Below are positions 1 to 64,000 of a stretch of DNA of 64,000 nucleotides, piece after piece. The notes beneath the pieces were generated by a model. That model was given only the letters and a program-made list of their open reading frames with translations, had not been told where the DNA came from and did no database searches. The stretch is from an uncultured Pelagibacteraceae bacterium (lineage in GTDB: Bacteria > Pseudomonadota > Alphaproteobacteria > Pelagibacterales > AG-422-B15), in the NCBI GenBank assembly GCA_902571005.1, contig CACGAG010000004.1, positions 178 through 64,177 on the forward strand, in the 5' to 3' direction. Every line of letters starts with the position of its first letter. Position 1 is the first letter of the stretch. The translations under genes were made by a program, and so were the position numbers.

Positions 1-1
1 T

Positions 2-784
2 TTTAAAAAGTATAAACCAAATTATATATATAACTTTGCAGCTGAGTCTCATGTAGATAGAAGTATTAAGAGCTCCTCTTCATTTGTAAAAACAAATATT
101 CAGGGTACTCATAATTTACTCAGAATAAGCTTAGATTATTTAAGAAGTGGAAATAATTTTAAATTCATACATATTTCAACTGATGAAGTCTTTGGTTCTT
201 TAAATAATAAAATGAAGTCAACTAGTGAAAAAAATCCTTATCGACCTAACAGTCCTTACGCTGCAAGTAAAGCCGCTGCTGATCATTTAGTTAGATCGTT
301 CTATAAAACTTATAACTTACCAGCAATCATTACTTATTCTTCAAATAATTATGGTCCTAGACAAAATAAGGAAAAATTAATACCGATGATCATAAATAAT
401 GTTATTAAAAATAAAGAAATTCCGATTTATGGAGATGGAAAAAATATTAGAGATTGGATTTATGTTGATGATAATTGTAGAGCGATAGAGTTAGTTGCAA
501 GAAAAGGTAAAGTTGGAAACACTTATAATATTGGCGGTAATAATGAAATCTCAAATTTAAATTTAGCAATAAAAATTTGTGATATCCTAGATAATCTTCT
601 TAATAAAAAAATAAAATCTAGACAATTAATTAAATTTGTTGAGGATAGAAAAGGTCATGATTTCAGATATTCGTTAGATATTGGAAAAATAAAAAAAGAA
701 CTTAAATGGACTCCGCGATACAATTTAGATCATGGATTAAAGAAAGCCTGTGATTGGTATCTTAGAAAAAATAATGTATACTAA
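2..784 (+). CDS. rfbB: dTDP-glucose 4,6-dehydratase, 5' end outside window
   Basis: Frame is open from base 2 (FAAESHVDRS, HISTDEVFG) and continues into ORF 212..784 (SPYAASKAAAD, NNYGPRQ, RDWIYVDD, DRKGHDFRY). Confidence 0.95.
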   Translation, partial: FKKYKPNYIYNFAAESHVDRSIKSSSSFVKTNIQGTHNLLRISLDYLRSGNNFKFIHISTDEVFGSLNNKMKSTSEKNPYRPNSPYAASKAAADHLVRSFYKTYNLPAIITYSSNNYGPRQNKEKLIPMIINNVIKNKEIPIYGDGKNIRDWIYVDDNCRAIELVARKGKVGNTYNIGGNNEISNLNLAIKICDILDNLLNKKIKSRQLIKFVEDRKGHDFRYSLDIGKIKKELKWTPRYNLDHGLKKACDWYLRKNNVY

Positions 785-806
785 ATATTATATATAAGAA
801 ATAAAT

Positions 807-1673
807 ATGAAAGGCATCATCCTTGCTGGGGGTAAAGGCAGTAGATTATATCCTGTTACCAAGGGAATAAATAAGCATCTCATAAGCGTTTATGATAAGC
901 CCCTCATTTATTACCCACTCACTGTACTTATTGCAGCAAACATCAAAGAAATTGCAATAATATCCTCACCAGATCATATTGACTCATTCAAAGCATTGCT
1001 AGGAGATGGGACTCAATTTGGGTTAAAGTTCAACTACTTTATACAAGATGAACCTAACGGAATTCCTGAATGTTTTATCATAGCGGAGCAAATGATCAAG
1101 AATGAAAATGTAATGCTTATCTTAGGTGATAACATTTTTTCTGGTGGAAGCGAAATTAATGATGCCGTTTCATCTTTTACGACTGGAGCTCACATATTTG
1201 CATATAAAGTCAATAATCCAAATGAATACGGAGTAGTGAGATTTAATGAAAAATTTAATATGATAAAAAAATTTATTTAAAAACCAAATACAACCATTCC
1301 TGAATATGCAGTTCCAGGTGTTTACCTTTATGATAAGAATGTGTTAAATTATGTTAAACAGCTAAAAAAATCTGATAGAGGTGAATACGAAATATCAGAT
1401 TTAAATAATTTATATTTAGATAAAAATAATATATCTTTTTCTATTCTTAAAAGAGGATACGTCTGGTTAGACTCTGGAAATCCTTCATCTCTTACAGATG
1501 CGGCAAATTATATTTATGCAGTTGAAAAAAGACAGGGTGTCAAAATCGGATGTCCTGAAGAAGCTGCTTATAACCGAAAATTAATAACTAAAGAACAACT
1601 AGAGCTAATTGTAAGAGAAATGCCAAATTCTGATTATAGAGATTATTTAATGAAAGTTTTCGATGAAGATTAA
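807..1673 (+). pseudogene. rfbA: Glucose-1-phosphate thymidylyltransferase interrupted by an in-frame TAA at 1278-1280 (or a sequencing error)
   Basis: ORFs 807..1280 (GIILAGGKGSRLYP, VYDKPLIYYPL) and 1341..1673 (RGEYEISD, WLDSG) share one frame; the read-through is F-I-stop-K-P-N-T-T-I-P-E-Y-A-V-P-G-V-Y-L-Y-D, where RmlA has E-K-P. Confidence 0.85.
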
Positions 1674-2766
1674 ATTTAACATACCTCATATTACTGGTAA
1701 CGAACAAAAATATCTCAAGAATGTATTAAATAGAAAGACGTTTTCTGGAGAAGGATATTACTCAAGAAAGTGTCAAGACTACTTAGAAAATATTTATAAA
1801 AATTCTAAATGTTTATTAACTAATAGTTGTACTGATGCATTAGAGTTTTGTTCTATACTTTTAGACTTAAAAAAAGGCGATGAGGTGATATTGCCAGCAT
1901 TTACGTTCGTTTCGACTGCTAACCCAATAATACTCAGAGGAGCCAAGCCTGTATTTGCTGATGTAGATTACCATAGTATGAACTTATCAATTGATGATGT
2001 AAAAAAGAAAATAACCAAAAAAACAAAGGCAATATTTACTGTAAACTATGGTGGTTCTTCTTGTAATCTCTTTGAATTAAGTAATTTATGCAAAGCAAAA
2101 AAAATATATTTAGTAGAAGACTCAGCTCAAGGAATAGGAGCAAAGTATAAAAATAAATATCTAGGTACATACGGGGACCTCGCAACAATAAGCTTTCATG
2201 AGACTAAGAATATACATTGTGGAGAAGGGGGATGTCTTATAATAAATCAGTCAAAATTTATAAAAAGGGCAAACTTAATCCATGAAAAAGGGACTAACAG
2301 AAAAGATTTTAAAGATGGAATGGTGAATAAGTATGGATGGAGGGATGTTGGTTCATCATATGTTGTAAGTGAGTTACAGTCGGCATTCTTGTATGCACAA
2401 CTTTTTGATATTAGAAAAGTTACTAATTACAGAAAAGATTTATGGAATGAATATAACCAAAACATTAATAACAATTTATTTGACAAACAAGATATAAAAA
2501 AAAATGATACTAATGGTCATTTATATTTTCTACTATGCAAAGGGGATAGGAAGAAATTTATAAATTATATGTCAAAGCACAATGTTCAAGTTTCTGCACA
2601 CTATGAGTCACTTAATAAAAGTAAATTTTTTTCTTCCATTTACAAATATAAGAAATGTGAAAATTCTGAAATTGCAGAAAATAAACTTGTAAGATTACCA
2701 ATATGGTTTGGTATGACAGAAAAGCAAATAACACATATTGTAAATCTTATCAATAACTATGGTTAG
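1663..2766 (+). CDS. rffA: dTDP-4-amino-4,6-dideoxygalactose transaminase (DegT family, RffA/WecE type)
   Basis: TNSCTDALE, FTFVSTAN, EDSAQG, SFHETKNI, EKGTNR and WRDVGSSY match the RffA/WecE subfamily. Confidence 0.85.
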   Translation: MKIKFNIPHITGNEQKYLKNVLNRKTFSGEGYYSRKCQDYLENIYKNSKCLLTNSCTDALEFCSILLDLKKGDEVILPAFTFVSTANPIILRGAKPVFADVDYHSMNLSIDDVKKKITKKTKAIFTVNYGGSSCNLFELSNLCKAKKIYLVEDSAQGIGAKYKNKYLGTYGDLATISFHETKNIHCGEGGCLIINQSKFIKRANLIHEKGTNRKDFKDGMVNKYGWRDVGSSYVVSELQSAFLYAQLFDIRKVTNYRKDLWNEYNQNINNNLFDKQDIKKNDTNGHLYFLLCKGDRKKFINYMSKHNVQVSAHYESLNKSKFFSSIYKYKKCENSEIAENKLVRLPIWFGMTEKQITHIVNLINNYG

Positions 2767-3247
2767 TAACTGGCAAATAAAAAAAAATTTTTATATAAAA
2801 TCATTAATAATTTTTTTTACATTAATAAGTTTTTTCTTTTTAGAAAATTCAAATTTTTATAATGCTAAAAATGCTAAAGACCAAACTACTAATTTAATTA
2901 AAGCAATTTCGACGCATGATAATAATATTTCAAATTTTTTTTACAGAGGTGAGTTGGTAGGAGATTATCGTCGCTTTATAAAAACTATAAATAATAATAG
3001 TTATAATAAAATATATATTAGAGAAAAGCTAAACGAACATGGCTTATGTGAAATAAATAAATGTAAGTTTAATATTTATTTTAAAAATGATGAAAAAATA
3101 GAAAATGAATTATCAAAAGAAATAATATTTCTTTCTTCCTCTGAAAATTTCATTGTAGATCAATCAGTTCGTGCGTTTTGGTTAGTGATGATTTTTGTAA
3201 AAGATCATTGGAATGTATCCGTTTTGATGGAGGAAACTAGTGAATAA
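2759..3247 (+). CDS. Hypothetical protein with an N-terminal hydrophobic anchor
   Basis: 162-aa ORF overlapping both neighbours; single hydrophobic segment LIIFFTLISFFFL; no recognised motif. Confidence 0.55.
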   Translation: MVSNWQIKKNFYIKSLIIFFTLISFFFLENSNFYNAKNAKDQTTNLIKAISTHDNNISNFFYRGELVGDYRRFIKTINNNSYNKIYIREKLNEHGLCEINKCKFNIYFKNDEKIENELSKEIIFLSSSENFIVDQSVRAFWLVMIFVKDHWNVSVLMEETSE

Positions 3248-4736
3248 TATATTAAAACAGAATTATAAGATTTTTTTGTTTTATATTTTTTTTATATTTT
3301 CGTTGTATACAGTCGGGTCAGTTTATTTTGAATATCTATATAATCTTTCTGGTTTAGAATTTTATCAGGAGAGATTTAGATTTATCTTATCGGTTGCGTG
3401 TAACAATACAAACGACTATCCAGGTGGTGCAATTGTAAAGAAATTTTTCAATCTAGAAATTGAAACAATTAGTTGTGATGAAATTAATTGGGACCTTCAT
3501 ACAATTTCCAATATAACTGCATTTGAATTATCTCACTTAGGATTAATATATTCTATTGGTTATATTTTTAAACTATCAGGATCTAACGATTGGTCATTGC
3601 TATATATACTTAGTGGAATTCTGTTTGTTATGTATGGTTTATCAGTTTTTCTGATTTTTAAGAGATTTTTAAGAGGAAATATATTTCCATTAATTTTTAC
3701 TGTTTGTGTCATTTTATTTTCATCTTTTATAGATCAATCAATAGATTTCAGAGATAGCATGAAAACTGGCTTTATAACGACTAGCTTACTCCTTTGCATA
3801 TATATAAATGATAGTTTTTCTACCTCATCGAAAAGAATCTATGTATACATCGCTTTATTAGGACTTATTATAAGCATTGGAGCAAATTTTAGAATAGATG
3901 TTATTTTAACCGTTGCTGTTTTCATATTTATTTTGTTAATTCAATTTTTTTATAAAATAAGACTTAGCAAACTGTTAATTTCGTTACTAATATTTTTTAT
4001 TAGCTTCATGCCACTATCTTACCCATTACTTAAACAAGATAGTTCAAATTCATGGCACATATTTACACTAGGGATGTCTGATGATCAAAATCACAGACTT
4101 GATCTCCAACAAAGACAAATAATACCTTTTCATACAGATTATTCTGTTATCGTCTTAAATCAATTTTATGATATGAGTAAAAATGAAGCACTTCATCTTG
4201 AAAGGCATGAAAGATTAAAAGACTATTTTGAAAACAAGGGCTATCTATCAGGACAAAGGTTTGATAGAAACTACATATATCACCCGTTATGGCACATAGA
4301 TACTGCAAATTATACACAACTATCGAAAGAGGTATTTACAAAAATATCTTTTCAAAATTTACCTTTTATTCTTAAAAGATATAAAAATGCGGTATTTAAT
4401 AATATTGAAAGATCTTACTCGCCGAAGATTAATAAAATTTTTAGATCAAGTGAAATGTTAACTAATACACTCTTATCTATACAAAAAACAATATTATCTT
4501 ATAGTAAAATATTATTTTTAGTTTTTATATTTGGTTTCTTTTGTGCTTTTTTAAATTTTAGAGAATTATACCCACTTTATTTTTCTTTTTTCTATTTTTC
4601 ATTCTTTCAATCGTTCTTATATCAAGAACGTCATATATACTATTTAGAACCTATCGGGCTTTTGCTGATATTACTTTCTTTTGTAAATATATATCGATTT
4701 TTGACAATTAAAATAATGGCGAAACCTACATGCTAA
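3240..4736 (+). CDS. Polytopic membrane protein, possible GT-C fold glycosyltransferase
   Basis: GTG start after GGAGG; about 10 or more hydrophobic segments, two large hydrophilic loops, charged loop motifs (RDSMK, NFRID, QERH). GT-C call is an inference from architecture. Confidence 0.45.
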   Translation: MNNILKQNYKIFLFYIFFIFSLYTVGSVYFEYLYNLSGLEFYQERFRFILSVACNNTNDYPGGAIVKKFFNLEIETISCDEINWDLHTISNITAFELSHLGLIYSIGYIFKLSGSNDWSLLYILSGILFVMYGLSVFLIFKRFLRGNIFPLIFTVCVILFSSFIDQSIDFRDSMKTGFITTSLLLCIYINDSFSTSSKRIYVYIALLGLIISIGANFRIDVILTVAVFIFILLIQFFYKIRLSKLLISLLIFFISFMPLSYPLLKQDSSNSWHIFTLGMSDDQNHRLDLQQRQIIPFHTDYSVIVLNQFYDMSKNEALHLERHERLKDYFENKGYLSGQRFDRNYIYHPLWHIDTANYTQLSKEVFTKISFQNLPFILKRYKNAVFNNIERSYSPKINKIFRSSEMLTNTLLSIQKTILSYSKILFLVFIFGFFCAFLNFRELYPLYFSFFYFSFFQSFLYQERHIYYLEPIGLLLILLSFVNIYRFLTIKIMAKPTC

Positions 4737-5182
4737 TCAAATTTTTTGTTTTTTTACAAATTTTCTTCTTTTTTTTGAATAATTCTCATGCGATGTGTAA
4801 TTTAGTTGAAAAAAATACATATATTGAAGACAGAATAATATCAGTATTTGATAATCAAATATGTGAATCCTGTATTGATAATTATGCTTACTACTATGTT
4901 ATTAATATTGAAAACGAATTACCCCTTAATTCTATCAATATTATAGAACTTACATATGATTATACAAATATTGGCAATAACTTATTGTCTACAATAGAGA
5001 TTCCAAAAATATCAGATTTAAAAACAATTTTCATACCCGTATGGCCAATACTTGGCTTTAGAGAGATATTAATTCCAGAAAGATTGATAGAGGAGTCAAA
5101 AATTTATATGGCCTCAATTAATAACTTTCACGATTTTCCAGCCCTATATTTTGAGAATGAAGACATTTCTTGTATCAAATGA
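4730..5182 (+). CDS. Hypothetical exported protein
   Basis: 150-aa ORF with signal-peptide-like N-terminus (…NNSHA/MC) and several Cys; overlaps the upstream stop. Confidence 0.5.
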   Translation: MLIKFFVFLQIFFFFLNNSHAMCNLVEKNTYIEDRIISVFDNQICESCIDNYAYYYVINIENELPLNSINIIELTYDYTNIGNNLLSTIEIPKISDLKTIFIPVWPILGFREILIPERLIEESKIYMASINNFHDFPALYFENEDISCIK

Positions 5183-5302
5183 GAGGTCTAGCTTGAACTA
5201 TCTTGTAACTTCTACTAAAAAAATACTATTTTTTCAAGTAAATCAATCTAATGATTTCGAAACAAAGTATCAGAATTAATAATCAAAAGTTGTTGATAGA
5301 AT

Positions 5303-6019
5303 ATGAATAAAAATATCATGAAACCAAAAGTAATCGCATTAATTCCAGCTAGAGGAGGAAGCAAAAGCATCCCCAAAAAAAATTTATCAAAACTACATGG
5401 TAAGCCACTTCTATATTGGTCTATTGAAATAGCACTAGAAACAAAATTAATAGATGATGTTTACGTTTCAACTGATGATAAAGAAATAAAAAAAATTGCT
5501 AAGAAATTCGGAGCAAAAATTCATGATAGACGTAAAAGCTTATCGAATGACAAGTCATTAGTTGTTGATTTAATAAAAGATTTTTCTAAAAATTACTTAA
5601 CTAATAAGTCTGATATTATCATATTGTTAGAGCCAACTTCACCATTTCGAACTAAAAAAGTTGTTAGAAATTGTATAATAAAGATGATTAAAAATAATCT
5701 TGATTCTATAGCAACATTTGAGGATGCTCATATAAATCCAAACCGAACATGGAAAATAAAAAATAATTTTCCAAAACCTTATATAAGAAAATCAATACCA
5801 TGGTTGCCAAGGCAAAAATTAGAAAAAGCGTATCAACTTAATGGAGTTGTTTATGGAATGCGGGGTTTAAAAATTCGTAAAAATCAAGTTGGACTTTTAT
5901 TTGGAAAAAAAAATTCATTGATTATTCCTAGAATAGGTGTTAACGATATCGACAATATAAATGATCTAAATTTTGCAAATGCCTTCACCAAAACAACAAA
6001 GTCAAAGCCGATTAGTTGA
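5303..6019 (+). CDS. neuA: CMP-nonulosonate synthetase (NeuA/LegF family cytidylyltransferase) 1
   Basis: ALIPARGGSKSIPKKN, GKPLL, VSTDD, LLEPTSPFR, YQLNG, DID motifs. Confidence 0.92.
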   Translation: MNKNIMKPKVIALIPARGGSKSIPKKNLSKLHGKPLLYWSIEIALETKLIDDVYVSTDDKEIKKIAKKFGAKIHDRRKSLSNDKSLVVDLIKDFSKNYLTNKSDIIILLEPTSPFRTKKVVRNCIIKMIKNNLDSIATFEDAHINPNRTWKIKNNFPKPYIRKSIPWLPRQKLEKAYQLNGVVYGMRGLKIRKNQVGLLFGKKNSLIIPRIGVNDIDNINDLNFANAFTKTTKSKPIS

Positions 6020-6800
6020 TTTATTTGATTTACGCGAGCGAAATATTTTAATTATTGGTGGTGCAGGTTACCTAGGATTTCAGATTAGTTTAGCGCTGGC
6101 TGAGTGTGGAGCTAGAGTATTTATATGTAGTAGAGATTTTAAAAAATGCCAAGATGCTACTAAGGTCCTAAATAAACTTTATCCCAATAAACATTTGCCT
6201 TTTAAAGTAAACATCGCGTCAACAAAATCTATTGACTCACTTTTTAAAAAAATTTCCAAAATTACAAATAGCAAAATTCATTCTTTAGTCAATTGTGGAT
6301 GGAGTGGAAAAAAGAATACTTTTGAGACGATAAATGAGCAGGATTGGGATCAAGATATAGAAATCAGCATAACAGGCGTATTTAAAACAGTTAAGAGTTT
6401 TGTACCGATGTTGGAGAATACGAAGGGAAATATTCTTAATGTCTCTTCCATGTATGGATTAGTTGCTCCTGATTATAGACTTTACGACTCATCTGACTTA
6501 GCAAATCCACCAAGCTATGGCGCGGCAAAAGCTGGAGTGATTCAATTAACTAAGTATTTAGCAAGTTTCCTAGCTCCAAAAGAAATAAGAGTGAATTGTA
6601 TTAGTCCTGGTCCATTTCCTTTTGTCTCTACTCAAAAAAGCAATTCAAAATTCATTAATAAATTATCAAAAAAAACGATGTTAAATAGAATAGGGTATCC
6701 ACATGAAATAAAAGGCATTTGTGCAGTTCTGTGCTCAGATGCTGGCAGTTACATCACCGGACAAAATTTTTCCATAGATGGAGGATGGACTTCTTGGTAA
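5979..6800 (+). CDS. SDR-family oxidoreductase
   Basis: GGAGYLG, NVSSMYG, YGAAKAG (YxxxK), RVNCISPG, ITGQNFSIDGG. ATG at 5979 preferred over TTG at 5973. Confidence 0.88.
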   Translation: MPSPKQQSQSRLVDLFDLRERNILIIGGAGYLGFQISLALAECGARVFICSRDFKKCQDATKVLNKLYPNKHLPFKVNIASTKSIDSLFKKISKITNSKIHSLVNCGWSGKKNTFETINEQDWDQDIEISITGVFKTVKSFVPMLENTKGNILNVSSMYGLVAPDYRLYDSSDLANPPSYGAAKAGVIQLTKYLASFLAPKEIRVNCISPGPFPFVSTQKSNSKFINKLSKKTMLNRIGYPHEIKGICAVLCSDAGSYITGQNFSIDGGWTSW

Positions 6801-7705
6801 TAAAAGCTGGAATAATTGGCTTTTCAGAGTCTAATGGCCACCCATATTCCTTTTCGTCAATAATAAATGGTTTTAGTGAAGAATATTATTTAAAATCAGA
6901 ATGGAATGTAATTTTAGATTATTTAAAAAAACAGCCGGAATCTAATTTTGGTTTTAAAAATGTAAAAGTTACTCATGCCTTTACTCAAGACTTTAAAATA
7001 ACACAAAGTATATGTAATTGTTCCTTCATAGAAAATGCATGCAAATCAATTGATGAATTATTTGATGCAGTTGATGCTATAATAATAGCCAGAGATGATT
7101 GGCAATCACACCTTGAACTAGCAAGGGATTTCCTTAAGAGAGGAATACCTGTTTTTATCGACAAACCACTTAGCCTATCTTTTGAAGAAATGAAGTTTTT
7201 TGAGAAATATATATATAATGCGAAACTTATGTCATGTTCAGGTTTTAGATTTTGTGAAGAGCTTGATAATATTAGAAATGATAAAAGTAAGATTGATGAT
7301 ATATTCTTTATTACAGGTAATATTTTAAATGATTTAGAAAAATATGGTATTCATTTAATAGACGCTTTATCCGGAATTAGTAATGAATTTCACAGTTTTT
7401 ACTCTGTTGAGAGAACATTAACTAAGCATGATCAATATCATATAAAATATAAAAATGGGAAAGAATTTATGCTGAATTGTTTAGGTGATGTAAAAAAAAT
7501 ATTCAATCTTAAATTAATTGGTAATAAAAATATTATTGATTTAAACCTAAATAATAACTTTTCTGCTTTTAGAAGAACATTGAAAAATTTTTTCTATATG
7601 ATTGAACATAATGTCTCACCAATAGACTACAGTGAAACATATAATATTATGAATCTCTTAAATTATGCATCTAAATTAGAGAAAGGGGAAAGAAAAAAGT
7701 TTTAA
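6785..7705 (+). CDS. Gfo/Idh/MocA-family NAD-dependent oxidoreductase
   Basis: AGIIG, GHPYSFS, VFIDKPL, KYGIH motifs. Start is probably ATG 6785 or TTG 6794 (GGAGG at 6780-6784), not 6719. Confidence 0.8.
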   Translation: MDFLVIKAGIIGFSESNGHPYSFSSIINGFSEEYYLKSEWNVILDYLKKQPESNFGFKNVKVTHAFTQDFKITQSICNCSFIENACKSIDELFDAVDAIIIARDDWQSHLELARDFLKRGIPVFIDKPLSLSFEEMKFFEKYIYNAKLMSCSGFRFCEELDNIRNDKSKIDDIFFITGNILNDLEKYGIHLIDALSGISNEFHSFYSVERTLTKHDQYHIKYKNGKEFMLNCLGDVKKIFNLKLIGNKNIIDLNLNNNFSAFRRTLKNFFYMIEHNVSPIDYSETYNIMNLLNYASKLEKGERKKF

Positions 7706-7709
7706 TATT

Positions 7710-8495
7710 ATGAATAAAAATAAATCTCTAAAAAATAAAGTTGCAATTATTACAGGATCTTCTGGATTATTAGGCCAACAATTTTGTAAAATCCTTTTAA
7801 AAAATGGAGTAATCGTAATTGGTATTGATAAAGTAATAAAAAATAAAATTAATCATGAAAATATATTCTATAAAAAAATCGATATAACAAATGAATTAGT
7901 TGTAAAAAAATTTGTATCAAGTGTTGTAAAAAAATTTGGTCATATTGACATTCTTGTAAATAATGCAGCAAGCAAATCATCAAAAACTAAAGAATTTTTT
8001 AGAGATTATGAGAGTTATAATTATTCGACTTGGAAAGAAATTATGTCTGTAAATTTAGATGCAGTTTTTTTGCTAACTAAATATGTTGGAAAAGATATGG
8101 TGAGAAAGAAGATAAATGGAAAAATCATACAAATTGCCTCAATATATGGTTTGATAGGACCTGATCAAAAATTATATGAGAATGGAAAATACAAAGGTAT
8201 AAAAATGAGTTCTCCTGCGGTATACAGTGCTTCAAAAGCAGCAGTGATTGGGTTAACTAAATATCTCGCTACCTATTGGGGAAGTAAAGGTATAAGAGTC
8301 AACGCAATTACCCCGGGTGGTATTGATGGAGGGCAAAATAGTACTTTTAGAAAAAAATATTCTAAACGCGTTCCTCTTGGAAGAATGGCAGATAAAAACG
8401 AGATTGAAGGGGCGCTATTGTATCTTGTGTCTGATGACTCAAGTTATGTTACAGGGCAGAATATTATTATCGATGGTGGATTTTCGTCATGGTAA
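7710..8495 (+). CDS. SDR-family oxidoreductase, PtmA-like
   Basis: ITGSSGLLG, LVNNAA, IASIYG, YSASKAA, RVNAITPGG, VTGQNIIIDGG. Confidence 0.88.
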   Translation: MNKNKSLKNKVAIITGSSGLLGQQFCKILLKNGVIVIGIDKVIKNKINHENIFYKKIDITNELVVKKFVSSVVKKFGHIDILVNNAASKSSKTKEFFRDYESYNYSTWKEIMSVNLDAVFLLTKYVGKDMVRKKINGKIIQIASIYGLIGPDQKLYENGKYKGIKMSSPAVYSASKAAVIGLTKYLATYWGSKGIRVNAITPGGIDGGQNSTFRKKYSKRVPLGRMADKNEIEGALLYLVSDDSSYVTGQNIIIDGGFSSW

Positions 8496-8512
8496 ATTAA
8501 TTATTAAATCTT

Positions 8513-9418
8513 TTGATTGTGATTAAAATTGTGAGAATTGGTATTCTTGGAGATGGAGTTTGGGCTCAAAATTTATTGCTTCAGATAGTTGAAGACGACT
8601 CGATTCAAATAGCTTTTCTATCAGCAAGATATAATAGACCTGATCAAAAACTCATATCTTTGGGTAAAAAAAATAAGATAAATATTATTAATATTAAAAA
8701 TATTAACTCATCTGACTCTATCAAAATTTTAAAAAGCTTGAAATGTGATTTATTAGTTTCAATGTCCTATAATCAGATTATTGAGCCTAAAGTTTTAAAA
8801 ATCTTTCAAAAAGGTGCAATCAATTGTCATGCCGGAAAACTACCTTTTTATAGAGGTAGGAGTATTTTAAATTGGGTATTAATTAATGATGAAAAAGAGT
8901 TTGGAATAACAGTTCATCAAATTGATAAAACAATTGATACAGGACCAATAATTCTTCAAAAAACTTTCTCAATTGATGATAATGACGATTATAAATCAAT
9001 TTTAGAAAAATCATATTCTGAGGCCCCAAAAATTTTATTTGAAGCAATTAAGTTGATACAAAGTGATTTGTGTGAGATTAAAAATCAGAAAGAAATTCAT
9101 AAAATTGGATCCTATTATTCAAAAAGAAAAGTAGGTGATGAAACTATAGATTGGGAAAAATCATCAAGACAAATATTTAATTTTATAAGAGCTTTAGTTT
9201 ATCCTGGACCATATGCTCAATCTCAAATTAAAAAAAAAATTATAAAATTTATTAAATCAAAACAAGTTAAATTAGATTTAAATAATAAAGAATATATTAG
9301 TGGAGAAGTCATTGAAGGAAATGATGAATACTTTATTATTAGGACTTATGATAATGGAATTAAGATTACAGATTGGGAACCAAGAATCAAAATTAAAAAG
9401 GGGGATAGGTTTACTTGA
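8513..9418 (+). CDS. Sugar N-formyltransferase (FMT fold) 1
   Basis: AINCHAGKLPFYRG and VHQIDKTIDTG formyltransferase motifs plus a C-terminal FMT domain (IDW, IRAL..PGP.A); lies inside the glycan cluster. Confidence 0.85.
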   Translation: MIVIKIVRIGILGDGVWAQNLLLQIVEDDSIQIAFLSARYNRPDQKLISLGKKNKINIINIKNINSSDSIKILKSLKCDLLVSMSYNQIIEPKVLKIFQKGAINCHAGKLPFYRGRSILNWVLINDEKEFGITVHQIDKTIDTGPIILQKTFSIDDNDDYKSILEKSYSEAPKILFEAIKLIQSDLCEIKNQKEIHKIGSYYSKRKVGDETIDWEKSSRQIFNFIRALVYPGPYAQSQIKKKIIKFIKSKQVKLDLNNKEYISGEVIEGNDEYFIIRTYDNGIKITDWEPRIKIKKGDRFT

Positions 9419-10413
9419 AAATAAATATTATTGCTGAAGCTGGAGTTAACCATAATGGTAGAGTTGATAATGCTATAAAATTAGTTGATAAAGCAGCAAT
9501 CGCTGGAGCAGACATTGTTAAATTTCAAACATTTAAAGCAGATATGCTTACTACAGATAAAGCACCAAAAGCCAATTATCAAATCAGAAACACAGGTAAT
9601 AATAATTCTCAGAGTGAAATGCTTAAGTCATTAGAAATGAGTGATGAAATGCATGAAGCTATTATAGAAAGATGTAAATCAAAAAAGATTGAGTTTTTAT
9701 CAACTGCTTTTGATCCTCAAAGTCTTAATTATTTATTAGAGTTGGGTATTAAGAGAATAAAGATCCCTTCAGGAGAAATTACAAATTTTTTTTTACTGGA
9801 AGAAGCTGCAAAAGCAAATCTTAACGTCATTCTCTCAACAGGTATGGCTCATATGAATGAAATTGAAGCAGCATTAAATATTTTATATAAATATGGAGCA
9901 AATAGAGAAAATATAACTATATTACAGTGTGTAACTGACTATCCCGCTAAAGCAATTGATTATAATTTAAAAACAATGAAAACATTTAAAGAATGTTTTG
10001 GGACAGATTATGGAATATCTGATCATACCTTAGGTATTAATGTTTCTTTAGCTTCGGCTGCTCTTGAAGCATCAATAATTGAGAAGCATTTTACGCTCAA
10101 TAAAAAAATGAATGGACCGGATCATTCTGCCAGTTTAGACCCAGATGAATTGAAATTAATGTGCTCTTCAATACGTGAGATTTCAAATTCCCTAGGTGAT
10201 GGGGTAAAAAGACCTACTAATGATGAAATAAATAATATTATAGCTGTAAGAAAATCGCTTGTAGCTTCACGGGAAATTTTACAAGGAGAAGTATTTAGTA
10301 AAGACAATGTTACCGCAAAAAGACCAGGTGATGGACTATCACCAATGAAATGGAATGAATTAGAAGGTAAAAAATCATCTAAAAGATATAAAAAAGATCA
10401 AAAGATAAATTAA
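9415..10413 (+). CDS. neuB: Nonulosonate synthase, LegI/NeuB type
   Basis: TTG start; IIAEAGVNHNG, VKFQTF, KIPSGE, ILSTGM, QCVTDYP, GISDH, IEKHFT, GPDHSAS and a C-terminal SAF domain. Confidence 0.95.
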   Translation: MKINIIAEAGVNHNGRVDNAIKLVDKAAIAGADIVKFQTFKADMLTTDKAPKANYQIRNTGNNNSQSEMLKSLEMSDEMHEAIIERCKSKKIEFLSTAFDPQSLNYLLELGIKRIKIPSGEITNFFLLEEAAKANLNVILSTGMAHMNEIEAALNILYKYGANRENITILQCVTDYPAKAIDYNLKTMKTFKECFGTDYGISDHTLGINVSLASAALEASIIEKHFTLNKKMNGPDHSASLDPDELKLMCSSIREISNSLGDGVKRPTNDEINNIIAVRKSLVASREILQGEVFSKDNVTAKRPGDGLSPMKWNELEGKKSSKRYKKDQKIN

Positions 10414-10415
10414 TC

Positions 10416-11570
10416 ATGAAAAAGGTATGTGTTGTAACAGGAACAAGAGCAGAATTTGGTTTAATGCGATATCTTATAGAGGAAATAAAGTTATCAAAAG
10501 TATTAAAATTACAGTTGGTTGCTACTGGAACTCATTTATCCAAAAAATATGGTGAAACTTATAAAGAAATATTAGCCTCTGGATTTAAGATTGCCTCCAA
10601 TGTAGATTCATTGCTTGATGATAACTCTCCTCGAGGGATTGCGAAATCTGTAGGCTTAGGTACTAAAAAATTTGCAGATGTTTTTCATAAATTAAAACCT
10701 GATGTAGTGATTGTTTTAGGTGATAGATTTGAAATATTGAGTGCAGTGGTGTCTGCAATGTTTCAAGGTATTCCAATTGCTCATATTCATGGTGGTGAGT
10801 CAACAGAGGGATTAATAGATGATCAAATTAGGAACTCAATTACAAAGATGTCCCATCTTCATTTTGTTGCCGCAAAAGAATATTATCAAAAAGTAAATCA
10901 AATGGGTGAGCAGAAAAAAAATATTTTCAATTTTGGAGGTTTAGGCGTTGATGTCATCAAAAGAACAAAGATTTTAACCAAGTCAGAGTTTTCATATAAT
11001 TTTAAATATAATTTTGGTAAAAAAAATTATCTTATAACTTTTCACCCTGTTACTCTAGAAAAGGGAACTGCTAAAAAGCAAGCTCAAGAGCTTGTTAAAT
11101 CATTAAATGAACAGTTAGAAGCTAATATTTTAATTACCTGCCCAAATGCTGATGCAGAAGGAAATCAAATTTATAAGATTTTTAAAAATTTTGCATATAA
11201 GAATAAAAAAGTTTTCTTATATAAATCTCTTGGTTACGTTGGGTATATAAGCGCTCTCAGACACTTTGATTGTATAATAGGAAATTCTTCTAGTGGTCTA
11301 TTAGAAGCACCAACCTTTAAGAAACCTACAATTAATATTGGAAGCAGACAAGATGGAAGACTCAAAGCCAAAAGCGTAATTGATTGTAAGCCTGATTATA
11401 TTTCAATTAACAAATCTATAGAGTATATTAATTCTAAAAAATTTAAAAAAAATCTTTCCAAAGTTAAAAATCCATACGGCAATGGAGGCGCAAGTAAGAA
11501 AATTGTAAAAATTTTAGAGAAAATAGATTTGTCAAATTTAAATAAAAAAAAGTTTTATGTTAAAGAATAA
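10416..11570 (+). CDS. neuC: Hydrolysing NDP-sugar 2-epimerase, LegG/NeuC type
   Basis: VVTGTRAEFG, TGTHLS, LGDRFE, HIHGGE, FHPVT, IGNSSSG, RQDGR, NPYGNG. Confidence 0.95.
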   Translation: MKKVCVVTGTRAEFGLMRYLIEEIKLSKVLKLQLVATGTHLSKKYGETYKEILASGFKIASNVDSLLDDNSPRGIAKSVGLGTKKFADVFHKLKPDVVIVLGDRFEILSAVVSAMFQGIPIAHIHGGESTEGLIDDQIRNSITKMSHLHFVAAKEYYQKVNQMGEQKKNIFNFGGLGVDVIKRTKILTKSEFSYNFKYNFGKKNYLITFHPVTLEKGTAKKQAQELVKSLNEQLEANILITCPNADAEGNQIYKIFKNFAYKNKKVFLYKSLGYVGYISALRHFDCIIGNSSSGLLEAPTFKKPTINIGSRQDGRLKAKSVIDCKPDYISINKSIEYINSKKFKKNLSKVKNPYGNGGASKKIVKILEKIDLSNLNKKKFYVKE

Positions 11571-12468
11571 ACCAAAGATAATAGTAGTTGGTTCTGTAAT
11601 GTTTTCAGAATTCATAATTAAAAATTTTTTGTCTAAGAAGATTGAAATTGTTGGAATAATTGGTAGACGATCGAACAAACTTAACTCTGATCATGTCGAT
11701 TTAAGAATGATATCGAATGAAATGCACATACCATTTCATAGTACAAATGATATAAACTCATCAAAAACAATCAATTGGGCCAAAAAATTAAAACCAGATT
11801 GGATATTATGTGTTGGATGGTCTCAATTATTTAAGGAAAGTATTTTAAAAATACCCAAATATAAAGTAATTGGATATCACCCAGCTTTACTTCCAGCAAA
11901 TAGAGGGAGACATCCTTTAATTTGGGCTCTGTTTCTTGGATTGGATTTTACTGGCTCATCTTTTTTTGTAATGAATGAGAAAGCTGACTCGGGTAAGGTC
12001 ATTTTACAAAAAAAAATAAGAATTAATAAGAATGATAACGCACTAATTCTATACAATAAGATGATTAAGACGGCCCTAAGTCAGGTAAACGGATTAATTA
12101 AAATATTTTTATCAGAAGGAAGAAACTTAACATACGTTAATAAAAACAATAAAATTGTAAAAACTAATTACTGGCGAAAAAGAGATATCCAAGATGGTAT
12201 AATTGATTGGAGAATGTCAAGCATACAAATTGTTAGATTAATTAATGCTCTATATAAACCTTATGTTGGTGCCCAATTTAAATACAAAGGTAAAGATATT
12301 AAAGTCTGGAAAGCAAAAGTAATAAGAATAAATCAACAAAATATTGAGCCAGGAAAAATTATTAGTTATAAAAATTTAAAAAATATAGTAAAAAGTGGGG
12401 ATATGGCTGTACAACTCACAATAATAGAACCAGCAATAAAATTAAAAATCGGATCATATTTAAAATGA
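11557..12468 (+). CDS. Sugar N-formyltransferase (FMT fold) 2
   Basis: IGYHPALLPANRGRHPLIW, ADSG and a C-terminal FMT domain (IDW, INAL.KPY.GA). Confidence 0.82.
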   Translation: MLKNKPKIIVVGSVMFSEFIIKNFLSKKIEIVGIIGRRSNKLNSDHVDLRMISNEMHIPFHSTNDINSSKTINWAKKLKPDWILCVGWSQLFKESILKIPKYKVIGYHPALLPANRGRHPLIWALFLGLDFTGSSFFVMNEKADSGKVILQKKIRINKNDNALILYNKMIKTALSQVNGLIKIFLSEGRNLTYVNKNNKIVKTNYWRKRDIQDGIIDWRMSSIQIVRLINALYKPYVGAQFKYKGKDIKVWKAKVIRINQQNIEPGKIISYKNLKNIVKSGDMAVQLTIIEPAIKLKIGSYLK

Positions 12469-13133
12469 AATCACTTGTAATAGCACCACATGCTGATGAT
12501 GAGTTACTAGGTTGCGCTGGAACTATCCTAAGAAATACCAAACTAGGAAATGAAGTGGGAATTCATTTTGTTACCTCACTTACAAAAAAAGGTGGATGGA
12601 CAACTCAACAAATCAAGAAAAGAGAAAAAGAAATCAAACTCGTAATTAAAGATTTAGGAGTAGAAGATAAGAATATATTTAAAAGCAATTTTGAAGCAAC
12701 CGCGATAGATGAATTAAAATTAAATAAAATGATTATAAATTTTTCAAGTATTATCAAAAAATTTAAACCTGAAAATTTATTTTTACCCTTTTACGGAGAT
12801 ATTCATTCAGAGCATCGTAAAGTATTCGATGCTGCAATGAGTAGTTCAAAGTGGTTTAGGCAACCTTCAATTAAAAATATTTTAATGTATGAAACGGTTT
12901 CAGAAACTGAATTTAATCCTAAGCAATCAGAAACTTTTTCACCAAATTATTTTGTTGATATATCTGAATTTATTGATCAAAAAATTAGACTTATAAATAT
13001 ATATCAATCTGAAATTAAAAATTTTCCATTCCCTAGGAGTAACGAAAATATAATAGCTCTAAGTAAGTTTAGAGGAGCTCAGTCAGGCTTTAACGCTGCA
13101 GAGTCCTTTATGATCGTCAAGAGTAGGGTTTAG
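12465..13133 (+). CDS. PIG-L/LmbE-family de-N-acylase
   Basis: IAPHADDELLG (PHxDD metal motif), DIHSEH, YETVSET, Y.SE...FP.PRS. Confidence 0.88.
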   Translation: MKSLVIAPHADDELLGCAGTILRNTKLGNEVGIHFVTSLTKKGGWTTQQIKKREKEIKLVIKDLGVEDKNIFKSNFEATAIDELKLNKMIINFSSIIKKFKPENLFLPFYGDIHSEHRKVFDAAMSSSKWFRQPSIKNILMYETVSETEFNPKQSETFSPNYFVDISEFIDQKIRLINIYQSEIKNFPFPRSNENIIALSKFRGAQSGFNAAESFMIVKSRV

Positions 13134-13138
13134 AACTC

Positions 13139-14188
13139 GTGACAATATCAATTGAAAAAATTCTATGTACCTCATCTAACTCTGATATCAACAGTGTTTT
13201 GAATGATCTGGAAAATTGTGAAATAAAAACAATAGGAGTATTAAATCAAAATTTGGTATTTATAGGCACAATCACAGACGGTGATATCAGAAGAGCATTA
13301 CTGAAGAAGGATAAAAAACTTCTAACTGCCGAAGATATATGTAACAAAAATTTTTTTTATGTAAAAAATGACAATCAATCAAGTGAAGCAAAAAAAATTA
13401 TACGTGACAATAATATTGATTGTATACCTATTATCAAAGAGGAATTAATTAATGATAATTTCTATATAAAAGCATTTGTAAGAAGAAATTTTAATGAGCT
13501 AAAATCCCTAGAGAAAAAATTTGTAGGGTATATTTTTGCTGGAGGTAGAGGTAGTAGGATGGGTGATCTTACTAAAGAAATTCCAAAACCATTACTTAAA
13601 ATAAATAATAAACCTTTGATAGATCATGTGATTGAAGAATTTATACATTATGAAATTAGAGAAATATATGTATCTACTGGTTACTTGAGTGAGAAGATTG
13701 AGAATTATCTAATGCATTACAATAATCAAGAAGTTAGATTTCATATTTTAAAAGAAAATAATCCATTAGGCACAGCTGGTTCACTATCTCAAACAAGTAA
13801 TTTAAATAAAATTTTGATTTGCAGAAATGCAGACGTAATATCACCTATAAATATAAGAAATATGATGATAAGCCATCTTAAAAATAAGTCAGACTTTACA
13901 ATTGGTTCATTGGTTCATAACTATGATATTCCCTTTGGAGTAATTGAGCACAAAGGTAGTAATTTTGAAAAAATCATAGAAAAACCAACTAATTTTTGGC
14001 ATATCTGTGCTGGTATAAATGTAATAAGTTCAGATATGTGCGCTTACATAAAACCAGGCGAATACATTGATATGCCTACTTTTATAAATAGGCTTTCAAG
14101 AAATAAAAAAAGAGTTAATTTATTCCCAATTTATGAAAATTGGAGAGATATTGGTACACAAGAAGCATTAAATTATATGAACCAATAA
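13139..14188 (+). CDS. CBS-domain nucleotidyltransferase, PtmE/LgaF type
   Basis: GTG start; N-terminal CBS pair (GTITDGDIRRALL), then AGGRGSRM, PKPLL, PLGTAGSL, WRDIG. Confidence 0.88.
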   Translation: MTISIEKILCTSSNSDINSVLNDLENCEIKTIGVLNQNLVFIGTITDGDIRRALLKKDKKLLTAEDICNKNFFYVKNDNQSSEAKKIIRDNNIDCIPIIKEELINDNFYIKAFVRRNFNELKSLEKKFVGYIFAGGRGSRMGDLTKEIPKPLLKINNKPLIDHVIEEFIHYEIREIYVSTGYLSEKIENYLMHYNNQEVRFHILKENNPLGTAGSLSQTSNLNKILICRNADVISPINIRNMMISHLKNKSDFTIGSLVHNYDIPFGVIEHKGSNFEKIIEKPTNFWHICAGINVISSDMCAYIKPGEYIDMPTFINRLSRNKKRVNLFPIYENWRDIGTQEALNYMNQ

Positions 14189-14202
14189 ATGAAAATCATT
14201 AA

Positions 14203-15681
14203 GTGTTTAATATTAAATGGCCTATAGGTTTCACATCTAAAAAAGTATATTCTTCAATCAAAGATGTTGAGTTTATATCTTTATCAAATAAACTTTCAAT
14301 TAATAAAGCGTTATTGCCTAAACCGATTCAATGGCATCTTAATTCCATTTTTCAATTTTATCTTATTCCTTATCTAAGGTTGATAAAGTTAAATAATAAC
14401 GATAAGAATATTATAAAACAAAAATCATCAATTTGGTTTTCTGGTTATAGAGAAGTAAGAAATATTGTTTTTTTTGATTTTAAAAACTGGTGCTTTGATA
14501 ATAATTATCGTTTAGATAAAAAATTTCTCTTTTCATTATTTAGATTAATTTTTTTGTTATTATTCTCTCTTACTTCATTTCTCAAAATTTTATTTGTTAT
14601 TTTATATTCTAATATCTACTTAAGAAAGTTTGTAATAGATTTTGAAACTTATTCAAAATTGAATAATGAAAAATTTCTCATTATCAGAAGAGAATTACAA
14701 TTTAAATTTGCTCAGGAAAAATTCTATGAAAAAACTTTAAATAACTCGATTTATATTATTTTTCCAAGTTTTCGACTCCATAAGGAAAATAAAAATAAGA
14801 ATACATATATTATTTTACCAAAATTTGCTCATTTATTTAAAGCACTATTTTCACAAATTAAAAGTATTTATGTCAGTATGACCATCAATGATTATCTGAA
14901 AATAAGTAATAAAGTATCAATTAGTAATTTTTTATTTGAAGCTTCGTTTCATTATGAGAGCTTTCTTTATGATGAGTGGATCAATTCTTTATCTTCCAGA
15001 TCATTTGGGAAAAAATTTTATTCATTTGAACAGGTAAGTTGGGCAGCCGAGATTGAAAAGAATTTGGTTGTTAATAAATGTGAGCTTAATCAAATACAGG
15101 TTGGAATACTGCCACCATTCCCATATCCAACATTAGGATGTACTTCAAATTTTATAGTAAGAAATAAAGATACTTTAAATGAATATTCTAAAATGTTTAA
15201 TAATCGTAATTTTAAAAAACTTGATGTAGATTTAAATATTTTTGCCCGTTCAGATGCTGAGCCTACTCAGTTTTCACGTATAATTTTTGCTACTCAGCCA
15301 TATCGAAAATTTCAAGAAAATAAAATATTATCTTTTTTAGATAATAAATTAAAAAATAATTTAATGGTTAAGCTACATCCTAGGGATAATTATTTGAATT
15401 ATAGTAAATATAAATTAGTAGAGTCTTTTAAGAGTAATGATTTAGTAATTACAAGAACTTCTTCTTTGACTATAGAATTATTTCAAAAAGGTATTCCTTA
15501 TGTTTGTATCATTGATGAAGAAGATGAGGAATTAAATTCTGGTGAGGTATCTAATTATGATGATTATATTGTTTTTAAATCCATTGAGTCAGCATATGAA
15601 GCCATAGAAGAAAATGATAAATTTTTAAAAAGTTTTTTTGCATGGAGAAAATCAAAAATTTTAGAGTACTATGACAAATAA
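14203..15681 (+). CDS. Hypothetical protein, candidate nonulosonate transferase
   Basis: 492 aa; C-terminal region with FATQP, VKLHPRD and ITRTSS resembles the HP and SS/T motifs of bacterial sialyltransferase-type GT-B domains. Confidence 0.45.
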   Translation: MFNIKWPIGFTSKKVYSSIKDVEFISLSNKLSINKALLPKPIQWHLNSIFQFYLIPYLRLIKLNNNDKNIIKQKSSIWFSGYREVRNIVFFDFKNWCFDNNYRLDKKFLFSLFRLIFLLLFSLTSFLKILFVILYSNIYLRKFVIDFETYSKLNNEKFLIIRRELQFKFAQEKFYEKTLNNSIYIIFPSFRLHKENKNKNTYIILPKFAHLFKALFSQIKSIYVSMTINDYLKISNKVSISNFLFEASFHYESFLYDEWINSLSSRSFGKKFYSFEQVSWAAEIEKNLVVNKCELNQIQVGILPPFPYPTLGCTSNFIVRNKDTLNEYSKMFNNRNFKKLDVDLNIFARSDAEPTQFSRIIFATQPYRKFQENKILSFLDNKLKNNLMVKLHPRDNYLNYSKYKLVESFKSNDLVITRTSSLTIELFQKGIPYVCIIDEEDEELNSGEVSNYDDYIVFKSIESAYEAIEENDKFLKSFFAWRKSKILEYYDK

Positions 15682-16774
15682 GTTCGCATTAGTACTTAGA
15701 ATATTCTCAATCTTTATACGGCTAGTTTTTACATTACTTGCTTTTTATTTAAATACAGAAATAGCAAGACAACTACTTTATGTAATAAGTTTTATATATT
15801 TATGGCAAATTATTGGGGGAATGGAAATCTATCTTAATGCCAATAAAAATATTGACGAACATCTTAAATTAATAAAATCAAGTTCTCTAATCATAATTCC
15901 TATTTTTGTATCGTTAGTATTTTTTAAATCTTTATCGATAATAATAATTATATATTTTATTTTTGATTTTCTTTTGATCGAATTTTCAAGAAAGCAAGCT
16001 GTAAATAATAATGTATATATTACTTCTGAAATAAATTTGTTTAGATCAATAATATTTTCATTATCAGTGATTTTTATTGTTTATTTGAGACTTGATCAAG
16101 TAATATTGATTAATGCTTTAGGATCATTAGCCTTATGTTTTTATTATCCAATAATTAGAAGAAATTTTTTACAGTTAGAAAACTTTAAAGAATGGATAAG
16201 CGCAGTTAAACTTGTTGGAAAAAAAAGTATTCCAGTTGCAATTATTAATAGATCAACAGATGTCGTTTTAAGAGAAGTAAATAGTAGTTACGATTTTCTA
16301 GGAACTGTTCTCGATCTTTTAATATCATACTGTGGAGTAGGAAATGTCATAATATTCTATTTATTAATTGCCCCATCTGCTGAAAAATATTTAAAAGGCA
16401 TAGTTGTACCTGATAGTAAAAAATATTTTTTTTCTATTATAATTTATATAGTTGGAATAATTTCAGCATTCTGTGTAATAATATTTTATGAAAGTGAGAT
16501 CTTAATTCAAGAAAATAGTTTTAAGCATGTTGTTCTTGTTTGTATGATTTTGCTCTTATCGTCTATTTTTCAAGTTATAAGTTGGTGTATTATTGGAAGC
16601 AAAGAAAACACACTTATCACTTCAATCCTCTATATTTCTTGTCTAAGCGCTATTGCAATTACATTATTTAAATATGAAAATTTACTTCAACTTTATATAA
16701 TGCTTATTATAATAGTATTATCTATTATCATGGGTATGATTGTTCAGAGTAAAAAATTCAGAAAGAAATTCTAA
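15671..16774 (+). CDS. Polytopic membrane protein, probable Wzx-type flippase
   Basis: 367 aa, hydrophobic throughout with about 10-11 segments; context in glycan cluster. Confidence 0.45.
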   Translation: MTNKFALVLRIFSIFIRLVFTLLAFYLNTEIARQLLYVISFIYLWQIIGGMEIYLNANKNIDEHLKLIKSSSLIIIPIFVSLVFFKSLSIIIIIYFIFDFLLIEFSRKQAVNNNVYITSEINLFRSIIFSLSVIFIVYLRLDQVILINALGSLALCFYYPIIRRNFLQLENFKEWISAVKLVGKKSIPVAIINRSTDVVLREVNSSYDFLGTVLDLLISYCGVGNVIIFYLLIAPSAEKYLKGIVVPDSKKYFFSIIIYIVGIISAFCVIIFYESEILIQENSFKHVVLVCMILLLSSIFQVISWCIIGSKENTLITSILYISCLSAIAITLFKYENLLQLYIMLIIIVLSIIMGMIVQSKKFRKKF

Positions 16775-16779
16775 ATCTA

Positions 16780-17808
16780 ATGAAGTTTGAAAAGTTTACT
16801 TTTTTCCCAGACATTGACCTTTACTTTGATAGAGATATGTATGATGCTAAATTACTTATTGATAATATTATTAATCACGATTTAGAATATTTAAAATTTG
16901 CATTATGCATTAATAATCCCATTAACAGAGATCAAACCGCTGTTGAAAAATGGATTGACAACAAAGATAATGCCAAACAACAAGATTTATACGATATCTT
17001 TGAAGAAAGGAGATTAAGTAGTGACCAAGCCTATGAATTCTTAGAATATGCAAAATCCACAGGATTGAAACTTATTGCATCAGTTTATGATGAAAAAGCT
17101 GTTGAGATTTGTTCAAATTACGTTGAAGCATTAAAAATATCATCATCTAATATCACGAATTTTTTTTTAATAGATAAAGTAATTCAAACTGGAAAATCCA
17201 TTATTATTGATACTGGTAAATCTGATGTACTTGAAATTGAGGATACAATTAATTTTATTAATTCTTATGGTAAGACAAATCATATTCTTTTACAACACAG
17301 TCCAAATAGACCTCCAGCTTTATCAATAGATTGGGCACTTTCTGGATTAGCTTTGTTGAAGAAAAAGTTCAATTTACCCATTGGTCTTAGTGAGCATAGT
17401 AATGAATTTACTCAAACAGTGTGTGCTATTTCTTCGGGAGTAATTAATATAGAAAAAGGAATTATGTTAGATAAAATCCATCAACGGGGTGTCTCCGATT
17501 CAGCTCATGCTTTACCAATTTCAAGATTGAAAGAATATTTAGATATTATTAATGAAACAAGAGAGGCTTTTTTAAAAGAATGGCACGATTTGAAAGATGC
17601 TGACTTTGAAATGAGAAAATATTCAAGATCAGGATTATATGCTGCAAAAGATTTATCAAAAGGTGAAACTTATAGTATTGAAAATATCAATGTATTGGCG
17701 CCTGAAATAGGGATAAGTGGTGCAGAGTACTACAATGTAATTGGAAAAAAAGTTACTAGAGATATAAAAAAAGGTGAGCCGTTAAGAAATGAAAATATTG
17801 GGGATTAG
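16780..17808 (+). CDS. Divergent NeuB-family synthase with SAF domain
   Basis: KISSSNI, IIDTG, GLSEH, IEKG and SAF domain (RSGLYAAKDL.KGE, LAPEIGI) align with the NeuB layout, but several canonical residues are replaced. Confidence 0.8.
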   Translation: MKFEKFTFFPDIDLYFDRDMYDAKLLIDNIINHDLEYLKFALCINNPINRDQTAVEKWIDNKDNAKQQDLYDIFEERRLSSDQAYEFLEYAKSTGLKLIASVYDEKAVEICSNYVEALKISSSNITNFFLIDKVIQTGKSIIIDTGKSDVLEIEDTINFINSYGKTNHILLQHSPNRPPALSIDWALSGLALLKKKFNLPIGLSEHSNEFTQTVCAISSGVINIEKGIMLDKIHQRGVSDSAHALPISRLKEYLDIINETREAFLKEWHDLKDADFEMRKYSRSGLYAAKDLSKGETYSIENINVLAPEIGISGAEYYNVIGKKVTRDIKKGEPLRNENIGD

Positions 17809-18655
17809 TGATAGTCGAAGTCCAGGTGAGTTACTTATAAATACAAATTCTAGAGCTCTTTGCAGAAAATTTGAATTAAATTGGGATTCTGATAAGCGAT
17901 ATTTTGGTTATGAAGACCAATACTTATTCTATGAAGATGAAGATGCCTTCACAAAAATTTACGATATAAGATATAAAGATATAGTAACTAAATCTCATGA
18001 AGTTCATGCACATATTTCAAGTTTTGGTCTTGCACCCAAAATACATGAGATTCAAATTAATGATAAGTGCATCACTGTTAAACTTGAAAAAATTAATTAT
18101 AATAATGATAGTTTTAATACAGAAAAATTGCTGAACAAAGTAATTGAACTACAAGAGATGCTTGAGTCTTTTTTTAAAACAAATATTAAATTAAAAACTG
18201 ATCTTGATGATAATACAAAATTTCTTTTTAAATTAATTGAAGAAAACTTAATTATATACCATAAAAAATTGAATATACCCGAAACATTAATAAGAGAAAT
18301 TAAATCTACAGGAAATATTCTCTTACAGAGCAATGGGATTAATCATGGAGATCTCCATTTTGGAAATATTTTAATCTCCGGTGATAATTTTTTTTTTACT
18401 GATTTTGAGTCTGTTTTTCATTTAGGAGTGAATAATATTATTGATTTTATTAATCTCTCAAGATTTATAGATAAAACGTCTGTATATAATTTTATAAGAA
18501 AACAAGATTTTAAAAAGAGTATACAAGTAGATTTTAAGATATATTTTAATTGGTTAGTCATAAAAAATTTATCTGTTTTAGATCATTTAAAGCAAGAAAA
18601 AAATATGGACATAAGTAATGAATTTAAAAAATTTAGAGAAATGCTTATCTATTAA
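17789..18655 (+). CDS. APH/choline-kinase-fold phosphotransferase
   Basis: Brenner motif NHGDLHFGNIL followed by FTDFE; GLAPKI upstream. Confidence 0.75.
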   Translation: MKILGISDSRSPGELLINTNSRALCRKFELNWDSDKRYFGYEDQYLFYEDEDAFTKIYDIRYKDIVTKSHEVHAHISSFGLAPKIHEIQINDKCITVKLEKINYNNDSFNTEKLLNKVIELQEMLESFFKTNIKLKTDLDDNTKFLFKLIEENLIIYHKKLNIPETLIREIKSTGNILLQSNGINHGDLHFGNILISGDNFFFTDFESVFHLGVNNIIDFINLSRFIDKTSVYNFIRKQDFKKSIQVDFKIYFNWLVIKNLSVLDHLKQEKNMDISNEFKKFREMLIY

Positions 18656-19511
18656 TCAAAATATCATCATCTTTCGTGACTATGGTTCAATTAATTGTGC
18701 AGAAGTTTTATTTAAAAAGATTAAAAATAAGAAAAAAAATATTCTCTTTACTCATAATATCTTAAGATTAAACGAAAAAAAAATAATAGAAAAAAAATTA
18801 AGTGGTTATATTATTAGAAATAATTTTTTGTTTTTTTATTATTTATTATTTAAGAAAAAAAACATTATAATTTTACAATCCTCAAATGTTATTAAATACG
18901 AAAAGTTCATAAAGTTTTTTTTTCAAAATTATTTTGTAATCCAAGATTACATTGGTGATTTTAAGTATGGTTCAAAACCTATTTATTTAACTTCATTTAC
19001 TTATGATGAGAAACAGACAATTCAAAAAACTATAACATTACCTTATATGCGTCCTCAGGTAATTGACAAAAAAAAATATATTTTAGATGAAAAGAGCTTA
19101 TTAATTTTGGGAGCGAGGAATTTAATCACAAAAAAAAATAATACTTTTTTGTCTAAGCTTTACAGTATGAATAAGTATATAAAGATTTTTTATAAACCTC
19201 ATCCTTCAGAATTAATTGATATTGATAAGAATAATTATCTTAAAAGATTAGATTTTGAACTTTTTGAATTTGAGAATGTTAATAAGATTCCAAAATATAT
19301 TATTTCTCCCTTTTCATCTCTTGGTTTTGATTTACCTGAACAAACAAATTTAGATAGTAATTCATTTATTATCTATCATGGTTTTGGAAACAGTTATGAC
19401 AAAAAACATTTTGATGACCCTAATTGGCAATTGCATGTTTCAAATAAGTCTGTAAATTACTTTAAAAACGATTTTAATTTATTTTTACAAGAGATAAAAA
19501 ATAATGTGTAA
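18618..19511 (+). CDS. Hypothetical protein, candidate nonulosonate transferase
   Basis: 297 aa; FYKPHPSE and ISPFSSLG resemble sialyltransferase HP and SS motifs; directly precedes a NeuA homologue. Confidence 0.5.
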   Translation: MNLKNLEKCLSINQNIIIFRDYGSINCAEVLFKKIKNKKKNILFTHNILRLNEKKIIEKKLSGYIIRNNFLFFYYLLFKKKNIIILQSSNVIKYEKFIKFFFQNYFVIQDYIGDFKYGSKPIYLTSFTYDEKQTIQKTITLPYMRPQVIDKKKYILDEKSLLILGARNLITKKNNTFLSKLYSMNKYIKIFYKPHPSELIDIDKNNYLKRLDFELFEFENVNKIPKYIISPFSSLGFDLPEQTNLDSNSFIIYHGFGNSYDKKHFDDPNWQLHVSNKSVNYFKNDFNLFLQEIKNNV

Positions 19512-20169
19512 TGTGATAGCATTCATTCCAGCTAGAAGAAATAGTAAAGGAATAAAGTATAAAAACAGGCAGTTAGTTGATAAAAAAACTATTGTTGAGC
19601 ATGCATTAGATTTTTCGAAATCATTACCATTTGACGAAATTGTTCTTAGTACCGACGATGAGTACTTTATAGACGATAAGAAATTTAAAGATTTTATTAA
19701 CCTCAGAGAGCCAGATTTAAGTGGAGATGATATAATTTTGACAGATGTTTTACTTGATTTGATTAGTAAAAATCAAAATTTCAAAAATAGCTTTATTATT
19801 TTATTAGAGCCAACTTGTCTATTTCGTAAAAAAGATGATTTAAATTTTTTTTTTAATGAAAATTTTTTTAAATCTAAATATAAATCTTTTGCTTCTTTTA
19901 AACGTGAAAAAATCGATTACTCAAAGGGTTGGACTTGTATTGAAGATGAAATGAGACCAATTTCAAATCCTTGGAAGAGAAGACAGGAAGCGCTGACTTA
20001 CTATTGTTTAACAGGTCACTATTATGGTTTTTACGCTAATGAGTTAGTGAATATTTATCCTTCATTATTAGCTGATCCATGTAAGATGATTGACATAGAA
20101 AATGAAAGATGTATAGACATAAATTCTGTGTATGATTTAGAGTTAGTAAGAAAAAAATTTAATGAATGA
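19504..20169 (+). CDS. CMP-nonulosonate synthetase (NeuA family) 2
   Basis: AFIPARRNSKGIKYKN, LSTDD, LLEPT, CIDIN. Confidence 0.88.
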   Translation: MCNVIAFIPARRNSKGIKYKNRQLVDKKTIVEHALDFSKSLPFDEIVLSTDDEYFIDDKKFKDFINLREPDLSGDDIILTDVLLDLISKNQNFKNSFIILLEPTCLFRKKDDLNFFFNENFFKSKYKSFASFKREKIDYSKGWTCIEDEMRPISNPWKRRQEALTYYCLTGHYYGFYANELVNIYPSLLADPCKMIDIENERCIDINSVYDLELVRKKFNE

Positions 20170-21424
20170 TAATCAAGAATCAATTTTTGGATTGCCACAA
20201 GAAGTAAAGATATGTTCCTCTTGCGTATATACGAATCAAAAACCAAATAGTTCAATTGAATTTAGATTTAAAAAAACAGATCTTAAAAGTGGTTTAAAAT
20301 TTTATGGCAGCGAATGTTCAGCTTGTTCCTACAATAAACAAAAAGATGTAGAAATAGATTGGAAACTAAGAAAAAGGAACCTTCAAGAAATTTGTGATAA
20401 GTATAGATCTAGAAACGGATCATACGATTGTTTAGTGCCTGGTTCAGGAGGTAAAGATAGTTTCTTTGCTGCGAATATTTTAAAATTTGAATATAATATG
20501 AATCCGCTAACGGTAACATGGGCTCCTCATGAATATACAAGTTGGGGGTGGTTAAATTTTAAAACTTGGATAGATGGTGGATTTCCAAATTATTTATACC
20601 ATCCAAATGGTGCTGTACATAGGCTATTAAGCAGAGTAGCTCTTGAAAATATTTTCCATCCTTTTCAGCCTTTCATGTTGGGACAATATTCTTTTCCATT
20701 AAGAATTTCAAAATTATTAGGAATACCACTAATATTTTATGGAGAAAATTCAGCTGAATATGGAAATAATATTAATGATAATGACTCTCCAACCAGAAAG
20801 TTATCAGACATTAGCTTTAGAAATATAGATGAAATATTCATTGCAGGCGAATCCGTATCTAAACTATGTGAAAAATTTAAGCTTAAACAATTAGATTTTG
20901 AAGATTATCTTCCTCTCAGATTTGATGATTATAAAGATACCGGAATCGAATGGCATTATCTAGGTTATTATATGCCGTGGCATCCTCATATGAATTATTA
21001 TTACTCTATGAACAGTGGTTTTTTACCTTCTAGAGAACGTAATGCTGGTTCATACAGCAGGTATACAAGTTTAGATGATATGATGGATGATTTTAATTTT
21101 TTTTGTATGTATATAAAATATGGAATTGGTCGAGCAACTTTTGATGCCGCTCAAGAAATTAGGAGAGGGGATATAACTAGGGAAGAGGGTGCCGCCCTAG
21201 TAAAAAAATATGATGGAGAATTTCCACACAGATTCCAAAATAAAATTTTTGATTATTTATCGATCAATCAAATACCAAATTACGGAGATAATTGGTCAGA
21301 AAAGTTTGATAATCCTGGAATGGACATGAATAATTTTAAAACGCTTTGTGATAGATTTAGAAGCCCTCACCTTTGGGAAAAAGATTCAAATAACAAATGG
21401 AAGCTGAAATATGAATTCAAATAA
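20162..21424 (+). CDS. N-acetyl sugar amidotransferase (WbuX/PseA/WbpG family)
   Basis: N-terminal CxxC pairs, YDCLVPGSGGKDS PP-loop, KYGIGRAT.DA.QEIR.G.ITREEG. Confidence 0.9.
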   Translation: MNDNQESIFGLPQEVKICSSCVYTNQKPNSSIEFRFKKTDLKSGLKFYGSECSACSYNKQKDVEIDWKLRKRNLQEICDKYRSRNGSYDCLVPGSGGKDSFFAANILKFEYNMNPLTVTWAPHEYTSWGWLNFKTWIDGGFPNYLYHPNGAVHRLLSRVALENIFHPFQPFMLGQYSFPLRISKLLGIPLIFYGENSAEYGNNINDNDSPTRKLSDISFRNIDEIFIAGESVSKLCEKFKLKQLDFEDYLPLRFDDYKDTGIEWHYLGYYMPWHPHMNYYYSMNSGFLPSRERNAGSYSRYTSLDDMMDDFNFFCMYIKYGIGRATFDAAQEIRRGDITREEGAALVKKYDGEFPHRFQNKIFDYLSINQIPNYGDNWSEKFDNPGMDMNNFKTLCDRFRSPHLWEKDSNNKWKLKYEFK

Positions 21425-22109
21425 CAAAATAATTGCTTCAAAAGTGTACTCTAAAATCAAAAAAAAAAGACCTAAGATAGTTTTTGATAAAATTATATCT
21501 GATGGAAATAGAAAAACTATTAAAGACTGGCTAGATATCGGTTGTGCAACAGGAGATTTAATACATTTTGCTGCAAAAAAATTTGATAATACTAATTTTA
21601 TAGGAATTGATATTTCTAAAACTAATATTGCCCTTGCTAAGAAGAGTTTTCCAGTCAATCAGTTTCCAAATATTGAATTTAGGCATAGAAGTTTGGAGAA
21701 TTTTAAAACTAAAAAATATTTTGATTGTATCACTGCATGTGCTGTAATTGGATATTACGAAGATTTTAATAAATTTTTTAATCCATTAAAAAAATTATTA
21801 AAAAGTAAAGGCACAATATATATTCATGGCTTATTTAATCCTTACAACTTGTTTGTTAAAACAGAATATAAATACAAAAATAATACATACGGTGGTTTAA
21901 ATCAATTTCCTTTAAAAGATACAATTAAACTTATCGAATCAAAAAATTTTACTGTTTCGAAGTACAAAATAAATATAACAAAAAAAATTTTACCTAATAA
22001 AGAGTTTCCGCACCGAAGTTTTTCCTCTAATCATAAAATCTATCCACTTATGAATGGTTGTTTGAATTTGTTGCCAGATACTTTATTGAAATGTAAAAAT
22101 AATGCGTAA
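21411..22109 (+). CDS. Class I SAM-dependent methyltransferase
   Basis: WLDIGCATG, GIDIS, FDCI motifs. Confidence 0.85.
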   Translation: MNSNNKIIASKVYSKIKKKRPKIVFDKIISDGNRKTIKDWLDIGCATGDLIHFAAKKFDNTNFIGIDISKTNIALAKKSFPVNQFPNIEFRHRSLENFKTKKYFDCITACAVIGYYEDFNKFFNPLKKLLKSKGTIYIHGLFNPYNLFVKTEYKYKNNTYGGLNQFPLKDTIKLIESKNFTVSKYKINITKKILPNKEFPHRSFSSNHKIYPLMNGCLNLLPDTLLKCKNNA

Positions 22110-22800
22110 AATTTTGCGATTAGAGCTAAAAAATGGACATGTTGTAAAAGGAAGAATGCTAGAAGGAGTTCAAAAGAGATTTTCTTTTTCAAAATTTTGG
22201 ATGAAGCCCGAAATTGATGATTACCACGAGCTCTTTCTTAATGATAGCGTTGCAACATTATATAACTGGAAAAATTATTTTTTATCAAATCCTTTGCTAG
22301 AATATACTGGAAAACCATTGTCAATTGGAGGCGGTATAAATAATTTAATAGATGCCTCTGAATTAAGAAAACACTCTGAAAAAATCGTTCTTAATACCAT
22401 ATGTTATAAAAATCCTGATTTTATAGATCAATTAGTGGAATTATATGGATCGCAATCTATTGTAGTTGCTGTCGATGTTTTGAAACAAGACGATGAATAT
22501 TGGTGCTTGAAGGTAAATGGAAAGGATTTTACTGGAATAAAATTTACTGACCATATTAGAGAAATTAATAAACACGCTCATGGAGAAATTTTTGTTAATG
22601 ATGTCTCATCTGATGGTATGTTAAATGGTATTAATTTAAAATTAGCAGAATATTTAATGAGGACTATTTCTTCACATCAAGTTGTCATTGGAGGAGGTTA
22701 TAAAGATACTATTCAAGACAAAGAATTAGAGACAATAGGAGTTAGTGGAGTTGTTATTTCTAGAGCCTACTTAGATAATAGATGGGCTATTAATAAATAA
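22102..22800 (+). CDS. HisF-like cyclase subunit of the amidotransferase (WbuZ type)
   Basis: LELKNGHVVKG, SIGGGI, KIVLNT, YGSQSIVVAVDV, DGMLNG; adjacent to WbuX-like and HisH-like genes. Confidence 0.8.
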   Translation: MRKILRLELKNGHVVKGRMLEGVQKRFSFSKFWMKPEIDDYHELFLNDSVATLYNWKNYFLSNPLLEYTGKPLSIGGGINNLIDASELRKHSEKIVLNTICYKNPDFIDQLVELYGSQSIVVAVDVLKQDDEYWCLKVNGKDFTGIKFTDHIREINKHAHGEIFVNDVSSDGMLNGINLKLAEYLMRTISSHQVVIGGGYKDTIQDKELETIGVSGVVISRAYLDNRWAINK

Positions 22801-22820
22801 ATCTTTTAAGTATTAATAAT

Positions 22821-23405
22821 ATGATAAACATAAACATCATTAATGGAAATTTAGGGAATGTTAATAGTCTTAGTAGATTTTTAACATACTTACATTTAGA
22901 TCACAATTTCGTTGATCCTAATTTTAATACTGATGAATTAAAAAATAGCATACTTATCATTCCAGGAAATGGAAACTGGAACTCCATTACAGAAATGTTA
23001 AGTAGTAGAAAAGAATTTATTGTTCGAGCTGTGGAGCATAATTTATTTTTGATTGGAATCTGTGCAGGTTTTCAATCTTTTTTTACAGATAGTGAAGAAG
23101 GAGTTAATAAAGGCCTTGAAGTTTATAAAGAGAATGTAAAAAAAATCAATTCTCAGCGATTACCTATTGTTGGCAATATAAAGTGTAGTGACGACCAGGA
23201 ATACTACTTTTTAAATTCATTTGGTGTCTCTGATATAAACATCAAAAACTCAATTCAAAGTTCGTATAAAATAAATAATAAAAATTATTTAGCATATTTA
23301 TTTCACTCAAATTTTTTTGGTTTCCAGTTTCATCCTGAAATAAGTGGCAAATCAGGTATTTCAATTTTTAAGAAAGCACTTGATATAATAAATCAAAAAA
23401 AATAA
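22821..23405 (+). CDS. HisH-like glutaminase subunit (WbuY type)
   Basis: GNLGNV, IPGNG, GICAGFQ (Cys nucleophile), QFHPEISG. Confidence 0.85.
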   Translation: MININIINGNLGNVNSLSRFLTYLHLDHNFVDPNFNTDELKNSILIIPGNGNWNSITEMLSSRKEFIVRAVEHNLFLIGICAGFQSFFTDSEEGVNKGLEVYKENVKKINSQRLPIVGNIKCSDDQEYYFLNSFGVSDINIKNSIQSSYKINNKNYLAYLFHSNFFGFQFHPEISGKSGISIFKKALDIINQKK

Positions 23406-23423
23406 GCAAGTAGTCTTTATTGA

Positions 23424-24527
23424 ATGACAAATTATCTAAAATTTATAATTTTTATATTTTTACTAGGTGTAGCTCTCGGACATCTGCGTATGTATGCGAT
23501 TGACCTTGCTCAATTAAATATTCTTATTTTTATCATTATTTGTGTTATTTCATTTTTTTATGTGATTTTTCAAAATATTATTATTTTTTTTATTCCAGTA
23601 ATTTTTTTGTTATTTTATCTTTTAATAGGGATTATAAACCTCTCGGATCCTTACTATATTATTTATGACTCAACTAGAATTTTTGGATGCATATGTATAT
23701 ATCTTGCTTCTTTCTATTTTTTTAAGAATCAAAGTCATCATACGTTATTAGGTGTTTTTTCCTTCACAAAAAAGTGGACAATTTATTTTTTTATTATTTT
23801 ATTTTTTTCTTTTGCACTTCCATATTTTTTAGGAAAAAATATGAATTTAAGTATTCAGTTAGATCCATTACCTTTTATTATTTTAGCAATATTTGGAAAT
23901 GGAAGTATGTTATTAGCAATAGTGTTTAGCCTTTTGACTTATAAAAGAATGTTTTTTGTGGGCACTATCACCGTTGCAACAGCTTTTTACTTAAGATTGA
24001 ATAAAGCTATATTCAAAAATATTTTTATATTAATTTTTTTAATTTTAGCTCTCATTATTTTTGTTCCACAATTGCCAAAATATGTTGAAACATTGAGTAC
24101 AATTAAACTTATGATGGATAACGACAATACCTATTTTGAAATTTTAAATGAATTATCTACTACAAGATTTCAGGAACTAATCGCGATTTTAAAACTTGCA
24201 GAAATACAACATTATTTCTTTGGTTTTGGTCTTGGGGGTGGAGTAGTTGAAAGATTTGGCACAGAGGGGAACGTAATTAAATCTCCATTTATTCATATTT
24301 CAATTGTTTCTTTATTTCTCAAAATTGGCTTAACTGGGGTTATAGTTCTTTTTTTTTCTATATTTTACCAATATTTGCATATTAAGAAAAGAGGCGGTTA
24401 TACTTATGAATTTTTAATTATATTATTGTATGGATTCACTTGCAGCTTGTTTGCTTCTTATTTTTTAGTTTCACCTCTCTTTTGGCTTGCTTTGGGAGGA
24501 ATTGCTGCAATAAAGAGAGATAAATAA
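23424..24527 (+). CDS. Probable O-antigen polymerase (Wzy)
   Basis: About 10 hydrophobic segments, KR motif, large loop, FFGFGLG and HISIVSLFLKIGLTG resembling the Wzy_C/ligase motif. Confidence 0.55.
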   Translation: MTNYLKFIIFIFLLGVALGHLRMYAIDLAQLNILIFIIICVISFFYVIFQNIIIFFIPVIFLLFYLLIGIINLSDPYYIIYDSTRIFGCICIYLASFYFFKNQSHHTLLGVFSFTKKWTIYFFIILFFSFALPYFLGKNMNLSIQLDPLPFIILAIFGNGSMLLAIVFSLLTYKRMFFVGTITVATAFYLRLNKAIFKNIFILIFLILALIIFVPQLPKYVETLSTIKLMMDNDNTYFEILNELSTTRFQELIAILKLAEIQHYFFGFGLGGGVVERFGTEGNVIKSPFIHISIVSLFLKIGLTGVIVLFFSIFYQYLHIKKRGGYTYEFLIILLYGFTCSLFASYFLVSPLFWLALGGIAAIKRDK

Positions 24528-24536
24528 AAAACTTTT

Positions 24537-26381
24537 ATGTGTGGCATAGCAGGGTATATTTCAAAAGTTAACCATGAACGGTTCATTTTAAATAGTGGTT
24601 TAATTCAATCACATCGTGGTCCAGATGATAGTAAAAGTATTTTTAAAAATATAAATAATTATAGAATAGGTCTTGGCCACCAAAGGCTTTCGATTTTAGA
24701 TTTAACAACTAGCGGGTCTCAGCCAATGACCTCTAAATCGGAAAATTACCATATAATTTTTAATGGTGAAATATACAATCATAATTCTTTGAAAAAAGAA
24801 TTTTCTATTTTATCTCTTAGAGGAAGTTCAGATACTGAGCTAGCCTTAGAATTAATTGAAAAACTTGGAATTGAAAATGCATGTAAGAAATTTATTGGTA
24901 TGTGGGCGATTGCCGTCATTGACATTAAAAACAATAAAGTTTTCTTTTCTCGTGATAGAATTGGTAAGAAGCCACTGTATTATTTTTTAGATAAAGATAG
25001 TATTTTCTTTTCTTCAGAAATTAAATCTTTAATTAACCTAAATCAAGTCAATAGAGAATTAAATTATAATTCTATTGAGGATTATCTTTCTAATTCAATT
25101 ATATCAAGATCGGATCAAACTTTCTTTAAACACATTCAATCATTTCCAAAATCCCATATAGGTATGATAGATTTAAATTCCGATCATATTAATCTAAAAT
25201 TAAGTAAATACTGGGATATATATGAAGATAAACACAAAAACTTTCACTCTAATAATCTGAATGATCTAATTAAAGACTCAGTAAACATAAGAATTGAAGC
25301 AGATGTTCCTGTTGGGATTGCATTGTCAGGAGGTCTAGACTCTTCAGTAATTGCATCATGCGTAAAAAATAATAAAAAAATAAAAAATGGAAATTTGAGT
25401 TTCTTTTCTTTTGTAAGTCCTGGACATTACTCAAATGAGGAAAAATATATCGATCAAGTCTCAAAGTACTTAAATATTCCTGTAAATAAGGTTTATGCTG
25501 AAAATGACGATGCTGATGCGATGATCAATAATATTATTTCTTGCAATTTGTATAATGATGCTCCAATTTTTTCATTTTCAAGTGTTTTCTTTAGGAACAT
25601 GATGAAAAAAGCAAAAAATAATGGAGTTAAGGTCATGTTGACCGGACAGGGTGCCGATGAAGTATTTTGTGGATACAGAAAATATCCTTTCAAGTATACC
25701 ATTAAACTATTTCAAGAATTAAAAATTTTTAAGTCATTATATTTTATTTTGCCTTTTCTATTGAATAATCTACTTCATCAAGGATTCAGTTATGCAGAAG
25801 CAAAAAGGTATCTTGGAGTTGATAATTCAAAAATATTATCCAAATTCTATAAAATTATTAAAACTAACAATAAATATAAAACTTACAAAAGAGATATAAG
25901 GAATCAACAAATCAGGGATATATTAGAAACAAGTGTACCTGCGTTATGTCACTATGAAGATAGAATGGGAATGGCTGAATCAATCGAAGTACGCTCTCCA
26001 TTTTTAGATCATAGAATAATAGAGTATGGATTAAATATTTCTGAAGAAAATAAAATGCGTTTTGGGTGGTCAAAATATATTCTTAGAAAAACTTTCAAAA
26101 ATGAACTCCCAAAATCTATTATTTGGAGAAAAGATAAAAAGGGATTTTCAAATCCAGAAGATTATTGGCTCAAAGAAAAACTTAAAAGTTTTGTACTTGA
26201 TGTAGCATTATCTGATAATTCTCAAATTTATAAAAAAAATATTATTGATAAAAAAGAATATATTAACTTACTAAATAGATATTTCAGGAATGACCCACGC
26301 ATTTGGTTTAGGGATGTTTTTTGTCCGTTCTCACTTGAATTATGGCTAAAAAATTACGAAGATAAATATGCTAGTATATAG
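24537..26381 (+). CDS. Asparagine-synthase-family glutamine amidotransferase (glycan amidation)
   Basis: MCGIAG, HRGPD, HQRLSILDL, FNGEIYN, LSGGLDSS, LTGQGADE, RSPFLD, KKGF. Confidence 0.9.
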   Translation: MCGIAGYISKVNHERFILNSGLIQSHRGPDDSKSIFKNINNYRIGLGHQRLSILDLTTSGSQPMTSKSENYHIIFNGEIYNHNSLKKEFSILSLRGSSDTELALELIEKLGIENACKKFIGMWAIAVIDIKNNKVFFSRDRIGKKPLYYFLDKDSIFFSSEIKSLINLNQVNRELNYNSIEDYLSNSIISRSDQTFFKHIQSFPKSHIGMIDLNSDHINLKLSKYWDIYEDKHKNFHSNNLNDLIKDSVNIRIEADVPVGIALSGGLDSSVIASCVKNNKKIKNGNLSFFSFVSPGHYSNEEKYIDQVSKYLNIPVNKVYAENDDADAMINNIISCNLYNDAPIFSFSSVFFRNMMKKAKNNGVKVMLTGQGADEVFCGYRKYPFKYTIKLFQELKIFKSLYFILPFLLNNLLHQGFSYAEAKRYLGVDNSKILSKFYKIIKTNNKYKTYKRDIRNQQIRDILETSVPALCHYEDRMGMAESIEVRSPFLDHRIIEYGLNISEENKMRFGWSKYILRKTFKNELPKSIIWRKDKKGFSNPEDYWLKEKLKSFVLDVALSDNSQIYKKNIIDKKEYINLLNRYFRNDPRIWFRDVFCPFSLELWLKNYEDKYASI

Positions 26382-28215
26382 AAAATTAAAATATTTTTAT
26401 CTTTATTTTGATCTTTTTTTTAAACTTGGAATTAAAAACTGTATAAGAGTATTTTTTCACAAATTCAGAGTTAAATTCGATTTATATAAAAATAATTATA
26501 ATACTAACTTTTCAGATAGTTTTTTTTTTATAGATGAAGATAAAAATAATAGTTATCACTTTATTATTAAACTTTTTGGGTGGAAGGAATTTAATTTAAG
26601 TAATCATACCAAATGGAATTATGATTACATAAATAATTACGAGTTTATATTTCAAAATTCCATTTGGACTCAAGCTCTTAAATCCTTCCCAGAGGATCAG
26701 GATATAAAATGCATATGGGAATTAAATCGATTTTATTGGCTGCCACAGTTAGCATTAGAACATAAGAATAACAATGTTGAAGCTGGAATACTTTTGGAGT
26801 GTTTGGTAAAAAATTGGGTAATAAATAATCCATTTTGCAAAGGAATTAACTGGACCTGCGGTCAAGAAATATCAATTCGACTATTAAACGTAATCTTAGC
26901 TCTTATCATTTTGGACAACACCAAAAAGTTATCAAAAAATATATTAGAGTTTCTATATATGCATCTTTTACGTATTCAGCAGACATTTTCTTACGGTTTA
27001 GGTCAAGATAATAATCATGGTGTAACTGAAGCGGCAGCACTTTATATAGGTGGTCAAATTTTAAAAAGTAATAATTATAATAAAACAGATATTAATAAGA
27101 TAATAGAAAAAGGAAAATATTACCTTAATGAAAGATCTGGCGTCCTTATTTTAAATGATGGTAGCTCAAATCAATATTCTTCTAATTATCATAGAATAAT
27201 TTTAGATGTATATAATTTTATAGAAATTATTATTCAAAAACTTGGATTCGAAAAATTAGATAGATATACTTATGATAATCTGTCATCAGCGTCAAAATGG
27301 CTTTTTTCTATAGTTGAAGAGTCAAATGGGAGAGTTCCGAATTTAGGTGCTAACGATAGTAGCTATCTTTTTAATCTTTTAAAATTTCCACATAATGATT
27401 TTAGGCCAACTTTGGAGCTGAGTTTCTATTTGTTCTTAAAATTAAGGCCTTATAATCAAATATATTATTTAAATAGAATATTAGATGTATACGATCTTAA
27501 CGATAACAAAATTACTGAAATTAAGCATTATGAAAATTTTAATCAGAATAATGAAATAAAAAGTGATACTAATTTGCTAAAAATAAATCACAACAGTTTA
27601 AAATTATTTTTTAGATTGCCTAAGTTTAAATATCGACCTTGCCAATGTGATGTTTTGAATATTGATATCTGGAGTAATGGAGAAAACCTTATTTTAGATG
27701 ATGGCAGCTACTCATATAACAGTAAAAGAAATTTTTACTTTTTAGGTTCAAATAAGTGTCACAACACTGTCGAATTTGATGGTCGTGATCAAATGAAAAA
27801 AGTAACCCCTTTTTTATATGGAAACTGGCTTCATGGAAATTACAAAGTAATTTGTTCTGATAAAAATAATTTTACAGTTTCAGCATCTTACGCGGATGCT
27901 GAAAACTGTATACATGAAAGAACAATTACAGTGTATAATGATGATAAAATATTAATAAGAGACGATTTAAAAAACTTTGCTAAATGTGCAGTTTTAAGGT
28001 GGCGTTTGCCTGATTATAATTGGAAAAGAAAAGATAATTTATTTTTTTCAGAATTTTTTGATATCGAAATCAACTCTTCATGCAGCGATTTTGGGATTAA
28101 AATTAAGGAGGGCTTTACTTCTATGAATTATCAGCTAGTAGAAAATATTAAAGTACTAGAGATCTCCCTTTCTAGAGAAACTGAAGTAAGTACTATTCTA
28201 ACAATAAAAAAATAA
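26368..28215 (+). CDS. Heparinase II/III-family protein
   Basis: IWELNRF.WL, NPF.KGINW.CGQE.SIR, NNHG..EAAAL, Y..YH, D.GSYSY, HNTVEFDG.DQM. Confidence 0.85.
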   Translation: MLVYRKLKYFYLYFDLFFKLGIKNCIRVFFHKFRVKFDLYKNNYNTNFSDSFFFIDEDKNNSYHFIIKLFGWKEFNLSNHTKWNYDYINNYEFIFQNSIWTQALKSFPEDQDIKCIWELNRFYWLPQLALEHKNNNVEAGILLECLVKNWVINNPFCKGINWTCGQEISIRLLNVILALIILDNTKKLSKNILEFLYMHLLRIQQTFSYGLGQDNNHGVTEAAALYIGGQILKSNNYNKTDINKIIEKGKYYLNERSGVLILNDGSSNQYSSNYHRIILDVYNFIEIIIQKLGFEKLDRYTYDNLSSASKWLFSIVEESNGRVPNLGANDSSYLFNLLKFPHNDFRPTLELSFYLFLKLRPYNQIYYLNRILDVYDLNDNKITEIKHYENFNQNNEIKSDTNLLKINHNSLKLFFRLPKFKYRPCQCDVLNIDIWSNGENLILDDGSYSYNSKRNFYFLGSNKCHNTVEFDGRDQMKKVTPFLYGNWLHGNYKVICSDKNNFTVSASYADAENCIHERTITVYNDDKILIRDDLKNFAKCAVLRWRLPDYNWKRKDNLFFSEFFDIEINSSCSDFGIKIKEGFTSMNYQLVENIKVLEISLSRETEVSTILTIKK

Positions 28216-28220
28216 ATATA

Positions 28221-29432
28221 TTGATACACAATATGAAAAATAATCCTCAATATTTGAATCGTTTAATTAATTTAATCAAGGATATTTATAAAGAAAAAAA
28301 TATCCAACTACATAGGCCAATTTTAAACAAGAATGACCAGAAATTTTTGGTTGATTGTGTAAAGTCAAATTACGTATCATCAGTTGGTATGTATGTTAAT
28401 GATTTTGAAAAAAAAATTTCAGATATTACTGGTGCAAAATATACCATTGCTACTGTAAATGGAACTTCAGCATTACATATAGCAATGATTACTTGTGGTA
28501 TAGAGAGAAATAATGAAGTTCTTACTCAATCAGTAACATTTGTTGGAACATGCAATGCAATATCTTATATTAAAGCTCATCCAATATTCATTGATGTAGA
28601 TAAAGATACCATGAGCATGAGCCCGCTATCATTAAAAAAATTTCTTAACAAAAATGCAAAAAAAATTAAGAATCTTACTTACAACAAAAAAACTGGTAGA
28701 GTTATTAGGGCATGTTTGCCTGTGCACACATTTGGTTTTCCAGCTAGAATCAGGGAAATAAAAAAAATATGTAAGGAATGGAATATTAAGTTAATCGAAG
28801 ATGCAGCTGAGTCACTAGGAAGCTATATTGGGAAAAAACACACAGGTACATATGGAGATATCTCTGCAATAAGTTTTAATGGAAATAAGATTATAACTAC
28901 TGGTGGTGGTGGGATGGTTTTAACTAATAACCGAAATTACGCTGAAAGAGCAAGGCATTTATCCACTACTGCAAGGATTAAACAGGGATATGAATATATT
29001 CATGATGAGATAGGTTATAATTACAGACTTCCAAATATTAATGCGGCTTTAGGATGTTCACAAGTATCTATGCTTGATGAATTTTTAGAAGCCAAATTAC
29101 TTATACATGAGATATATGCTAGGTTTATGGAGTTAAACAACATAAGTTTCTTAAGTGAGAGAAAAGGTACAAAAAGTAATAATTGGTTATTTGCGATGAT
29201 TGCAAGTAATGAAGATGAAAAAAAAATGGTCTTAGACACAACTAATAAAAAATCAATTATGACTCGACCCTTATGGAAATTAATGCATAAGCTCCCAATG
29301 TATAAAAATGCAATTAAAGCACAATTGCCAAATTCTATATGGTTAGAAGATCGAGTGATTAATTTACCTTCAAGTGTTCCAATAAATTATAATAAGAAAA
29401 TATTAGAGAGTATCAAAAATGAAATTACTTAA
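28221..29432 (+). CDS. legC: LegC/LgaB-family aminotransferase
   Basis: VSSVG.YV..FE, VNGTSALH, TFV.T.NAI, EDAAESLGS, SFNGNKIITTGGGG, GYNYRLPNINAALG, NLPSS. Confidence 0.88.
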   Translation: MIHNMKNNPQYLNRLINLIKDIYKEKNIQLHRPILNKNDQKFLVDCVKSNYVSSVGMYVNDFEKKISDITGAKYTIATVNGTSALHIAMITCGIERNNEVLTQSVTFVGTCNAISYIKAHPIFIDVDKDTMSMSPLSLKKFLNKNAKKIKNLTYNKKTGRVIRACLPVHTFGFPARIREIKKICKEWNIKLIEDAAESLGSYIGKKHTGTYGDISAISFNGNKIITTGGGGMVLTNNRNYAERARHLSTTARIKQGYEYIHDEIGYNYRLPNINAALGCSQVSMLDEFLEAKLLIHEIYARFMELNNISFLSERKGTKSNNWLFAMIASNEDEKKMVLDTTNKKSIMTRPLWKLMHKLPMYKNAIKAQLPNSIWLEDRVINLPSSVPINYNKKILESIKNEIT

Positions 29433-30609
29433 CTTACTTAGAAGAAATGAAGGTATTTTTAAAAGTGATATCGAAGCAAACAAAAAAATATTAGAAGACT
29501 CTGTAAGTGGATCAAATTTTTTAGTTTTGGGTGGTGCGGGATCTATTGGACAAGCAGTTACAAAAGAAATTTTCAAAAGAAAGCCAAAAATACTTCATGT
29601 TATTGATATAAGTGAGAATAACCTCGTTGAACTTGTACGTGACCTAAGAAGTTCCCTGGGATACATTGAGGGCGAATTTAAGACTTTTTGCTTCGACATT
29701 GGATCTAAATATTTCATAAAGTTTATTGAGCAGCAATCAGTAAATTACGATTATGTATTAAATTTGTCTGCATTAAAGCATGTGAGGAGTGAGAAAGATC
29801 CTTTCACGTTAATTAGAATGATCGAAACTAATATTACAAATACTTTACAAACAATTAAATGTTTTGAGAAAACGATCTTAAAAAAGTATTTTATTGTTTC
29901 AACTGATAAAGCTGCCAATCCAATCAATATGATGGGCGCAAGTAAAAAAATTATGGAGCTTTTTTTAATGAATAAAAGCAATAAAATAAACATTTCAACA
30001 GCAAGGTTCGCAAATGTCGCTTTTTCAGACGGTTCATTGCTTCATGGTCTTAATATGAGGCTTATGAAGAATCAAGCAATTGCAGCTCCCAAGGACATAA
30101 AGAGATACTTTATATCCCCACAAGAATCAGGCGAATTATGTTTGCTCTCTTGTATCTTAGGTAAAAATAGAGAAATATTTTTTCCTAAACCAATCCAAGA
30201 CCTGAAACCTGTTTTATTTACTGATATTGTTGAGAGCTTTCTAAGTGAATATGGATATGAATTATTTCATTGTCAAAGTGAACAAGAGGCTAGGCAAAGG
30301 GCTAACGATTTAATATCCCAAAAAAAATGGCCATGTTACTTTCACGATAGTGATACAACTGGTGAAAAATCTATTGAAGAGTTTTATACAGAAGATGAGA
30401 CATTAAATTTTGAAAGATTTATAAATATTGGAATAATATTAAATACTGAAGGTTGCGGTAATAATAAGAAAAAGTATTTTTTAAACGAAATTAATAAAAT
30501 CAAAAATAAAGACAAATGGTCAAAAAGAGAAATAATTTCTTTATTTAAAGAAATGCTTCCAGATTTTAATCATCAAGAAAAAGAAAAGTTCTTAGACGAA
30601 AGAATGTAG
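29419..30609 (+). CDS. NDP-GlcNAc 4,6-dehydratase, LgaA type
   Basis: FLVLGGAGSIGQAVTKEIFKR, DISENN.VELVRD.RSS, LSALKHVRSEKDP, STDKAANP, RFANVAFSDGSL. Confidence 0.88.
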   Translation: MKLLNLLRRNEGIFKSDIEANKKILEDSVSGSNFLVLGGAGSIGQAVTKEIFKRKPKILHVIDISENNLVELVRDLRSSLGYIEGEFKTFCFDIGSKYFIKFIEQQSVNYDYVLNLSALKHVRSEKDPFTLIRMIETNITNTLQTIKCFEKTILKKYFIVSTDKAANPINMMGASKKIMELFLMNKSNKINISTARFANVAFSDGSLLHGLNMRLMKNQAIAAPKDIKRYFISPQESGELCLLSCILGKNREIFFPKPIQDLKPVLFTDIVESFLSEYGYELFHCQSEQEARQRANDLISQKKWPCYFHDSDTTGEKSIEEFYTEDETLNFERFINIGIILNTEGCGNNKKKYFLNEINKIKNKDKWSKREIISLFKEMLPDFNHQEKEKFLDERM

Positions 30610-30654
30610 AGTAAAAAAAATTCAAAAACTTAAAAAAATGTGCCCTATTATTTA

Positions 30655-31803
30655 ATGAAAAAGAAAAAAAATATATTGGTAGTTTTTGGGACAAGGCCCG
30701 AGGCTATAAAATTGGCCCCGTTATGTCATTTACTTAAAAAAGAAAAAAAAAATTTTAGATGCAAAATTTGTGTCACAGGACAACATACTGAAATGTTAGA
30801 ACAAGCTCTTAAGGTTTTTTCTCTAAAATCAGATTTTAATCTCAAAGTTATGAAAAAAAATCAAGATCTGTCATCTTTAACATCACTCATAATTTTAAAA
30901 ATTAGAAAAATTATACATAAAAATAATTATGATCTTGTTATCATCCATGGTGATACAACTACATCATTTGCCACAGCTCTTTCATGTTTTTATGAAAATA
31001 TTCCTATTGCTCATGTAGAAGCAGGACTTAGGACATATGATTTAAGTGCCCCATTTCCTGAAGAACTTAATCGACAACTTAACAGTAAATTATCTAAATT
31101 TCATTTTTCTCCTACGAAAGAAAATTCACAAAATCTTATTAATGAAGGTGTAAATAGGAAAAATATTTATATTACTGGAAATACAGTTATTGACGCTCTT
31201 CTACTTATAAAAAAAAGAATAGATTCTAATAAGAGAAAAAAGTTAGAAGTAACTAAGTCAATTAATTCTTATATCAATAATGATTGGCAAAATAAAAAAT
31301 TTATACTTGTAACAGGACATAGGAGAGAAAATTTTGGTGTCGGGTTTAGAAATATTTGTGAGGCTATATTAAAAATTTCATTGAAATATCCTAATATTAA
31401 TATCATTTATCCAGTTCACTTGAACCCAAAAGTAAAAAAGCCAGTAAAAAAATATTTAGGATCAAAAAAAAATATATATTTAATTAAGCCATTAAATTAT
31501 GAAGTTTTTATATATTTATTAAGTAAATGTCTTTTTGTTTTAACTGACTCAGGCGGTATACAGGAGGAAGCACCGAGCTTTAGCAAACCAGTTTTGGTAA
31601 TGAGAGATAAAACAGAGAGGAAAGAAGGAATAAAAAGTGGTATAATCAAACTTATTGGTTCAAAAAAAGAAACTATTTTTAAAAATATGGATATTCTTTT
31701 ATCAGAGTCGAAATTTATTAATAAAATGAAATCAAAGAAAAATCCTTATGGAAATGGTAAAGCCTCTAAAAAAATATTAAATATTTTAAAGAGAAATCTA
31801 TGA
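30655..31803 (+). CDS. wecB: UDP-N-acetylglucosamine 2-epimerase (non-hydrolysing)
   Basis: VFGTRPEAIK, TGQH, HGDTTT, HVEAGLR, PEE.NR, GHRREN, HLNP, TDSGGIQEEAP, NPYG.G. Confidence 0.95.
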   Translation: MKKKKNILVVFGTRPEAIKLAPLCHLLKKEKKNFRCKICVTGQHTEMLEQALKVFSLKSDFNLKVMKKNQDLSSLTSLIILKIRKIIHKNNYDLVIIHGDTTTSFATALSCFYENIPIAHVEAGLRTYDLSAPFPEELNRQLNSKLSKFHFSPTKENSQNLINEGVNRKNIYITGNTVIDALLLIKKRIDSNKRKKLEVTKSINSYINNDWQNKKFILVTGHRRENFGVGFRNICEAILKISLKYPNINIIYPVHLNPKVKKPVKKYLGSKKNIYLIKPLNYEVFIYLLSKCLFVLTDSGGIQEEAPSFSKPVLVMRDKTERKEGIKSGIIKLIGSKKETIFKNMDILLSESKFINKMKSKKNPYGNGKASKKILNILKRNL

Positions 31804-33032
31804 ATAAAAAAAATAATGTTTGTGTAATAGGTTTAGGATACATAGGTATTCCTACTTCAATATTACTAGCATCTAATGGCTATAGAGTAAAAGGATACGA
31901 TATTGATAAAAAAATAATTAAATTAATTAATAATAAAAAACTAAAATTATCTGAACCCGGATTAACTAGTAGATTAAATGATGTGTTGAATAAAAAAAAA
32001 TTTATTGCAACACAAAAAATCGAAGAGTCAGATATTTATTTAATATGTGTTCCAACTCCTTTTTTTGGAAAAGGAAAAATTAAAAAACCAGATTTAAATG
32101 CGATTAATGACGTATTTAAAAAGCTTACGGAAATTTTAAAAGATGGCGATACAGTTATAATCGAATCAACTTGTCCAGTAGGTACTACAAAGAAGATGAT
32201 TGAATTTCTTAAAAGTTGTAATATCGATGTGAGTAAAATTAATTTTGCTTATTGTCCTGAAAGAGTATTACCTGGTAAAATTCTTCATGAATTAAAATTT
32301 AATGACAGAATTATAGGTGCAAATGATAAAAAAACATCGACTATCGTAAGTAGGTTTTATAAGTCATTTGTGAAAGGAAAATTATATTCAACTAATTTAG
32401 AGACTGCTGAAATGAGTAAATTAGTTGAGAATTCATTTAGAGATGTAAATATTGCTTTTGCAAATGAAATTTCGCTTTTGTGTGAATCTCAAAATATTGA
32501 CTATAAAAAAGTCATTAAACTATCAAATAAACATCCAAGAGTTTCAATTCTTGAACCAGGTATAGGCGTGGGTGGTCATTGTATACCTGTTGATCCATGG
32601 TTCATTATCTCTAAAAATTTAAAATTTTCTCAGCTTTTGCAATCTGCCAGATCAGTAAACTCATACAAAACCAAATGGATTAGTAAGAAAATTACAAATC
32701 AAGTATCGATTTATAAAACAAAGTATAAAAAGAACCCAATTGTTTCATTATTTGGACTTACTTATAAAGCAAATGTAAGTGACTTAAGAGAGTCTCCCTC
32801 TTTGGATATTTTCAATCATTTGAAGAAAGAAAAAATAGATAAAATAAGATTAGTTGAGCCAAATGTAGAAAAATATGAAAAAAATAAAATCTATAATTTT
32901 AAAATAGCATTTAAAAATTCTGATATATTATGTTTCTTAGTTAATCATAAAGAATTTAGCTTTTTAGATAAAAGCATACTTCGTGAGGAACAGCAGCTAT
33001 TAGATTTTTGTGGTGTTTTTTCCTCTGAATAG
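31800..33032 (+). CDS. wecC: UDP-N-acetyl-D-mannosamine dehydrogenase
   Basis: IGLGYIG, CVPTP, ESTCPVGTT, YCPERVLPG, KLVENSFRDVNIAFANE, GVGGHCIPVDP, YKANV.DLRESP. Confidence 0.93.
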   Translation: MNKKNNVCVIGLGYIGIPTSILLASNGYRVKGYDIDKKIIKLINNKKLKLSEPGLTSRLNDVLNKKKFIATQKIEESDIYLICVPTPFFGKGKIKKPDLNAINDVFKKLTEILKDGDTVIIESTCPVGTTKKMIEFLKSCNIDVSKINFAYCPERVLPGKILHELKFNDRIIGANDKKTSTIVSRFYKSFVKGKLYSTNLETAEMSKLVENSFRDVNIAFANEISLLCESQNIDYKKVIKLSNKHPRVSILEPGIGVGGHCIPVDPWFIISKNLKFSQLLQSARSVNSYKTKWISKKITNQVSIYKTKYKKNPIVSLFGLTYKANVSDLRESPSLDIFNHLKKEKIDKIRLVEPNVEKYEKNKIYNFKIAFKNSDILCFLVNHKEFSFLDKSILREEQQLLDFCGVFSSE

Positions 33033-33045
33033 ATTATTATCTTTC

Positions 33046-34248
33046 ATGAAAATACTAATTCTATCTTTTTATTATCCACCTGATTTAGGAGCAGGCTCTT
33101 TTAGAGCGCAATCAATTGTTGAAACTTTATCTGCAGTTAAAAAAAACAAAAAATTTGAAATTCAGGTTCTTACAACTCAACCAAATCGATATGCAAGCTA
33201 TAAACCGAAATTAGGAAAATATCAAAAGACAAAAGACAATAGTATTTTCAGAATGAATATTCCAAAGCACTCAAGTGGAATGTTTGACCAAGCTATTTCT
33301 TTTTTTTACTATGCATTGCAGGTAAACAAATTTTGTAAAAAAAATGAATTTGATTTAATTTTTGCCACATCATCAAGACTTATGACAGGATTTTTGGGAG
33401 CATACTTATCAAGAGTGCATAAAAAAAAACTATATTTAGATATTAGAGATATTTTCACTGATTCTACTACAAATATACCATCAAAAAAATATATTCAAAT
33501 TTTCAATCCAATTTTTAGAATAATTGAAAGTTTTACATTTAACGAAGCGAGTAGAATTTCAGTAGTATCACAGAGATTTATAAAGAAAATAAAGATCATT
33601 GCTCCTAAATCTAAAATAAAGGTTTTCACAAATGGAATCGATGAAGATTTTTTGAGAGTGAAAACTTATAATTTACCAAAGAACTTAAAAAAAAGTAGAT
33701 TTGAAATTTTATATGCTGGAAATATTGGAATAGGACAAGGTCTTCACACAATACTTCCCAAAATTTCAAAAAAATTTAGAACTAAAATTAAAATTACTGT
33801 GGTGGGAGATGGAAGTGCAAAAAAAATGTTAATTAAAAGGATAAAAGATGAGAATATTAAAAATATTAAAATTTTAAATCCTGTTAATAGGCAAAAACTG
33901 ATTGAATATTATAAAAATGCTAATGCATTATTTATTCATTTAAGTGATTACGATGCTCACTTAAGAGTCTTGCCTTCAAAATTGTTTGAGTACGGAGCTA
34001 CAGGAAAACCCATCATTGCCGGTGTTAAAGGATATGCAAAGGAATTTTTAAAAAAAGAATTGGTTGGAGCATTTACTTTTAACCCGGGAAATATTATTGA
34101 ATTTGAAAAAATATTGAAGGAACAAATAAAGAAACCAAAGACCTACAATAGAAAATCATTCTGTAAAAAGTTTTCTAGAAAGATAATAATAAATGAGCTC
34201 TGCAATGACATTAATAAATTTGCAAAAGCAGAAGATGATCAAGTATGA
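33046..34248 (+). CDS. GT4-family glycosyltransferase (WbuB-like)
   Basis: SFYYPPD, ATSSR, DIRDIF, YAGNIG.GQG, PSKLFEY.ATGKPI. ATG at 33046. Confidence 0.88.
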   Translation: MKILILSFYYPPDLGAGSFRAQSIVETLSAVKKNKKFEIQVLTTQPNRYASYKPKLGKYQKTKDNSIFRMNIPKHSSGMFDQAISFFYYALQVNKFCKKNEFDLIFATSSRLMTGFLGAYLSRVHKKKLYLDIRDIFTDSTTNIPSKKYIQIFNPIFRIIESFTFNEASRISVVSQRFIKKIKIIAPKSKIKVFTNGIDEDFLRVKTYNLPKNLKKSRFEILYAGNIGIGQGLHTILPKISKKFRTKIKITVVGDGSAKKMLIKRIKDENIKNIKILNPVNRQKLIEYYKNANALFIHLSDYDAHLRVLPSKLFEYGATGKPIIAGVKGYAKEFLKKELVGAFTFNPGNIIEFEKILKEQIKKPKTYNRKSFCKKFSRKIIINELCNDINKFAKAEDDQV

Positions 34249-35531
34249 CTAAGAATATATTAAATTTTAATCAATTGATGTCATATCTTTTATTGTTAGT
34301 TCCTCTCGCACTTCTTACGGGACCTGCTTTACCAGATATATTAATTAGTCTCATTGCTCTAATTTTTTTAATTAAATCTATTAAGATGAAAATATCAGAA
34401 TATTACTTTACTATATTTTTTTATTTTATTTTAACACTAAATATTTACTTGCTGATTAATTCAATTTTTTCAGAAAATATTTTATTTTCTTTTAGAACAA
34501 GTGCTGTTTATTTTAGATTTGGTATTTTTGCTATTGCTACATGGTATTTACTAAATCAATTACCAAATTTAAAAAAACAATTTACTTACTCTTTACTTAT
34601 TGCTTTTGTGTTGGCTCTTCTAAACGGTTATTATCAATATTTTTTTCAAGAAACTATTTTTGGCGATGCGCTGCCTAAAACTGCTTTAGCTAACCGATTG
34701 ACATTGATATTTTCGGATGAAACTATTTTAGGTAACTATTTAGCAAGGATGTTGCCACTTTTATTAGGTTTAATAATACTCAATTTCAAAAAAAACTATA
34801 TTTATTATATTGTAATTGTAAGTTTATTAATCTTAACAGATATTTTAGTGTATATAAGCACTGAAAGAACTGCGCTTGGATTAGTATTTATTTCGACCAT
34901 CTTTGTACTGTTAATGTTAAAAAATTTAAAGTTGCTAAGATTATTTTCTATAGTCATTTCAGTTATAGGAATTATTATTATTTCATACATTTCAACCGAC
35001 ATCAAAACCCGTAATTACGATTTTACATTAAAGCAATTAGGATTAACCCAGAATAGTGAAAAATTAATACTTTTATCACCACAGCACGAAGCATTGTTTT
35101 TAAACTCTATTAATTATTTTAAAGAAAGGCCAATTATTGGAAATGGTGTTAATTCATATAGACACATATGTGATTGGGAAAAACATATAGAGACTAATCT
35201 TGGATGTAGTACGCATCCCCATAATATATATTTTCAAGCGATTGCAGAAATAGGCATTGTAGGAATATTGTTTCTGCTAATACCTGTTTCATATCTTACT
35301 CTTTTGGTATTAAGACACATTAAATCGATTGTATTCGGTAAAAGTAGATACCTAACTGATTTTCAAGTTTGCCTAATTGCCTGTTTTATAGTTTCCTTGT
35401 GGCCTATTCTTCCCACCTTAAATTTATTTAATAATTGGAATAATATAATTTATTATTTACCTATTGGGTTTTATCTACATACTATAACGTTTGAATTTAA
35501 TCAAAAGCTGAAGCAAAATGAAGAAAATTGA
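34245..35531 (+). CDS. O-antigen ligase family protein (WaaL/PglL-like)
   Basis: About 12 hydrophobic segments; ERTA, PIIGNG, HPHNIYFQAIAEIGIVG. Confidence 0.82.
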   Translation: MTKNILNFNQLMSYLLLLVPLALLTGPALPDILISLIALIFLIKSIKMKISEYYFTIFFYFILTLNIYLLINSIFSENILFSFRTSAVYFRFGIFAIATWYLLNQLPNLKKQFTYSLLIAFVLALLNGYYQYFFQETIFGDALPKTALANRLTLIFSDETILGNYLARMLPLLLGLIILNFKKNYIYYIVIVSLLILTDILVYISTERTALGLVFISTIFVLLMLKNLKLLRLFSIVISVIGIIIISYISTDIKTRNYDFTLKQLGLTQNSEKLILLSPQHEALFLNSINYFKERPIIGNGVNSYRHICDWEKHIETNLGCSTHPHNIYFQAIAEIGIVGILFLLIPVSYLTLLVLRHIKSIVFGKSRYLTDFQVCLIACFIVSLWPILPTLNLFNNWNNIIYYLPIGFYLHTITFEFNQKLKQNEEN

Positions 35532-36018
35532 AAAGCTATGGATTATTAAAGAGTCAACTGTTCATGCAAGAGGTCTCTTTGCAAGACAAAACATTGTCAA
35601 AGGCACAAAGATTATTGAATATGTGGGAAAAAAAGTTAAGAAAGTTGAAGGAGACTTAAGATCTGAAAGAAGAATTAAAAAATATTTAAATTCAAAAGAA
35701 ACTGGTTCTGTGTATATTTTTGAACTTAATTCAAGGTATGATATCGATGGATCGCCAATTTACAACAAAGCAAGGTATATAAACCACTCTTGTAAGCCTA
35801 ATTGTGAGATAGAGATTAAAAATAATAGAATCTGGGTTATTTCCAAAAAAATGATCAAAAAAGATGAAGAACTAAGTTATGATTATGGCTATGAATTTGA
35901 TAAAGATGATTATAAAGATCATCCATGTAAGTGTGGATCTAAAAACTGTATAGGTTTTATAATATCTAGCGATGATAGACAAAAATTTAAAAGATTTAGA
36001 AAAATCAACAATGACTAG
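35518..36018 (+). CDS. SET-domain protein-lysine methyltransferase
   Basis: GLFA, IIEYVG, ARYINHSCKPNC, EELSYDY and post-SET CKCGSKNC. Confidence 0.93.
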   Translation: MKKIEKLWIIKESTVHARGLFARQNIVKGTKIIEYVGKKVKKVEGDLRSERRIKKYLNSKETGSVYIFELNSRYDIDGSPIYNKARYINHSCKPNCEIEIKNNRIWVISKKMIKKDEELSYDYGYEFDKDDYKDHPCKCGSKNCIGFIISSDDRQKFKRFRKINND

Positions 36019-37180
36019 TAATTCTGAACTTAATGAAATATTTTCGATAATTCTTTCTAGTAAAAATAAGATATTATTGATCACATTAATCCTCTTATTA
36101 TTTTGGTTGCTAGGAATTTTTTTTCTGAAAGAGTCATATAAAGCATCTATAGAGGTCAGTTTTATTTCACTAGATAAAAAGAGTGAATATGACGGATTAA
36201 ATGCATCGTTTATCAGGCAAACTAATTATTTTTTTGGAATAGATTTAAATGAAAGGCCTATCTTTAACTTAGCTCCAGATCCTTTCGAGGATTATGAAAT
36301 TAATGAGGAGTTTCTTTTAAACGTGTTTTTTGACGAAATGCTTAATAAAAATACTGTTATCGATATTTTGGCAAATTCAAGCTTGATCTCAAATCAAAAA
36401 AACTCAAATGATCTAAACTATTTGTCCGCGGTTTATATGAGAGATAATTTTAATGTGCAATTACCCAAAATATCTAAAAACTATCAAGAAGGTGTAAACA
36501 AGGTCCGCAGATATGAAGAAAATGCAGAAGTATATATTATTGGATATGACAAGATTGAGCTAAGAAATATTTTAAGTAGTCTTTTTGAACAAGTAAATTC
36601 TCAGGTTTTTGAATCTCTTAATAAATCTTTTGATAGATATATTAATAATCAAAATAATAATAGATTATTAAAGTTGAGTGATATAGATCTACAAATTAAA
36701 CATCTAAAAGCAATTTATTTTGATGAAATAAATGCAAGAATTAATCACTTAAGTGAACAATTATTAATTGCGGAATCAATAGGTCAGACTTCAAATATAT
36801 TTAATATTATCGAAAATGATGTATTAAGTTCTGAAGGAAAAAATCTTGATTATTTGAGAGGTTATAATGTTTTAGAGAAAGAGCTTGAAACTCTTAGAGA
36901 ACGTACCGATCATGAAAAGTTTATACCTGAATTAATTGAATTAAATAGCTTGCATCGTGCAGTAAAAAGTGACCAATTTATTGATAGAATTAAAGAAGCA
37001 TATGCCCAATCTCCTTTAAAAGATATCAATAAGTTTGCAGCAGTTAATTATAACCTAGACAAGATAAAATATGAAAAAGTTGGTATAACAAAACTATTAT
37101 TCACAGCAATGATGATAATTTTAATTTTATTACTTAATTTCATACTAATATTTACTAAATATTTTTTACGTAAGATTTAA
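36011..37180 (+). CDS. Wzz/FepE-like chain-length determinant
   Basis: N- and C-terminal transmembrane helices around a large coiled-coil loop (L.EQL.IAE..G); ATG at 36011. Confidence 0.65.
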   Translation: MTSNSELNEIFSIILSSKNKILLITLILLLFWLLGIFFLKESYKASIEVSFISLDKKSEYDGLNASFIRQTNYFFGIDLNERPIFNLAPDPFEDYEINEEFLLNVFFDEMLNKNTVIDILANSSLISNQKNSNDLNYLSAVYMRDNFNVQLPKISKNYQEGVNKVRRYEENAEVYIIGYDKIELRNILSSLFEQVNSQVFESLNKSFDRYINNQNNNRLLKLSDIDLQIKHLKAIYFDEINARINHLSEQLLIAESIGQTSNIFNIIENDVLSSEGKNLDYLRGYNVLEKELETLRERTDHEKFIPELIELNSLHRAVKSDQFIDRIKEAYAQSPLKDINKFAAVNYNLDKIKYEKVGITKLLFTAMMIILILLLNFILIFTKYFLRKI

Positions 37181-38083
37181 ATTTTTAATCTTCTGTATCA
37201 GTTTACTTTTATCAATTTGCATTTGTCTATCATTCGATCTTTTTTTTTGTATTTCAGATCTCTCGTGAAAACAGCTGGGGCATGTTATTCCCTTTTTATA
37301 TTGTTTAGACTTTGTATCTTTAATTGTTATTGGTCTTCTGCAACCATAACACTGTAAATACTTTCCTTTTATAAGTTTTGTATTTATTGAAACTCTATTA
37401 TCAAATACAAAACATTCACCATTCCATTGTGATTTAATTTTTTTATTTCGAGAATGAGATAAATAATTAATTATACCCCCTTTTAATTGGTATACTTTTT
37501 TATATCCTTTATGATTTAAGTAGCCTGCAGCTTTTTCACATCTAATTCCACCCGTGCAGTACATAGCTATAATATCATTTTGGCCAATATTCATTTTTTC
37601 AAACTTATATGGGAATTCCCTGAAACTCTTTGTGTTTGGATTAATTGCACTTCTAAAATTTCCAATATCTATCTCATAGGTGTTTCTAAGGTCTATTAAT
37701 CTTATTTCTTTTTGTTTGATAAAACTATCCCATTTACTGGGGCTAATGAATTTTTCTGGCTTTTGTGAGACATTTATAACTCCTTTGCCCAAAGAAACAA
37801 TTTCCCTCTTTAATCTAATCTTCATTCTATTGAATGGTAAAAAGCCAACTGAATTGATTTTTAACTCCATTTTTTTTATACAAAGCAATTTCTTTATAAA
37901 TTTAATTATATCTAATAAATCATCTTTACTGCCAGATATAGAACCATTTACTCCCTCATTAGCAATTAAAATTGTTCCCCTAACAACTTTATTGGAAATA
38001 AATTGTTCAAGTTTTAACTTTATAGTCTTTTTATTTTTTATATTTTTAAAACGGTAAAAACTATAAACATACAAATCACTCAT
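37166..38083 (-). CDS. trhO: tRNA uridine(34) hydroxylase (rhodanese domain)
   Basis: YSFYRF, GTILIANEG.NG, DLRN.YE..IG.F, YCTGGIRCEKA, LKGGI..Y, GECFVFD.R. Confidence 0.92.
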   Translation of the reverse strand: MSDLYVYSFYRFKNIKNKKTIKLKLEQFISNKVVRGTILIANEGVNGSISGSKDDLLDIIKFIKKLLCIKKMELKINSVGFLPFNRMKIRLKREIVSLGKGVINVSQKPEKFISPSKWDSFIKQKEIRLIDLRNTYEIDIGNFRSAINPNTKSFREFPYKFEKMNIGQNDIIAMYCTGGIRCEKAAGYLNHKGYKKVYQLKGGIINYLSHSRNKKIKSQWNGECFVFDNRVSINTKLIKGKYLQCYGCRRPITIKDTKSKQYKKGITCPSCFHERSEIQKKRSNDRQMQIDKSKLIQKIKNLNLT

Positions 38084-38952
38084 TTTTCATTTCCTAAATT
38101 GTAGGTTTTAAATTTTAGGTATTCAGTCATTTTAGCTCTATCTTTTATATTTTCTAACTCGCTATATTTTATAACTTTACCAATATTTATATATACATCT
38201 TTGCCTATCATTTTTTTTGTTTCGTGAATATATGATGAGTATTTTAATGTTTGATTTTTTAATTTAGATGCAAATAAGTGGTATAGAAGTCCATTCTTGC
38301 CATCAAAGTAAACTGGCAAAACGTCAGCTTTCGTTTGTTTAATAATTTTTGCTGTGAACTGTTTCCACTCATCATCTTTAGCTGCAGACTTTAAATTTTT
38401 TGCTACGGACACACTACCTGATGGAAAAATAATCAATAGCCCACCTTTTAATAGATGTTTTTTTGCATTTCTTGTGGTTTCAATATTATTTTTGACAGTG
38501 ATTTTTGAATTTTCTTTGAAGTCTATTGGTAAAACATATTTATTTAGTTCTGGCGCGAACCCTAAAGTTTCATGTGTCAAAATTTTAAAATCTGCTCTTA
38601 TTTCTGAGGCTAACGAACACATTATTATTCCATCAATAATACCGAATGGATGGTTTGCAATCATTATTAGCTTTCCATTTTTTGGAATAAAAGTATTTAC
38701 CTTAGATTTGTTAATCACGTCAATCTTCATTGATTTTAAAATTCCTGTCCAAAAAAAACGTGGCTCTATTTTTTCTTTTGAAAACTCACTATATATTTTT
38801 TGTAGTTTTCTTTTACCTGTTAGTTGCTCTATAGTTTTAATAAGAAGTCTTTGTGCGAAATTATGCTCTGATCTAGAAGCGTACGATATATCAATTTTAC
38901 TCACAATTAATACTCTACTGGAATTGGGTCTAAGCTTCTCCAAAAATACCAT
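38080..38952 (-). CDS. Lysophospholipid acyltransferase family protein
   Basis: ANHPFGIIDG (HxxxxD), IFPSGSVS, LPVYFDGKN. Confidence 0.85.
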   Translation of the reverse strand: MVFLEKLRPNSSRVLIVSKIDISYASRSEHNFAQRLLIKTIEQLTGKRKLQKIYSEFSKEKIEPRFFWTGILKSMKIDVINKSKVNTFIPKNGKLIMIANHPFGIIDGIIMCSLASEIRADFKILTHETLGFAPELNKYVLPIDFKENSKITVKNNIETTRNAKKHLLKGGLLIIFPSGSVSVAKNLKSAAKDDEWKQFTAKIIKQTKADVLPVYFDGKNGLLYHLFASKLKNQTLKYSSYIHETKKMIGKDVYINIGKVIKYSELENIKDRAKMTEYLKFKTYNLGNEK

Positions 38953-39527
38953 GTGGCAACTGATCTATATGGTTTCCACTTTTCAGACATCTTTAAAGCA
39001 GCTTCTTTTTTAATTGGATAATTCAAATTATAACATTTACATATGCCCCTCAATAAACCAATATCATCTACGGGAAATATATCCGGTCTACAAAGATTAA
39101 AAATCAAATACATTTCTGCAGTCCATCTACCAATTCCTTTTATCACAACTAATTCATTAATTATGTCTTCATCATTATATTTTTTCCATTTATCTGGATT
39201 TATTTTATTTTGTATGAATGCTGAAGATAGAGATTTTAGATATTTTATTTTTTGCCTTGAAAGTCCACATGATTTAAGACTCATAAAATGCATTTTTGAA
39301 ATATAGTTAGGTTCAATTCTCTTTACTTTAGTTTCAAGTTTATCCCATACAGCTTGAGCAGCTTTGACAGAAATTTGCTGCCCAACAATAGACCTAGCTA
39401 ACGTATAAAAAGGATCAGATTTAGAAAAAAGAAAATCTTTAGGATAATTACTAATAATTTTCCCTAACTTCTTATCTTTGCTTATTAGAGCTTTTTTTGC
39501 TTTTTCCCAAAAAAATGGTTTTTTCAT
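38907..39527 (-). CDS. alkA: DNA-3-methyladenine glycosylase II (AlkA/HhH-GPD)
   Basis: IVGQQISVKAA, GLSRQK, KGIGRWTAEM, D.FP.DD.G, W.PYRS.A..Y.W. Confidence 0.9.
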   Translation of the reverse strand: MKKPFFWEKAKKALISKDKKLGKIISNYPKDFLFSKSDPFYTLARSIVGQQISVKAAQAVWDKLETKVKRIEPNYISKMHFMSLKSCGLSRQKIKYLKSLSSAFIQNKINPDKWKKYNDEDIINELVVIKGIGRWTAEMYLIFNLCRPDIFPVDDIGLLRGICKCYNLNYPIKKEAALKMSEKWKPYRSVATWYFWRSLDPIPVEY

Positions 39528-39609
39528 ATTTATGCAACGAATTTAATATTGACATATATAATGTAAATTGTTTTATTTGCCATTCTAAATAATAAATGGA
39601 GATAAAATT

Positions 39610-39924
39610 ATGGCTGACGTTGCTAGTTTATTGGCTGAGTTTCAAAAAGGTATCGAAGGAAAAGACACTGGTCTTGGGGCAACAGTTAAATTTGACTTTG
39701 AGGGGGCTGGTTGCATTTTTCTTGATGGCAAATCTAACCCTAATACCGTTTCTGATGAGGATAAAGATGCTGATTGCACATTATCTATGTCACTTGAAAC
39801 ATTTGAACAAATGAGATCAGGTGAGGTTGATGGAACCTCAGCATTCATGCAAGGCAAATTGAAAGTATCTGGGGATATGTCAATTGCAATGAAATTACAA
39901 TCTGTAATGGATGCACTTGCTTAA
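39610..39924 (+). CDS. SCP2 sterol/lipid-binding domain protein
   Basis: ADCTLSM, AFMQGKLKVSGDMSIAMKL; GGAG ribosome site at about 39598. Confidence 0.9.
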   Translation: MADVASLLAEFQKGIEGKDTGLGATVKFDFEGAGCIFLDGKSNPNTVSDEDKDADCTLSMSLETFEQMRSGEVDGTSAFMQGKLKVSGDMSIAMKLQSVMDALA

Positions 39925-39941
39925 ATCTTAAATTATTAAAA

Positions 39942-40760
39942 TTAACCCATCTTTGATACTTTCTTAGATGGGTTTTTTTTATTTAAGATCGTCGTGCATT
40001 TATTAAAAATCTTATTATTTGAGCAAGCAATTATTTTTCCGCCGTCTAATATCTTTTTGTTATCCCAAGTTTTTAATATACCACCCGCATTAATTATTAT
40101 TGGTTCCAAAGCTCTTATATCCCATGGATTTAGTCCACTTTCCACCACTATATCCACATGCCCATCTGCTAATAAACAGTAACTGTAGCAATCACCTCCA
40201 AGTCTAGTTAATTTAACTCTTTTACTTAGTCTCTCAAATGATGATTGATCATTTTTATCTGCAAATAAATATGGCGAAGTTGTATTTAATATTGAGTCAG
40301 ATATTTCCGTATCGTTCCTAACCTTTAAATTAGTTTTTTTACCGTTAATAATCTTATATGATTTTTTTTCATGTCCAATGTATCTCTCATCTAACGCAGG
40401 AATATCTGCAAGACCCAAAATAATATTACCATTTTTTGATAGCGAAATTAATGTACCCCAAAGCGGCATACCTTGTATAAACGACTTTGTTCCATCAATT
40501 GGATCAATACACCATTCATAAGCACTATTTTTAGAATGAGTTTCTTCCTCTCCGATAATTGAATGGTCAGGATAATGTTCTAAAATTAAACAATTTAATT
40601 TTTTCTGAATTTTAATATCTGCTTCTGTAACTGGATCAAAACCACTCCTTTTTTTGTTTTTTATTTTAATTTTTTTTTTAAAATATTTAAGGGAAACGAG
40701 ACGCGCCTCATCAGCCAAGAAATTTGAGAAATCTAGAAATTGTTTTATATTTTTTTTCAT
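39942..40760 (-). CDS. hisN: Histidinol-phosphate phosphatase (inositol monophosphatase family)
   Basis: FDPVTEAD, GEEE, WCIDPIDGTKSFI.G.PLWGTLI, GGDCYSY, WDI.AL.PII. Confidence 0.88.
   Translation of the reverse strand: MKKNIKQFLDFSNFLADEARLVSLKYFKKKIKIKNKKRSGFDPVTEADIKIQKKLNCLILEHYPDHSIIGEEETHSKNSAYEWCIDPIDGTKSFIQGMPLWGTLISLSKNGNIILGLADIPALDERYIGHEKKSYKIINGKKTNLKVRNDTEISDSILNTTSPYLFADKNDQSSFERLSKRVKLTRLGGDCYSYCLLADGHVDIVVESGLNPWDIRALEPIIINAGGILKTWDNKKILDGGKIIACSNNKIFNKCTTILNKKNPSKKVSKMG
39944..39980 (+). terminator. Rho-independent terminator after the SCP2 gene
   Basis: AACCCATCT (39944-39952) pairs with AGATGGGTT (39966-39974), 13-nt loop, T tract to 39980. Confidence 0.7.
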
Positions 40761-40816
40761 ATTGCATCTAAATATTATGTGTTGAATGAGATATTATCCT
40801 TTTGTATCATATAAGT

Positions 40817-42094
40817 ATGATTAAAAAAAATATCCTTTTATTTATTTTTGTTTTTTTGCCATCAATTTCATTAGCAGATAATGAAATTAATAACATTTTT
40901 ATTGGTGAAAGAGAGCCAATAATTAAGCCAATCTCTGAGTATGATCCTGAAATAAACTCTTATCCAGACCCGTTTCATGATGATCAAATAATTTTAACTA
41001 TAGATAAAAATAATTATATTAAATTTAGCGATAATATTCTCACTCCAGGTCAAATAGAAATGTTTGAGACATATCCTGAAACTTTTAAAATGCAGGTATA
41101 CCCCTCAAGAAGAAGTTGTGCTGTGCCTCCTGAAGTTTTGAAATTAACAAATGAAAATGCAAAACTTACTGATGAAGGTGAGGGAGTTGAGGGGGTTGTA
41201 GGAAGTATTCCTTTTCCAAACCCAAGTGAAGCACTTCACCATGTATGGAATCATATTTTAAGATATCGAGGTGTAAATATATATGGCTCATCTCCTTTTT
41301 TTATAGTAAATCCGGATAATTCTAGAACATTTGGTGCTGGCGAAGCTATTGCAATTAACTATTGGAATCCTTTTGTTGAAAACGATAAAGGCTTGCAAGG
41401 TATGTTAATGTCAAAAGTAACTCATCCACCAAGACTTGCAGATGCTTCATTGCTTGTAATTGAGTCTTTAAATGCTTTTAAAACTCCTCGTCGAGCTTGG
41501 GTATATAACCCTGGAACAAGAAGAGTAAGAAGAGCGCCTGATATTGCGTATGATTATAAGCCTTCTGCAAATCAAGGTTTAACAACTACAGATCAGTTCG
41601 ATGGTTTCAATGGTGCAAAAGATAGATACAATTGGTCATTTGTGGGTACCTCAAAAAAATTGATGCCGTACAATGCATATGAATTTCACGAGACAAATGT
41701 AGAAGAAATATTAACTCCATATCATGTAAATCAAGAGTTTTTACGATATGAATTAGTTAATGTTAATATTGTTCAAGCAGATCTCAAATCAGACAAGAGA
41801 CACATTATTCCTCATAGAACTATGTATTTTGATTTAGATAGCCATAATATGCTTGTAGAAGAAACTTATGATGATGAAAATGAAATAATGGCGTATAGAG
41901 AGTTTCCAATAATAAATTTTTATGATCAACCAATGTGTTTATCAATTCATAGCGCCACGTATGACTTTGCTACAAAACGTTATCAATTAACTAATGTCAG
42001 ATCAAAGGATATACCTAAAATTCAATGGAGGCTTAGTGAACCTCATGATGAAAAAATGTTTACACCTGAAGGGTTAAAAAGATTTGCCAGATAG
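40817..42094 (+). CDS. DUF1329-family exported protein
   Basis: Signal peptide; GSIPFPNP, RRAWVYNPGTRRVRRAP, D.FNGAKDRYNW. ATG 40817 preferred over TTG 40802. Confidence 0.85.
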   Translation: MIKKNILLFIFVFLPSISLADNEINNIFIGEREPIIKPISEYDPEINSYPDPFHDDQIILTIDKNNYIKFSDNILTPGQIEMFETYPETFKMQVYPSRRSCAVPPEVLKLTNENAKLTDEGEGVEGVVGSIPFPNPSEALHHVWNHILRYRGVNIYGSSPFFIVNPDNSRTFGAGEAIAINYWNPFVENDKGLQGMLMSKVTHPPRLADASLLVIESLNAFKTPRRAWVYNPGTRRVRRAPDIAYDYKPSANQGLTTTDQFDGFNGAKDRYNWSFVGTSKKLMPYNAYEFHETNVEEILTPYHVNQEFLRYELVNVNIVQADLKSDKRHIIPHRTMYFDLDSHNMLVEETYDDENEIMAYREFPIINFYDQPMCLSIHSATYDFATKRYQLTNVRSKDIPKIQWRLSEPHDEKMFTPEGLKRFAR

Positions 42095-42136
42095 CAATTA
42101 AAAAATTATATATCCTTGATATATAATAGGATTTTT

Positions 42137-42211
42137 GGGCACGTAGCTCAGTGGTAGAGCATCACGTTGACATCGTGGGGGTTGTTGGTTCGATCCCAAC
42201 CGTGCCCACCA
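42137..42211 (+). tRNA. tRNA-Val(GAC)
   Basis: GGGCACG/CGTGCCC acceptor stem, GCTC/GAGC D stem, TCACG-TTGACAT-CGTGG anticodon arm (GAC at 42169-42171), GTTGG-TTCGATC-CCAAC T arm, encoded CCA. Confidence 0.98.
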
Positions 42212-42268
42212 TAAATCTGAATTATATGTTGTTTTTTATTACTTAATTAGATAAAAGATCGCAGTATT

Positions 42269-42403
42269 ATGAAAAAGCCAAATAAAATCAGAGAAGCAAG
42301 GCTCAATAAGATGAGATCTAGAAAAAATAACATTCGTAAAGAAAAAGTTAGACTTAAAAAAATTGAAGAAGCAAATGCACCACAAACGGAGCCTCAGCAA
42401 TGA
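42269..42403 (+). CDS. Small basic protein, 44 aa (below ORF-track cutoff)
   Basis: [44 protein letters not shown]; TGA overlaps the rpmJ ATG (ATGA at 42400-42403). Confidence 0.7.
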
Positions 42404-42525
42404 AAGTTAGAAGCTCACTAAAAAACCTTAAGACAAGAGACCGTAATAATAAGCTTATAAAAAGAAAAGGTCGTCTATACGTTATTAATAAAAGAAACCC
42501 ACGAATGAAAGCTCGTCAAGGCTAA
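42400..42525 (+). CDS. rpmJ: 50S ribosomal protein L36, Zn-free type (not in ORF track)
   Basis: [41 protein letters not shown]. Confidence 0.97.
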
Positions 42526-42531
42526 TAATAT

Positions 42532-43230
42532 TTGTCGTCTAAAAAAAATAAAAGAATTCTTTTTATTGCAGATCATGCATCAAATTATATACCAAGTTCG
42601 TTAAAAAATTTAGGCCTTAAAGACAACCAATTAAATTCACATATTGCGTATGATGTAGGTGTAAAAGAATTATGCATTAATTTGTCTAATCTTCTTAACT
42701 CTAATTATATTATAGGCGAATACTCAAGACTTGTTATTGATTTAAATAGAGATATTTCAGATCCAACATTAATTCCAGAAATAGTTGATAGAAAAATAAT
42801 AAAGAAAAATTTGAGTCTAACTAATTATGATAAGAAAAAAAGAATTTCAGAGATCTACAATAAATATCATAACAAAATTAAAACAGCTATAAAACATAAT
42901 AATATAATGGCATTAATTTCTCTTCATTCATTTAATCCTATATTCAAAAAGCAAAAACGAAATATTCATTATGGCATTCTATCAAATCAAGATAGAAGAC
43001 TGAGTAATTATATAATTACAGAAATGAAAAGAAGGAAATTAAAAGTCGGTGACAATGAGCCGTATGAGGGAAATTTAATTGGTGATACGATGTATAAACA
43101 CGGTCTTAAAAATAATTTACATCATACTTTAATTGAGGTCAGAAACGATTTACTTTCTTCCTCAACTAAGATACACAGAGTATCAGTACTATTAAAGCAA
43201 GTAATTAATAATTCAATTAATAGGATTTAA
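42532..43230 (+). CDS. N-formylglutamate amidohydrolase family protein
   Basis: TTG start; ADHASN.IP, HIAYDVG, SRLVIDLNR, SLHSF.P, DNEPY.G, IEVRNDL. Confidence 0.88.
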   Translation: MSSKKNKRILFIADHASNYIPSSLKNLGLKDNQLNSHIAYDVGVKELCINLSNLLNSNYIIGEYSRLVIDLNRDISDPTLIPEIVDRKIIKKNLSLTNYDKKKRISEIYNKYHNKIKTAIKHNNIMALISLHSFNPIFKKQKRNIHYGILSNQDRRLSNYIITEMKRRKLKVGDNEPYEGNLIGDTMYKHGLKNNLHHTLIEVRNDLLSSSTKIHRVSVLLKQVINNSINRI

Positions 43231-43237
43231 AGACAAT

Positions 43238-44140
43238 ATGAGTAATGTAACTCCAAAGTGGTTTGAAAAAGCAATAGCTAATAAGCCTGAGGTACTGTCT
43301 GTGAAAATAAAAGGGACAAAAATTTCCTATAATGCCTGGGGCGACAAATCAAAACCGGGCTTAATTTTTATTCATGGTGGCATGGCACATGCAGAGTGGT
43401 GGAGTTTTATTGCTCCCTACTTTGCAAAAACACATAGAGTTATAGCCATGAATCTAGGTGGGATGGGTGATAGTGAATGGAAGAAAAAATATTCAGTTGA
43501 GTCTTGGGGCGCAGAAATAGTTGGTGTATGTAAAAAAGAAAAATTAAAAAAACCTATTTTTATAGGACATAGCCTAGGTGGCATGTGCGGTGTATATGCT
43601 GCTTCTTTAATGAAAAAAAAATTGTATGGTTTAGTCATTGTAGACACAGCTATAATGCCTCCTACTGATAATCCACCTAAATTCGATTTAAAAGTCAGAG
43701 CTAACAACGTTTATAAAAAAATGTCAGATATTATTGAACGTTTTAGATTAGTTCCATCTCAGAGTGACGCTCTTAAATATGCGATGAATTTTATAGCAGA
43801 AAAATCTATTAAAAAAGTCAGAGGTGGATGGACATGGAAATTTGACCCAAGTTATATGAATATCTTTACAAGCGAAAATTTTGCCGAAAGGCAAGCAGTT
43901 TTGAGAAAAACACTAAAGAGTCTTAAATGTAGAGTTGCAGTATTTAGGGGTGAGAAATCATCTATCTTTCCAGGATTTAGTGCAAAATATATGAATGAAT
44001 TGATGGATAAGAAATCACCGATAATTAACATACCAGAAGCTCATCACCATATTATGGTAGATCAACCTTTAGCGCTCGTTTCAGCTTTAAGATCATTAAT
44101 TATTGATTGGGATCATTCAAAACCATCTAAAGCACTGTAA
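43238..44140 (+). CDS. Alpha/beta hydrolase
   Basis: FIHGG.AH..WW, G.GDS, GHSLGG nucleophile elbow, WTWKFD, HHHIMVDQP. Confidence 0.88.
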   Translation: MSNVTPKWFEKAIANKPEVLSVKIKGTKISYNAWGDKSKPGLIFIHGGMAHAEWWSFIAPYFAKTHRVIAMNLGGMGDSEWKKKYSVESWGAEIVGVCKKEKLKKPIFIGHSLGGMCGVYAASLMKKKLYGLVIVDTAIMPPTDNPPKFDLKVRANNVYKKMSDIIERFRLVPSQSDALKYAMNFIAEKSIKKVRGGWTWKFDPSYMNIFTSENFAERQAVLRKTLKSLKCRVAVFRGEKSSIFPGFSAKYMNELMDKKSPIINIPEAHHHIMVDQPLALVSALRSLIIDWDHSKPSKAL

Positions 44141-44229
44141 ACTATATATAATTCAATCATCACTAATCTAATATTAACTAAAAAAAACACTGTTAAATTC
44201 GATATTTAGAAATATATTAACTGCTTATC

Positions 44230-44340
44230 ATGGATATATCAGAGCAGAAAAAAACATATAGTTTCTTCGGCAAGCTCATTTTATGGGGGTCTGTTGGTAT
44301 TGTTGTTGTATTGGTTTTGATGGCAATTTTTTTAATCTAA
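44230..44340 (+). CDS. aa3-type cytochrome c oxidase subunit IV, 36 aa (not in ORF track)
   Basis: MDISEQKKTYSFFGKLILWGSVGIVVVLVLMAIFLI; fits the MD..EH..TY..F..L..W + TM pattern and the usual position upstream of pntA in alphaproteobacteria. Confidence 0.8.
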   Translation: MDISEQKKTYSFFGKLILWGSVGIVVVLVLMAIFLI

Positions 44341-44351
44341 ATTTTAAATTT

Positions 44352-45473
44352 ATGCGCGCTTATATTTTAAAAGAAAGTGAGTCAGAATTACGCGTATCGG
44401 CTTCTCCTGATAGCGTAAAAAAGATGGTTGAGTTAGGAATTTCTGTGAATATACAAACTTCTGCGGGTCAAAATTCAAATTTTTCTGACGAAAGTTATAA
44501 AGCAAACGGGGCCGAGATCTTTAATAATACTTCCGAAATTTCAAACGCTGATATCATAATAAAAGTTAACAAACCAACTGATGATGAAATTTCAGCAATG
44601 AAAGAAGGCTCTTTATTCATAGGTTCTCTGGATCCTTATAATAGTAGGGAGACGCTAAATAAATTAAGGGATAAGGGTGTAACATCGTTTGCAATGGAAT
44701 TAATGCCAAGAATAACAAGAGCTCAATCTATGGATATACTCTCTTCACAATCTAACTTAGCTGGATACAAGGCTGTGATAGACGCTACCTACTTATTTAA
44801 CAAAGCAATGCCAATGATGATGACGGCTGCTGGTACAATCGCACCAGCAAAAGTTATGGTATTTGGTGCTGGTGTTGCCGGTTTACAAGCTATTGCTACT
44901 GCGAAGAGACTTGGAGCAATCGTTTCCGCAACTGACGTAAGAATGGCAGCAAAAGAACAAGTCGAGAGTCTAGGTGGTAAATTTGTTATGGTTGATGATG
45001 ATGAGATTCAGGATGCAGAAACATCCGGGGGTTATGCAAAAGAAATGAGTGATGAATTTAAAGCTAAGCAGGCAAAGCTTATTTCAGATACCTTAGCAGC
45101 TCAAGATATTGCAATATGTACAGCACTTATTCCTGGAAAGAAAGCTCCAATACTTATTTCAGAGGAACAGGTTAGATCAATGAAACCTGGATCAATAATA
45201 ATTGATCTTGCAGCTGAAAGTGGTGGGAATTGCGAGTGCTCTGTAGCTGGTGAGACTAAGGAGGTTGGAGGTGTGCACGTAGTTGGTTCAAAAGATATAA
45301 CTTCAACAATTTCTGAAGATGCTTCAGCGCTATTTTCAAAAAATATACTTAATTTTTTAACATTATTAATCGACAGCGAATCCAAGTCTATAAGTATTGA
45401 TTGGGATGATGAGATTATTCAAGGAATACTTGTAACAAAAAATAATGAAATCGTACATAAGGAGCTTAGCTAA
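44352..45473 (+). CDS. pntAA: NAD(P) transhydrogenase alpha subunit part 1
   Basis: E.RVSASP, MELMPRITRAQSMD.LSSQSNLAGY, GAGVAGLQA, GGYAKEMS, DLAAESGGNC. ATG 44352 is the likely start, not 44283. Confidence 0.95.
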   Translation: MRAYILKESESELRVSASPDSVKKMVELGISVNIQTSAGQNSNFSDESYKANGAEIFNNTSEISNADIIIKVNKPTDDEISAMKEGSLFIGSLDPYNSRETLNKLRDKGVTSFAMELMPRITRAQSMDILSSQSNLAGYKAVIDATYLFNKAMPMMMTAAGTIAPAKVMVFGAGVAGLQAIATAKRLGAIVSATDVRMAAKEQVESLGGKFVMVDDDEIQDAETSGGYAKEMSDEFKAKQAKLISDTLAAQDIAICTALIPGKKAPILISEEQVRSMKPGSIIIDLAAESGGNCECSVAGETKEVGGVHVVGSKDITSTISEDASALFSKNILNFLTLLIDSESKSISIDWDDEIIQGILVTKNNEIVHKELS

Positions 45474-45796
45474 TGGAAGCAATTGATCCAAATATATTTA
45501 GACTAACCATTTTTGTGTTATCAATTTTTGTGGGTTACTATGTAGTTTGGAGTGTGACACCTGCCTTACATACTCCTTTAATGGCTGTTACTAATGCGAT
45601 TTCGTCAGTAATAATTGTTGGTGGTTTATTTGCTCTTGTCTCAAGCACTGATCAGACATTTCTGGGAATTTTATCCAAAAGTTTTGGATTTATAGCGGTT
45701 TTGCTAGCTGCGGTAAATATATTTGGTGGATTCTTAGTAACACAAAGAATGTTAGCAATGTATAAAAAGAAACCGAAAAATCAGGATAAAAAATAA
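45473..45796 (+). CDS. pntAB: NAD(P) transhydrogenase alpha subunit part 2
   Basis: VTPALHTPLMAVTNAISS, NIFGGFLVTQRMLAM. Confidence 0.96.
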   Translation: MEAIDPNIFRLTIFVLSIFVGYYVVWSVTPALHTPLMAVTNAISSVIIVGGLFALVSSTDQTFLGILSKSFGFIAVLLAAVNIFGGFLVTQRMLAMYKKKPKNQDKK

Positions 45797-47193
45797 TGCA
45801 CAATCTTGTAGCAGTTGCTTACGTTATATCAGGAATATTCTTTATCATTGCTTTAAGAGGCCTATCTTCACCAGAAAGTTCTCGAAGAGGGAATATTTTT
45901 GGCATGCTTGGTATGCTAATTGCTGTGCTCGCCACATTATTCTCTGTTGATTTTTTTAAATCCAATATTCAAACTGTAGGATTAGTACTAATTGCAATAG
46001 TTATTGGTGGATTAATTGGTTCAGTGATCGCTAGGAAAATTGCAATGACTGCGATGCCGCAACTCGTTGCTGCTTTTCACAGCCTAGTAGGACTTGCGGC
46101 AGTATTCGTTGCTTTAGCCGCTTTTTACGCACCCGAGGCTTTTAACATTGGGACTTTTGGAAAAATTAAAACTTTAAGTTTAGTAGAAATGTCTCTTGGT
46201 GCTGTGATTGGTGCTATTACTTTTTCTGGCTCAGTAATTGCATTCGGTAAATTGCAAGGCATTATGTCAGGCTCACCAATTGTATTTAAGGGTCAACATC
46301 TTGTAAATTTGTTAATTGGTTTGATCATAATCGCAGGTATTGTTTATTTTTGTTTTAATCAGGATCAAAATGTTTATTTAGCAATTATCGCGCTCTCATT
46401 TCTGATTGGATTTTTAATTATTATTCCTATTGGTGGGGCTGATATGCCTGTTGTTGTATCAATGTTAAACTCTTATTCTGGATGGGCTGCAGCTGGAATT
46501 GGTTTTACTCTTGGAAACACTGCACTGATTATCACTGGTGCATTAGTTGGATCATCTGGAGCAATTTTATCTTATATAATGTGCGCAGCTATGAACAGAT
46601 CATTCATCAGTGTTATTCTAGGTGGATTTGGAGCAGAGGACGCTGCGGTGTCTAAAGATGTAGAGCAAAGACCTGTCAAAGAAGGTAGCGCTGATGATGC
46701 TGCATTTATTATGAAGAATGCAGGTTCAGTTATTATTGTTCCTGGATATGGAATGGCGGTAGCGCAAGCTCAGCATGCACTTAAAGAAATGACAGATGCA
46801 CTAAAATCAAACGGTGTAAAGGTTACATTTGCAATTCATCCTGTTGCGGGAAGAATGCCAGGACACATGAATGTATTGTTAGCTGAAGCAAATGTTCCTT
46901 ATGATGAGGTTTTTGAGCTTGAGGATATTAATTCTGAATTTTCCCAAGCTGATGTTGCTTTTGTTATTGGAGCGAATGATGTAACGAATCCTATAGCAAA
47001 AACAGATCCTGCATCACCAATTTATGGAATGCCTATTCTTGATGTAGAAAAAGCCAACACAGTTCTGTTTGTTAAAAGAGGAAGAGGTCTCGGCTATGCA
47101 GGTATTGATAATGAATTATTCTATCGTGACAATACTATGATGCTATTTTCGGATGCAAAAAAAATGGTTGAAGGTATTGTTAAAGCTTTATAA
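45796..47193 (+). CDS. pntB: NAD(P) transhydrogenase beta subunit
   Basis: MTAMPQLVAAFHSLVGLAA, GGADMPVV.SMLNSYSGWA, VPGYGMAVAQAQH, HPVAGRMPGHMNVLLAE. Confidence 0.97.
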   Translation: MHNLVAVAYVISGIFFIIALRGLSSPESSRRGNIFGMLGMLIAVLATLFSVDFFKSNIQTVGLVLIAIVIGGLIGSVIARKIAMTAMPQLVAAFHSLVGLAAVFVALAAFYAPEAFNIGTFGKIKTLSLVEMSLGAVIGAITFSGSVIAFGKLQGIMSGSPIVFKGQHLVNLLIGLIIIAGIVYFCFNQDQNVYLAIIALSFLIGFLIIIPIGGADMPVVVSMLNSYSGWAAAGIGFTLGNTALIITGALVGSSGAILSYIMCAAMNRSFISVILGGFGAEDAAVSKDVEQRPVKEGSADDAAFIMKNAGSVIIVPGYGMAVAQAQHALKEMTDALKSNGVKVTFAIHPVAGRMPGHMNVLLAEANVPYDEVFELEDINSEFSQADVAFVIGANDVTNPIAKTDPASPIYGMPILDVEKANTVLFVKRGRGLGYAGIDNELFYRDNTMMLFSDAKKMVEGIVKAL

Positions 47194-47213
47194 AGATTTA
47201 GCTATAAATCTTT
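47192..47213. terminator. Possible bidirectional hairpin at the convergent pntB/rpsU stops
   Basis: AAAGATTTA (47192-47200), loop GCTA, TAAATCTTT (47205-47213); perfect 9-bp but AT-rich stem. Confidence 0.35.
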
Positions 47214-47395
47214 CTTCTAGCCATTTTACGTGAGCGACGAATGTTTTCAGCCTTCTCTCTTAATTTTTTTTGACTAGGTTTTTCAAAGTAAGTTCTCATC
47301 TTCATTTCTTTAAAAATGCCTTCTCTTTGCATCTTTTTTTTGAGAATACGAAGGGCTCCCTCCACATTATTATCTTTTACACTTACTTCGACTAT
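47198..47395 (-). CDS. rpsU: 30S ribosomal protein S21 with apparent ATA start (not in ORF track)
   Basis: (M)[64 protein letters not shown]; AAGGAGG at 47404-47410, 8 nt before ATA. Confidence 0.95.
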
Positions 47396-47483
47396 TGTTC
47401 TGCCCTCCTTAAGAGCAAGTTAAAATTTGAGGGTTTTTAGCACTTGGATACACGCTTGTCCACATAAAAGAAAAAGATTTAAT

Positions 47484-48560
47484 CTACATTACAAAATTAA
47501 TATGGCCCATTTTACGGCCTTGTTTAATTGCTTTTTTACCATAGTCGTATGCCTTCTTCTTTTTATAAACCTTATAACTTTTCAATTTACTTATTTGTTT
47601 GGTTCTTTTGATCTCATTGCCAATAAGATTTCTCATAAGACCTTTTTTAATAATTTTTGGGGTTTTAATTTTATCTTTTGTGATTGCTTTAATATGCAAC
47701 TCGAATTGACTCATATTCGCATTATCAAGTGTTATATGGCCTGAATTGTGAACTCTCGGTGCAATTTCGTTCACATAGATATTATTTTCATCATCTAAAA
47801 AGAATTCTATTGTGAGTAAACCAATATAATTAAGCTTATTTAAAATCTTTTTTGATATTCTTATTAGCTGTTTATTTATTTTTTCATCTATTTGTGATGG
47901 AGATATTGTTTCAAACAAAATATGGTTTTTGTGAATATTCTCAAATGGTGGATAAAAACATATATTTTTTTTTATGTTTCTTGAGCAAATGACAGATAGT
48001 TCTCTATCAAACTTTACTACCTTCTCAATTACGCACGATTGATAATTAAGCTTTTTCCATTTATTTTTTAAATCAGAAAAATTTTTTACTTTGTATTGAC
48101 CTTTTCCGTCATAACCAAATCTGCAGGTTTTTAATATAACTGGAAAATCTATTTTATCTTTAAACTTATTTAAATTTGTTTTCTTATTAATAAAAAAAAG
48201 TCCAGCATGTTTAATTTTATTCTTTGAAAAAAATAATTTTTCTTTTTTTCTATCTTGGCTTATTTCTAAAGCCGAAATCGGTGGGTATATTTTTATTTGT
48301 TTATTGATTTGTTTTAATGTTTTTATAGCAACATTTTCAAATTCATAAGTTAGCAAATCAACATTTTTTCTAAATTCATTTAACTTTTTATGATCATTAA
48401 AAGAACCATAAATAATTTTATTAGCATATTTTTTTGCAGGGGCATCATCTGTATCAGAATAGATATGTGTAATAAGACCAATTTTTTGACAAGCTTGAGC
48501 TAAAAACATGCCTAGTTGACCCCCACCGATTATGCCTACAGTGGAAACTTCAGCTTTCAT
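47484..48560 (-). CDS. purK: N5-carboxyaminoimidazole ribonucleotide synthase
   Basis: GIIGGGQLG, TYEFEN, GYDGKGQ, NEIAPRVHNSGH, GRKMGH. Confidence 0.95.
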   Translation of the reverse strand: MKAEVSTVGIIGGGQLGMFLAQACQKIGLITHIYSDTDDAPAKKYANKIIYGSFNDHKKLNEFRKNVDLLTYEFENVAIKTLKQINKQIKIYPPISALEISQDRKKEKLFFSKNKIKHAGLFFINKKTNLNKFKDKIDFPVILKTCRFGYDGKGQYKVKNFSDLKNKWKKLNYQSCVIEKVVKFDRELSVICSRNIKKNICFYPPFENIHKNHILFETISPSQIDEKINKQLIRISKKILNKLNYIGLLTIEFFLDDENNIYVNEIAPRVHNSGHITLDNANMSQFELHIKAITKDKIKTPKIIKKGLMRNLIGNEIKRTKQISKLKSYKVYKKKKAYDYGKKAIKQGRKMGHINFVM

Positions 48561-49045
48561 TATTTAGGTATATTTTTTACAGACTTAGTTTGTTTTGATC
48601 TCCATGAAGCGTATTTCTTTTTCAGTTTTGTGTTATTGCTGCTTAAAATTGATACTGCAAGTAATGCTGCATTTTTTGCTCCAGCTTCTCCAACAGCAAG
48701 TGTTCCAACTGGAACGCCTGCTGGCATTTGAGCGATCGATAGCAAACTATCTAAGCCTTTTAGTTTTTTTGACTCAATTGGAACACCTAGTACAGGAATA
48801 TTTGAAATAGAGGCTGTCATTCCAGGTAAATGAGCTGCTCCACCAGCGCCTGCAATTATTATTTCTATCCCTCTTTGTTCTGCTCTTTCAGCATATTCAA
48901 ACATTCTTTTAGGTGTTCTATGGGCAGAAATAATTTTTACTTCGTGTTTTATATTAAATAATTTTAAAATTTTTGAAGCATGCTTCATTGTGGGCCAATC
49001 AGATTGGCTGCCCATAATGATGCTTACCAGTGAAGGATTTTTCAT
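48560..49045 (-). CDS. purE: N5-CAIR mutase
   Basis: [42 protein letters not shown]. Confidence 0.97.
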
Positions 49046-49056
49046 TTTAATATTTA

Positions 49057-49698
49057 TTATCCATCGACAGCAGAAGTTTCTGACTCATTTATGTCTGAAA
49101 CTTTTTCATCTGCTTCTTGCAGTCTCAATCTCTCTTCTTTTTCTTTTTTCTTTTGAGCTCTTTTCATTGATCTTTCAGCTTTAGCTAAAGCCTCATCTAA
49201 TTCAACTTGCCTACAAATTCCAAGTCCAATTGGATCTTGTGGACGGATATTTGCCATGTTCCAATGAGTTCTTTTCCTAATAGCATCAATTGTATTTTTT
49301 GTACTGCCAACTAGTCTTGCAACCTGTGAATCCTTTAGTTCGGGGTGATTTCTTATCAACCAATAAACTGCGTCTGGCCTATCCTGTCTTTTTGAAAGAG
49401 GAGTATATTTTTTTTTCTTTTTTGATTGCTCAGTCTTTTCAGAGATTTCATTTTCAATAATCTTCAGTGACTCATCTTCATTATCCGCACATCTATCGAT
49501 TTCATCTTTTGTTAATTGACCACTGGTTATAGGATTTAATCCCTTAATTCCTACACCGACTTCACCATCTGCTATACCTTTAATTTCTAATTCATGCATC
49601 CCACAGAAATCACCTATCTGCCTGAATGACAAAGAGGTATTATCAACAAGCCATATTGCAGTGGCTTTTGGCATTAATGGTAATTTTGCTGTTTTCAT
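49057..49698 (-). CDS. trcR: DUF1013 / cell-cycle transcriptional regulator TrcR
   Basis: [51 protein letters not shown]. Confidence 0.88.
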
Positions 49699-49752
49699 AA
49701 TAATTATAGAGTGCCTCTTATAAGTTAATTTTAGAGTTTTTGAAAGGATATC

Positions 49753-50748
49753 CTAAAATTTAAGCAGCAATTTGCCAATATTCTTATTATTTTCCATGTA
49801 TTGATGTGCTTTTTGAACATTCTCATAATCAAATTTTCGGTCAATATGCAATTTAATATTGCCATTTTCAATTAATGGCCAAATATGTTTCTTAAGATTA
49901 TTGGCAATGAGTTTCTTTTCATCATTACTTCTTATTCTTAACGTTGAGCCAGAAACTGTTAATCGTTTCAACATAATTGGCAGTAAGTTTACTTCTACCT
50001 TAGATCCCTTTAGGTATGCGATATTTAGAAGCCTTCCAAGTCTATTTAGGACATTAATATTTTTTTGAAAATAATCCCCACCTACTATGTCTAGTATTAC
50101 ATCAACTCCTTTATATTCATTTTTAATTATGCTTTCAAAATCCTCAAGATTGTAATTAATTACTCTTTCTAAACCCAAATCATTCAAATATTTATATTTT
50201 TCGTCTGATCCAACGGTTGCTATACATTGAATTTGCATGGCTAATGCAATAGAAATAGCAGTCAAACCTATACCACTAGCACCACCATGAATTAATAATG
50301 TCTCACCTTGTTTTAGCTTTGCTTGATCAAATAGATTTGTCCAAACTGTAAAAAATGTTTCGGGAATTGTACAAGCGTCAATAATTGAAATGCCTTTAGG
50401 TATAGGAAGAATTGTTGATGTATGACATTTTACAAATTCTGCGTACCCTCCACCAGGGACAAGTGCACAGACTTTTGTGTTGAGCAAATTTTTATTTACA
50501 TCTTCACCGACATCAACAATTTCCCCTGAAACTTCTAAGCCCAAAATTTCTGATGCACCAGGCGGCGGTGGGTAACCACCAGATCGTTGAAGAATGTCTG
50601 GTCGATTTATACCTGCTGCGTGAACTTGAATCAAAACTTCATGTTTTTCTATTTGAGGTATCTCAACATCATTCGATACTCTTAAAACCTCTGGTCCTCC
50701 AAATTCTTTGTGTAATATTGCTTTCATTTTAATCTTAGGAGCCACCAT
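49753..50748 (-). CDS. NAD(P)H-quinone oxidoreductase, PIG3 family
   Basis: AGINRPD.LQRSG.YPPPPGAS.ILGLE, PETFFTVW, HGGASGIG, GS.LR.R, IGK.LL. Confidence 0.9.
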   Translation of the reverse strand: MVAPKIKMKAILHKEFGGPEVLRVSNDVEIPQIEKHEVLIQVHAAGINRPDILQRSGGYPPPPGASEILGLEVSGEIVDVGEDVNKNLLNTKVCALVPGGGYAEFVKCHTSTILPIPKGISIIDACTIPETFFTVWTNLFDQAKLKQGETLLIHGGASGIGLTAISIALAMQIQCIATVGSDEKYKYLNDLGLERVINYNLEDFESIIKNEYKGVDVILDIVGGDYFQKNINVLNRLGRLLNIAYLKGSKVEVNLLPIMLKRLTVSGSTLRIRSNDEKKLIANNLKKHIWPLIENGNIKLHIDRKFDYENVQKAHQYMENNKNIGKLLLKF

Positions 50749-50770
50749 TTAAAGTGACTCCTAATTCTTT

Positions 50771-51199
50771 TTAGTTAATTTTTGAATTAATTTCAATTTT
50801 TCTAGATTTTTGATGTTCCGGTATTTCTCTTTCAAGAAAAATGTGAAGTAACCCATTTTCGTAATTTGCATCAGTAACTTTTATGGTATCAGCTAATCTA
50901 AATTTTCTTTCAAAATTTCTACCTGCTATACCTCTGTGCAAAAATTCGATTTCCTTATTAGAGTCATTAGTTGATCCCTTAATAACCAGCTCATTTTCCT
51001 GTACAGATATATCTAAATCTGATTTTGAAAAACCAGCTACAGCTACTGTTATAGTGTAATTATTGCCTGATTTAACAATATTATATGGTGGATAAGCTCC
51101 ACTGGACTCATTTAAATTAAAAACCGAGTCAAAAATATTATCAAATGCATCGAAACCAACACTAGAGCGTAGTAATGGTGATAAGTCAAATGTAGTCAT
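50771..51199 (-). CDS. ibpA: Small heat-shock protein (Hsp20)
   Basis: PL.RSSVGFD, YPPYNI, AVAGF, LHRGIA.RNFER.F.LA, NGLL.I.L. Confidence 0.93.
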   Translation of the reverse strand: MTTFDLSPLLRSSVGFDAFDNIFDSVFNLNESSGAYPPYNIVKSGNNYTITVAVAGFSKSDLDISVQENELVIKGSTNDSNKEIEFLHRGIAGRNFERKFRLADTIKVTDANYENGLLHIFLEREIPEHQKSRKIEINSKIN

Positions 51200-51281
51200 A
51201 ATTTAATCCTCCTTAAGCGATTAAAAATTTGCTTACTCTTTAAGAGCTAAGCCTTGTTTGCTGACGCAGAATGCCATCAGC
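51200..51281 (-). promoter_or_regulatory. ROSE-type RNA thermometer in the ibpA 5' UTR
   Basis: Three hairpins (51260-51281, 51231-51252, 51202-51225). The last reads UUUAAUCGCUUAAGGAGGAUUAAA, with the UCGCU motif pairing the GGAGG ribosome site and a bulged G. Confidence 0.75.
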
Positions 51282-51286
51282 ACATT

Positions 51287-51315
51287 ATATGTTGTGACTA
51301 ATGATAAATTTTCAA
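51287..51315 (-). promoter_or_regulatory. RpoH (sigma32)-like promoter for ibpA
   Basis: TTGAAA (51310-51315), 15-nt spacer, CAACATAT (51287-51294), directly upstream of the thermometer. Confidence 0.5.
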
Positions 51316-51330
51316 TACTAGAAATTTGAA

Positions 51331-51549
51331 TTATGTCTTGAGGTTACTAAACCTTTTTTTGAAACGACTAACTTGGCCTTTATCCTGAATTTTTTGCTGC
51401 CCACCAGTCCAAGCTGGGTGGGAAAGAGGATCGATATCTAGAGACATTGTGTCACCTTCTTTTCCCCATGTAGACATAGTCTCAAATTTTGTGCCGTCTG
51501 TCATCACGACTGTAATTTTATGGTAATCAGGATGTTTATCTTTTTTCAT
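51331..51549 (-). CDS. rpmE: 50S ribosomal protein L31, Zn-free type
   Basis: [36 protein letters not shown]. Confidence 0.96.
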
Positions 51550-51606
51550 ATATGATCTATTTTTTGTGAGTAGATATCCTATATAATATTATTGATCAAC
51601 AGTTAA

Positions 51607-51921
51607 TTGTTAAATTTTATGAATATAATTTCAATAATGATGAGACGGCTTAATATTCATAGTTTCTCTCAATTTATCGTAATCATGATTATTTTTGCTA
51701 TTACAGGGTCATTGTCGCTTTATATCACTGTCGAATTATTTCAAATTATTGGTCTTCAGGAAGAGAACTTAAATCCAATAATTTTTTGGCCACTTAGAAT
51801 AATATTGCTTTTTGTAATTTATCAAATATTACTGCTACTTGTTGCACTGCCATTTGGACAATTTCAATATTTTTGGTCATTTGAAAAAAAATTTTTAAGT
51901 AGATTTGGACTTAAATTATAA
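51607..51921 (+). CDS. DUF6787-like small membrane protein
   Basis: IFAITGS.S, WP.RI.L.F.IYQ.LL, FGQF..FW.FEKK.L.R.G. Confidence 0.7.
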   Translation: MLNFMNIISIMMRRLNIHSFSQFIVIMIIFAITGSLSLYITVELFQIIGLQEENLNPIIFWPLRIILLFVIYQILLLLVALPFGQFQYFWSFEKKFLSRFGLKL

Positions 51922-52704
51922 TTCAATTATTTTTTTAAGCTTTTCATGTATTCTAAAATTAGATGCTAATATTCTTCCACTTTTTAGGTAGTCCTCTTTT
52001 CCATCAAAATCAGTTACTTTTCCTCCGGCCTCTTTTACAATTAATGAGCCAGCTGCAATATCAACCAATTTTAAATTTTTTTCCCAATATCCATCAAATT
52101 TTCCTGCAGCCACATAAGCTAAGTCGAGTGATGCAGCGCCAAATCTTCTAATGCCGCATACTTTTTCCATAACTTGCTTTAACCCAGGAACATATTCTTC
52201 ATGACCTTTCATACCTTTATGAGGAATGCCTGTACCAATCATACAGTCTTCAAGGTTTTCTTTTGAGGACACTCTGAGCCTCAGATTATTACAGTAGGCG
52301 CCCCTTCCTTTCACTGCCCAAAAGAATTCATCAGTAAGCGGTTGATATACACCTCCAACTATTACCTCGTCATTCTTTTCAAGCGCAATTGATATAGCAA
52401 AGTGTGGAATGCTAAAAACAAAATTGCTTGTGCCATCAAGGGGATCAATAATCCATCTAATATTTTCATCAGAATTTTTTATAACACCTGTTTCTTCGGC
52501 AATTATATTTATTTTAGGATATGAATAAGTTAGTTCTTTTATCAACATTTTTTCAGCTTTTGTGTCTGCTAATGATACAAAATCAGAGACACCTTTAAGA
52601 GACACTTGAAGTTTTTCAACTTCTCCAAAATCCCGAATAAGGCTTTTACTAGTTTTTCTACAAGCAAAAAAAATCGCATTGATATAAGGGTCTGAGTAGC
52701 TCAT
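51916..52704 (-). CDS. suhB: Inositol monophosphatase SuhB
   Basis: L.RDFGEVE.LQVS.KG..DFVS.AD, IDPLDGT.NF, RRFGAA.LDLAYVAAG.FDGYWE. Confidence 0.92.
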   Translation of the reverse strand: MSYSDPYINAIFFACRKTSKSLIRDFGEVEKLQVSLKGVSDFVSLADTKAEKMLIKELTYSYPKINIIAEETGVIKNSDENIRWIIDPLDGTSNFVFSIPHFAISIALEKNDEVIVGGVYQPLTDEFFWAVKGRGAYCNNLRLRVSSKENLEDCMIGTGIPHKGMKGHEEYVPGLKQVMEKVCGIRRFGAASLDLAYVAAGKFDGYWEKNLKLVDIAAGSLIVKEAGGKVTDFDGKEDYLKSGRILASNFRIHEKLKKIIEL

Positions 52705-53267
52705 TAGTCAACTCTTTTTGAATATGATAGGTCCTCAGTGTTAATTTCTATCTTTTCACCCTGTTCTATAAAAGGTGGAACCATTACTCTAATACCATTT
52801 TCAAGAATGGCAGGTTTGTTCGATGAAGCGGCTGTTTGTCCTTTAACAACAGCCTCTGTTTCATTGACAATAAAAGATAAGGTTTTAGGAAGTTGAATTC
52901 CTATTGGCTTTTCATTATACATTTCTAAGATGACCTCATCATTTTCACTCATTAAAACTAGCTTTTCTCCAACTATTTCCTCATCAATTTCAATTTGTTC
53001 ATATGAAGTACTGTTCATAAAGAAAAGTTTTTTATCTTGCTTGTACAGATACTGATATTTTTCTTCATCCACTCTAACCCTCTCTACTTCTTCTGATGCT
53101 CTGAAACGTTCATTTAATTTCGTACTAGTTTTAATATTTTTCATTTCAACTTGATTAAACGCACCACCTTTACCAGGTTTTACAGACTGTGATTTATTCA
53201 CAACCCACAATTCTCCCTTGTGTTCAACTATCATTCCTGGTTTAACAGCGTTTCCATTAATTTTCAT
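52704..53267 (-). CDS. efp: Translation elongation factor P
   Basis: VKPGKGGAF, FMN...YEQ, KGQTAASS.KPA.LENG, VPPFI. Confidence 0.97.
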   Translation of the reverse strand: MKINGNAVKPGMIVEHKGELWVVNKSQSVKPGKGGAFNQVEMKNIKTSTKLNERFRASEEVERVRVDEEKYQYLYKQDKKLFFMNSTSYEQIEIDEEIVGEKLVLMSENDEVILEMYNEKPIGIQLPKTLSFIVNETEAVVKGQTAASSNKPAILENGIRVMVPPFIEQGEKIEINTEDLSYSKRVD

Positions 53268-53273
53268 TTTTTC

Positions 53274-54287
53274 TTAACCTTCGAGAGATTTATCCCACTG
53301 ACCTTGTGCAGCCTTCATATTCATTACAGCTCTATGGCTAAAAGCTTTTTGAGCCGCTTCAAGATTGTCATCTTCGCCAGCCCAAGTTTTGAGAGCCGCT
53401 TGTTGCAAAGCCCTCCCATAAGAAAAACTTAGCTTCCATTTGAAGCCACCTATTTTATTCATTGCATCGAGATGAGCTGTTGCATCTAGGTCTGACTGAC
53501 CACCAGATAAAAAAACAATTCCAGGTAATTCATCTGGAACAGATGATTTGAGACATTGAAGTGTTTTTTCTGCAACTTCTTCAATGGGGGCTTGGTAGTT
53601 ATTTTCTGTTCCTGATACAACCATATTTGGTTTAAGTAGAGTTCCTTTAATATTGACATTTTTTTTATCAAGCATTTCAAATAATACTAATAGTGTTTGA
53701 TTAGTAACCTCATGACACCTTTCCACAGAGTGGGACCCATCCATAATAACCTCAGGCTCAACAATCGGTACCATATTGTTTTGTTGAGCAATGAGCGCAT
53801 ATTCAGCTAATGCATTCATATTTTCGTTTATACAATTGTTTGATGGTATTTCATCACTTACATTTATAACGGCTCTCCATTTTGTAAATTTCGCTCCAAG
53901 CTTCTCGTACTCTTGACAGCGTTCATGAAGTCCGTCTAATCCTGTAGTAATGTTTTCATCACTACCACCCTCAAACTCTTTTACTCCTTGATCAACTTTA
54001 ATTCCCGGTAGTGAGCCGTGATCAAGTATAACATTTCTTAAATAGTCTCCATCACTTGACTTTTGTCTTAGAGTTTCATCAAAAAGTATCACTCCGCCAA
54101 TTGCCTCTGCCATGACCGGAGATCTAAATAACATTTCTCTATACTTTCTTCTATTATCTTCGGTAGAATCAACATTAATTGATTTGAATCGTTTCTCAAT
54201 GGTTCCTGAACTTTCATCGGCTGCCAGAATTCCTTTGCCATCACTGACAATGTAATTTGCTATTTCTTCTAAAGTCTTTGGTATCAT
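53274..54287 (-). CDS. Class I fructose-bisphosphate aldolase
   Basis: GKGILAADES, PGIKVD.G, F.KWRAV, VPIVEPEV, LLKPNMV, FLSGGQS, SFSYGRALQ. Confidence 0.95.
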   Translation of the reverse strand: MIPKTLEEIANYIVSDGKGILAADESSGTIEKRFKSINVDSTEDNRRKYREMLFRSPVMAEAIGGVILFDETLRQKSSDGDYLRNVILDHGSLPGIKVDQGVKEFEGGSDENITTGLDGLHERCQEYEKLGAKFTKWRAVINVSDEIPSNNCINENMNALAEYALIAQQNNMVPIVEPEVIMDGSHSVERCHEVTNQTLLVLFEMLDKKNVNIKGTLLKPNMVVSGTENNYQAPIEEVAEKTLQCLKSSVPDELPGIVFLSGGQSDLDATAHLDAMNKIGGFKWKLSFSYGRALQQAALKTWAGEDDNLEAAQKAFSHRAVMNMKAAQGQWDKSLEG

Positions 54288-54301
54288 TTTCTTCTCCTTA
54301 T

Positions 54302-55498
54302 TTATATAGCTCCTAAGGCAACTAAACCTGGCAATTTCTTACCTTCTATTAGCTCAAGTAGAGCTCCTCCGCCAGTAGAAACATAAGAAAATTTATCTTT
54401 AACGGCCGCCATATCCAGTGCGGAAATTGTATCACCACCTCCAGCAAAAGATCGAAGACTATTTTTATCAGTAATTTCAGCAATGAATTTAGCGATCTCG
54501 AATGTGCCTTTATGAAATGGTTTAGTTTCAAAGACACCCACTGGTCCATTCCAAAATACTGTTTCACAATTTGAAATTTCATTCTTAATCAACTCAATAG
54601 TTTGTTTCCCAATATCTAAAATCATTTGATTATCTTTTACAGCATTAACTGCACATTCGTTTATTTCTGTAGTTTCAGATACTTTCTCAGCTGTAACGAC
54701 ATCTAAAGGTAAAATTAGTTTACAGTTTTGCTCATTTGCAAAATTAATAATTTCTTTTACGAGGTGATCTACATCATTTTCAATCAATGAATTTTTTACA
54801 TCATTTCCTAAATATTTAAGAAAATTATTAGCCATCCCACCAGCAATGACAATTGAGTCCATTTTTTGCAGGAGATTTTTTATAACTGTAATTTTTGTAG
54901 AGATTTTTGAGCCACCAATGATAGTTAATGCAGGAGTTTTAGGGTTATTAACTACATCATTCAAGTTTAATATTTCTTCATGTAATAATTCTCCACAATA
55001 AGATGGTATGAAGTTTGTGATTGCTTCAATTGAAGCGTGAGCTCTATGAGAGCATGCAAAAGCATCATTAATATAAACGTCTGCTAATTTTGATAGCTCG
55101 GATGCAAAAATTTTATCATTTTGCTCTTCGCCTTCATGAAAACGGCAATTTTCAAGAAGAACAATTGAATCCTGGCTTAATGAATTTATTTTTTTTTCAA
55201 TCTCATCACCTATACAATTTGAAAGAAATATTATTTTTTTTTGCAATACGTTTTCTAATGAGCCGATTATTTGATTTAGTGAAAGCTCATCATTTCTTTT
55301 TCCTTTTGGTCTTCCTAGATGAGACAGAATTACAACTTTATTATTCTTATTAAGAAGGTTTTGTATTGGATTTTTAATTCTCGTAATCCGATCGCTAGTT
55401 GTAGAGGCCTCTTTATTGAGCGGAATATTTAGGTCAAAGCGAATAAGTACGGTTTTATTTTTCTGATCAAATGTTTTTAGAGCTTTAACATTTAACAT
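54302..55498 (-). CDS. pgk: Phosphoglycerate kinase
   Basis: R.DLNIP, SHLGRPKG, LLENCRF, NDAF..SHRAHAS, GGSKISTK, WNGPVGVFE, GGGDT, STGGGALLE. Confidence 0.97.
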   Translation of the reverse strand: MLNVKALKTFDQKNKTVLIRFDLNIPLNKEASTTSDRITRIKNPIQNLLNKNNKVVILSHLGRPKGKRNDELSLNQIIGSLENVLQKKIIFLSNCIGDEIEKKINSLSQDSIVLLENCRFHEGEEQNDKIFASELSKLADVYINDAFACSHRAHASIEAITNFIPSYCGELLHEEILNLNDVVNNPKTPALTIIGGSKISTKITVIKNLLQKMDSIVIAGGMANNFLKYLGNDVKNSLIENDVDHLVKEIINFANEQNCKLILPLDVVTAEKVSETTEINECAVNAVKDNQMILDIGKQTIELIKNEISNCETVFWNGPVGVFETKPFHKGTFEIAKFIAEITDKNSLRSFAGGGDTISALDMAAVKDKFSYVSTGGGALLELIEGKKLPGLVALGAI

Positions 55499-55499
55499 T

Positions 55500-56510
55500 C
55501 TATCTAGATCTTTTCATCGCAACTGCAGTATCACACATTCGATTTGAAAAGCCCCATTCATTATCATACCAACTTAAAACTCTTCCAAACTTTCCATCAA
55601 TTACTTGTGTTTGAGTTAAATCAAAATTTGACGAGGCAGGATTATGATTAAAATCAGATGAAACCAATGGTTTAGAATTTACATCTAGGACTCCATTTAG
55701 CTTATTTGATTTTGCTGCAGCTGACATAGCTTTATTAATACTATCGACTGTCATTCTTTTTTTAGAAACAAATTTAAAGTCGATTAATGAAACATTAGGT
55801 GTTGGTACTCTAATTGCAGTTCCATCTAACTTACCAGAAAGTTCAGGCATAACGAGTCCTACCGCTTTTGCAGCTCCTGTAGATGTAGGTATCATTGACA
55901 ATGACGCAGCTCGAGCTCTTCTTAAGTCTGAGTGAAATGTATCCAGAACGCTTTGGTCACCAGTAAAGGCATGTATAGTTGTCATATAGCCATGCACAAT
56001 TTTGAATTTATCGTGTAAAACTTTTGCAACAGGAGCTAAACAATTTGTCGTGCAAGACGCATTAGATACAACTAGGTCTTCTTTTGTTATCTCATCTTCA
56101 TTCACCCCATATACAATGGTTTTATCAGCATTTGTACATGGCGCTGAGACTAAAACCTTTTTTGCGCCGGCCTTAATATGCATTGCCGCCTTATCTTTTG
56201 AAGTAAATAATCCAGTGCATTCAAGAGCGACGTCAATTTTCATTCTTTTCCAAGGAAGTTTTTGAGGATCTCTCTGATTCAATACTGTAATATTTTTTCT
56301 GCCAACGATCATTTTATTGCGTTTGAACGATACTTTTTCATTAAGAGGGCCGTGAACAGTATCATTTGCAAGTAAAAATGCGTTTGTTTCTATTGGGGCT
56401 AAATCGTTTATAGCCACGACATTAATATCTTTTCTTTTACTCTCAATGATTGATCTTAAAACCAACCTTCCAATTCTTCCAAATCCACTTATTGCAACAT
56501 TTACAGCCAT
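55500..56510 (-). CDS. gap: Glyceraldehyde-3-phosphate dehydrogenase
   Basis: GFGRIGR, ECTG.F, SNASCTTNCLAP, IPTSTGAAKAV, RVPTPNVS, WYDNEWGF. Confidence 0.98.
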   Translation of the reverse strand: MAVNVAISGFGRIGRLVLRSIIESKRKDINVVAINDLAPIETNAFLLANDTVHGPLNEKVSFKRNKMIVGRKNITVLNQRDPQKLPWKRMKIDVALECTGLFTSKDKAAMHIKAGAKKVLVSAPCTNADKTIVYGVNEDEITKEDLVVSNASCTTNCLAPVAKVLHDKFKIVHGYMTTIHAFTGDQSVLDTFHSDLRRARAASLSMIPTSTGAAKAVGLVMPELSGKLDGTAIRVPTPNVSLIDFKFVSKKRMTVDSINKAMSAAAKSNKLNGVLDVNSKPLVSSDFNHNPASSNFDLTQTQVIDGKFGRVLSWYDNEWGFSNRMCDTAVAMKRSR

Positions 56511-56522
56511 ATTTAGTATCTC

Positions 56523-58520
56523 CTATATTTTCTTACTTATTAATTTGAATATTTTTTTTGCCGTGATCCCATAAAAATCGTAGAGCTTTTGATAAGGAGC
56601 ACTTGCTCCAAAATCTTTCATACCGATGTTTATTGTATTTTCAGGGCACACTTGGTTCCACCCAAAATTAGTTCCCGCCTCAATCGAGACATTAATTTCA
56701 GAGTTTCCTCTAATTATTTTTTGATACTTTTTACTTTGGATTTTAAACTGTTCCATGCACGGTACTGAAACGACTCTTACTAACTTTTTCTTTTTTTCAA
56801 GAATAGTCATTAGTTGCAGTGCAATTTCGACTTCAGAGCCAGACGCGAAAATAGAAATATTAGGTTTTTTTGAATTACTTTTTAATTCGTAAGCTCCTTG
56901 AGCACTAATATTTTTTGCATGATACTTTTTTCTTATCATTGGAAGTTTTTGCCTTGTAAGCGCAATTACACTTGGTCCCTTTGAATTTGAAAGCGCTAAT
57001 TCCCATGCTTCCGCAGTTTCAATTAAATCAGCAGGTCTAAAGACTTTTACATTTGGCGTTGCTCTTAATGATGCAAGCTGTTCAATTGGTTGATGCGTTG
57101 GGCCATCTTCACCAAGACCGATTGAGTCATGTGTTAATATATATATAGCTCTTTGTTTCATTAAAGCTGCAAGACGAAGAGATGGTTTACAATAATCTAA
57201 AAAAATTAAAAAGGTTCCACCAAATGGAATAATTCCTTTATGGAGTGACAACCCATTCATGATGGAAGCCATACCGTGCTCTCGTATTCCATAGTAAATA
57301 TAATTGCCATTGTAATTTGTAGAATTAATAACTTCCATTTTACTGCCTTTGGTATTGTTAGAGCCTGTTAAGTCTGCTGAGCCTCCAACCAATTCAGGTA
57401 GTGATGATGAAATTGTATTTATTACCATTTCTGATGCTTGTCGTGTGGCAACATCGAGTGGTTTCTTAATATATTTCTTCTTAAACTGATTAAAGTTTTG
57501 AATTAATTTTAATGGAAGCTTTCCCTCGATTCTTCTTATGTAATGAGCCTTTTTGCTTTTTGGAAGTTTCTCATAATTCAATTTCCAAGACTTATATGCA
57601 TCTATTGATTTTTTACTAAGATCTTTCCACTCCTCAAGTATATTTTTTGGAACTGTAAATGGTTTGTGTGGCCAATTCAGTTTAGTTCTAGTAAGTTTTA
57701 CTTCATCCTCACCAAGTGGTGAACCATGAACTGATGATTTTCCTTGTTTGTTTGGAGATCCAAAACCAATTTTAGTTTTACAAGAAATTAATGTTGGTTT
57801 CTTAGATTTTTGAGCTTTTTTAATTGACTGTATTATTTCTATAGGTTTGTGACCATTTATTTTAATTGTATTCCATCCATAGGCTTTAAATCTTTCAGCT
57901 GTATTTTCTGAGTTTGCCAGTTTAACAGGACCATCTATTGAAATCCCATTATCGTCAAAAAAAACAATTAATTTATTTAGTTTTAGATGTCCTGCAAAAG
58001 ATGCGACTTCATGAGAAATCCCCTCCATTAAATCACCATCACTTGCAATAACGTAAGTGAAATGATTTACAATTTTTTCGCCAAATTGACTTCTTAGTAT
58101 TTCTTCTGCTAACGCCATTCCAACTGCATTGCCGATACCTTGTCCAAGTGGGCCAGTCGTCGTTTCTATTCCTTTAGCGTGACCATACTCTGGATGACCT
58201 GCACATTTACTACCAAGCTGTCTAAATTTCTTGATTTCTTGAATAGTCATATCTTTATGACCGGTTAAATAGAGTAGTGAGTATAAAAGCATTGATCCAT
58301 GACCAGCAGATAGTACGAACCTATCTCTATCATGCCACCTTGGAACATTAGGATTGTATTTTAAAAACTTCGTAAAAAGAACAGTTGCTACATCTGCCAT
58401 ACCCATAGGTAAACCTGGGTGACCACTTTTTGCTTTTTCAACCGCATCGATCGAAAGAAACCTTATTGCGTTAGCTAAATCATCATGAGTAACTGCAGAC
58501 TGATCTTTTTTGTTAGGCAT
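56523..58520 (-). CDS. tkt: Transketolase
   Basis: SGHPG.PMG, LSAGHGSM, GHPE, TTGPLGQG, DGDLMEG, HGSPLG, GIREHGM, THDSIGLGEDGPTHQP. Confidence 0.98.
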   Translation of the reverse strand: MPNKKDQSAVTHDDLANAIRFLSIDAVEKAKSGHPGLPMGMADVATVLFTKFLKYNPNVPRWHDRDRFVLSAGHGSMLLYSLLYLTGHKDMTIQEIKKFRQLGSKCAGHPEYGHAKGIETTTGPLGQGIGNAVGMALAEEILRSQFGEKIVNHFTYVIASDGDLMEGISHEVASFAGHLKLNKLIVFFDDNGISIDGPVKLANSENTAERFKAYGWNTIKINGHKPIEIIQSIKKAQKSKKPTLISCKTKIGFGSPNKQGKSSVHGSPLGEDEVKLTRTKLNWPHKPFTVPKNILEEWKDLSKKSIDAYKSWKLNYEKLPKSKKAHYIRRIEGKLPLKLIQNFNQFKKKYIKKPLDVATRQASEMVINTISSSLPELVGGSADLTGSNNTKGSKMEVINSTNYNGNYIYYGIREHGMASIMNGLSLHKGIIPFGGTFLIFLDYCKPSLRLAALMKQRAIYILTHDSIGLGEDGPTHQPIEQLASLRATPNVKVFRPADLIETAEAWELALSNSKGPSVIALTRQKLPMIRKKYHAKNISAQGAYELKSNSKKPNISIFASGSEVEIALQLMTILEKKKKLVRVVSVPCMEQFKIQSKKYQKIIRGNSEINVSIEAGTNFGWNQVCPENTINIGMKDFGASAPYQKLYDFYGITAKKIFKLISKKI

Positions 58521-58685
58521 ATTATCAATAAATTGGATTTTGAGCTTAATATAAGCAATTATCTATAAAGAGTCTTAAATTTTAGCAAATTATTAACAAA
58601 AAAATAATCTGTCTATTTGCAATATTATAAGTTGACTGAGAACAAAAAAGACAGTTAAACTCGATTAAAGTTTCAAGGGGTTTTA

Positions 58686-58949
58686 ATGTCGGGTTATCAA
58701 GATTCAAAAGTTAAATTTAATGGTGCAATTGATAAACTTAGTGAGGAAATCGACAAATTAACAAAAAAAGCTCAAAGAGCTACAGAGTTGGAAGCGCAAA
58801 ATCAAAAATTACAAGAAAATAACTCTCATCTAGAAAATGAAATTAAGATTCTTAAGTCAGATTTTATGGAACTTAAAAATATTGCAGGCAATATTTCTTC
58901 TCAACTCGATGAAAACATTTATACCATAAAAGATATATTAGATTCTTAA
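58686..58949 (+). CDS. Coiled-coil protein upstream of zapA (DUF4164/ZapB-like)
   Basis: 87-aa heptad-rich sequence, AGGGG ribosome site, usual position before zapA. Confidence 0.6.
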   Translation: MSGYQDSKVKFNGAIDKLSEEIDKLTKKAQRATELEAQNQKLQENNSHLENEIKILKSDFMELKNIAGNISSQLDENIYTIKDILDS

Positions 58950-58952
58950 GCA

Positions 58953-59315
58953 ATGCCTGAAATAATTGTAAATATTAATGATCAAGATTATGCAATTGTC
59001 TGCGATCCGGGTGAAGAAAACCATCTTAAACATTTAAGCTCAAAAATTGACTATAAAGTGAGAGAATTAACTAAGAGATTTGGAAAAATTGGAGAAACTA
59101 GATTAATGGTAATGGCTTCACTGTTAATAGCAGATGAAATACATGAGCTAAATAAAAAACTTGAAACAAATATTGAAAAAATAAATTCTCTTGAAGCAAA
59201 CATTAGTTCAAAAGATAAAGAATTGACTGACCAGAAAAAAGAGAGTCAGGAATATCTAGACATTAGCAACGATAGATTAACAGATTTATTATCACGCTTG
59301 TCTCTTGTAAACTAA
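58953..59315 (+). CDS. zapA: Cell division protein ZapA
   Basis: V.IN.QDY.I.C..GEE.HL..L, GE.RL.VMA.LLIADE. Confidence 0.93.
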   Translation: MPEIIVNINDQDYAIVCDPGEENHLKHLSSKIDYKVRELTKRFGKIGETRLMVMASLLIADEIHELNKKLETNIEKINSLEANISSKDKELTDQKKESQEYLDISNDRLTDLLSRLSLVN

Positions 59316-59342
59316 TTTAAAAAATTAGATTTCATTTTATAC

Positions 59343-59918
59343 ATGATGAAAGTTGTGCAGCTGAGAGAAAAAGAAGCATTAAGAAAGTTTTTAATCAATC
59401 GACGCTCAAAACTTGGTCCATCAATTAATTTTCAGAGTAATATACTTAATAACATTAAGCCCGTCATAGAAGAAATAGAAAATGAATATATTGGAACTTA
59501 TATAAGTTTCAGAGATGAATTAGATACAAAAAAATTAAACCAATATTTACTTGAAAGAGAACTTAATTTAGCTTTACCAGCCATAGATTTTCAGACTAAA
59601 GAAATTAATTTCTTCATGTATCATAAAAACACTGAACTAATAGAAAATAAATTTTCTATCCTAGAACCTAAGAATAGAGATAAAGTTATCTTTCCAAAAA
59701 TTATTTTAATACCGTTATTAGGTTATTCCAAAAGTGGCTATAGGTTGGGGTACGGGGGTGGATATTATGATAAGTATTTATCAAAGAACGGTATTGGTGA
59801 TGTAAAAAAAATAGGAATAGCATTTTCATTTCAAGAAGTAGAAGAAATTCCTGTCGAAGATCATGATGAAAGACTTGATTGGATTTTAACTGAAAAACAT
59901 TTATATAAAGTTCAATGA
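59343..59918 (+). CDS. fau: 5-formyltetrahydrofolate cyclo-ligase
   Basis: Y..FRDELD, EP, LIPLLGY, RLGYGGGYYD, HDE.LD.ILTE. Confidence 0.93.
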   Translation: MMKVVQLREKEALRKFLINRRSKLGPSINFQSNILNNIKPVIEEIENEYIGTYISFRDELDTKKLNQYLLERELNLALPAIDFQTKEINFFMYHKNTELIENKFSILEPKNRDKVIFPKIILIPLLGYSKSGYRLGYGGGYYDKYLSKNGIGDVKKIGIAFSFQEVEEIPVEDHDERLDWILTEKHLYKVQ

Positions 59919-60715
59919 GAATTTTATTTTTAGGCGATGTAATGGGTCGATCTGGAAGACATGCTTTGAGAGATCATTTACCAGATGCTATTAAAAATAA
60001 TAATATAGATTTTGTTATTGCTAATGGGGAAAATTCTGCTGGTGGCTTTGGTATTACAGAGCCAATATGCAACGAATTATATTCTTATGGAGTTAATGTA
60101 ATCACAACTGGAAATCATTTGTGGGATCAAAAAGAGATAAATAGTTATATCGATAAAGATGATAAACTTTTAAAGCCTTATAATTTTGCTGAAGGCTCCC
60201 CAGGTTTAGGTGTAAATACTTATACGCATGAGAATGGACAAAAAATTGCGGTAATAAATTTAATGGGTAATCTATTTATGAGATCGTGTGATAATGCATT
60301 TTTTAAAATTGAAGAAGTTCTTAAAAATTTAAAAACTGAAGATCTATCATTTATATTTGTCGATTTTCATGCTGAAGCTACAAGTGAAAAAATGGCAATG
60401 GGACACCATCTTGACGGAAGAGTAACAGCAGTAGTTGGAACTCATACTCACGTTCCAACAGCAGATGCTACAATTATGGAACATGGAACGGCTTTTCAAA
60501 CTGACGCTGGAATGTGTGGCGACTATGATTCAGTTATTGGCACAAAAAAAAAGGAGTTTGTAAGAAAATTTGCTACGCAAGACACTGAGCGAAAAAGGGT
60601 ACCTCCGGCTGATGGCGAAGGAACATTATGTGGGGTTATTATAGAATCAAATACTGAAAACTACTTAGCAAAAAGCATTCGTTCAATCCGTGTTGGAGGA
60701 AAAATCGGTAATTAA
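59915..60715 (+). CDS. ymdB: TIGR00282/YmdB-family metallophosphoesterase
   Basis: LFLGDV.GRSGR, NGENSAGGFG, TTGNHLWD, DFHAEATSEK, GTHTHV.TAD, TDAGMCG. Confidence 0.92.
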   Translation: MRILFLGDVMGRSGRHALRDHLPDAIKNNNIDFVIANGENSAGGFGITEPICNELYSYGVNVITTGNHLWDQKEINSYIDKDDKLLKPYNFAEGSPGLGVNTYTHENGQKIAVINLMGNLFMRSCDNAFFKIEEVLKNLKTEDLSFIFVDFHAEATSEKMAMGHHLDGRVTAVVGTHTHVPTADATIMEHGTAFQTDAGMCGDYDSVIGTKKKEFVRKFATQDTERKRVPPADGEGTLCGVIIESNTENYLAKSIRSIRVGGKIGN

Positions 60716-61459
60716 ATGGCAGGCCACTCTAAGTTTAAAAACATTATGTACCGCAAAGGTGCACAAGATAAAAAGAGAGCTAGTTTATTTTCTAAACTTT
60801 CAAAGGAAATTACGGTAGCAGCTAAGTTAGGTGCGCCTGATCCTGATCAAAATGCGAGATTAAGATCGGCTATACAATTAGCAAAAGCCTCAAGTTTCCC
60901 AAAGGAAAATATTGATAGAGCCATAAAAAAATCTTTGGATAAAGATACTGTTAACTATGATCAAATGAGGTACGAAGGATTTGGTCCAAACGGAACGTCG
61001 ATAATTGTCGAGGCACTTACAGATAATCGAAATAGAACAGCCTCAAATGTAAGATCTGCATTTCAAAAATTTGGAGGTTCAATGGGCGAAACAGGTTCAG
61101 TCTCCCATGCATTTAATCATTATGGTTTTGTACGTTACAACAAAGACGTGACAAGTGAAGAAGATTTTTTCAACTTTTCAATTGAGGGTGGAGCTGAAGA
61201 TTGTTTTATCGAAGAAGATACTTATGAAGCAGTATCCACGCCGGAAAATCTGTCAAATTTATATAATTATTTAGATAAAAAATTTGGTGAACCTGTATCA
61301 TCAGGTTTCCAATGGAAACCTGTTACGTATGTAGCAATTAAGGGAGATAAACTTAAATCCCTTATTAACTTGCTAAATGAACTTGATAATGACGAGGATG
61401 TTCAACAAGTCTTTTCAAATTTTGAGGCATCAGACGAAGAATTAGCAAAGTTTGCTTAA
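60716..61459 (+). CDS. yebC: YebC/PmpR family protein
   Basis: MAGHSKFKNI..RKGAQD, YEGFGP.G, LTDNRNRT, DEDVQQVFSN. Confidence 0.96.
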   Translation: MAGHSKFKNIMYRKGAQDKKRASLFSKLSKEITVAAKLGAPDPDQNARLRSAIQLAKASSFPKENIDRAIKKSLDKDTVNYDQMRYEGFGPNGTSIIVEALTDNRNRTASNVRSAFQKFGGSMGETGSVSHAFNHYGFVRYNKDVTSEEDFFNFSIEGGAEDCFIEEDTYEAVSTPENLSNLYNYLDKKFGEPVSSGFQWKPVTYVAIKGDKLKSLINLLNELDNDEDVQQVFSNFEASDEELAKFA

Positions 61460-61525
61460 TTTATTCACTTTCAAAAAAAATTATATGAATTAATCTTAAA
61501 TTATTAAGTAATTCTGATTCGCTTT

Positions 61526-61906
61526 ATGCCAGGTAGTTCTCCAAAAAGAAAAGGTGATGGATACGAGAGAGAGCTTGCGAAGTACTTTAATGAAAAGATT
61601 TTTAATGGAGAAGATAAAGTTCAACGTATGCCTTTGTCAGGTGGTGGTGCTATCAAATCTTCTGGAGGTAGCGATTTAAAAAATACTCCTCATATATACG
61701 TCGAAGCTAAAAGAACTGAAAAGTTCAAAATTCATGAGTCAATGAGACAAGTATGCGAAAATATTGAAACATCTAAATCAGACTCAATGCCGGTTGTTAT
61801 AACGAGAAGAAATCGAGAGGCAACAGGGGACTCACTTTGTGTTTTGAAACTTGACGACTTCATAGAACTTTATCGAATATTAATTAATAGTAAAAAAGGA
61901 CTTTAG
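61526..61906 (+). CDS. Hjc-like (archaeal/phage-type) PD-(D/E)xK Holliday junction resolvase
   Basis: KRKGDGYERE, RMPLSG, SDL and YVEAKR reproduce the Hjc layout KG..xER / RxPxSG / D / ExK; no RuvC-type motifs. Confidence 0.75.
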   Translation: MPGSSPKRKGDGYERELAKYFNEKIFNGEDKVQRMPLSGGGAIKSSGGSDLKNTPHIYVEAKRTEKFKIHESMRQVCENIETSKSDSMPVVITRRNREATGDSLCVLKLDDFIELYRILINSKKGL

Positions 61907-61949
61907 GATTTGCCCTAATTAAGACAATATTTAATAATAATTGAAAATT

Positions 61950-62654
61950 ATGGAAAACGAAGATTTAGTAAGTGTTAGCCAAGTAAACGATGAGTTTACA
62001 TTAATTTCACTTTTTTTTAGAGCGGATATTGTCGTAAAGCTGGTAATTCTAATTCTGTTTGCTTCTTCTATTTTCTCATGGACTATAATAATTCATAAAA
62101 TTCGTTTATTTCGTTCTTTAAAAGAAATCAGTAAGCAGTTTGAGGAAGAATTTTGGTCGGGAAGATCAATAAAAGAAATCACGAGTAGCACGAGAGAATT
62201 ACCAGAAAGTCCAATTAAGTATGTTTTCAATGAAGCTGTTGATGAGATTGAAAAGTCTAATCAGGAAACTACAAAAAAAATAGATAGTTTAGTTGATAGA
62301 TTAAATCGTGTTATGGAGGCAGCAATAGATTTTCAAAATGAGAAGCTATCCGAATACTTTAGTTATTTGGCAACAATAGGAGCTACGACTCCATTTATTG
62401 GATTATTTGGAACGGTCTGGGGTATAATGAATTCTTTTCAATCTATTGCTATTTCAAGAAATACCTCCCTTGCAGTAGTTGCTCCTGGAATAGCTGAAGC
62501 ATTATTTGCAACAGCTCTAGGTTTATTAGCAGCAATACCAGCTGTTATAGCCTACAATATATTTACTAGTCAGGTGAATGATGAAAATGCAAGAATGTAT
62601 CGATTTAAAGAACATTTTAATGTCATTTTCTCAAGAGGCTTGAGTACGAAATAG
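61950..62654 (+). CDS. tolQ: Tol-Pal protein TolQ
   Basis: S..SW.II, LATIG...PFIGLFGTVWGIMNSF, VAPGIAEAL.ATA.GL.AAIPAV.AYN. ATG 61950 preferred over TTG 61941. Confidence 0.95.
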   Translation: MENEDLVSVSQVNDEFTLISLFFRADIVVKLVILILFASSIFSWTIIIHKIRLFRSLKEISKQFEEEFWSGRSIKEITSSTRELPESPIKYVFNEAVDEIEKSNQETTKKIDSLVDRLNRVMEAAIDFQNEKLSEYFSYLATIGATTPFIGLFGTVWGIMNSFQSIAISRNTSLAVVAPGIAEALFATALGLLAAIPAVIAYNIFTSQVNDENARMYRFKEHFNVIFSRGLSTK

Positions 62655-62667
62655 AAATTTTTAAATT

Positions 62668-63072
62668 GTGACACGTAACACTCGATCAAAACCATTCAGT
62701 GAAATTAACGTAACACCATTTGTTGATGTAATGTTGGTTTTATTAATCATTTTTATGGTAACCGCTCCTTTGTTAACAGTAGGAGTTCAGGTTGATTTAC
62801 CTGAAACAAATGCTGATACTTTACAATCAGACAATGAACCACTTGAGGTAACAATTGATGCGAGCGGTAATATATTTATTCAAGAGACCGAAATAGGAAT
62901 TTCCGAACTAGTTCCAAAAATGAAAGCAATAACAGAAAATAGGCTTGATACAAAAATTTATGTTAGAGGAGACGAAGCAATTGATTATGGACAGATAATG
63001 ATGGTTTTAGGTGAGCTATCTGGTTCTGGTTTTACTAAAGTTGCTTTGATTACTAAGCCATTAAGTAAATAA
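62668..63072 (+). CDS. tolR: Tol-Pal protein TolR
   Basis: SEINVTPFVDVMLVLLIIFMVTAPLL, V.LP, RGD..IDYG. Confidence 0.95.
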   Translation: MTRNTRSKPFSEINVTPFVDVMLVLLIIFMVTAPLLTVGVQVDLPETNADTLQSDNEPLEVTIDASGNIFIQETEIGISELVPKMKAITENRLDTKIYVRGDEAIDYGQIMMVLGELSGSGFTKVALITKPLSK

Positions 63073-63088
63073 TTAAAGCTATTTATAT

Positions 63089-63901
63089 ATGAGAGTTTCT
63101 GTTTTAGGGTCAATATTTCTACACGTTTTTATACTTTTATTCACGGTCTTATCTTTGCCATTATTTAATAATAATGATTTGGAAATGCCACCGGTCATAC
63201 AAGTTGAATTAATAGAAATTGCAGAAAAAACAAATGTCCCAGAAATTAGTAAAAAAATCGAAGAACAGAAAGAACCAATTGAAAAAAAGAAGGAAGAAAC
63301 AAAATTAAACCAGCCAATTAGTAAACCTAAAGATGAGAAATCCAACGAAAAAGTAAAAGATCCGAGCGATGAAGAAAAAATTGAAAAGACAAAATTAGAA
63401 GAAAAAATGATACAAAACATGCCTGTACGAAAACCTGAAGTAAAGAAAAAAGACAAATTTGATCCTCTTAAATTAGCTGAGTTAATCGATAAACAAAAAG
63501 ATACAAAAATGGATAATCCAGAAGAAATTATAGAAAAAGATTATGAAGCGTTAGACTCAACACCCAGTCTCGACAAACGACTTACTTTATCAGAGGAGGA
63601 TGCTATTAGAGCTCAATTCATGCAATGCTGGAGCATTCCTCTTGGAATTCCATATGATGATACAATGATTGTTAAAATTAAGATTTATTTAAATACAGAT
63701 GGTTCCTTGCTTAAACCCCCAGAGGTTGTTCAGCACGAAAGGATGAATAAGCCTAGCGAAAAATATTTTAGAACTCTTGCTGAAAGTGCCCTTAGAGCTG
63801 TAAGACGTTGTGATCCTATAAAAGTTCCAGATGTTGAAAGATATGACAATTGGAAAAATTTACAGTTGAATTTTGATCCTAGAGAGATACTAAGAGGATA
63901 A
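63089..63901 (+). CDS. tolA: Tol-Pal protein TolA-like
   Basis: N-terminal TM with S...H motif, K/E-rich linker, C-terminal TonB/TolA domain (CW.IP.G, AESA.RAV..C.P, F.P). Confidence 0.85.
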   Translation: MRVSVLGSIFLHVFILLFTVLSLPLFNNNDLEMPPVIQVELIEIAEKTNVPEISKKIEEQKEPIEKKKEETKLNQPISKPKDEKSNEKVKDPSDEEKIEKTKLEEKMIQNMPVRKPEVKKKDKFDPLKLAELIDKQKDTKMDNPEEIIEKDYEALDSTPSLDKRLTLSEEDAIRAQFMQCWSIPLGIPYDDTMIVKIKIYLNTDGSLLKPPEVVQHERMNKPSEKYFRTLAESALRAVRRCDPIKVPDVERYDNWKNLQLNFDPREILRG

Positions 63902-63907
63902 TTTATT

Positions 63908-64000
63908 ATGAAAAAAATACTTTTATATATCGTAATAGCTCTTCATTTTTCATCTATTTCATTTGCTATCATTGAAATTGATATTACTGAAGGTAATAGA
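63908..64000 (+). CDS. tolB: Tol-Pal protein TolB, N-terminus (truncated by window)
   Basis: MKKILLYIVIALHFSSISFA signal peptide, then IEIDITEGN; follows tolQRA. Confidence 0.8.
   Translation, partial: MKKILLYIVIALHFSSISFAIIEIDITEGNR

Follow-up and report, generated by a model that had tools for sequence, protein, structure and literature searches.

Judged from its gene content, the surface-sugar island in this 64-kb stretch of DNA (the window), which is probably that of a SAR11-type marine bacterium, probably produces a sialic-acid-like sugar with two N-formyl groups. Its Leg-type pathway is complete save for LegH, no acetyltransferase is detected in the window, and two formyltransferase-like proteins, FT1 and FT2, are encoded together with a PIG-L-type deacetylase around the genes for NeuB and NeuC. 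We postulate, with even odds, that FT1 formylates N7 while PIG-L and FT2 re-formylate N5, yielding CMP-5,7-di-N-formyl-legionaminic acid or a stereoisomer. Sugars of the nonulosonic acid type are exposed at the surface; their N-acyl groups influence charge and antigenicity as well as how phages and lectins recognize them. Mono-N-formyl nonulosonates are already known; a literature search by short names returned no report of a di-N-formyl nonulosonate, and we know of none. If the assignment is true, 5,7-di-N-formyl-legionaminic acid would be present on very abundant marine bacteria, with a probable bearing on phage recognition.

The core of the locus consists of six genes at 8513-14188, all on the plus strand, in the order FT1, NeuB, NeuC, FT2, PIG-L and PtmE type (Table 1). 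An earlier note on this DNA had described this order, and all six genes are found there with fitting family matches. Neighboring genes overlap or are tightly packed: FT1 overlaps NeuB, and FT2 overlaps both NeuC and PIG-L. The best equivalog of the upstream cytidylyltransferase is PseF (TIGR03584, 135 bits, below the cutoff of 206), and its counterparts in related operons are labelled as CMP-nonulosonate synthetases. The run formed by this gene, a short-chain dehydrogenase, a GFO-type oxidoreductase and a second short-chain dehydrogenase also occurs in locus L154, and in related operons GFO-type genes come after the PtmE or the CMP-synthetase gene. The two extra dehydrogenases and the GFO oxidoreductase could change the stereochemistry of the product. 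LegC and the 4,6-dehydratase sit 14 kb downstream of the six-gene block. This LegC is 47-49% identical to aminotransferases adjoining FT1 in L005 and L006; orthologues of the dehydratase (49-55% identity) lie directly 5' of LegC-FT1 in L013 and L083, and similar genes occupy this position in many further loci.

Table 1 Genes of the putative nonulosonate pathway in the window.
Feature	Position	Strand	Family match
Putative CMP-nonulosonate synthetase (LegF/PtmB-like cytidylyltransferase)	5303..6019	+	PF02348 (CTP_transf_3) 5.7e-27
Short-chain dehydrogenase, PtmA-like	5973..6800	+	adh_short_C2 1.2e-48
GFO_IDH_MocA oxidoreductase, PtmF-like	6719..7705	+	PF01408 6.5e-10
Second short-chain dehydrogenase	7710..8495	+	adh_short_C2 7.2e-45
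FT1, two-domain Fmt/ArnA-type formyltransferase	8513..9418	+	Formyl_trans_N + Formyl_trans_C
Nonulosonate synthase NeuB/LegI	9415..10413	+	TIGR03569 446 bits, cutoff 400
Hydrolysing NDP-HexNAc 2-epimerase NeuC/LegG	10416..11570	+	TIGR03568 471 bits, cutoff 236
FT2, two-domain formyltransferase-like protein	11557..12468	+	Formyl_trans_N + Formyl_trans_C
PIG-L/LmbE-family de-N-acetylase (predicted)	12465..13133	+	PF02585 6e-18
PtmE-type sugar-1-phosphate nucleotidyltransferase, N-terminal CBS domains	13139..14188	+	NTP_transferase 9e-25 + CBS
LegC-family aminotransferase (4-amino group)	28221..29432	+	TIGR04181 510 bits, cutoff 420
Polysacc_synt_2-type NDP-HexNAc 4,6-dehydratase (functional LegB/PglF equivalent)	29419..30609	+	PF02719 2e-38

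Compared to the C. jejuni CMP-Leg pathway (PtmE/PtmF/PtmA, LegB, LegC, LegH, LegG, LegI, LegF), the window shares the PtmE-type, PtmA/PtmF-like, LegC, NeuC, NeuB and cytidylyltransferase components. It differs as follows: LegH is missing and FT1 is present instead, a NeuC-FT2-PIG-L cassette is added, and the dehydratase belongs to the Polysacc_synt_2 (PglF/PseB) type and not to the RmlB-like LegB type, whose model TIGR04180 matches only an RmlB fragment.

FT1 carries the active-site stretch INCHAGKLPFYRGR. All three residues of the Asn-His-Asp triad are in place (N104, H106, D142), and the motif INCHA is retained in 119 of 120 homologues. Among solved structures, WbkC and ArnA come nearest to FT1 (E about 1e-23), and the best PDB matches of FT1 and FT2 together are ArnA, WbkC and Fmt (E about 1e-23 to 1e-24). 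Both window proteins have the two-domain Formyl_trans_N/C fold, an LPxxRG loop and the catalytic His and Asp in common with WbkC of Brucella, Fmt and the formyltransferase domain of ArnA; the catalytic Asn of these enzymes is present in FT1 and replaced by Gly in FT2, and the acceptors differ. FT1 is a predicted N-formyltransferase for the LegC product, acting in place of LegH. A comparable substitution is known from PseJ, a formyltransferase that stands in for PseH and so leads to Pse5Ac7Fo (PMC11040635): there, too, a formyltransferase acylates the 4-amino sugar instead of an acetyltransferase, resulting in a 7-N-formyl nonulosonate. PseJ (PDB 6ci2) is only distantly related to FT1 (E 1e-13) and FT2 (E 5e-6); it comes from the pseudaminic acid pathway and has one domain and a length of about 190-220 amino acids, whereas FT1 and FT2, from Leg-type loci, each have two domains and about 300 amino acids.

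The predicted role of FT1 is supported by its genomic position. We compared 160 related loci, including FT1-seeded loci (78, in species-representative genomes) and FT2-seeded loci. Among the FT1-seeded loci, FT1 lies directly after LegC in 30 and directly before NeuB in 49 of the 78, so that it usually fills the LegC-to-NeuB slot held elsewhere by acetyltransferases of the PglD/LegH type. This supports the suggestion of the earlier note that one formyltransferase could replace LegH. No PglD-type gene is found within eight genes in 48 of the 68 FT1 loci with NeuB nearby. Of the 27 FT2-seeded loci that contain NeuB and LegC, by comparison, 19 have a gene of the PglD type.

The same note had found no hexapeptide-repeat or GNAT acetyltransferase in the part of the island it covered, and none was detected in the 64-kb window by Pfam, tblastn or a custom HMM. 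By Pfam, Hexapep and GNAT domains are absent from every ORF of at least 80 amino acids in 1-38952 and from the ten ORFs, of 142-272 amino acids, that were covered among about twenty at 39-64 kb. ORFs without any Pfam match, which are membrane or secreted proteins, still gave no match at E<=10. A tblastn search of the whole window in six frames with four PglD/LegH-type queries returned nothing (best E 0.04), and an HMM built from 57 PglD/LegH-type proteins produced a single 14-bit match, onto the N-terminus of FT2.

An acetyltransferase encoded outside the window, either a LegH/PglD homologue or GlmU, might nevertheless acetylate one or both nitrogens, resulting in a mixed acetyl/formyl Leg; we regard this as unlikely. 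The window is half of a 128-kb contig, and legH lies outside the leg cluster in C. jejuni (SugarBase preprint), so an acetyltransferase elsewhere in this genome is possible. Moreover, FT1-family genes have a PglD-type acetyltransferase as their neighbor in about 20 loci, and in P0155 and P0221 the two are fused. The adjoining and fused genes speak against the di-formyl reading, since they show that FT1 and an acetyltransferase can serve one pathway, possibly on different nitrogens, so that the assignment of enzymes to nitrogens is tentative. On the other side stand the compact FT1 loci without an acetyltransferase, the recurrence of the window-type gene set without one in several lineages, and the consideration that a deacetylase would be of little use if the acetyl group stays.

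A contiguous dehydratase-LegC-FT1-NeuB-NeuC-FT2-PIG-L-PtmE arrangement without a PglD-type gene is found in L013, L037, L038 and L151, while L026 and L083 represent variants of the window gene set, with no labelled LegC adjoining FT1 in L026. The FT1 and FT2 motifs are identical across these six loci. Scanning nearby unlabelled ORFs of L026, L037, L038 and L083 revealed no acetyltransferase; in L013, a GNAT lies three genes downstream of the operon. A survey of co-occurrence, as the earlier note had proposed, finds the combination without an acetyltransferase in no fewer than six distant lineages, among them that of the cultured Pseudoalteromonas citrea DSM 8771, which argues that the arrangement is not a chance juxtaposition.

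FT2, with the active-site stretch IGYHPALLPANRGR, differs from FT1 at the catalytic position: it has Gly instead of the catalytic Asn (G106, H108, D144), and in the profile alignment G106 faces N104 of FT1. The difference between NCH and GYHP that had been remarked on earlier is therefore real, and it marks two separate families, consistent with distinct acceptors for FT1 and FT2. The motif G[YF]HP is present in 116 of 120 FT2 homologues and G[YFS]HP in 118 of 120. Both families are large, uncharacterised and without a curated model, each with thousands of homologues; every NCBIfam score of FT1 and FT2 is under its cutoff.

The absence of the Asn of characterised sugar N-formyltransferases weighs against the di-formyl reading. 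FT2 may thus not be a formyltransferase at all, and might instead transfer another acyl group onto the amine freed by PIG-L, or act as a non-catalytic partner. The replacement of Asn by Gly in 118 of the 120 family members favors this, as do the lack of an NCBIfam model or solved structure specific to the FT2 family and the case of S. meliloti pSymB, where a non-nonulosonate polysaccharide region encodes a GFHP-type protein with 30% identity. In opposition to it, the LPxxRG loop is invariant, as are His108 and Asp144, and both domains align with the ArnA and WbkC fold. Furthermore, the hydrolase domain of 10-formyl-THF dehydrogenase likewise has no such Asn and is active. Another argument is the 5-N-formyl-Leg of Halorubrum sp. 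PV6 and HRPV-1 VP4: the Halorubrum gene cluster has a predicted formyltransferase directly after legG (neuC), at the position of FT2 (PMC6137143). The comparison is one of gene position, and Halorubrum keeps a NeuD/PglD-type acetyltransferase, so that a single nitrogen is formylated. Weighing these points, we rate a non-formyltransferase role for FT2 a shade below the outside-acetyltransferase scenario, and our prediction for FT2 is formylation of the amine that PIG-L releases. If active, it would represent a natural formyltransferase fold working without the canonical Asn.

The remaining partner of FT2, PIG-L, has intact metal motifs (PHADDE and HSEH), both of which align with BcZBP (2ixd) and diacetylchitobiose deacetylase (Dac). 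Its HxDDE motif is kept in nine of nine analogous loci checked and HxxH in eight of nine, with none in L083 by pattern search; scores to the BshB equivalog are far under the cutoffs. NeuC directly precedes FT2 in 67 of 71 loci, and a PtmE-type gene comes after PIG-L in most related loci. The NeuC proteins adjoining FT2 form a distinct subgroup, with 57.6% identity inside the group compared to 47.3% to other NeuCs, and no subgroup split of this kind is seen for NeuB and LegC. NeuC works at C2, the carbon bearing the GlcNAc nitrogen. Together, FT2 and PIG-L make up a separate cassette linked to a C2 enzyme, which fits de-N-acetylation and re-formylation of the GlcNAc nitrogen and lends support to the role proposed for them in the earlier note.

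The product could also carry one formyl group, placed at N7 by FT1, with a free or differently modified amine at N5, an outcome we consider improbable. PIG-L might leave N5 free or remove a transient formyl group added by FT2, as ArnD does after ArnA. By analogy with the C. jejuni pathway, PtmE could give a free-amine NDP-GlcN; FT2 could formylate this directly, and a deacetylase would be superfluous. PIG-L occurs without FT2 in L007, L031, L043 and L071. A precedent is Ca. Kuenenia stuttgartiensis, which makes CMP-nonulosonates with one formyl group and one free amine and whose Leg-type cluster has, between legC and neuB, genes for a deacetylase and for a formyltransferase (bioRxiv 10.64898/2026.04.20.719630). 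Compared by description, this cluster resembles the window in its Leg-type setting, its deacetylase and formyltransferase, and tailoring that acts on nucleotide sugars, and differs in having one formyltransferase instead of two and a product that retains the free amine. Against a single formyl group, PIG-L follows FT2 directly in 69 of 72 loci, which fits successive steps on one nitrogen better than installation and removal. The PIG-L enzymes known so far remove N-acetyl groups from GlcNAc derivatives. Loci with PIG-L and without FT2 bring other amine-modifying enzymes: next to NeuC they have a methyltransferase or an ATP-grasp enzyme, or else a WbqC-like gene, a variety that fits a deacetylase freeing the amine for different re-derivatisations.

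Returning to a di-N-formyl product, gene content and context suggest its substrates, step order, enzyme-nitrogen assignment, stereochemistry and end product as follows. PtmE and the PtmA/PtmF-like enzymes would supply NDP-GlcNAc, which the dehydratase and LegC would convert into an NDP-4-amino-4,6-dideoxy sugar. FT1 would then formylate the 4-amino group from N10-formyl-tetrahydrofolate, this nitrogen becoming N7 of the product. PIG-L would strip the GlcNAc-derived 2-N-acetyl group and FT2 would re-formylate the amine, which becomes N5; this exchange would most likely take place when the sugar is NDP-bound, at about the stage of NeuC. The closing steps, by NeuC, NeuB and the cytidylyltransferase, would give CMP-5,7-di-N-formyl-legionaminic acid or a C4/C8 epimer. 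More generally, NeuC-FT2-PIG-L may be a widespread, portable cassette for swapping the N5 acyl group and FT1 a drop-in LegH substitute at N7, together giving 5,7-di-N-formyl-legionaminic acid where both occur, as in this SAR11-like island and in at least six further lineages, a generalization we hold at slightly less than even confidence. It would amount to a modular rule for Leg-type loci, in which the post-LegC slot sets the N7 acyl group and the post-NeuC cassette re-tailors N5, and with which the sequences of many uncultured bacteria, both marine and from the gut, could be used to predict sugar structures.

The start of the window (2-2766) encodes a second possible source of acceptor, with RmlB, RmlA and a WecE-type transaminase. 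The latter matches the dTDP-4-amino-4,6-dideoxygalactose transaminase model (NF008687, 432 bits, cutoff 375), and no acyltransferase is found beside the transaminase and RmlB, so that FT1, FT2 or both could act on another island sugar such as dTDP-Fuc4N. We consider this very unlikely, because the FT families travel with NeuB and NeuC and the window rmlA carries an in-frame TAA stop. Across the 160 loci, both families occur among LegC, NeuB, NeuC and PIG-L, in most cases without a WecE-type transaminase, and the overlaps of FT1 with NeuB and of FT2 with NeuC and PIG-L point in the same direction.

A further point against the di-formyl reading comes from 20162-23405, where the island has genes for a WbuX/WbuY/WbuZ amidotransferase together with a methyltransferase, enzymes that require some sugar to bear an N-acetyl group. 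WbuX and the methyltransferase resemble PtmG and PtmH of C. jejuni.

The six genes that the earlier note had placed in the block at 8513-14188 are all recovered there by ORF calls and family matches, packed or overlapping: a formyltransferase (FT1), NeuB, NeuC, a second formyltransferase (FT2), PIG-L and a PtmE-type protein. The window has a G+C content of about 28-29%, and its positions 1 to ~37,000 form a single long plus-strand polysaccharide island, followed by housekeeping genes. The two earliest enzymes of the legionaminic acid (Leg) pathway, a LegC-family aminotransferase and a dehydratase, were absent from the earlier list but are encoded in the window, so that the pathway is complete save for the acetyltransferase. 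The four-gene run before FT1 appears, from its family matches, to be a PtmB/PtmA/PtmF-like set.

Predicted sugar-pathway genes in the polysaccharide island
Feature	Position	Strand	Match or remark
Cytidylyltransferase	5303-6019	+	Directly upstream of the FT1-PtmE block; first of a four-gene run
SDR, GFO_IDH_MocA oxidoreductase, second SDR	Between cytidylyltransferase and FT1	+	Family matches
FT1	8513-9418	+	Formyl_trans_N and _C
NeuB	9415-10413	+	TIGR03569, 446 bits (cutoff 400)
NeuC	10416-11570	+	TIGR03568, 471 bits
FT2	11557-12468	+	Formyl_trans_N and _C
PIG-L	12465-13133	+	PF02585
PtmE-architecture protein	13139-14188	+	CBS plus NTP_transferase
APH/Bud32-like kinase-fold protein, unknown 297-aa protein, weak cytidylyltransferase	Within 16780-20169		Members beside a NeuB-like synthase
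WbuX amidotransferase, methyltransferase, WbuZ and HisH/WbuY homologues	20162-23405		WbuX 302 bits (cutoff 203)
LegC-family aminotransferase	28221-29432	+	TIGR04181, 510 bits (cutoff 420)
Polysacc_synt_2 dehydratase	29419-30609	+	Family match

The island had been described as devoid of an acetyltransferase, and within the window Pfam, tblastn and a profile search all agree with this. Pfam detects neither Hexapep nor GNAT domains among the island ORFs of at least 80 aa or among ten ORFs of 142-272 aa in the housekeeping part, about ten other ORFs at 39-64 kb lying outside the scan. The family-less ORFs of the window encode membrane or secreted proteins and remain without a match even at E<=10; the ORFs at 2759-3247, 3240-4736 and 4730-5182, considered as hidden acetyltransferases, were ruled out on these grounds. 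Four proteins of the PglD/LegH type, the acetyltransferases that usually act on the LegC product, were taken from related loci and give nothing in a six-frame tblastn of the window (best E 0.04). A profile HMM of 57 such sequences yields a sole, spurious match of 14 bits to the FT2 N-terminus. A legH gene could lie outside the window, elsewhere in the genome.

Homologues of FT1 and of FT2 each number in the thousands, at about 45-50% identity, and both families fall below every NCBIfam cutoff. Among solved structures, ArnA, WbkC and Fmt come closest (E about 1e-23 to 1e-24). The difference in catalytic motif reported in the earlier note marks two separate families. The catalytic stretch of FT1, INCHAGKLPFYRGR ... 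IDTG, contains Asn, His and Asp, and INCHA is found in 119/120 of its homologues. In the FT2 stretch, IGYHPALLPANRGR ... ADSG, His and Asp are kept and the Asn of characterised sugar formyltransferases is replaced by Gly; 116/120 homologues carry G[YF]HP and two more GSHP. A profile-profile alignment of the two (28% identity) sets N104/H106/D142 of FT1 opposite G106/H108/D144 of FT2. The PIG-L protein retains the HxDD and HxxH metal motifs and aligns with BcZBP and diacetylchitobiose deacetylase.

To place these enzymes in context, we compared 80 FT1-seeded loci from species-representative genomes, 80 FT2-seeded metagenome loci and six further loci from exact-protein matches, with ORFs labelled from blastp hits to proteins of the window and to reference proteins. 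The commonest FT1 order is dehydratase, LegC, FT1, NeuB, NeuC, PtmE, cytidylyltransferase. The immediate upstream neighbour of FT1 is LegC in 30/78 loci, and the immediate downstream one is NeuB in 49/78. Where NeuB is nearby, 48 of 68 FT1 loci lack a PglD-type acetyltransferase gene within 8 genes. FT2 is preceded by NeuC in 67 of the 71 loci with a visible neighbour and followed by PIG-L in 69/72. Among the 27 FT2 loci that include NeuB and LegC, 19 contain a PglD-type gene, two contain FT1 without one, and six contain neither; among the six are loci whose slot is filled by a B12/radical-SAM enzyme plus methyltransferase or by a carbamoyltransferase. These counts describe a modular arrangement, in which the slot after LegC is occupied by either an acetyltransferase or FT1, while the NeuC-FT2-PIG-L cassette is optional and separate. 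Examples of the slot holding a B12-binding radical-SAM enzyme and a methyltransferase, or a carbamoyltransferase, are found in some FT2 loci (L088, 4978-7849; L154, 4948-6669 and 10876-11670), and L154 also has a PhyH-type dioxygenase between FT2 and PIG-L; these contents point to further N-acyl variants.

The co-occurrence survey places the window's gene combination in a minority yet recurrent class, present without a PglD-type gene and with identical motifs in six loci. These belong to a Campylobacter MAG (L013), a Prochlorococcus single-cell genome (L026, with no LegC gene labelled beside FT1), a betaproteobacterial MAG (L037), a Campylobacterota MAG (L038), Pseudoalteromonas citrea DSM 8771 (L083, in a different gene order) and a metagenome contig (L151). 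Pfam finds no acetyltransferase in nearby unlabelled ORFs of L026, L037, L038 and L083; in L013 it places a GNAT three genes past the operon.

The best-supported reading of these comparative data is the mechanism put forward in the earlier note, with FT1 substituting for LegH and PIG-L acting before FT2. The predicted product, a di-N-formyl nonulosonate, is plausible but unproven, and we regard its chances as roughly even. Caveats to it are the missing Asn of FT2 and the presence at 20162-23405 of a WbuX set that requires N-acetyl. FT1 would act on the 4-amino group that becomes N7, since it occupies the slot of LegH and its gene often overlaps that of LegC. FT2 and PIG-L would act on the GlcNAc-derived 2-nitrogen that becomes N5. 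Known PIG-L enzymes de-N-acetylate GlcNAc derivatives at the 2-nitrogen, and FT2 and PIG-L are genomically linked to NeuC, an enzyme acting at C2; both facts point to N5. The NeuCs adjacent to FT2 form a distinct subgroup: their mean identity is 57.6% to each other and 47.3% to the remaining NeuCs, which share 43.7% among themselves, whereas the same comparison gives no such split for NeuB (54.1/54.0/55.2) or LegC (46.2/45.4/47.3).

Loci with NeuC and PIG-L but without FT2 (L007, 12611-13261; L043, 11903-12679; L071, 11915-14104; L031, 6406-7086) were also observed. Their NeuC has as its neighbour a SAM methyltransferase, an ATP-grasp ligase accompanied by a HAD hydrolase, or a gene resembling WbqC, which suggests N5-methyl or N5-aminoacyl nonulosonates. 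This variety is expected if PIG-L frees an amine for various re-derivatisation, and it is a third pointer to N5 as the site of FT2 and PIG-L.

FT1-family genes adjoin PglD-type genes in about 20 loci. Where the two coexist, they probably have different target nitrogens, or else one of them acetylates NDP-GlcN, and the nitrogen assignment could therefore be reversed. As the window has two formyltransferases and no acetyltransferase, either assignment gives the same predicted product. Two proteins, P0155 and P0221, are natural fusions of ~500 aa in which a hexapeptide acetyltransferase of the PglD type and a formyltransferase of the FT1 type share one chain; such a bifunctional protein would transfer acetyl and formyl to the two nitrogens of a single sugar.

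Published systems agree with this assignment. PseJ replaces PseH to give Pse5Ac7Fo (PMC11040635). Halorubrum sp. PV6 makes 5-N-formyl-Leg (Leg5Fo7Ac) from a cluster ordered legG, formyltransferase (HrrPV6_1052), neuD (PMC6137143). The CMP-nonulosonates of Ca. Kuenenia bear one formyl alongside a free amine, and in its Leg-type cluster genes for a deacetylase and a formyltransferase separate legC from neuB (bioRxiv 10.64898/2026.04.20.719630). N-formyl nonulosonates, acetyltransferase replacement of the PseJ type and deacetylase/formyltransferase pairs in Leg loci have each been described or remarked on before. Our literature search returned no report of Leg5Fo7Fo, Leg5Ac7Fo or similarly named sugars; as far as the literature found goes, the predicted double formylation is new, and so are both uncharacterised families and the cassette of NeuC, the Asn-less FT2 and PIG-L.

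At the window's start stand RmlB, rmlA and a transaminase of the WecE type (NF008687, 432 bits against a cutoff of 375), which speaks for dTDP-Fuc4N as the formyltransferase acceptor. We consider this highly improbable and reject it as the main reading: rmlA (glucose-1-phosphate thymidylyltransferase, 807-1673) carries an in-frame TAA stop at 1278-1280, at the expected conserved EKP motif, and both formyltransferase families keep a nonulosonate context in loci mostly without that pathway. The rmlA gene is either a pseudogene or affected by a sequencing error; if the stop is real, the dTDP-sugar branch that includes RmlB and the WecE-type transaminase may not function.

At 16780-20169 there is another NeuB-like pathway, a divergent one, followed by the WbuX module. 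Its synthase scores 153 bits against PseI and 149 bits against NeuB, both far under the cutoffs. The WbuX/WbuY/WbuZ set and its methyltransferase need an N-acetyl group and may belong to this neighbouring pathway. The module at 16780-23405 may make a different, acetimidoylated and possibly N-methylated ulosonic acid.

Genes resembling FT2 and PIG-L are also carried by pSymB of S. meliloti and by a plasmid from Palleronia; these were set aside, as they lie in other polysaccharide regions and not in nonulosonate loci. The pSymB protein (L170, 13998-14942) is formyltransferase-like and 30% identical, with the motif VGFHPAALP lacking Asn; its neighbours include a PglF-like dehydratase as well as sulfotransferases, and PIG-L is encoded 14 kb away. 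The GFHP class therefore extends beyond Leg loci; the plasmid genes indicate nothing more.

The housekeeping GAPDH sequence matches exactly on at least 1000 contigs, Tara samples among them, an alphaproteobacterial TrcR regulator is encoded in the window, and island proteins are rare, with clusters of one or two members. Together with the G+C content, these features would fit a SAR11-type bacterium and, within its genome, a hypervariable island for surface glycans. Near 37 kb the island ends with a strand switch and a rise in G+C from about 0.27 to above 0.30. Rfam and tRNA scans of the window give nothing beyond tRNA-Val (GAC) at 42137-42211, which, with the strand and G+C change (37166-42211), may mark a hypervariable-region boundary. 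A 5-formyl-THF cyclo-ligase (59343-59918) and an N-formylglutamate amidohydrolase-family protein (42532-43230) in the housekeeping flank probably represent ordinary one-carbon metabolism. Directly before LegC, at 24537-28215, an amidotransferase of the asparagine-synthase type (TIGR01536, 384 bits) is paired with a protein resembling heparinase II/III, a combination also seen in some polysaccharide loci. A SET-domain protein (PF00856, 1.6e-23; 35518-36018), of lysine-methyltransferase fold, is unusually located within the island, with Wzy_C-type and Wzz-like neighbours.

Follow-up and report, generated by a model that had tools for sequence, protein, structure and literature searches.

A widespread NeuB-family clade with a conserved alternative pocket and a constant kinase neighbour

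A sugar gene cluster in an uncultured Pelagibacteraceae bacterium encodes a canonical NeuB and, several kilobases downstream, a second NeuB-family protein in which much of the active site is replaced. What does this second protein do? The cluster lies in the window, by which we mean the whole 64,000-nucleotide stretch of DNA that was analysed. The original prediction had described the second protein as a NeuB without canonical active-site residues that keeps the TIM-barrel layout and the SAF domain, and had offered two explanations: a paralogue with a different substrate or chemistry, or a non-catalytic partner of the canonical NeuB. The two genes and the key positions of the variant are the following.

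9415..10413, + strand: canonical NeuB/LegI-type NulO synthase, 332 aa; TIGR03569 445.7 bits, above the cut-off of 399.65
16780..17808, + strand: variant NeuB-family protein with NeuB and SAF domains, 342 aa, ATG start
16855-17568, + strand: NeuB TIM-barrel domain of the variant (PF03102, aa 26-263), Pfam E 2.6e-35
17635-17799, + strand: SAF domain of the variant (PF08666, aa 286-340), Pfam E 1e-9
16810-12, 16894-96, 17134-36 and 17149-51, + strand: codons of D11, K39, K119 and N124
17209-11, 17296-98, 17395-97 and 17452-54, + strand: codons of D144, H173, H206 and E225
17458-60, 17497-99, 17506-08 and 17698-700, + strand: codons of G227, D240, H243 and A307

The N terminus of the variant, MKFEKFTFFPDIDLYF, agrees with that of the homologue P0002, MIFDKFTFFPDIDLYF, and near-identical fragments of the gene are present in three marine metatranscriptomes. 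The AlphaFold 2 (AF2) model (pLDDT 94.7) confidently adopts the NeuB/PseI fold, with PseI (8h2c) and NeuB (1xuu) as the best Foldseek matches (TM ~0.8), so that the TIM barrel and SAF domain do remain, as originally described. DAHPS and KDO8PS rank after these (E 1e-10 to 1e-13), and NCBIfam DAHPS models match the protein at E 1e-8 to 1e-9. The TIM-barrel fold, the lysine pair and the His/Glu/Asp set on the catalytic face are all present. Scores against the curated families are low: 148.6 bits for TIGR03569 NeuB_NnaB and 153.1 bits for TIGR03586 PseI, both under the equivalog cut-offs of 399.65 and 340.25, which nine other members of its clade likewise miss.

We mapped the replaced residues against the canonical NeuB of the window (alignment A1), which carries all canonical motifs in alignments to 1xuu and 8h2c, and against N. 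meningitidis NeuB (1xuu/2wqp; HMMER alignments). In NeuB the metal is bound by H215 and H236, and catalysis cannot proceed without Arg314 in the SAF domain, which contacts the N-acetyl group (PMC11339185); the catalytic residues are E25, E134 (Glu or Asp) and E234 (PMC8208679). The original prediction had likewise named two metal-binding histidines and an N-terminal active-site Glu. In the variant, IIAEAGVNH becomes FFPDIDLYF (E25 to D11; N29 H30 to Y15 F16), KFQ becomes KFA (K53 retained as K39; Q55 to A41), SDH becomes SEH (H215 retained as H206) and EKH becomes EKG, which keeps E234 as E225 and replaces the second metal histidine, H236, with G227. GPDH becomes SDSAH, retaining D247 as D240 and introducing H243, the histidine earlier noticed in DSAHA. 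The reported change in HCxxxYP is real in that Cys becomes Ser and Tyr186 becomes Pro178, but its register was off: the segment pairs with HSPNRPP, not QHSPNRP, and H181 is retained as H173.

Four substitutions had escaped the original prediction: S154 to D144, E134 to N124, R314 to A307 and M157 to K147. Two of the three catalytic glutamates are thus changed (E25 to D11 and E134 to N124), with E234 alone retained. At the PEP site K39, K119, S122 and S204 are kept, N184 is still Asn and S154 has become D144. In the AF2 model every substituted position falls on the catalytic face, either where a β strand ends C-terminally or in the loop after it. The alternative that canonical residues are conserved but shifted is contradicted by the alignments, in which they are truly replaced. 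Among 92 canonical representatives, which take in PseI and LegI types, H236 occurs in 100% and R314 in 85%, and Asp is found at position 154 in none; judged by sequence, the pattern of the variant is outside canonical variation.

A decayed gene copy might look similar, and the relatives of the variant bear on this point. A word-indexed search returned 6 relatives only, whereas an exhaustive HMMER profile search brought out a clade of 46 full-length representatives at ≤50% identity, amounting to hundreds of proteins at 90% clustering. The alternative motifs are common to ~55 of the top 150 representatives (50% identity) and nearly invariant in 118 relatives of Thiomicrospira type. K39, K119, D144, H206 and E225 are present in 100% of the 46 full-length members, followed by S204 and P175 (93% each), N124 (91%) and D240 (86%). 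Position 227 is His and position 307 Arg in 0/46; the latter is F, W, Y or A, and N184 varies across the clade. The resulting consensus pocket comprises D11, N124, D144, K/R/H147, H173-S-P, P178, G227 and H243, with Ala or an aromatic side chain at the Arg314 position, and in the main clade it is comparatively acidic (E41, D144, D238, D240). Its entropy is 0.97 bits against 2.30 bits overall, a value reached by 0/20000 random subsets, and the corresponding figures for canonical NeuB are 0.76 and 2.19. In a neighbour-joining tree computed with capped distances the clade is monophyletic with a bootstrap of 67, falling to 35 once pocket columns are removed, which is moderate support of its own; together with an 'EKT' sister group the value is 91. 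Because a monophyletic clade shares one conserved alternative pocket, the variant NeuB is, on sequence grounds, a member of a widespread clade and not a decayed copy.

The clade has gone without a name. We found no clade-specific NCBIfam model, a cluster look-up yielded no names, and database labels are generic ('N-acetylneuraminate synthase family protein' or 'sialic acid synthase SpsE'). Since clade proteins are named as N-acetylneuraminate synthase or SpsE, surveys of sialic, legionaminic and pseudaminic acid pathways that count NeuB homologues will miscount these proteins. Our literature searches found no description of the clade or of the pairing with a kinase that characterizes its loci.

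The gene that follows the variant NeuB encodes this kinase.

17789..18655, + strand: APH / eukaryotic-like-kinase-fold small-molecule kinase, 288 aa; weak Pfam matches to APH and TCAD9

It shares 20 nt with the end of the variant NeuB gene and has a catalytic loop HGDLxxGN and a DFE metal motif, whose H, G, N, D and E are invariant across the partner kinases (alignment A9, which includes it). The profile-nearest solved kinases are amicoumacin kinase, ribulosamine-3-kinase, maltokinase, YihE and glucosamine kinase. We surveyed 31 loci, found with a 7-sequence alignment through the pattern F[FLW]PDI[DG][LT][YF][FY], a set from which members with an AEIG-type strand 1 are left out. The kinase family (fam1) is the next gene after the variant NeuB in 26/26 loci with downstream sequence, at a spacing of mostly -25 to +17 nt. 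The variant NeuB is transcriptionally and translationally coupled to the APH-type kinase. We considered whether, by analogy with AmgK/MurU, the kinase could be an anomeric hexosamine kinase feeding a PtmE-like nucleotidylyltransferase; such a role would leave its strict adjacency to the variant NeuB unexplained.

Variant modules lie mostly within legionaminic-acid-type clusters that also carry a canonical NeuB, usually within ~6 kb. This proximity, together with the loss of three residues that matter in N. meningitidis NeuB, namely H236, E134 and R314 (PMC11339185, PMC8208679), is what could be expected of a pseudoenzyme without catalysis of its own that serves the canonical enzyme as partner or regulator, for instance through a domain-swapped dimer. 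We nevertheless consider that explanation very unlikely. Former active-site positions of a pseudoenzyme should show relaxed constraint, and here the pocket, with its new consensus, is as conserved as in active enzymes; variation is absent or slight at the PEP lysines, H215, E234 and D247; the gene that constantly accompanies the variant is that of the kinase and not NeuB; and two loci, L009 (Mesorhizobium liriopis) and L006, have a variant NeuB with no canonical NeuB within 6 kb. Of the two explanations first offered, the non-catalytic partner thus loses ground, and the paralogue with a different substrate or chemistry gains it from the conserved alternative pocket, the monophyly of the clade, the retained PEP lysines, H206, Glu234 and Asp247, and the kinase pairing.

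Further genes of the cluster place this pair in a pathway context.

5303..6019, + strand: first CTP_transf_3 cytidylyltransferase, NeuA/LegF-like, of the canonical NulO set; PF02348 E 5.7e-27
10416..11570, + strand: NeuC/LegG-like hydrolysing UDP/GDP-GlcNAc 2-epimerase; PF02350 E 3.7e-87
13139..14188, + strand: CBS plus NTP_transferase protein, PtmE-like sugar-1-phosphate nucleotidylyltransferase (fam3)
14203..15681, + strand: 'KLHPRD'-motif protein of unknown family (fam10), 492 aa, conserved in the window lineage
15671..16774, + strand: polytopic membrane protein, 367 aa, ~10 hydrophobic segments (fam13)
18618..19511, + strand: 'KPHPSE' HP-motif protein, 297 aa, homologous to the ~380-aa fam8 proteins
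19504..20169, + strand: divergent CTP_transf_3 protein (CMP-ulosonic-acid synthetase family), 221 aa; PF02348 E 6.7e-6
20162..21424, + strand: WbuX-type N-acetyl sugar amidotransferase
21411..22109, + strand: SAM methyltransferase
22102..22800, + strand: HisF-like gene
22821..23405, + strand: HisH-like gene

Downstream of the kinase, the surveyed loci usually continue with an HP-motif transferase-like gene and a cytidylyltransferase gene. The transferase-like gene (fam8 or fam18) is present in 17 loci, with cytidylyltransferase genes nearby. For the HP-motif protein of the window, Pfam returned nothing even at E 10, a word search returned no homologues, and a single-sequence AF2 model was unusable (pLDDT 34.7); its relation to fam8 comes from profile-profile alignment (hhalign, A5 against A6; probability 88%, E 3e-6, 268 columns). 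The fam8 proteins in turn weakly match Glyphos_transf (1.3e-5), the BFO_1060 NulO-transferase family (2e-6) and TarL (0.02). We therefore treat the HP-motif protein as a putative cytidine-nucleotide-dependent transferase, sialyltransferase-like or TagF-like. The product of 19504..20169, the second CTP_transf_3 gene of the cluster, scores 44 bits against TIGR03584 PseF, under the cut-off, and shares 39% identity with L004_10799 and 36% with L001_597. Upstream, the fam10 protein is a possible second transferase, with no relation to fam8 or fam21 detectable by hhalign; fam13 is conserved 5' of the variant NeuB within the window lineage, and fam3 is present in 18/31 loci.

The genes from 20162 to 23405 are an acetamidino-forming set, possibly one for N-methyl-acetamidino groups, and the set adjoins the variant module in the window and in most NulO-type loci. 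This neighbourhood suits another reading, that the variant is a drifted but ordinary Neu/Leg/Pse-type synthase with the same chemistry and substrate class, perhaps acting on a sugar with another N-acyl group (acetamidino or formyl): the cluster is legionaminic-type, WbuX/HisH/HisF amidino-forming genes and formyltransferases are next to the variant, and a cationic acetamidino group could be accommodated by an aromatic side chain at 307 and the additional acidic positions. It is nonetheless improbable. Scores fall far under the NeuB and PseI equivalog cut-offs; H236 and R314, so widely kept among canonical representatives, are both lost; the same cluster already holds a canonical synthase; and L009 and L006 carry the module with no NulO genes at all. 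Nor does an ordinary synthase explain the kinase partner.

We favour the explanation that the variant NeuB is a putatively active, neofunctionalised PEP-dependent ulosonic-acid synthase that works with the kinase on something other than a 2-acetamido sugar, a reading for which we judge the case evenly balanced. Most likely, it makes or modifies another sugar acid than the canonical NeuB does. The enzyme would still condense PEP with an aldehyde, but the loss of Arg314, Gln55 and Tyr186 would exclude 2-acetamido sugars from that role. The metal of the enzyme would be held differently or not at all, for which the metal-dependent and metal-independent KDO8P synthases set a precedent. The kinase would act in an adjacent step: it would either provide the synthase with a phosphorylated aldose, the role of ManNAc kinase towards animal Neu5Ac-9-P synthase, or, like Kdo kinase, phosphorylate what the synthase makes. 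From there the dedicated cytidylyltransferase (19504..20169) would convert the product to its CMP form and the HP-motif protein (18618..19511) would transfer it, so that the cell surface or flagellin would carry, beside the legionaminic-type acid of the canonical NeuB (9415), a second and distinct ulosonic acid.

Several observations count against parts of this explanation. E25, E134 and the essential Arg314 are replaced, changes that inactivate the canonical enzyme and so speak against an active synthase. The invariant Asp in place of S154 puts a negative charge at the canonical PEP-phosphate site, where N184 is also unconserved, and PEP binding may therefore be altered. The conserved neighbours in the 31 loci include no phosphatase family; this makes the version in which a kinase, the synthase and then a phosphatase act in turn less likely. 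Several loci have just one cytidylyltransferase within 6 kb, so that a dedicated CMP-activation step is not universal, and the transferase assignment, drawn from weak profile matches, also counts against the explanation.

Some of these points would suit a different chemistry on the NeuB scaffold in place of PEP-aldose condensation. Such an enzyme might use pyruvate or another 2-oxo acid, add a C3 unit onto a keto or nucleotide-linked sugar, or act in another way on the phosphorylated product of the kinase. The altered PEP-phosphate pocket, the changes of E134 to N and H236 to G and the acidity of the main-clade pocket fit this idea, as does an obligate kinase pairing without precedent for bacterial NeuB, LegI or PseI. 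We regard it as unlikely, given that PEP-holding K53, K129, S132 and S213 are retained at 86-100%, that every characterised superfamily member uses PEP (PMC12531865), and that K/R/H147 could stand in for the lost phosphate contacts.

Extending the PEP-dependent synthase reading, we tentatively suggest that variant NeuB, APH-type kinase and HP-motif transferase, with the cytidylyltransferase, might form an unrecognised pathway that makes and attaches a new class of ulosonic acid, the synthase being a NeuB scaffold with a re-invented metal and substrate site. Its product could be, for example, a phosphorylated or amino- or amidino-bearing keto-sugar acid, or a C-branched sugar from PEP and a keto sugar. 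Common in marine bacteria, such a pathway might shape flagellin and envelope glycans and hence recognition by phages and grazers. The conserved synthase-kinase-transferase module points to an undescribed, or modified, keto-sugar acid on flagellin or envelope glycans. For enzymology, if the synthase reading is right, this would be the first NeuB-family branch to dispense with the second metal histidine, with Glu134 and with the essential Arg314, and an example of re-tooling of the α-carboxyketose synthase scaffold. Widespread marine bacteria carry the module, and so do culturable organisms of several genera, among them Thiomicrospira, Hydrogenovibrio, Thiomicrorhabdus and Mesorhizobium (M. liriopis), which makes the idea directly testable. 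SAR11-type and Thiomicrospiraceae genomes are among the marine carriers.

The closest known systems are NeuB, LegI and PseI themselves (N. meningitidis NeuB, 1XUZ; C. jejuni PseI, 8H2C), which turn PEP and a 2-acetamido-hexose into a 5-acetamido nonulosonic acid and share with the variant the PF03102 TIM barrel and SAF domain (TM ~0.8), equivalents of K53, K129, S132, S213, H215, E234 and D247, and a location in NulO biosynthesis clusters. The variant differs from them in its 22-25% identity and scores under curated family cut-offs, in the changes H236 to G, E25 to D, E134 to N, S154 to D, Q55 to A, Y186 to P and R314 to A, and in its new conserved H243, K/R/H147 and obligate neighbouring kinase. 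For the proposed transfer step, fam8 and the 18618 protein carry an HP motif, and fam8 weakly matches, under family cut-offs, the T. forsythia NulO-derivative transferases BFO_1060/Tanf_01245 (PMC5420450) and the TagF/TarL phosphotransferases; the 18618 protein has no direct match. In Haemophilus and Vibrio LPS, KdkA and a monofunctional Kdo transferase similarly belong to a system that makes, transfers and phosphorylates an ulosonic acid with a kinase of eukaryotic-like fold; one partner kinase matches KdkA faintly (E 0.089), and the likeness is an analogy, not evidence of homology.

The animal Neu5Ac-9-phosphate and Bacteroides KDN-9-phosphate synthase pathways offer the other precedent, in which a kinase supplies a phosphorylated aldose, the synthase acts on it and a phosphatase follows. 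The kinase in those pathways is of the ROK type, whereas that of the variant loci is APH-type, and the 31 loci have no conserved HAD phosphatase in common. Like the variant, the mammalian Neu5Ac-9-P synthase lacks an equivalent of Arg314 (PMC11339185). KDO8P synthase belongs to a different family branch, has no SAF domain and uses arabinose-5-phosphate. The retained His (β7), Glu (β8) and Asp (loop) of the variant probably correspond to the metal ligands of KDO8PS and DAHPS. Within this same superfamily, metal-dependent and metal-independent KDO8P synthases both exist, and a swap of metal ligand leaves an active enzyme (PMC12531865).

The variant NeuB gene is an intact open reading frame whose ATG is the first start codon past the preceding stop, and its N terminus agrees with homologue N termini on sequence comparison.

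16780..17808, plus strand, variant NeuB, 342 aa

The protein carries a NeuB domain (PF03102, residues 26–263, E = 2.6e-35) and a SAF domain (E = 1e-9). An AlphaFold2 model built from 42 clade sequences has a mean pLDDT of 94.7; its nearest structures by Foldseek are PseI of C. jejuni (8h2c) and NeuB of N. meningitidis (1xuu), with a TM of about 0.8, ahead of DAHP and KDO8P synthases. The domain matches, model and structural neighbours thus bear out the fold and domain layout originally predicted. The variant NeuB is 25% identical to the window's canonical NeuB (9415..10413) and scores 148.6 bits against the curated NeuB model (cut-off 399.65) and 153.1 bits against the curated PseI model (cut-off 340.25); in the same comparison the 9415 gene reached 445.7 bits. 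We consider it quite improbable that the protein is an ordinary synthase.

Residues were mapped using HMMER alignments to N. meningitidis NeuB and a MAFFT alignment (A1).

N. meningitidis NeuB residues and their variant NeuB counterparts
E25: D11
N29 H30: Y15 F16
K53: K39
Q55: A41
T110: S101
F112: Y103
K129: K119
S132: S122
E134: N124
S154: D144
M157: K147
H181: H173
C182: S174
N184: N176
Y186: P178
S213: S204
H215: H206
E234: E225
H236: G227
D247: D240
C250: H243
R314: A307

The substitutions listed in the original prediction were right overall, but its HCxxxYP segment was off by one residue; this segment aligns with HSPNRPP, and the His is therefore kept. The alignment also found E134 to N, S154 to D and R314 to A, absent from that list. 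In NeuB, H215 and H236 are the metal ligands, S132, S154, S213 and N184 bind the PEP phosphate, and Q55, Y186, D247 and R314 bind ManNAc; R314 is essential in NeuB and missing in mammalian Neu5Ac-9-P synthase (PMC11339185). A catalytic role has been proposed for E25, E134 and E234 (PMC8208679).

A word-indexed search returned just six relatives of the variant NeuB; a profile built from these sequences, run in an exhaustive HMMER search, yielded 12,580 NeuB-superfamily proteins. The best ~55 representatives (50% identity) all share the alternative motifs F[LF]PDI[DG]xxF, K[GFA][EA], SVYD, KI[AP]SSNIxH, DTG[KRH], QHSPxxPP, GLS[DE]H, EKG and D[QI]DxxHAL. Across 46 full-length clade members, K39, K119, D144, H206 and E225 (window-protein numbering) are invariant, N124 (91%), S204 (93%), P175 (93%) and D240 (86%) are conserved, and neither His at position 227 nor Arg at 307 ever occurs. 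In all of 92 canonical sequences His occupies position 236 (N. meningitidis numbering), and position 154 holds Ser or Ala, with Asp in none. With the five positions used for sorting sequences excluded, former active-site positions of the clade average 0.97 bits of entropy versus 2.30 for the whole protein, a value reached by 0 of 20,000 random position sets; the contrast about equals that in canonical NeuB (0.76 versus 2.19). In 118 proteins more closely related to the Thiomicrospira-type protein, the motif hardly varies. In the model, the substituted positions all lie at C-terminal ends of barrel strands or in the following loops. Conserved motifs, low entropy and this placement indicate that the variant pocket is under purifying selection toward a different consensus, the signature of an altered function rather than a dead one. 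A pseudoenzyme, to which the lost metal ligand might point, seems similarly unlikely; metal-ligand loss need not mean inactivity in this superfamily, since metal-independent KDO8P synthases exist (PMC12531865).

In a neighbour-joining tree the 46 members form one clade with bootstrap 67, dropping to 35 once 26 pocket columns are taken out; bootstrap is 91 for the clade plus a six-member sister, the 'EKT' group. This second non-canonical group (P0067, P0078, P0082, P0094, P0118 and P0141), also from the exhaustive search, has the motifs FEAGPTH, KFQ, IDTGG, HCPxGYP, FSDH, EKT and SPEH. It too has Asp at position 154 and lacks His236, and P0078 scores 300 bits against the NeuB model, under the cut-off.

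Three overlapping genes follow the variant NeuB, the first by a 20-nt overlap.

17789..18655, plus strand, APH-fold kinase with intact HGDLxxGN loop and DFE motif
18618..19511, plus strand, 297-aa protein
19504..20169, plus strand, divergent CTP_transf_3 cytidylyltransferase, second in the cluster

We gathered 31 loci from metagenome contigs and GTDB genomes and clustered all ORFs around the variant NeuB into neighbour families. Carriers include isolates of Thiomicrospira, Hydrogenovibrio and Thiomicrorhabdus, Mesorhizobium liriopis, two Pelagibacterales single-cell genomes, and Asticcacaulis, Niveispirillum, Propionivibrio, Methyloprofundus and Desulfonatronovibrio. The kinase family directly follows the variant NeuB in 26 of 26 loci with downstream sequence, mostly at a spacing of -25 to +17 nt. 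In Niveispirillum and Asticcacaulis MAGs (L014/L017, about 5908..7957) the ORF called for the kinase has 496 aa and shares 527 nt with that of the variant NeuB; the true kinase start probably lies downstream of the called one, or the kinase bears an N-terminal extension. Next after the kinase in 14 loci is fam8, a family of ~380 aa with an RPHPKE motif; the 18618 protein of the window is homologous to it but shorter (hhalign profile comparison, probability 88%, E = 3e-6, 268 columns). Members of fam8 weakly match CDP-glycerol glycerophosphotransferases, TarL and the BFO_1060 family, the Tannerella NulO-derivative transferases with sialyltransferase D/E-D/E-G and HP motifs (PMC5420450).

Legionaminic-type clusters, with a canonical NeuB ~5 kb away, make up the majority of loci, and those of Thiomicrospiraceae additionally contain a Maf-type flagellin glycosyltransferase (PF01973, E = 9e-40). 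The module of variant NeuB and kinase has no NulO genes within 6 kb in M. liriopis (L009) and L006. There (L009 3038..5709, L006 5343..7288), outside NulO clusters, fam8 and a second family, fam21 (~490 aa, 'SPHP' motif, faint BFO_1060 match), lie upstream of the module; fam21 is possibly a second transferase. In the window, a 492-aa protein with 'KLHPRD' (14203..15681) sits in a comparable position and shows no detectable homology to fam21.

The window from 1 to ~37 kb is one plus-strand glycan island of 23–30% G+C, versus 31–36% for core genes past 42 kb (42000..64000), and resembles a hypervariable surface-glycan island in a marine bacterium of low G+C. The core genes (tkt-gap-pgk-fba, split pntA plus pntB, purK) mark the window as bacterial chromosome. 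The island's gene set is legionaminic-acid-type, including a dehydratase, aminotransferases, SDRs and a GFO/IDH/MocA oxidoreductase.

212..784, 807..1280 and 1341..1673, ORFs of 190, 157 and 110 aa
5303, plus strand, cytidylyltransferase
8513..9418 and 11557..12468, plus strand, formyltransferase-like genes (Formyl_trans_N/C)
9415, plus strand, canonical NeuB
10416, plus strand, NeuC
12465..13133, plus strand, PIG-L-type deacetylase
13139, plus strand, PtmE-like CBS-nucleotidylyltransferase
20162-23405, plus strand, WbuX, methyltransferase, HisF-like and HisH-like genes
24537..26381, asparagine-synthase-like amidotransferase, inside the glycan cluster
26368..28215, protein with heparinase II/III C-terminal domain, also within the glycan cluster
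42137..42211, tRNA-Val, close to the island/core-gene transition

The formyltransferase-like genes and the deacetylase flank canonical NeuB and NeuC, which suggests that the window's legionaminic-type acid is N-formylated rather than N-acetylated; the formyltransferase–deacetylase pair also occurs in loci L014, L015, L017 and L027. The match of the 190-aa ORF to GDP-mannose-4,6-dehydratase-type enzymes is confined to their C-terminal part (profile 141-331), and that of the 157-aa ORF to NTP_transferase is confined to the N-terminal 160 of its 245 positions, with the 110-aa ORF next; the three are possibly rmlB/rmlA-like genes that have been split or frameshifted.

Many metagenomes of marine and seawater origin, from several studies, contain the region of the variant NeuB. 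Three marine metatranscriptomes (X22, X23, X24) yielded short contigs (151–213 nt, at most one mismatch) that fall inside the variant gene, their matches spanning window positions 16742..17715; transcription in situ is thus probable, with DNA carry-over in RNA libraries an alternative source. The only database names for clade proteins are 'N-acetylneuraminate synthase family protein' and 'sialic acid synthase SpsE'; the clade lacks an NCBIfam model, and the literature searched yielded no description of it or of the NeuB–kinase pair. We regard the clade as a separate NeuB subfamily, widespread and uncharacterised, in which the active site is remodelled and the kinase partner fixed.

The variant NeuB keeps the lysines and serines that hold PEP, a single metal His, and both Glu234 and Asp247; the residues recognising the 2-acetamido sugar are all replaced. 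This combination argues for NeuB-type chemistry still, on a different electrophile. The chief unexplained feature is the invariant Asp at the PEP-phosphate Ser position, and this Asp leaves open the rival reading that the chemistry itself differs. The obligate kinase suggests that the two proteins form a two-step unit, in which the kinase would either phosphorylate the synthase product or supply a phospho-aldose to the synthase. In favour of the latter, the K/R/H gained at 147 and the missing Arg314 are reminiscent of synthases that use phosphate sugars; against it, the collected loci show no conserved phosphatase nearby. At the sequence level, the kept His/Glu/Asp trio presumably resembles the ligand set of KDO8PS/DAHPS.

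Follow-up and report, generated by a model that had tools for sequence, protein, structure and literature searches.

The 44-codon open reading frame (ORF) at positions 42269–42403 on the plus strand of the window, by which we mean the whole stretch of 64,000 nucleotides that was analyzed, is a genuine protein-coding gene under strong purifying selection. We tentatively favor the reading, which we would place somewhat short of an even chance, that its product is an rRNA-binding microprotein, acting either as a stoichiometric component of the ribosome or as a partner in its assembly. SAR11 bacteria rank with the most numerous cells of the ocean and are a textbook case of genome streamlining; that an entire family keeps a 44-codon gene, constrained much like a ribosomal protein gene, tied to rpmJ, and without relatives elsewhere, points either to an additional, new component of the ribosome or to a new kind of partner in ribosome synthesis. 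In what follows, “host family” denotes the one SAR11 family, comprising four genera, that carries the microprotein gene, and “sister family” denotes the Pelagibacteraceae within SAR11.

The ORF starts with ATG and terminates with a TGA at 42401–42403, in a region that is AT-rich (29.4% GC). Upstream of it lies a gene for tRNA-Val (GAC anticodon; 42137–42211, plus strand), recognized both by ARAGORN and by Rfam (RF00005, 69.9 bits), which is the upstream neighbor of the ORF in all four host-family genera; a tRNA is likewise found upstream in the genera labeled g5–g7. Downstream, rpmJ (42400–42525, plus strand) encodes a Cys-less bL36 of 41 amino acids (PF00444, 63.6 bits, E = 1.7e-17), and the TGA of the ORF shares bases with the rpmJ ATG at 42400–42402. 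A preliminary description of this DNA had placed an ORF with 15 Lys/Arg among its first 31 residues between tRNA-Val and rpmJ, with an ATGA overlap to the latter, and all three elements are borne out, the second of them by a count on the translation. A gene of the N-formylglutamate amidohydrolase family (42532–43230, plus strand; PF05013, E = 2.7e-33) begins 7 nt past the rpmJ stop codon, and since no terminator-like site was found between the two, it is probably part of the same operon as rpmJ in this genus; the gene that follows rpmJ is a different one in genera g5 and g6.

Evidence that the ORF is a gene comes from 49 loci extracted from the four genera of the host family, which represent 43 distinct nucleotide sequences. 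No stop codon interrupts the sense frame in any of the 43, both remaining sense frames are interrupted in every one, and the antisense frames are closed either in 31–32 of the sequences or in all of them; the chance of a 50-codon open frame at this nucleotide composition is P ∼0.013. Codons 1–34 align without gaps across the 43 sequences, with an entropy of 30.2 at the third codon position, compared to 8.9 and 7.9 at the first and second positions, respectively. The Nei–Gojobori dN/dS over these 34 codons is 0.056, with a pS of 0.66 that brings synonymous sites near to saturation, and a value of 0.060 is obtained in a 30-genome set; by comparison, the shifted frames give ∼2, the enzyme gene after rpmJ gives 0.26, and rpmJ itself gives 0.016–0.024, all of these being pairwise figures that pool related genomes and are descriptive rather than a formal test. 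The nonsynonymous divergence (pN) in the same 30 genomes ranks the three genes in the same way, with rpmJ lowest (0.020), the ORF intermediate (0.067), and the downstream enzyme gene highest (0.188). It is because the frame is open throughout, and because dN/dS is low in the sense frame only, that we consider the gene to be real, and the check that had been proposed at the outset, namely conservation of the ORF upstream of rpmJ in relatives together with its dN/dS, yields an open frame in every distinct sequence and a ratio of ∼0.06.

These same data bear on the possibility that the ORF is a chance frame in an AT-rich spacer, or that the real feature of this region is an RNA or is located on the opposite strand, which we regard as virtually negligible. 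Lys/Asn-rich frames do arise from AT-rich DNA, and the stretch contains both a 53-codon antisense ORF and a weak antisense match to Rfam, which at 41 bits is below the 59-bit cutoff; against this, the antisense frames are closed in most of the sequences in which the sense frame is open, and both the codon-position pattern and the dN/dS ratio are specific to the sense frame. An RNA element is argued against by a predicted fold that is no more stable than those of shuffled versions of the region (z = 0.0), and by Rfam, which at threshold reports the tRNA alone. An antisense gene and a structured RNA are therefore both ruled out by the combination of frame closure, sense-frame dN/dS, and folding z-score.

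The association between the ORF and rpmJ is tight, with the ORF directly upstream of rpmJ in every locus read. A six-frame search recovers it from 20 of the 24 genomes of the same genus, and across the host family it is present in 45 of 60 genomes. All 15 genomes without the ORF also lack a detectable rpmJ, while the same rpmJ model finds its target in 61 of 61 control genomes, and the locus is therefore unassembled in those single-cell or metagenome assemblies. Among the 60 host-family genomes, we found none that has rpmJ without the ORF.

The junction between the two genes is likewise preserved, in its geometry more than in its letters. The position of the ORF stop codon relative to the rpmJ ATG shifts among the 43 sequences: most have the ATGA overlap, and the others have a TAA that overlaps by 1 nt or a TAG, which either precedes the ATG by 2 or 6 nt or falls 11 nt into rpmJ. 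The Shine–Dalgarno (SD) sequence of rpmJ, GGAG at 42388–42391 (plus strand), is found 8 nt before the ATG and thus inside the ORF, across codons 40–41, where a nearly invariant Glu is encoded, and GGAG, GAG, or AGAG is present 8–10 nt before the rpmJ ATG in most relatives. The 16S rRNA of this genome carries the canonical anti-SD CCTCC, its 3′ end reading ...CACCTCCTTTCT. This coupling geometry is kept while the sequence of the tail changes, and with its stop codon between −11 and +6 nt of the rpmJ ATG and an SD within the ORF tail, the arrangement is, by its layout, that of a translationally coupled pair. It is structurally evident, as judged from the arrangement of these signals, that the end of the ORF is laid out for putative termination–reinitiation or SD-dependent coupling to rpmJ. 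Translational coupling of this kind is typical of subunits of one complex that are made in equal amounts.

The ORF is without a canonical SD of its own. Instead, a conserved noncoding block is found at 42228–42257 (plus strand), which consists of GTTGTTTTTT at 42228–42237 followed by a box at 42250–42257, (T/G)ATAAAAG, TATAAAAG, that ends 12 nt before the ORF ATG. The distance from this block to the ATG is constant across the four genera, even where tRNA-Val is 70–130 nt further off, and the block may be either a promoter element similar to a −10/−35 region, or an upstream-shifted partial SD in which AAAG pairs with CUUU at the 3′ end of the 16S rRNA. Further upstream, before tRNA-Val, a consensus scan returned a sigma-70-like promoter match, TTAAAA-18-TATAAT, at 42098–42127 (plus strand; 10 of 12 positions matching), which could drive a transcript comprising tRNA-Val, the ORF, and rpmJ; this is a consensus match only, and such sites are no more frequent in the region than in its shuffles.

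Taking these features into account, the ORF could be mainly a translational device, that is, an upstream cistron (leader or uORF) that feeds ribosomes to rpmJ or regulates it, and whose peptide is of little importance. The ORF does resemble the coupled upstream cistrons and leader peptides of ribosomal-protein operons, in having an ATGA overlap and a downstream SD inside the upstream coding sequence, and both the position of its stop codon and the combination of a missing canonical SD with a conserved upstream box fit such a role. It is unlike such leaders, however, in that the microprotein is itself under ribosomal-protein-like selection over its N-terminal 34 residues, where the invariant residues are found and where a dN/dS of 0.06 coexists with near-saturated synonymous change, and in that attenuator-like RNA structure is lacking, the fold being at the level of its shuffles. 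A leader or arrest peptide would be marked by stop-proximal conservation or by a gating RNA structure, whereas here residues 1–34 are conserved and the part of the ORF closest to rpmJ is the variable part; in addition, neither the sister family nor the other alphaproteobacterial rpmJ loci (26 readable) have a basic coupled upstream cistron. A pure leader is thus disfavored because the constraint falls on the N-terminal 34 residues and not near the stop codon, and we consider this explanation improbable. The preliminary description had also suggested a leader controlling L36 synthesis, and of this suggestion the coupling layout stands, while the location of the constraint and the absence of excess RNA structure speak against it. 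Taken together, these last two observations indicate that the peptide has a function of its own.

The protein is 42–45 amino acids long across the members of the family, and in the window it has a pI of 11.1, a net charge of +9.5, and a Lys/Arg content of 36% overall. It is divided into a conserved cationic module (residues 1–34) and a tail (residues 35–44) that is variable in both sequence and length, and its last 10 residues are acidic or polar, with a pI of 4.05. AlphaFold2, when provided with the family alignment, predicts a single 31-residue helix spanning residues 6–36, with a mean pLDDT of 85 (blocks 88/97/94) and a low-confidence tail. Fourteen alignment columns are invariant, ten of which are the basic residues K2, K3, K6, R8, K14, R16, K19, R23, K26, and K30, the others being M1, E9, L12, and N13; judged from the alignment, such a pattern of invariant Lys/Arg is as expected for a peptide that would run along a nucleic-acid backbone. 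With fewer than 50 residues, a pI above 11, a simple helical form (as predicted), and conservation in four genera, the protein has the features of a small basic ribosomal protein.

The proximity of the two genes also raises the question of a diverged tandem duplicate of rpmJ, and a BLASTP comparison aligns residues 6–44 of the microprotein with residues 2–40 of bL36 at 38% identity (E = 0.013), in a single comparison of the window’s own pair, with shuffle tests giving p ∼0.002–0.013. This similarity does not extend to the family as a whole: profile–profile alignment with hhalign returns a probability of 0.3, other members and other bL36 sequences mostly score z <2 against shuffles, with reversed bL36 scoring alike for many pairs, and PF00444 matches none of 17 members at E values up to 10. 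Moreover, the predicted fold is one helix, as opposed to the small beta structure of bL36. We consider a duplication origin very improbable, it being largely refuted by the hhalign result and by the failure of the similarity across other members and other bL36 proteins.

To place the gene in its wider context, we searched genomes and databases with both the single sequence and a profile. The profile search locates the ORF in four genera of the host family, and the public contigs that match it are SAR11 single-cell genomes and metagenome-assembled genomes (MAGs). In 241 sister-family genomes, the profile gave chance-level matches within long ORFs only, a six-frame search of 400 other Alphaproteobacteria returned no matches, none of the 26 readable loci among 29 alphaproteobacterial rpmJ loci fetched has a basic coupled ORF upstream, and no match was found in viral contigs. 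Among 1.84 billion representative proteins, the profile has 17 matches, of which the 16 with sequence are members of the microprotein family or miscalled or chimeric extensions of it, and the 17th is a 680-residue protein matched in five short stretches (E = 8.4e-5), which we take to be low-complexity. Pfam, NCBIfam, and PHROG gave no meaningful match to the microprotein, and all PDB chains, searched with the profile and the single sequence at E values up to 10, gave none. On these searches, the microprotein family is an orphan that is restricted to one SAR11 family.

The exact protein is nevertheless already present in public collections, where it carries no name; clustering at 90% identity places it in a group of 267 members, and a single variant occurs on at least 999 contigs. 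The statement in the preliminary description that the gene had been missed by the ORF track is plausible solely as the effect of a length cutoff. The ESM Atlas holds the microprotein letter for letter, with its nearest clusters all annotated as “hypothetical protein” and its nearest named clusters, DUF6800 (0.79) and DUF2986 (0.77), below the level that the Atlas tool itself treats as a lead, and our literature search found no paper on the gene. Unnamed in databases and shorter than common ORF-length cutoffs, the microprotein is a clean marker for the host family.

Returning to the reading that we tentatively favor, the ORF would be the first cistron, followed by rpmJ, of a transcription unit downstream of tRNA-Val, and ribosomes that finish the microprotein would start on bL36 directly, such that the synthesis of the two proteins would be tied together. 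The microprotein would then join bL37, bS22, and bTHX among the small ribosomal proteins that are confined to particular lineages, and it might be located on the large subunit near bL36. We infer RNA binding, ribosome association, and location from several features that support this reading, namely a constraint close to that of a ribosomal protein, the constant linkage to rpmJ, the coupling layout, and the basic single helix that is predicted; additionally, the same slot between tRNA-Val and rpmJ is occupied in the sister family by the 5S rRNA gene, which is another ribosome component. There is also precedent for such proteins escaping annotation, as bS22 and bL38 of Borrelia and bL37 of mycobacteria are small, basic, and helical, were unannotated, and were found only by cryo-EM (PMC10618245). 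The candidacy as a ribosomal protein put forward in the preliminary description accordingly holds insofar as the ORF is conserved upstream of rpmJ, with a dN/dS of ∼0.06 and a size, charge, and single predicted helix that fit the class it named, while similarity to the members of that class (bS22, bL37, bTHX) is not detectable.

Several observations count against the ribosomal reading. The microprotein has no sequence similarity to any ribosomal protein or solved chain, and no copy of the gene was detected in the 400 Alphaproteobacteria or the 241 sister-family genomes, and therefore no conserved ribosomal pocket requires it. AT-rich DNA is also prone to encode helices rich in Lys, Asn, and Arg, having a single ribosomal protein gene as a neighbor is weak evidence of function, and a lone predicted helix is uninformative about the binding partner. 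This leaves room for a real, conserved microprotein with some other partner, for example an RNA or DNA chaperone, a nucleoid protein, a helper in tRNA or 5S processing, or a regulator, in which case its place before rpmJ would reflect only operon packing in a streamlined genome. We consider this possible, if somewhat doubtful. The evidence that the gene is real applies equally to it, it is compatible with both the lack of similarity to known ribosomal proteins and the lack of a detectable copy in the rest of the class, and in this genus the operon runs on into an unrelated enzyme gene. It accounts less well for an rpmJ linkage and a start/stop coupling that have persisted without exception in four genera in which the gene after rpmJ varies, or for a constraint near that of a ribosomal protein, and the context suggests no other partner.

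If the microprotein is ribosomal, its closest parallels are small lineage-specific proteins. Like mycobacterial bL37 (24 amino acids; PDB 5o60 chain 3), it is very short, basic, helical (as predicted), lineage-restricted, and was long unannotated, and the host-family uL30 is a short protein of 60 amino acids without a helical extension, as is the case in mycobacteria. In E. coli 50S structures, bL36 binds near the region of the bL37 pocket. The pocket that bL37 occupies in the 23S rRNA is formed by H39–H42, H89, and the 5S rRNA, and in Borrelia the N-terminal helix of a long uL30 takes the equivalent place (PMC10618245). The microprotein differs from bL37 in being nearly twice as long and in having an acidic tail, and homology between the two was rejected, with local alignment at the level of shuffles (z −1.1 to 0.8, using a bL37 query verified against PDB 5o60_3) and no NCBIfam match.

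It also resembles bS22 (of mycobacteria, Bacteroidota, and Borrelia, with the analogues mS38 and eL41) in being basic, helical (as predicted), unannotated, and highly conserved within a lineage. Borrelia bS22, which binds an rRNA pocket, consists of 61% Lys/Arg (PMC10618245), compared to 36% for the microprotein, whose gene is coupled, by its layout, to a large-subunit protein gene; the bS22, mS38, and eL41 chains in the PDB gave no match to either the profile or the single sequence at E values up to 10, and NCBIfam and Pfam gave none. With bTHX of Thermus and plastids, the microprotein shares the character of a short, basic, lineage-specific peptide, and no sequence similarity between the two was found in NCBIfam and PDB searches. 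bTHX is a small-subunit protein, and its gene is not known to be coupled to rpmJ.

The tRNA-Val/rpmJ slot differs between the two SAR11 families. In the sister family, it reads tRNA-Val, 5S rRNA, rpmJ, with 12–15 nt between the 5S gene and rpmJ (the tRNA-Val was seen in two loci), and a TATAAA box is found 4–6 nt before the mature 5′ end of the 5S; from this arrangement, rpmJ looks to be cotranscribed behind the 5S rRNA. In one complete sister-family genome, the 5S gene is 46 kb from the 23S gene, in agreement with the published layout in which the hypervariable region HVR2 separates the 23S from the 5S (PMC3448164). The 16S, 23S, and 5S genes are contiguous in the present genome and in a second host-family genome, and the place that 5S takes in the sister family is here occupied by the microprotein gene. 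We did not find either this contrast between the two families or the abutment of 5S and rpmJ described in the papers that we consulted. As regards a possible origin of the ORF as a decayed 5S gene, DNA similarity is absent (z −1 to 2), and there is no 5S match at E values up to 10, so that this candidate was rejected.

We also compared ribosomal proteins between the two families, covering four protein families (bL25, bS20, bL35, and uL30), of which bL25, bS20, and bL35 are present in both. uL30 (PF00327) is found in 18 of 19 host-family genomes, but 0 of the 101 sister-family genomes that are 85% complete or better, many of them fully complete, have it, and the Pelagibacteraceae thus appear to be without rpmD. 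In the present genome, the uL30 gene (G000:C3:60911-61063, minus strand) encodes the 60-residue protein and is in its usual place between rpsE and rplO. The idea that the ORF replaces a lost ribosomal protein was rejected, as bL25, bS20, and bL35 are kept and the difference in uL30 is the opposite of that expected, since it is the sister family, not the host family, that lacks the protein. The host family therefore has a short uL30 together with the predicted microprotein helix, and the sister family has neither, a correlation that amounts to one phylogenetic contrast, with other Alphaproteobacteria having uL30 without the ORF. Separately, we note that a 23S hairpin following the conserved GUAACGGGGCUAAA...ACCGAAG, at position about 1151 (G000), is 12 nt shorter in the host family, on the basis of two genomes compared with two from the sister family; our reading is that the shortened hairpin is the H45 region.

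These contrasts allow a more specific version of the ribosomal reading, which we consider rather unlikely as a whole. Here, the microprotein would be a new ribosomal protein born within one SAR11 family, perhaps from the AT-rich spacer between tRNA-Val and rpmJ, without relatives elsewhere, and would occupy the slot that holds the 5S gene in the sister family. Its binding site would be on the large subunit close to bL36, one candidate being the bL37/uL30 pocket of H39–H42, H89, and the 5S rRNA, and it would be part of a family-level remodeling of the SAR11 ribosome, in which the host family would have kept uL30, a 5S gene linked to the 23S, and a shorter hairpin in the H45 region, and the Pelagibacteraceae would have lost uL30 and unlinked the 5S gene. 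If the microprotein is indeed ribosomal, ribosome composition would differ between major SAR11 lineages, with uL30 and the microprotein in one and neither in the Pelagibacteraceae. The lineage-specific ribosomal proteins of bacteria, a short list so far, would then gain a representative from the Alphaproteobacteria, which bears on the gain of proteins by the mitochondrial ribosome.

Finally, the public record of this gene contains a number of irregularities. Several public gene calls extend the ORF upstream through tRNA-Val or as far as the gene before it, others run out into sequence unrelated to the microprotein, and these aberrant calls are miscalled starts, frameshifts, or chimeric contigs. 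The Met-Lys-Lys with which the protein normally begins is missing from one public variant, whose start codon may be TTG. The MAG contig PBNH01000005.1, which is labeled “Rhodobiaceae bacterium SP193”, has a GC content of 29% and the exact layout of tRNA-Val, microprotein gene, and rpmJ, at a locus closely similar to the one in a SAR11 single-cell genome, and it was probably mislabeled through an error in binning or taxonomy.

Follow-up and report, generated by a model that had tools for sequence, protein, structure and literature searches.

The analysed window is a stretch of 64,000 nucleotides from an uncultured Pelagibacteraceae bacterium (GCA_902571005.1, CACGAG010000004.1:178-64177). The span 61460-61949 consists of a 66-bp spacer, one open reading frame (ORF) and a second spacer of 34–43 bp before tolQ (Table 1). 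The ORF encodes a putative Holliday junction resolvase and is flanked by yebC on the 5' side and by tolQ-tolR-tolA on the 3' side. Located 5' of yebC are ymdB, the gene of a 5-formyltetrahydrofolate cyclo-ligase, zapA, tkt, gap, pgk, fba, efp and an inositol monophosphatase gene. The motifs quoted in an earlier note on this DNA are all found in the translated protein: KRKGDGYERE (residues 7–16), RMPLSG (34–39), SDL (49–51) and YVEAKR (58–63).

Table 1 Features of the yebC-tolQ region and of the putative resolvase gene (positions in the window).
Feature	Positions	Strand	Remarks
yebC (TACO1/YebC family), left anchor of the replaced block	60716..61459	+	Pfam PF20772 and PF01709; synteny
yebC-resolvase spacer	61460..61525	+	66 bp; heptamer TGATTCG at 61515-61521
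Putative Holliday junction resolvase gene, PD-(D/E)xK (Pfam PDDEXK_15, Hjc-like)	61526..61906	+	ATG start, 126 aa
Glu14 codon, catalytic motif I	61565..61567	+	Aligned with Hjc Glu12 and Hjc_15-6 Glu10
Ser49-Asp50 codons, catalytic motif II ("SD" of E-SD-EVK)	61670..61675	+	Asp50 invariant in 34 members
Glu60-Ala61-Lys62 codons, catalytic motif III (E-x-K)	61703..61711	+	Aligned with Sso Hjc E-x-K
tolQ-tolR-tolA, right anchor of the replaced block	61941..63901	+	Pfam for TolQ and TolR
tolQ	61941/61950-62654	+	PF01618
tolR	62668-63072	+	PF02472
TolA-position gene	63089-63901	+	Position and similarity to relatives

That no prophage genes, integrase or repeats lie near the resolvase gene, as the same note had stated, was borne out by Pfam analysis of the flanks and by a repeat scan, in which only chance AT-rich repeats were found within 5 kb around the gene. 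No tRNA gene is located nearby, the sole tRNA in the window being at 42137, 19 kb away. The yebC-resolvase spacer contains no promoter or terminator signal above chance. The heptamer TGATTCG in this spacer is positioned 4 nt before the resolvase ATG and occurs as a single + strand copy in the 64-kb window. In an alignment of 10 divergent SAR11 loci, among which synonymous sites are saturated, the heptamer is invariant. Because it is not Shine-Dalgarno-like, it possibly acts in the regulation or translation of this gene specifically. Elsewhere in the window, positions 1-37200 are occupied by approximately 37 kb of nearly unbroken same-strand ORFs with a GC content of 0.23–0.30, as opposed to 0.31–0.36 in the housekeeping half, and this region could be a surface-polysaccharide or hypervariable region.

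The resolvase protein matched the Pfam family PF24608 (PDDEXK_15, "phage putative PDDEXK endonuclease") over residues 7–121 with 34.9 bits against a gathering cut-off of 27 bits, and all 34 aligned relatives also scored above the gathering threshold of this family. The next match was Pfam Hjc (PF01870), which was sub-threshold (13.3 versus 21.1 bits, E = 0.084); weak PF01870 matches were obtained for 14 of the 34 relatives (best E = 0.0017), and no further family recurred. In PHROGs, the protein fell into phrog_244 (E = 1e-20), a family labelled as junction resolvase, "RusA-like". The Pfam models for RuvC (PF02075, at E ≤ 1), RusA (PF05866) and RecU (PF03838) gave no match, and no NCBIfam model matched the protein. 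The SAR11 protein is thus assigned, from its sequence, to PF24608 as a predicted PD-(D/E)xK nuclease and is not a member of the Pfam Hjc, RuvC, RusA or RecU families.

Residues K7, K9, G10, E14, R34, S38, G39–G41, D50, E60, A61, K62 and R63 are invariant in 34 family members. These include the Hjc-type catalytic motif E...(P/S/V)D...E-x-K, represented by E14, S49-D50 and E60-A-K62. In the profile search, E14, E60 and K62 aligned with E12, E55 and K57 of Sulfolobus solfataricus Hjc (Sso Hjc), and the Asp lay within a loop offset of three residues. A search of the single protein sequence against solved structures yielded only noise. With the family profile, the marginal sensible matches were of two kinds, the resolvase of Thermus phage Tth15-6 (PDB 7BGS) and S. 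solfataricus Hjc (4TKD), and the alignments to both covered KxKGxxxE...R-x-P-x-S-G and E-x-K.

The AlphaFold2 model of the resolvase (pLDDT 85.5) has an alpha/beta core with the order alpha-beta-beta-alpha-beta-beta-alpha. When this model was used for a fold search of the PDB, the best matches were Archaeoglobus fulgidus Hjc, ST1444 Hjc and Hje, all of them weak (E = 0.04–0.3, TM-score 0.38–0.44), and 10 of the 14 top matches were Hjc or Hje. RecU structures appeared at ranks 22 and 27 (E = 0.6–0.7). Among predicted viral structures, 17 matches were obtained at E ≤ 1e-3 with TM-scores of up to 0.80, several of which are annotated as Holliday junction resolvases. The protein had been described in the earlier note as an Hjc-type resolvase. 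The catalytic motif and the nearest characterised fold, itself a weak match, agree with that description, but the protein belongs to PF24608 rather than to Pfam Hjc. Overall, the SAR11 protein is Hjc-like by all sequence-level criteria.

An alternative reading is that of a PD-(D/E)xK nuclease that acts on another substrate, such as flaps, forks, or damaged or foreign DNA. PF24608 is a "putative" endonuclease family, PD-(D/E)xK folds have many functions, and the similarity to Hjc is weak. A literature search found no biochemically tested member of PF24608. On the other side, junction resolvases make up nearly all of the closest characterised folds and of the viral matches that carry an annotation.

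The archaeal Hjc and Hje enzymes (PF01870; S. solfataricus Hjc, 4TKD; A. fulgidus Hjc, 2WCW) resemble the SAR11 protein in their size of approximately 125–140 aa, in the PD-(D/E)xK core, and in the succession of an N-terminal KxKGxxxE helix, R-x-P-x-S-G, (S/P)D and E-x-K. They are stand-alone cellular resolvases that work without RuvAB, as the SAR11 protein would be if it resolves junctions. In the SAR11 protein, unlike in Hjc, a glycine-rich loop (SGGG...GG) precedes the catalytic Asp, the host is bacterial and the origin putatively phage, and a PCNA-interaction motif is not expected. Hjc_15-6 of Thermus phage Tth15-6 (PDB 7BGS/7BNX) is a phage Hjc-like enzyme that cleaves junctions in vitro and has the E-SD-EVK motif with Glu10, Asp40, Glu53 and Lys55 (PMC8805305). 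It shares the E-SD-E(V)K motif with the SAR11 protein, and the two align over KxKGxxYExEL...R-x-P-L-S-G, although the sequence match is marginal (E about 1). It differs from the SAR11 protein in being thermophilic, in its length of 163 aa, and in being still a phage gene that is not domesticated.

The resolvase family comprises approximately 1560 clusters at 50% identity. A gap in sequence identity separates the SAR11 group, whose members are at least 68% identical, from all other relatives (57% or less). Of the 121 family members placed in a neighbour-joining tree, those from SAR11 grouped as one clade in 40 of 40 bootstraps, with phage proteins as the nearest neighbours; the phylogeny against phage homologues came out as the earlier reading of a phage-derived gene would have it. 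The six non-SAR11 contexts examined were all phage genomes or fragments, among them marine temperate phages of ~57 kb. One of these is Roseobacter phage CRP-810, whose gp22 carries the annotation Holliday junction resolvase. The phage gene is situated 3' of a Prim-Pol gene with 1–2 small ORFs or a gap in between. Contigs that extend far enough also have an AAA_24 ATPase gene in the vicinity, and most contexts include an integrase gene; CRP-810 also has a PD-(D/E)xK nuclease. This location of the phage homologues in a recombination/replication module is a further point against a substrate other than junctions.

The proteins of CRP-810 and its ~57-kb marine temperate phage relatives belong to PF24608 like the SAR11 protein, are 45–57% identical to it and are annotated as resolvases. 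They differ from it in being phage-borne, in the GC content of their loci (0.41–0.54), and in mostly having acidic C-terminal tails. The tails, which are present on most phage members (e.g., P0073, P0078, P0100, and P0112), are 10–60 aa in length and Asp/Glu-rich, and they often end in NGxxDGEETD- or KLKLVVNNNG-like motifs. All SAR11 proteins end directly after the core without such a tail. The phage tails may be a partner-binding module that was lost on domestication.

Searches with the resolvase protein recovered 47 species-level genomes, all of Pelagibacteraceae/Pelagibacterales (SAR11), with 75–100% identity, and a protein identical to that of the window is encoded on at least 1000 contigs, the longest of which is 1.41 Mb. 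As far as the contigs extend, the order ymdB-yebC-X-tolQ-tolR-tolA, in which X denotes the resolvase gene, is kept in 51 of 51 SAR11 loci. Synteny across the clade thus places the gene at one fixed site, yebC-X-tolQ. In the most distant SAR11 loci, X shows 75–79% identity, in comparison with 61–64% for ymdB and 63–70% for yebC. The median pairwise dN/dS of the resolvase gene is 0.047, with values from 0.008 to 0.070 for the flanking genes, and its dN is below that of ymdB, yebC and tolA. Its GC content (0.354) and GC3 (0.244) are the same as those of its neighbours. Because of this fixed synteny, low dN/dS and neighbour-like GC and GC3, the resolvase is a long-resident core gene under strong constraint. 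The phage loci have a GC content of 0.41–0.54 and the SAR11 gene is host-like in composition; the transfer is therefore taken to be old, with full amelioration.

Some of the assemblies show a split yebC or a yebC-ymdB fusion, as well as broken tolB and ftsH genes (L002 9193-9936, L003 9715-9936, L186 and L188 6343-7891). All four genes are intact in the sister assembly L001, and the split or fused genes in L002, L003, L186 and L188 look like frameshift errors of long-read/MAG assemblies, not pseudogenes.

The close relatives outside SAR11 are all phage genes, and this would also be expected of a decaying prophage remnant or of a selfish or defence gene without a core role. Such an origin of the present-day locus is highly improbable, given the single fixed site in 51 of 51 loci, the dN/dS of 0.047, the host-like GC3, the lack of adjoining phage genes or repeats, and the single SAR11 clade. 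Moreover, none of the 381 viral contigs with a relative in IMG/VR encodes a protein more than 57% identical to the SAR11 protein, i.e., no SAR11-type copy was present in these viral contigs. The prophage-remnant and defence readings were accordingly rejected on the grounds of conservation, composition and context. The suggestion of a domesticated gene of phage origin fits instead: the SAR11 proteins form one clade among phage homologues, and the gene has a fixed site, is under purifying selection and is host-like in composition. Judged by these comparisons, the gene appears to be a single acquisition from a phage-borne family that became a fixed host gene.

In a search for a SAR11 RuvB, metagenome contigs were scanned with an AT-rich codon pattern of the RuvB motif FIDEIHRL (one exact codon pattern), and at least 120 contigs matched. 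The scan found marine alphaproteobacterial contigs with a GC content of approximately 0.30 and proteins 40–55% identical to those of the window. The order on one of them (L093) is gap-zapA-(5-formyltetrahydrofolate cyclo-ligase)-ymdB-yebC-ruvC-ruvA-ruvB-ybgC-tolQ-tolR-tolA-tolB-pal-cpoB-tilS-ftsH. The same ruvC-ruvA-ruvB-ybgC arrangement is found on L138, L085 and L108 as far as these contigs reach, and it also lies between yebC and tolQ on the long contigs L186-L188, which represent a very abundant relative. RuvB of the L186-L188 type was detected on 171 contigs of up to 779 kb, with one of 1.21 Mb, and it falls into more than 110 clusters at 90% identity. When the RuvB of this relative was used as a protein query, the matches were dominated by its own very abundant clade. 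The organism represented by L186-L188, L093 and L138 may be of the HIMB59 / AEGEAN-169 type.

Around the locus, gene order is common to SAR11 and these relatives with ruvCAB-ybgC over approximately 18 kb. From efp to ftsH, the order in SAR11 (L001) is the same as in the relatives, with the single 126-aa gene in place of ruvC-ruvA-ruvB-ybgC, so that four genes in ~2.5 kb correspond to one gene in ~0.48 kb. A true RuvC is encoded at the yebC-adjacent position in L093 and L187, and ruvC adjoins yebC in Escherichia coli as well. The thioesterase gene ybgC, located 5' of tolQ in the relatives (L093 5948-6361; L187 10002-10415), is missing at the SAR11 locus. Since ybgC is missing as well, the replaced block consists of four genes, not three. 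The claim that the resolvase gene occupies the ruvCAB position is upheld by these AT-rich marine alphaproteobacteria, which have ruvC-ruvA-ruvB-ybgC there within the same gene order. RuvC (PF02075) and the SAR11 protein share the presumed reaction and the position after yebC; RuvC differs in its RNase H fold, and there is no sequence or profile similarity between the two.

We then considered whether RuvA and RuvB are encoded elsewhere in SAR11 genomes. tblastn with E. coli RuvA, RuvB and RuvC detected no similarity in either the window or the SAR11 loci. For the isolate HTCC1062, the gene list in Table S1 of Smith et al. (2010) (PMC2864753) was used, which is a nearly complete list of its genes and contains 1377 locus-tag tokens of the SAR11_0001 to SAR11_135x series, with a few tags missing. 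A search of this table by gene name, and thus for this one isolate, gave zero entries for "ruvA" and zero for "ruvB" (PMC2864753). The term "DNA helicase" occurs three times in the HTCC1062 table (uvrD, dnaB, and recG), and recA (0641), recG (0993), priA (0234), recO (1052) and ligA (0016) are also listed. "Holliday" occurs once, for SAR11_1079, a "putative resolvase" located between gatC and pyrB, which from this position we take to be a YqgF-type protein; the table has no second entry with "Holliday" and none for a "junction" helicase. SAR11_0593, directly before tolQ, is labelled "ruvC, crossover junction endodeoxyribonuclease" and is equated with the resolvase gene of the window by position only. 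The name "ruvC" is a functional label here and is wrong at the family level, as the protein has no RNase H fold.

The RuvB contigs from the metagenome scan were inspected for SAR11. Those classified were Clostridia-like, flavobacterial-like, Prochlorococcus-like, gamma-like or non-SAR11 alphaproteobacterial, and no SAR11 RuvB was among them (matches listed, at least 120, with ~35 short contigs left out), which lends weak support to the loss of RuvAB. Tetranucleotide correlation did not separate SAR11 from other AT-rich DNA. The AT-rich RuvB pattern also found three contigs (L095, L142, and L185) with smpB-ruvB beside a TPR-protein gene; they were read as Prochlorococcus-like from their gene order and serve as a positive control for the sampling of marine AT-rich genomes.

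It is conceivable that the junction resolvase replaced RuvC only, and that RuvA and RuvB encoded elsewhere in SAR11 deliver junctions to it, as RuvAB does to RecU in Firmicutes. RecU (Firmicutes and Mollicutes) is likewise a PD-(D/E)xK resolvase that replaced RuvC lineage-wide, and it is a distant fold match to the SAR11 model (rank 22); it differs in working with retained RuvAB, in its larger size, in its stalk region and in its Pfam family. RuvAB is near-universal in bacteria, and this general expectation favours the retention of RuvAB in SAR11. In the accessible part of a 2025 survey of SAR11 recombination genes in single-cell genomes, RecBCD, RecF and MutSL are named as missing and Ruv is not mentioned, which points the same way; ruvABC, if included among the genes surveyed, would have been scored as present in those genomes. 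Nevertheless, the entire ruvC-ruvA-ruvB-ybgC block is gone from the ancestral site, the HTCC1062 table has neither ruvA and ruvB nor a second "Holliday" or "junction" helicase entry, and no SAR11 sequence was found among the classified AT-rich RuvB contigs (matches listed). A replacement of RuvC alone therefore seems unlikely. RuvAB is probably wholly absent from HTCC1062, and a complete absence across Pelagibacteraceae is likely, at a lower level of confidence. The in-place replacement of RuvABC proposed in the earlier note thus finds support in the site comparison and in the absence of ruvA and ruvB from the window, the SAR11 loci and the HTCC1062 table, the last being an annotation-based record of one isolate.

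The identity of the lost genes also bears on the substrate of the nuclease. Exactly the resolvasome genes were replaced, and the genome otherwise has only the "putative resolvase" that is presumably of the YqgF type. We consider it quite improbable, slightly more so than the retention of RuvAB, that the protein acts on a different substrate and occupies the former ruvCAB position by coincidence.

We propose that the gene encodes a small, Mg2+-dependent PDDEXK_15 endonuclease, a putative junction resolvase, that was acquired once from a phage and probably replaced ruvC-ruvA-ruvB-ybgC. In the proposed course of events, a Pelagibacteraceae ancestor would have taken the gene once from the replication/recombination module of a temperate phage, and the captured gene would have been fixed between yebC and tolQ, where it took over the site of the four genes. 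In the cell, strand exchange by RecA would form a four-way junction, and branch migration would be carried out by RecG, by RecA itself or by thermal migration, with no dedicated RuvAB motor. A dimer of the nuclease would then bind the four-way junction and introduce paired nicks on two opposing strands by means of Glu14, Asp50, Glu60, Lys62 and Mg2+, and DNA ligase would seal the nicked products. Of this scheme, we infer that the enzyme is specific for junctions, that it forms a dimer and acts in partnership with RecG, and that RuvAB has been lost from every SAR11 genome.

RusA, encoded by the E. coli prophage DLP12, provides a functional precedent because it is phage-derived and substitutes for RuvA, RuvB and RuvC given RecG: it suppresses ruvA, ruvB and ruvC mutations of E. 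coli, and RecG is required (PMC10956419). An archaeal Hjc has been reported to complement an E. coli ruvC mutant (PMC10956419). RusA differs from the SAR11 protein in its unrelated fold and family and in being a cryptic suppressor in E. coli, not a fixed core enzyme. By analogy, the SAR11 arrangement would follow the same logic as the rescue of E. coli ruv mutants by RusA and RecG. On balance, we lean towards the view that the whole Pelagibacteraceae lineage resolves the junctions of recombination and replication forks without RuvAB, by a captured phage Hjc-like resolvase together with RecG, and would thereby represent a fixed natural version of the E. coli rus suppressor.

The labels given to homologues of the gene differ: NCBI has "hypothetical protein", IMG has "Holliday junction resolvase", and the HTCC1062 annotation has "ruvC". 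The earlier note had singled out the gene as a candidate for an undescribed system. In this respect, annotators had already guessed the resolvase function; what seems undescribed so far is the true family of the protein (PF24608), its origin from phage and the loss of RuvAB. A literature search found no paper that links SAR11 or Pelagibacter with ruvA, ruvB, ruvC or PF24608, and none on the phage origin of the gene. Because of the mislabelling, pathway surveys can wrongly score SAR11 as RuvC-positive or as resolvase-less. Both ruvA and ruvB belong to the 120 bacterial marker genes used in taxonomic classification, and completeness estimates that count them would be biased low for SAR11 if RuvAB is absent.

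SAR11 bacteria are the most abundant in the ocean, and RuvAB is among the most widely conserved recombination machines of bacteria. If the proposal is true, SAR11 would be the first clade of free-living bacteria in which RuvAB is known to be missing, with a minimal recombination toolkit consisting of RecA, RecOR, RecG, PriA and the Hjc-like resolvase. It would also be a clear-cut case in which a core cellular machine was ousted from its own locus by a gene of phage origin. Together with the known absence of RecBCD, RecF and MutSL, this minimal toolkit could contribute to the unusually permissive, high-rate recombination of SAR11, and it would offer a concrete, testable molecular variable for models of recombination and diversity in this group.
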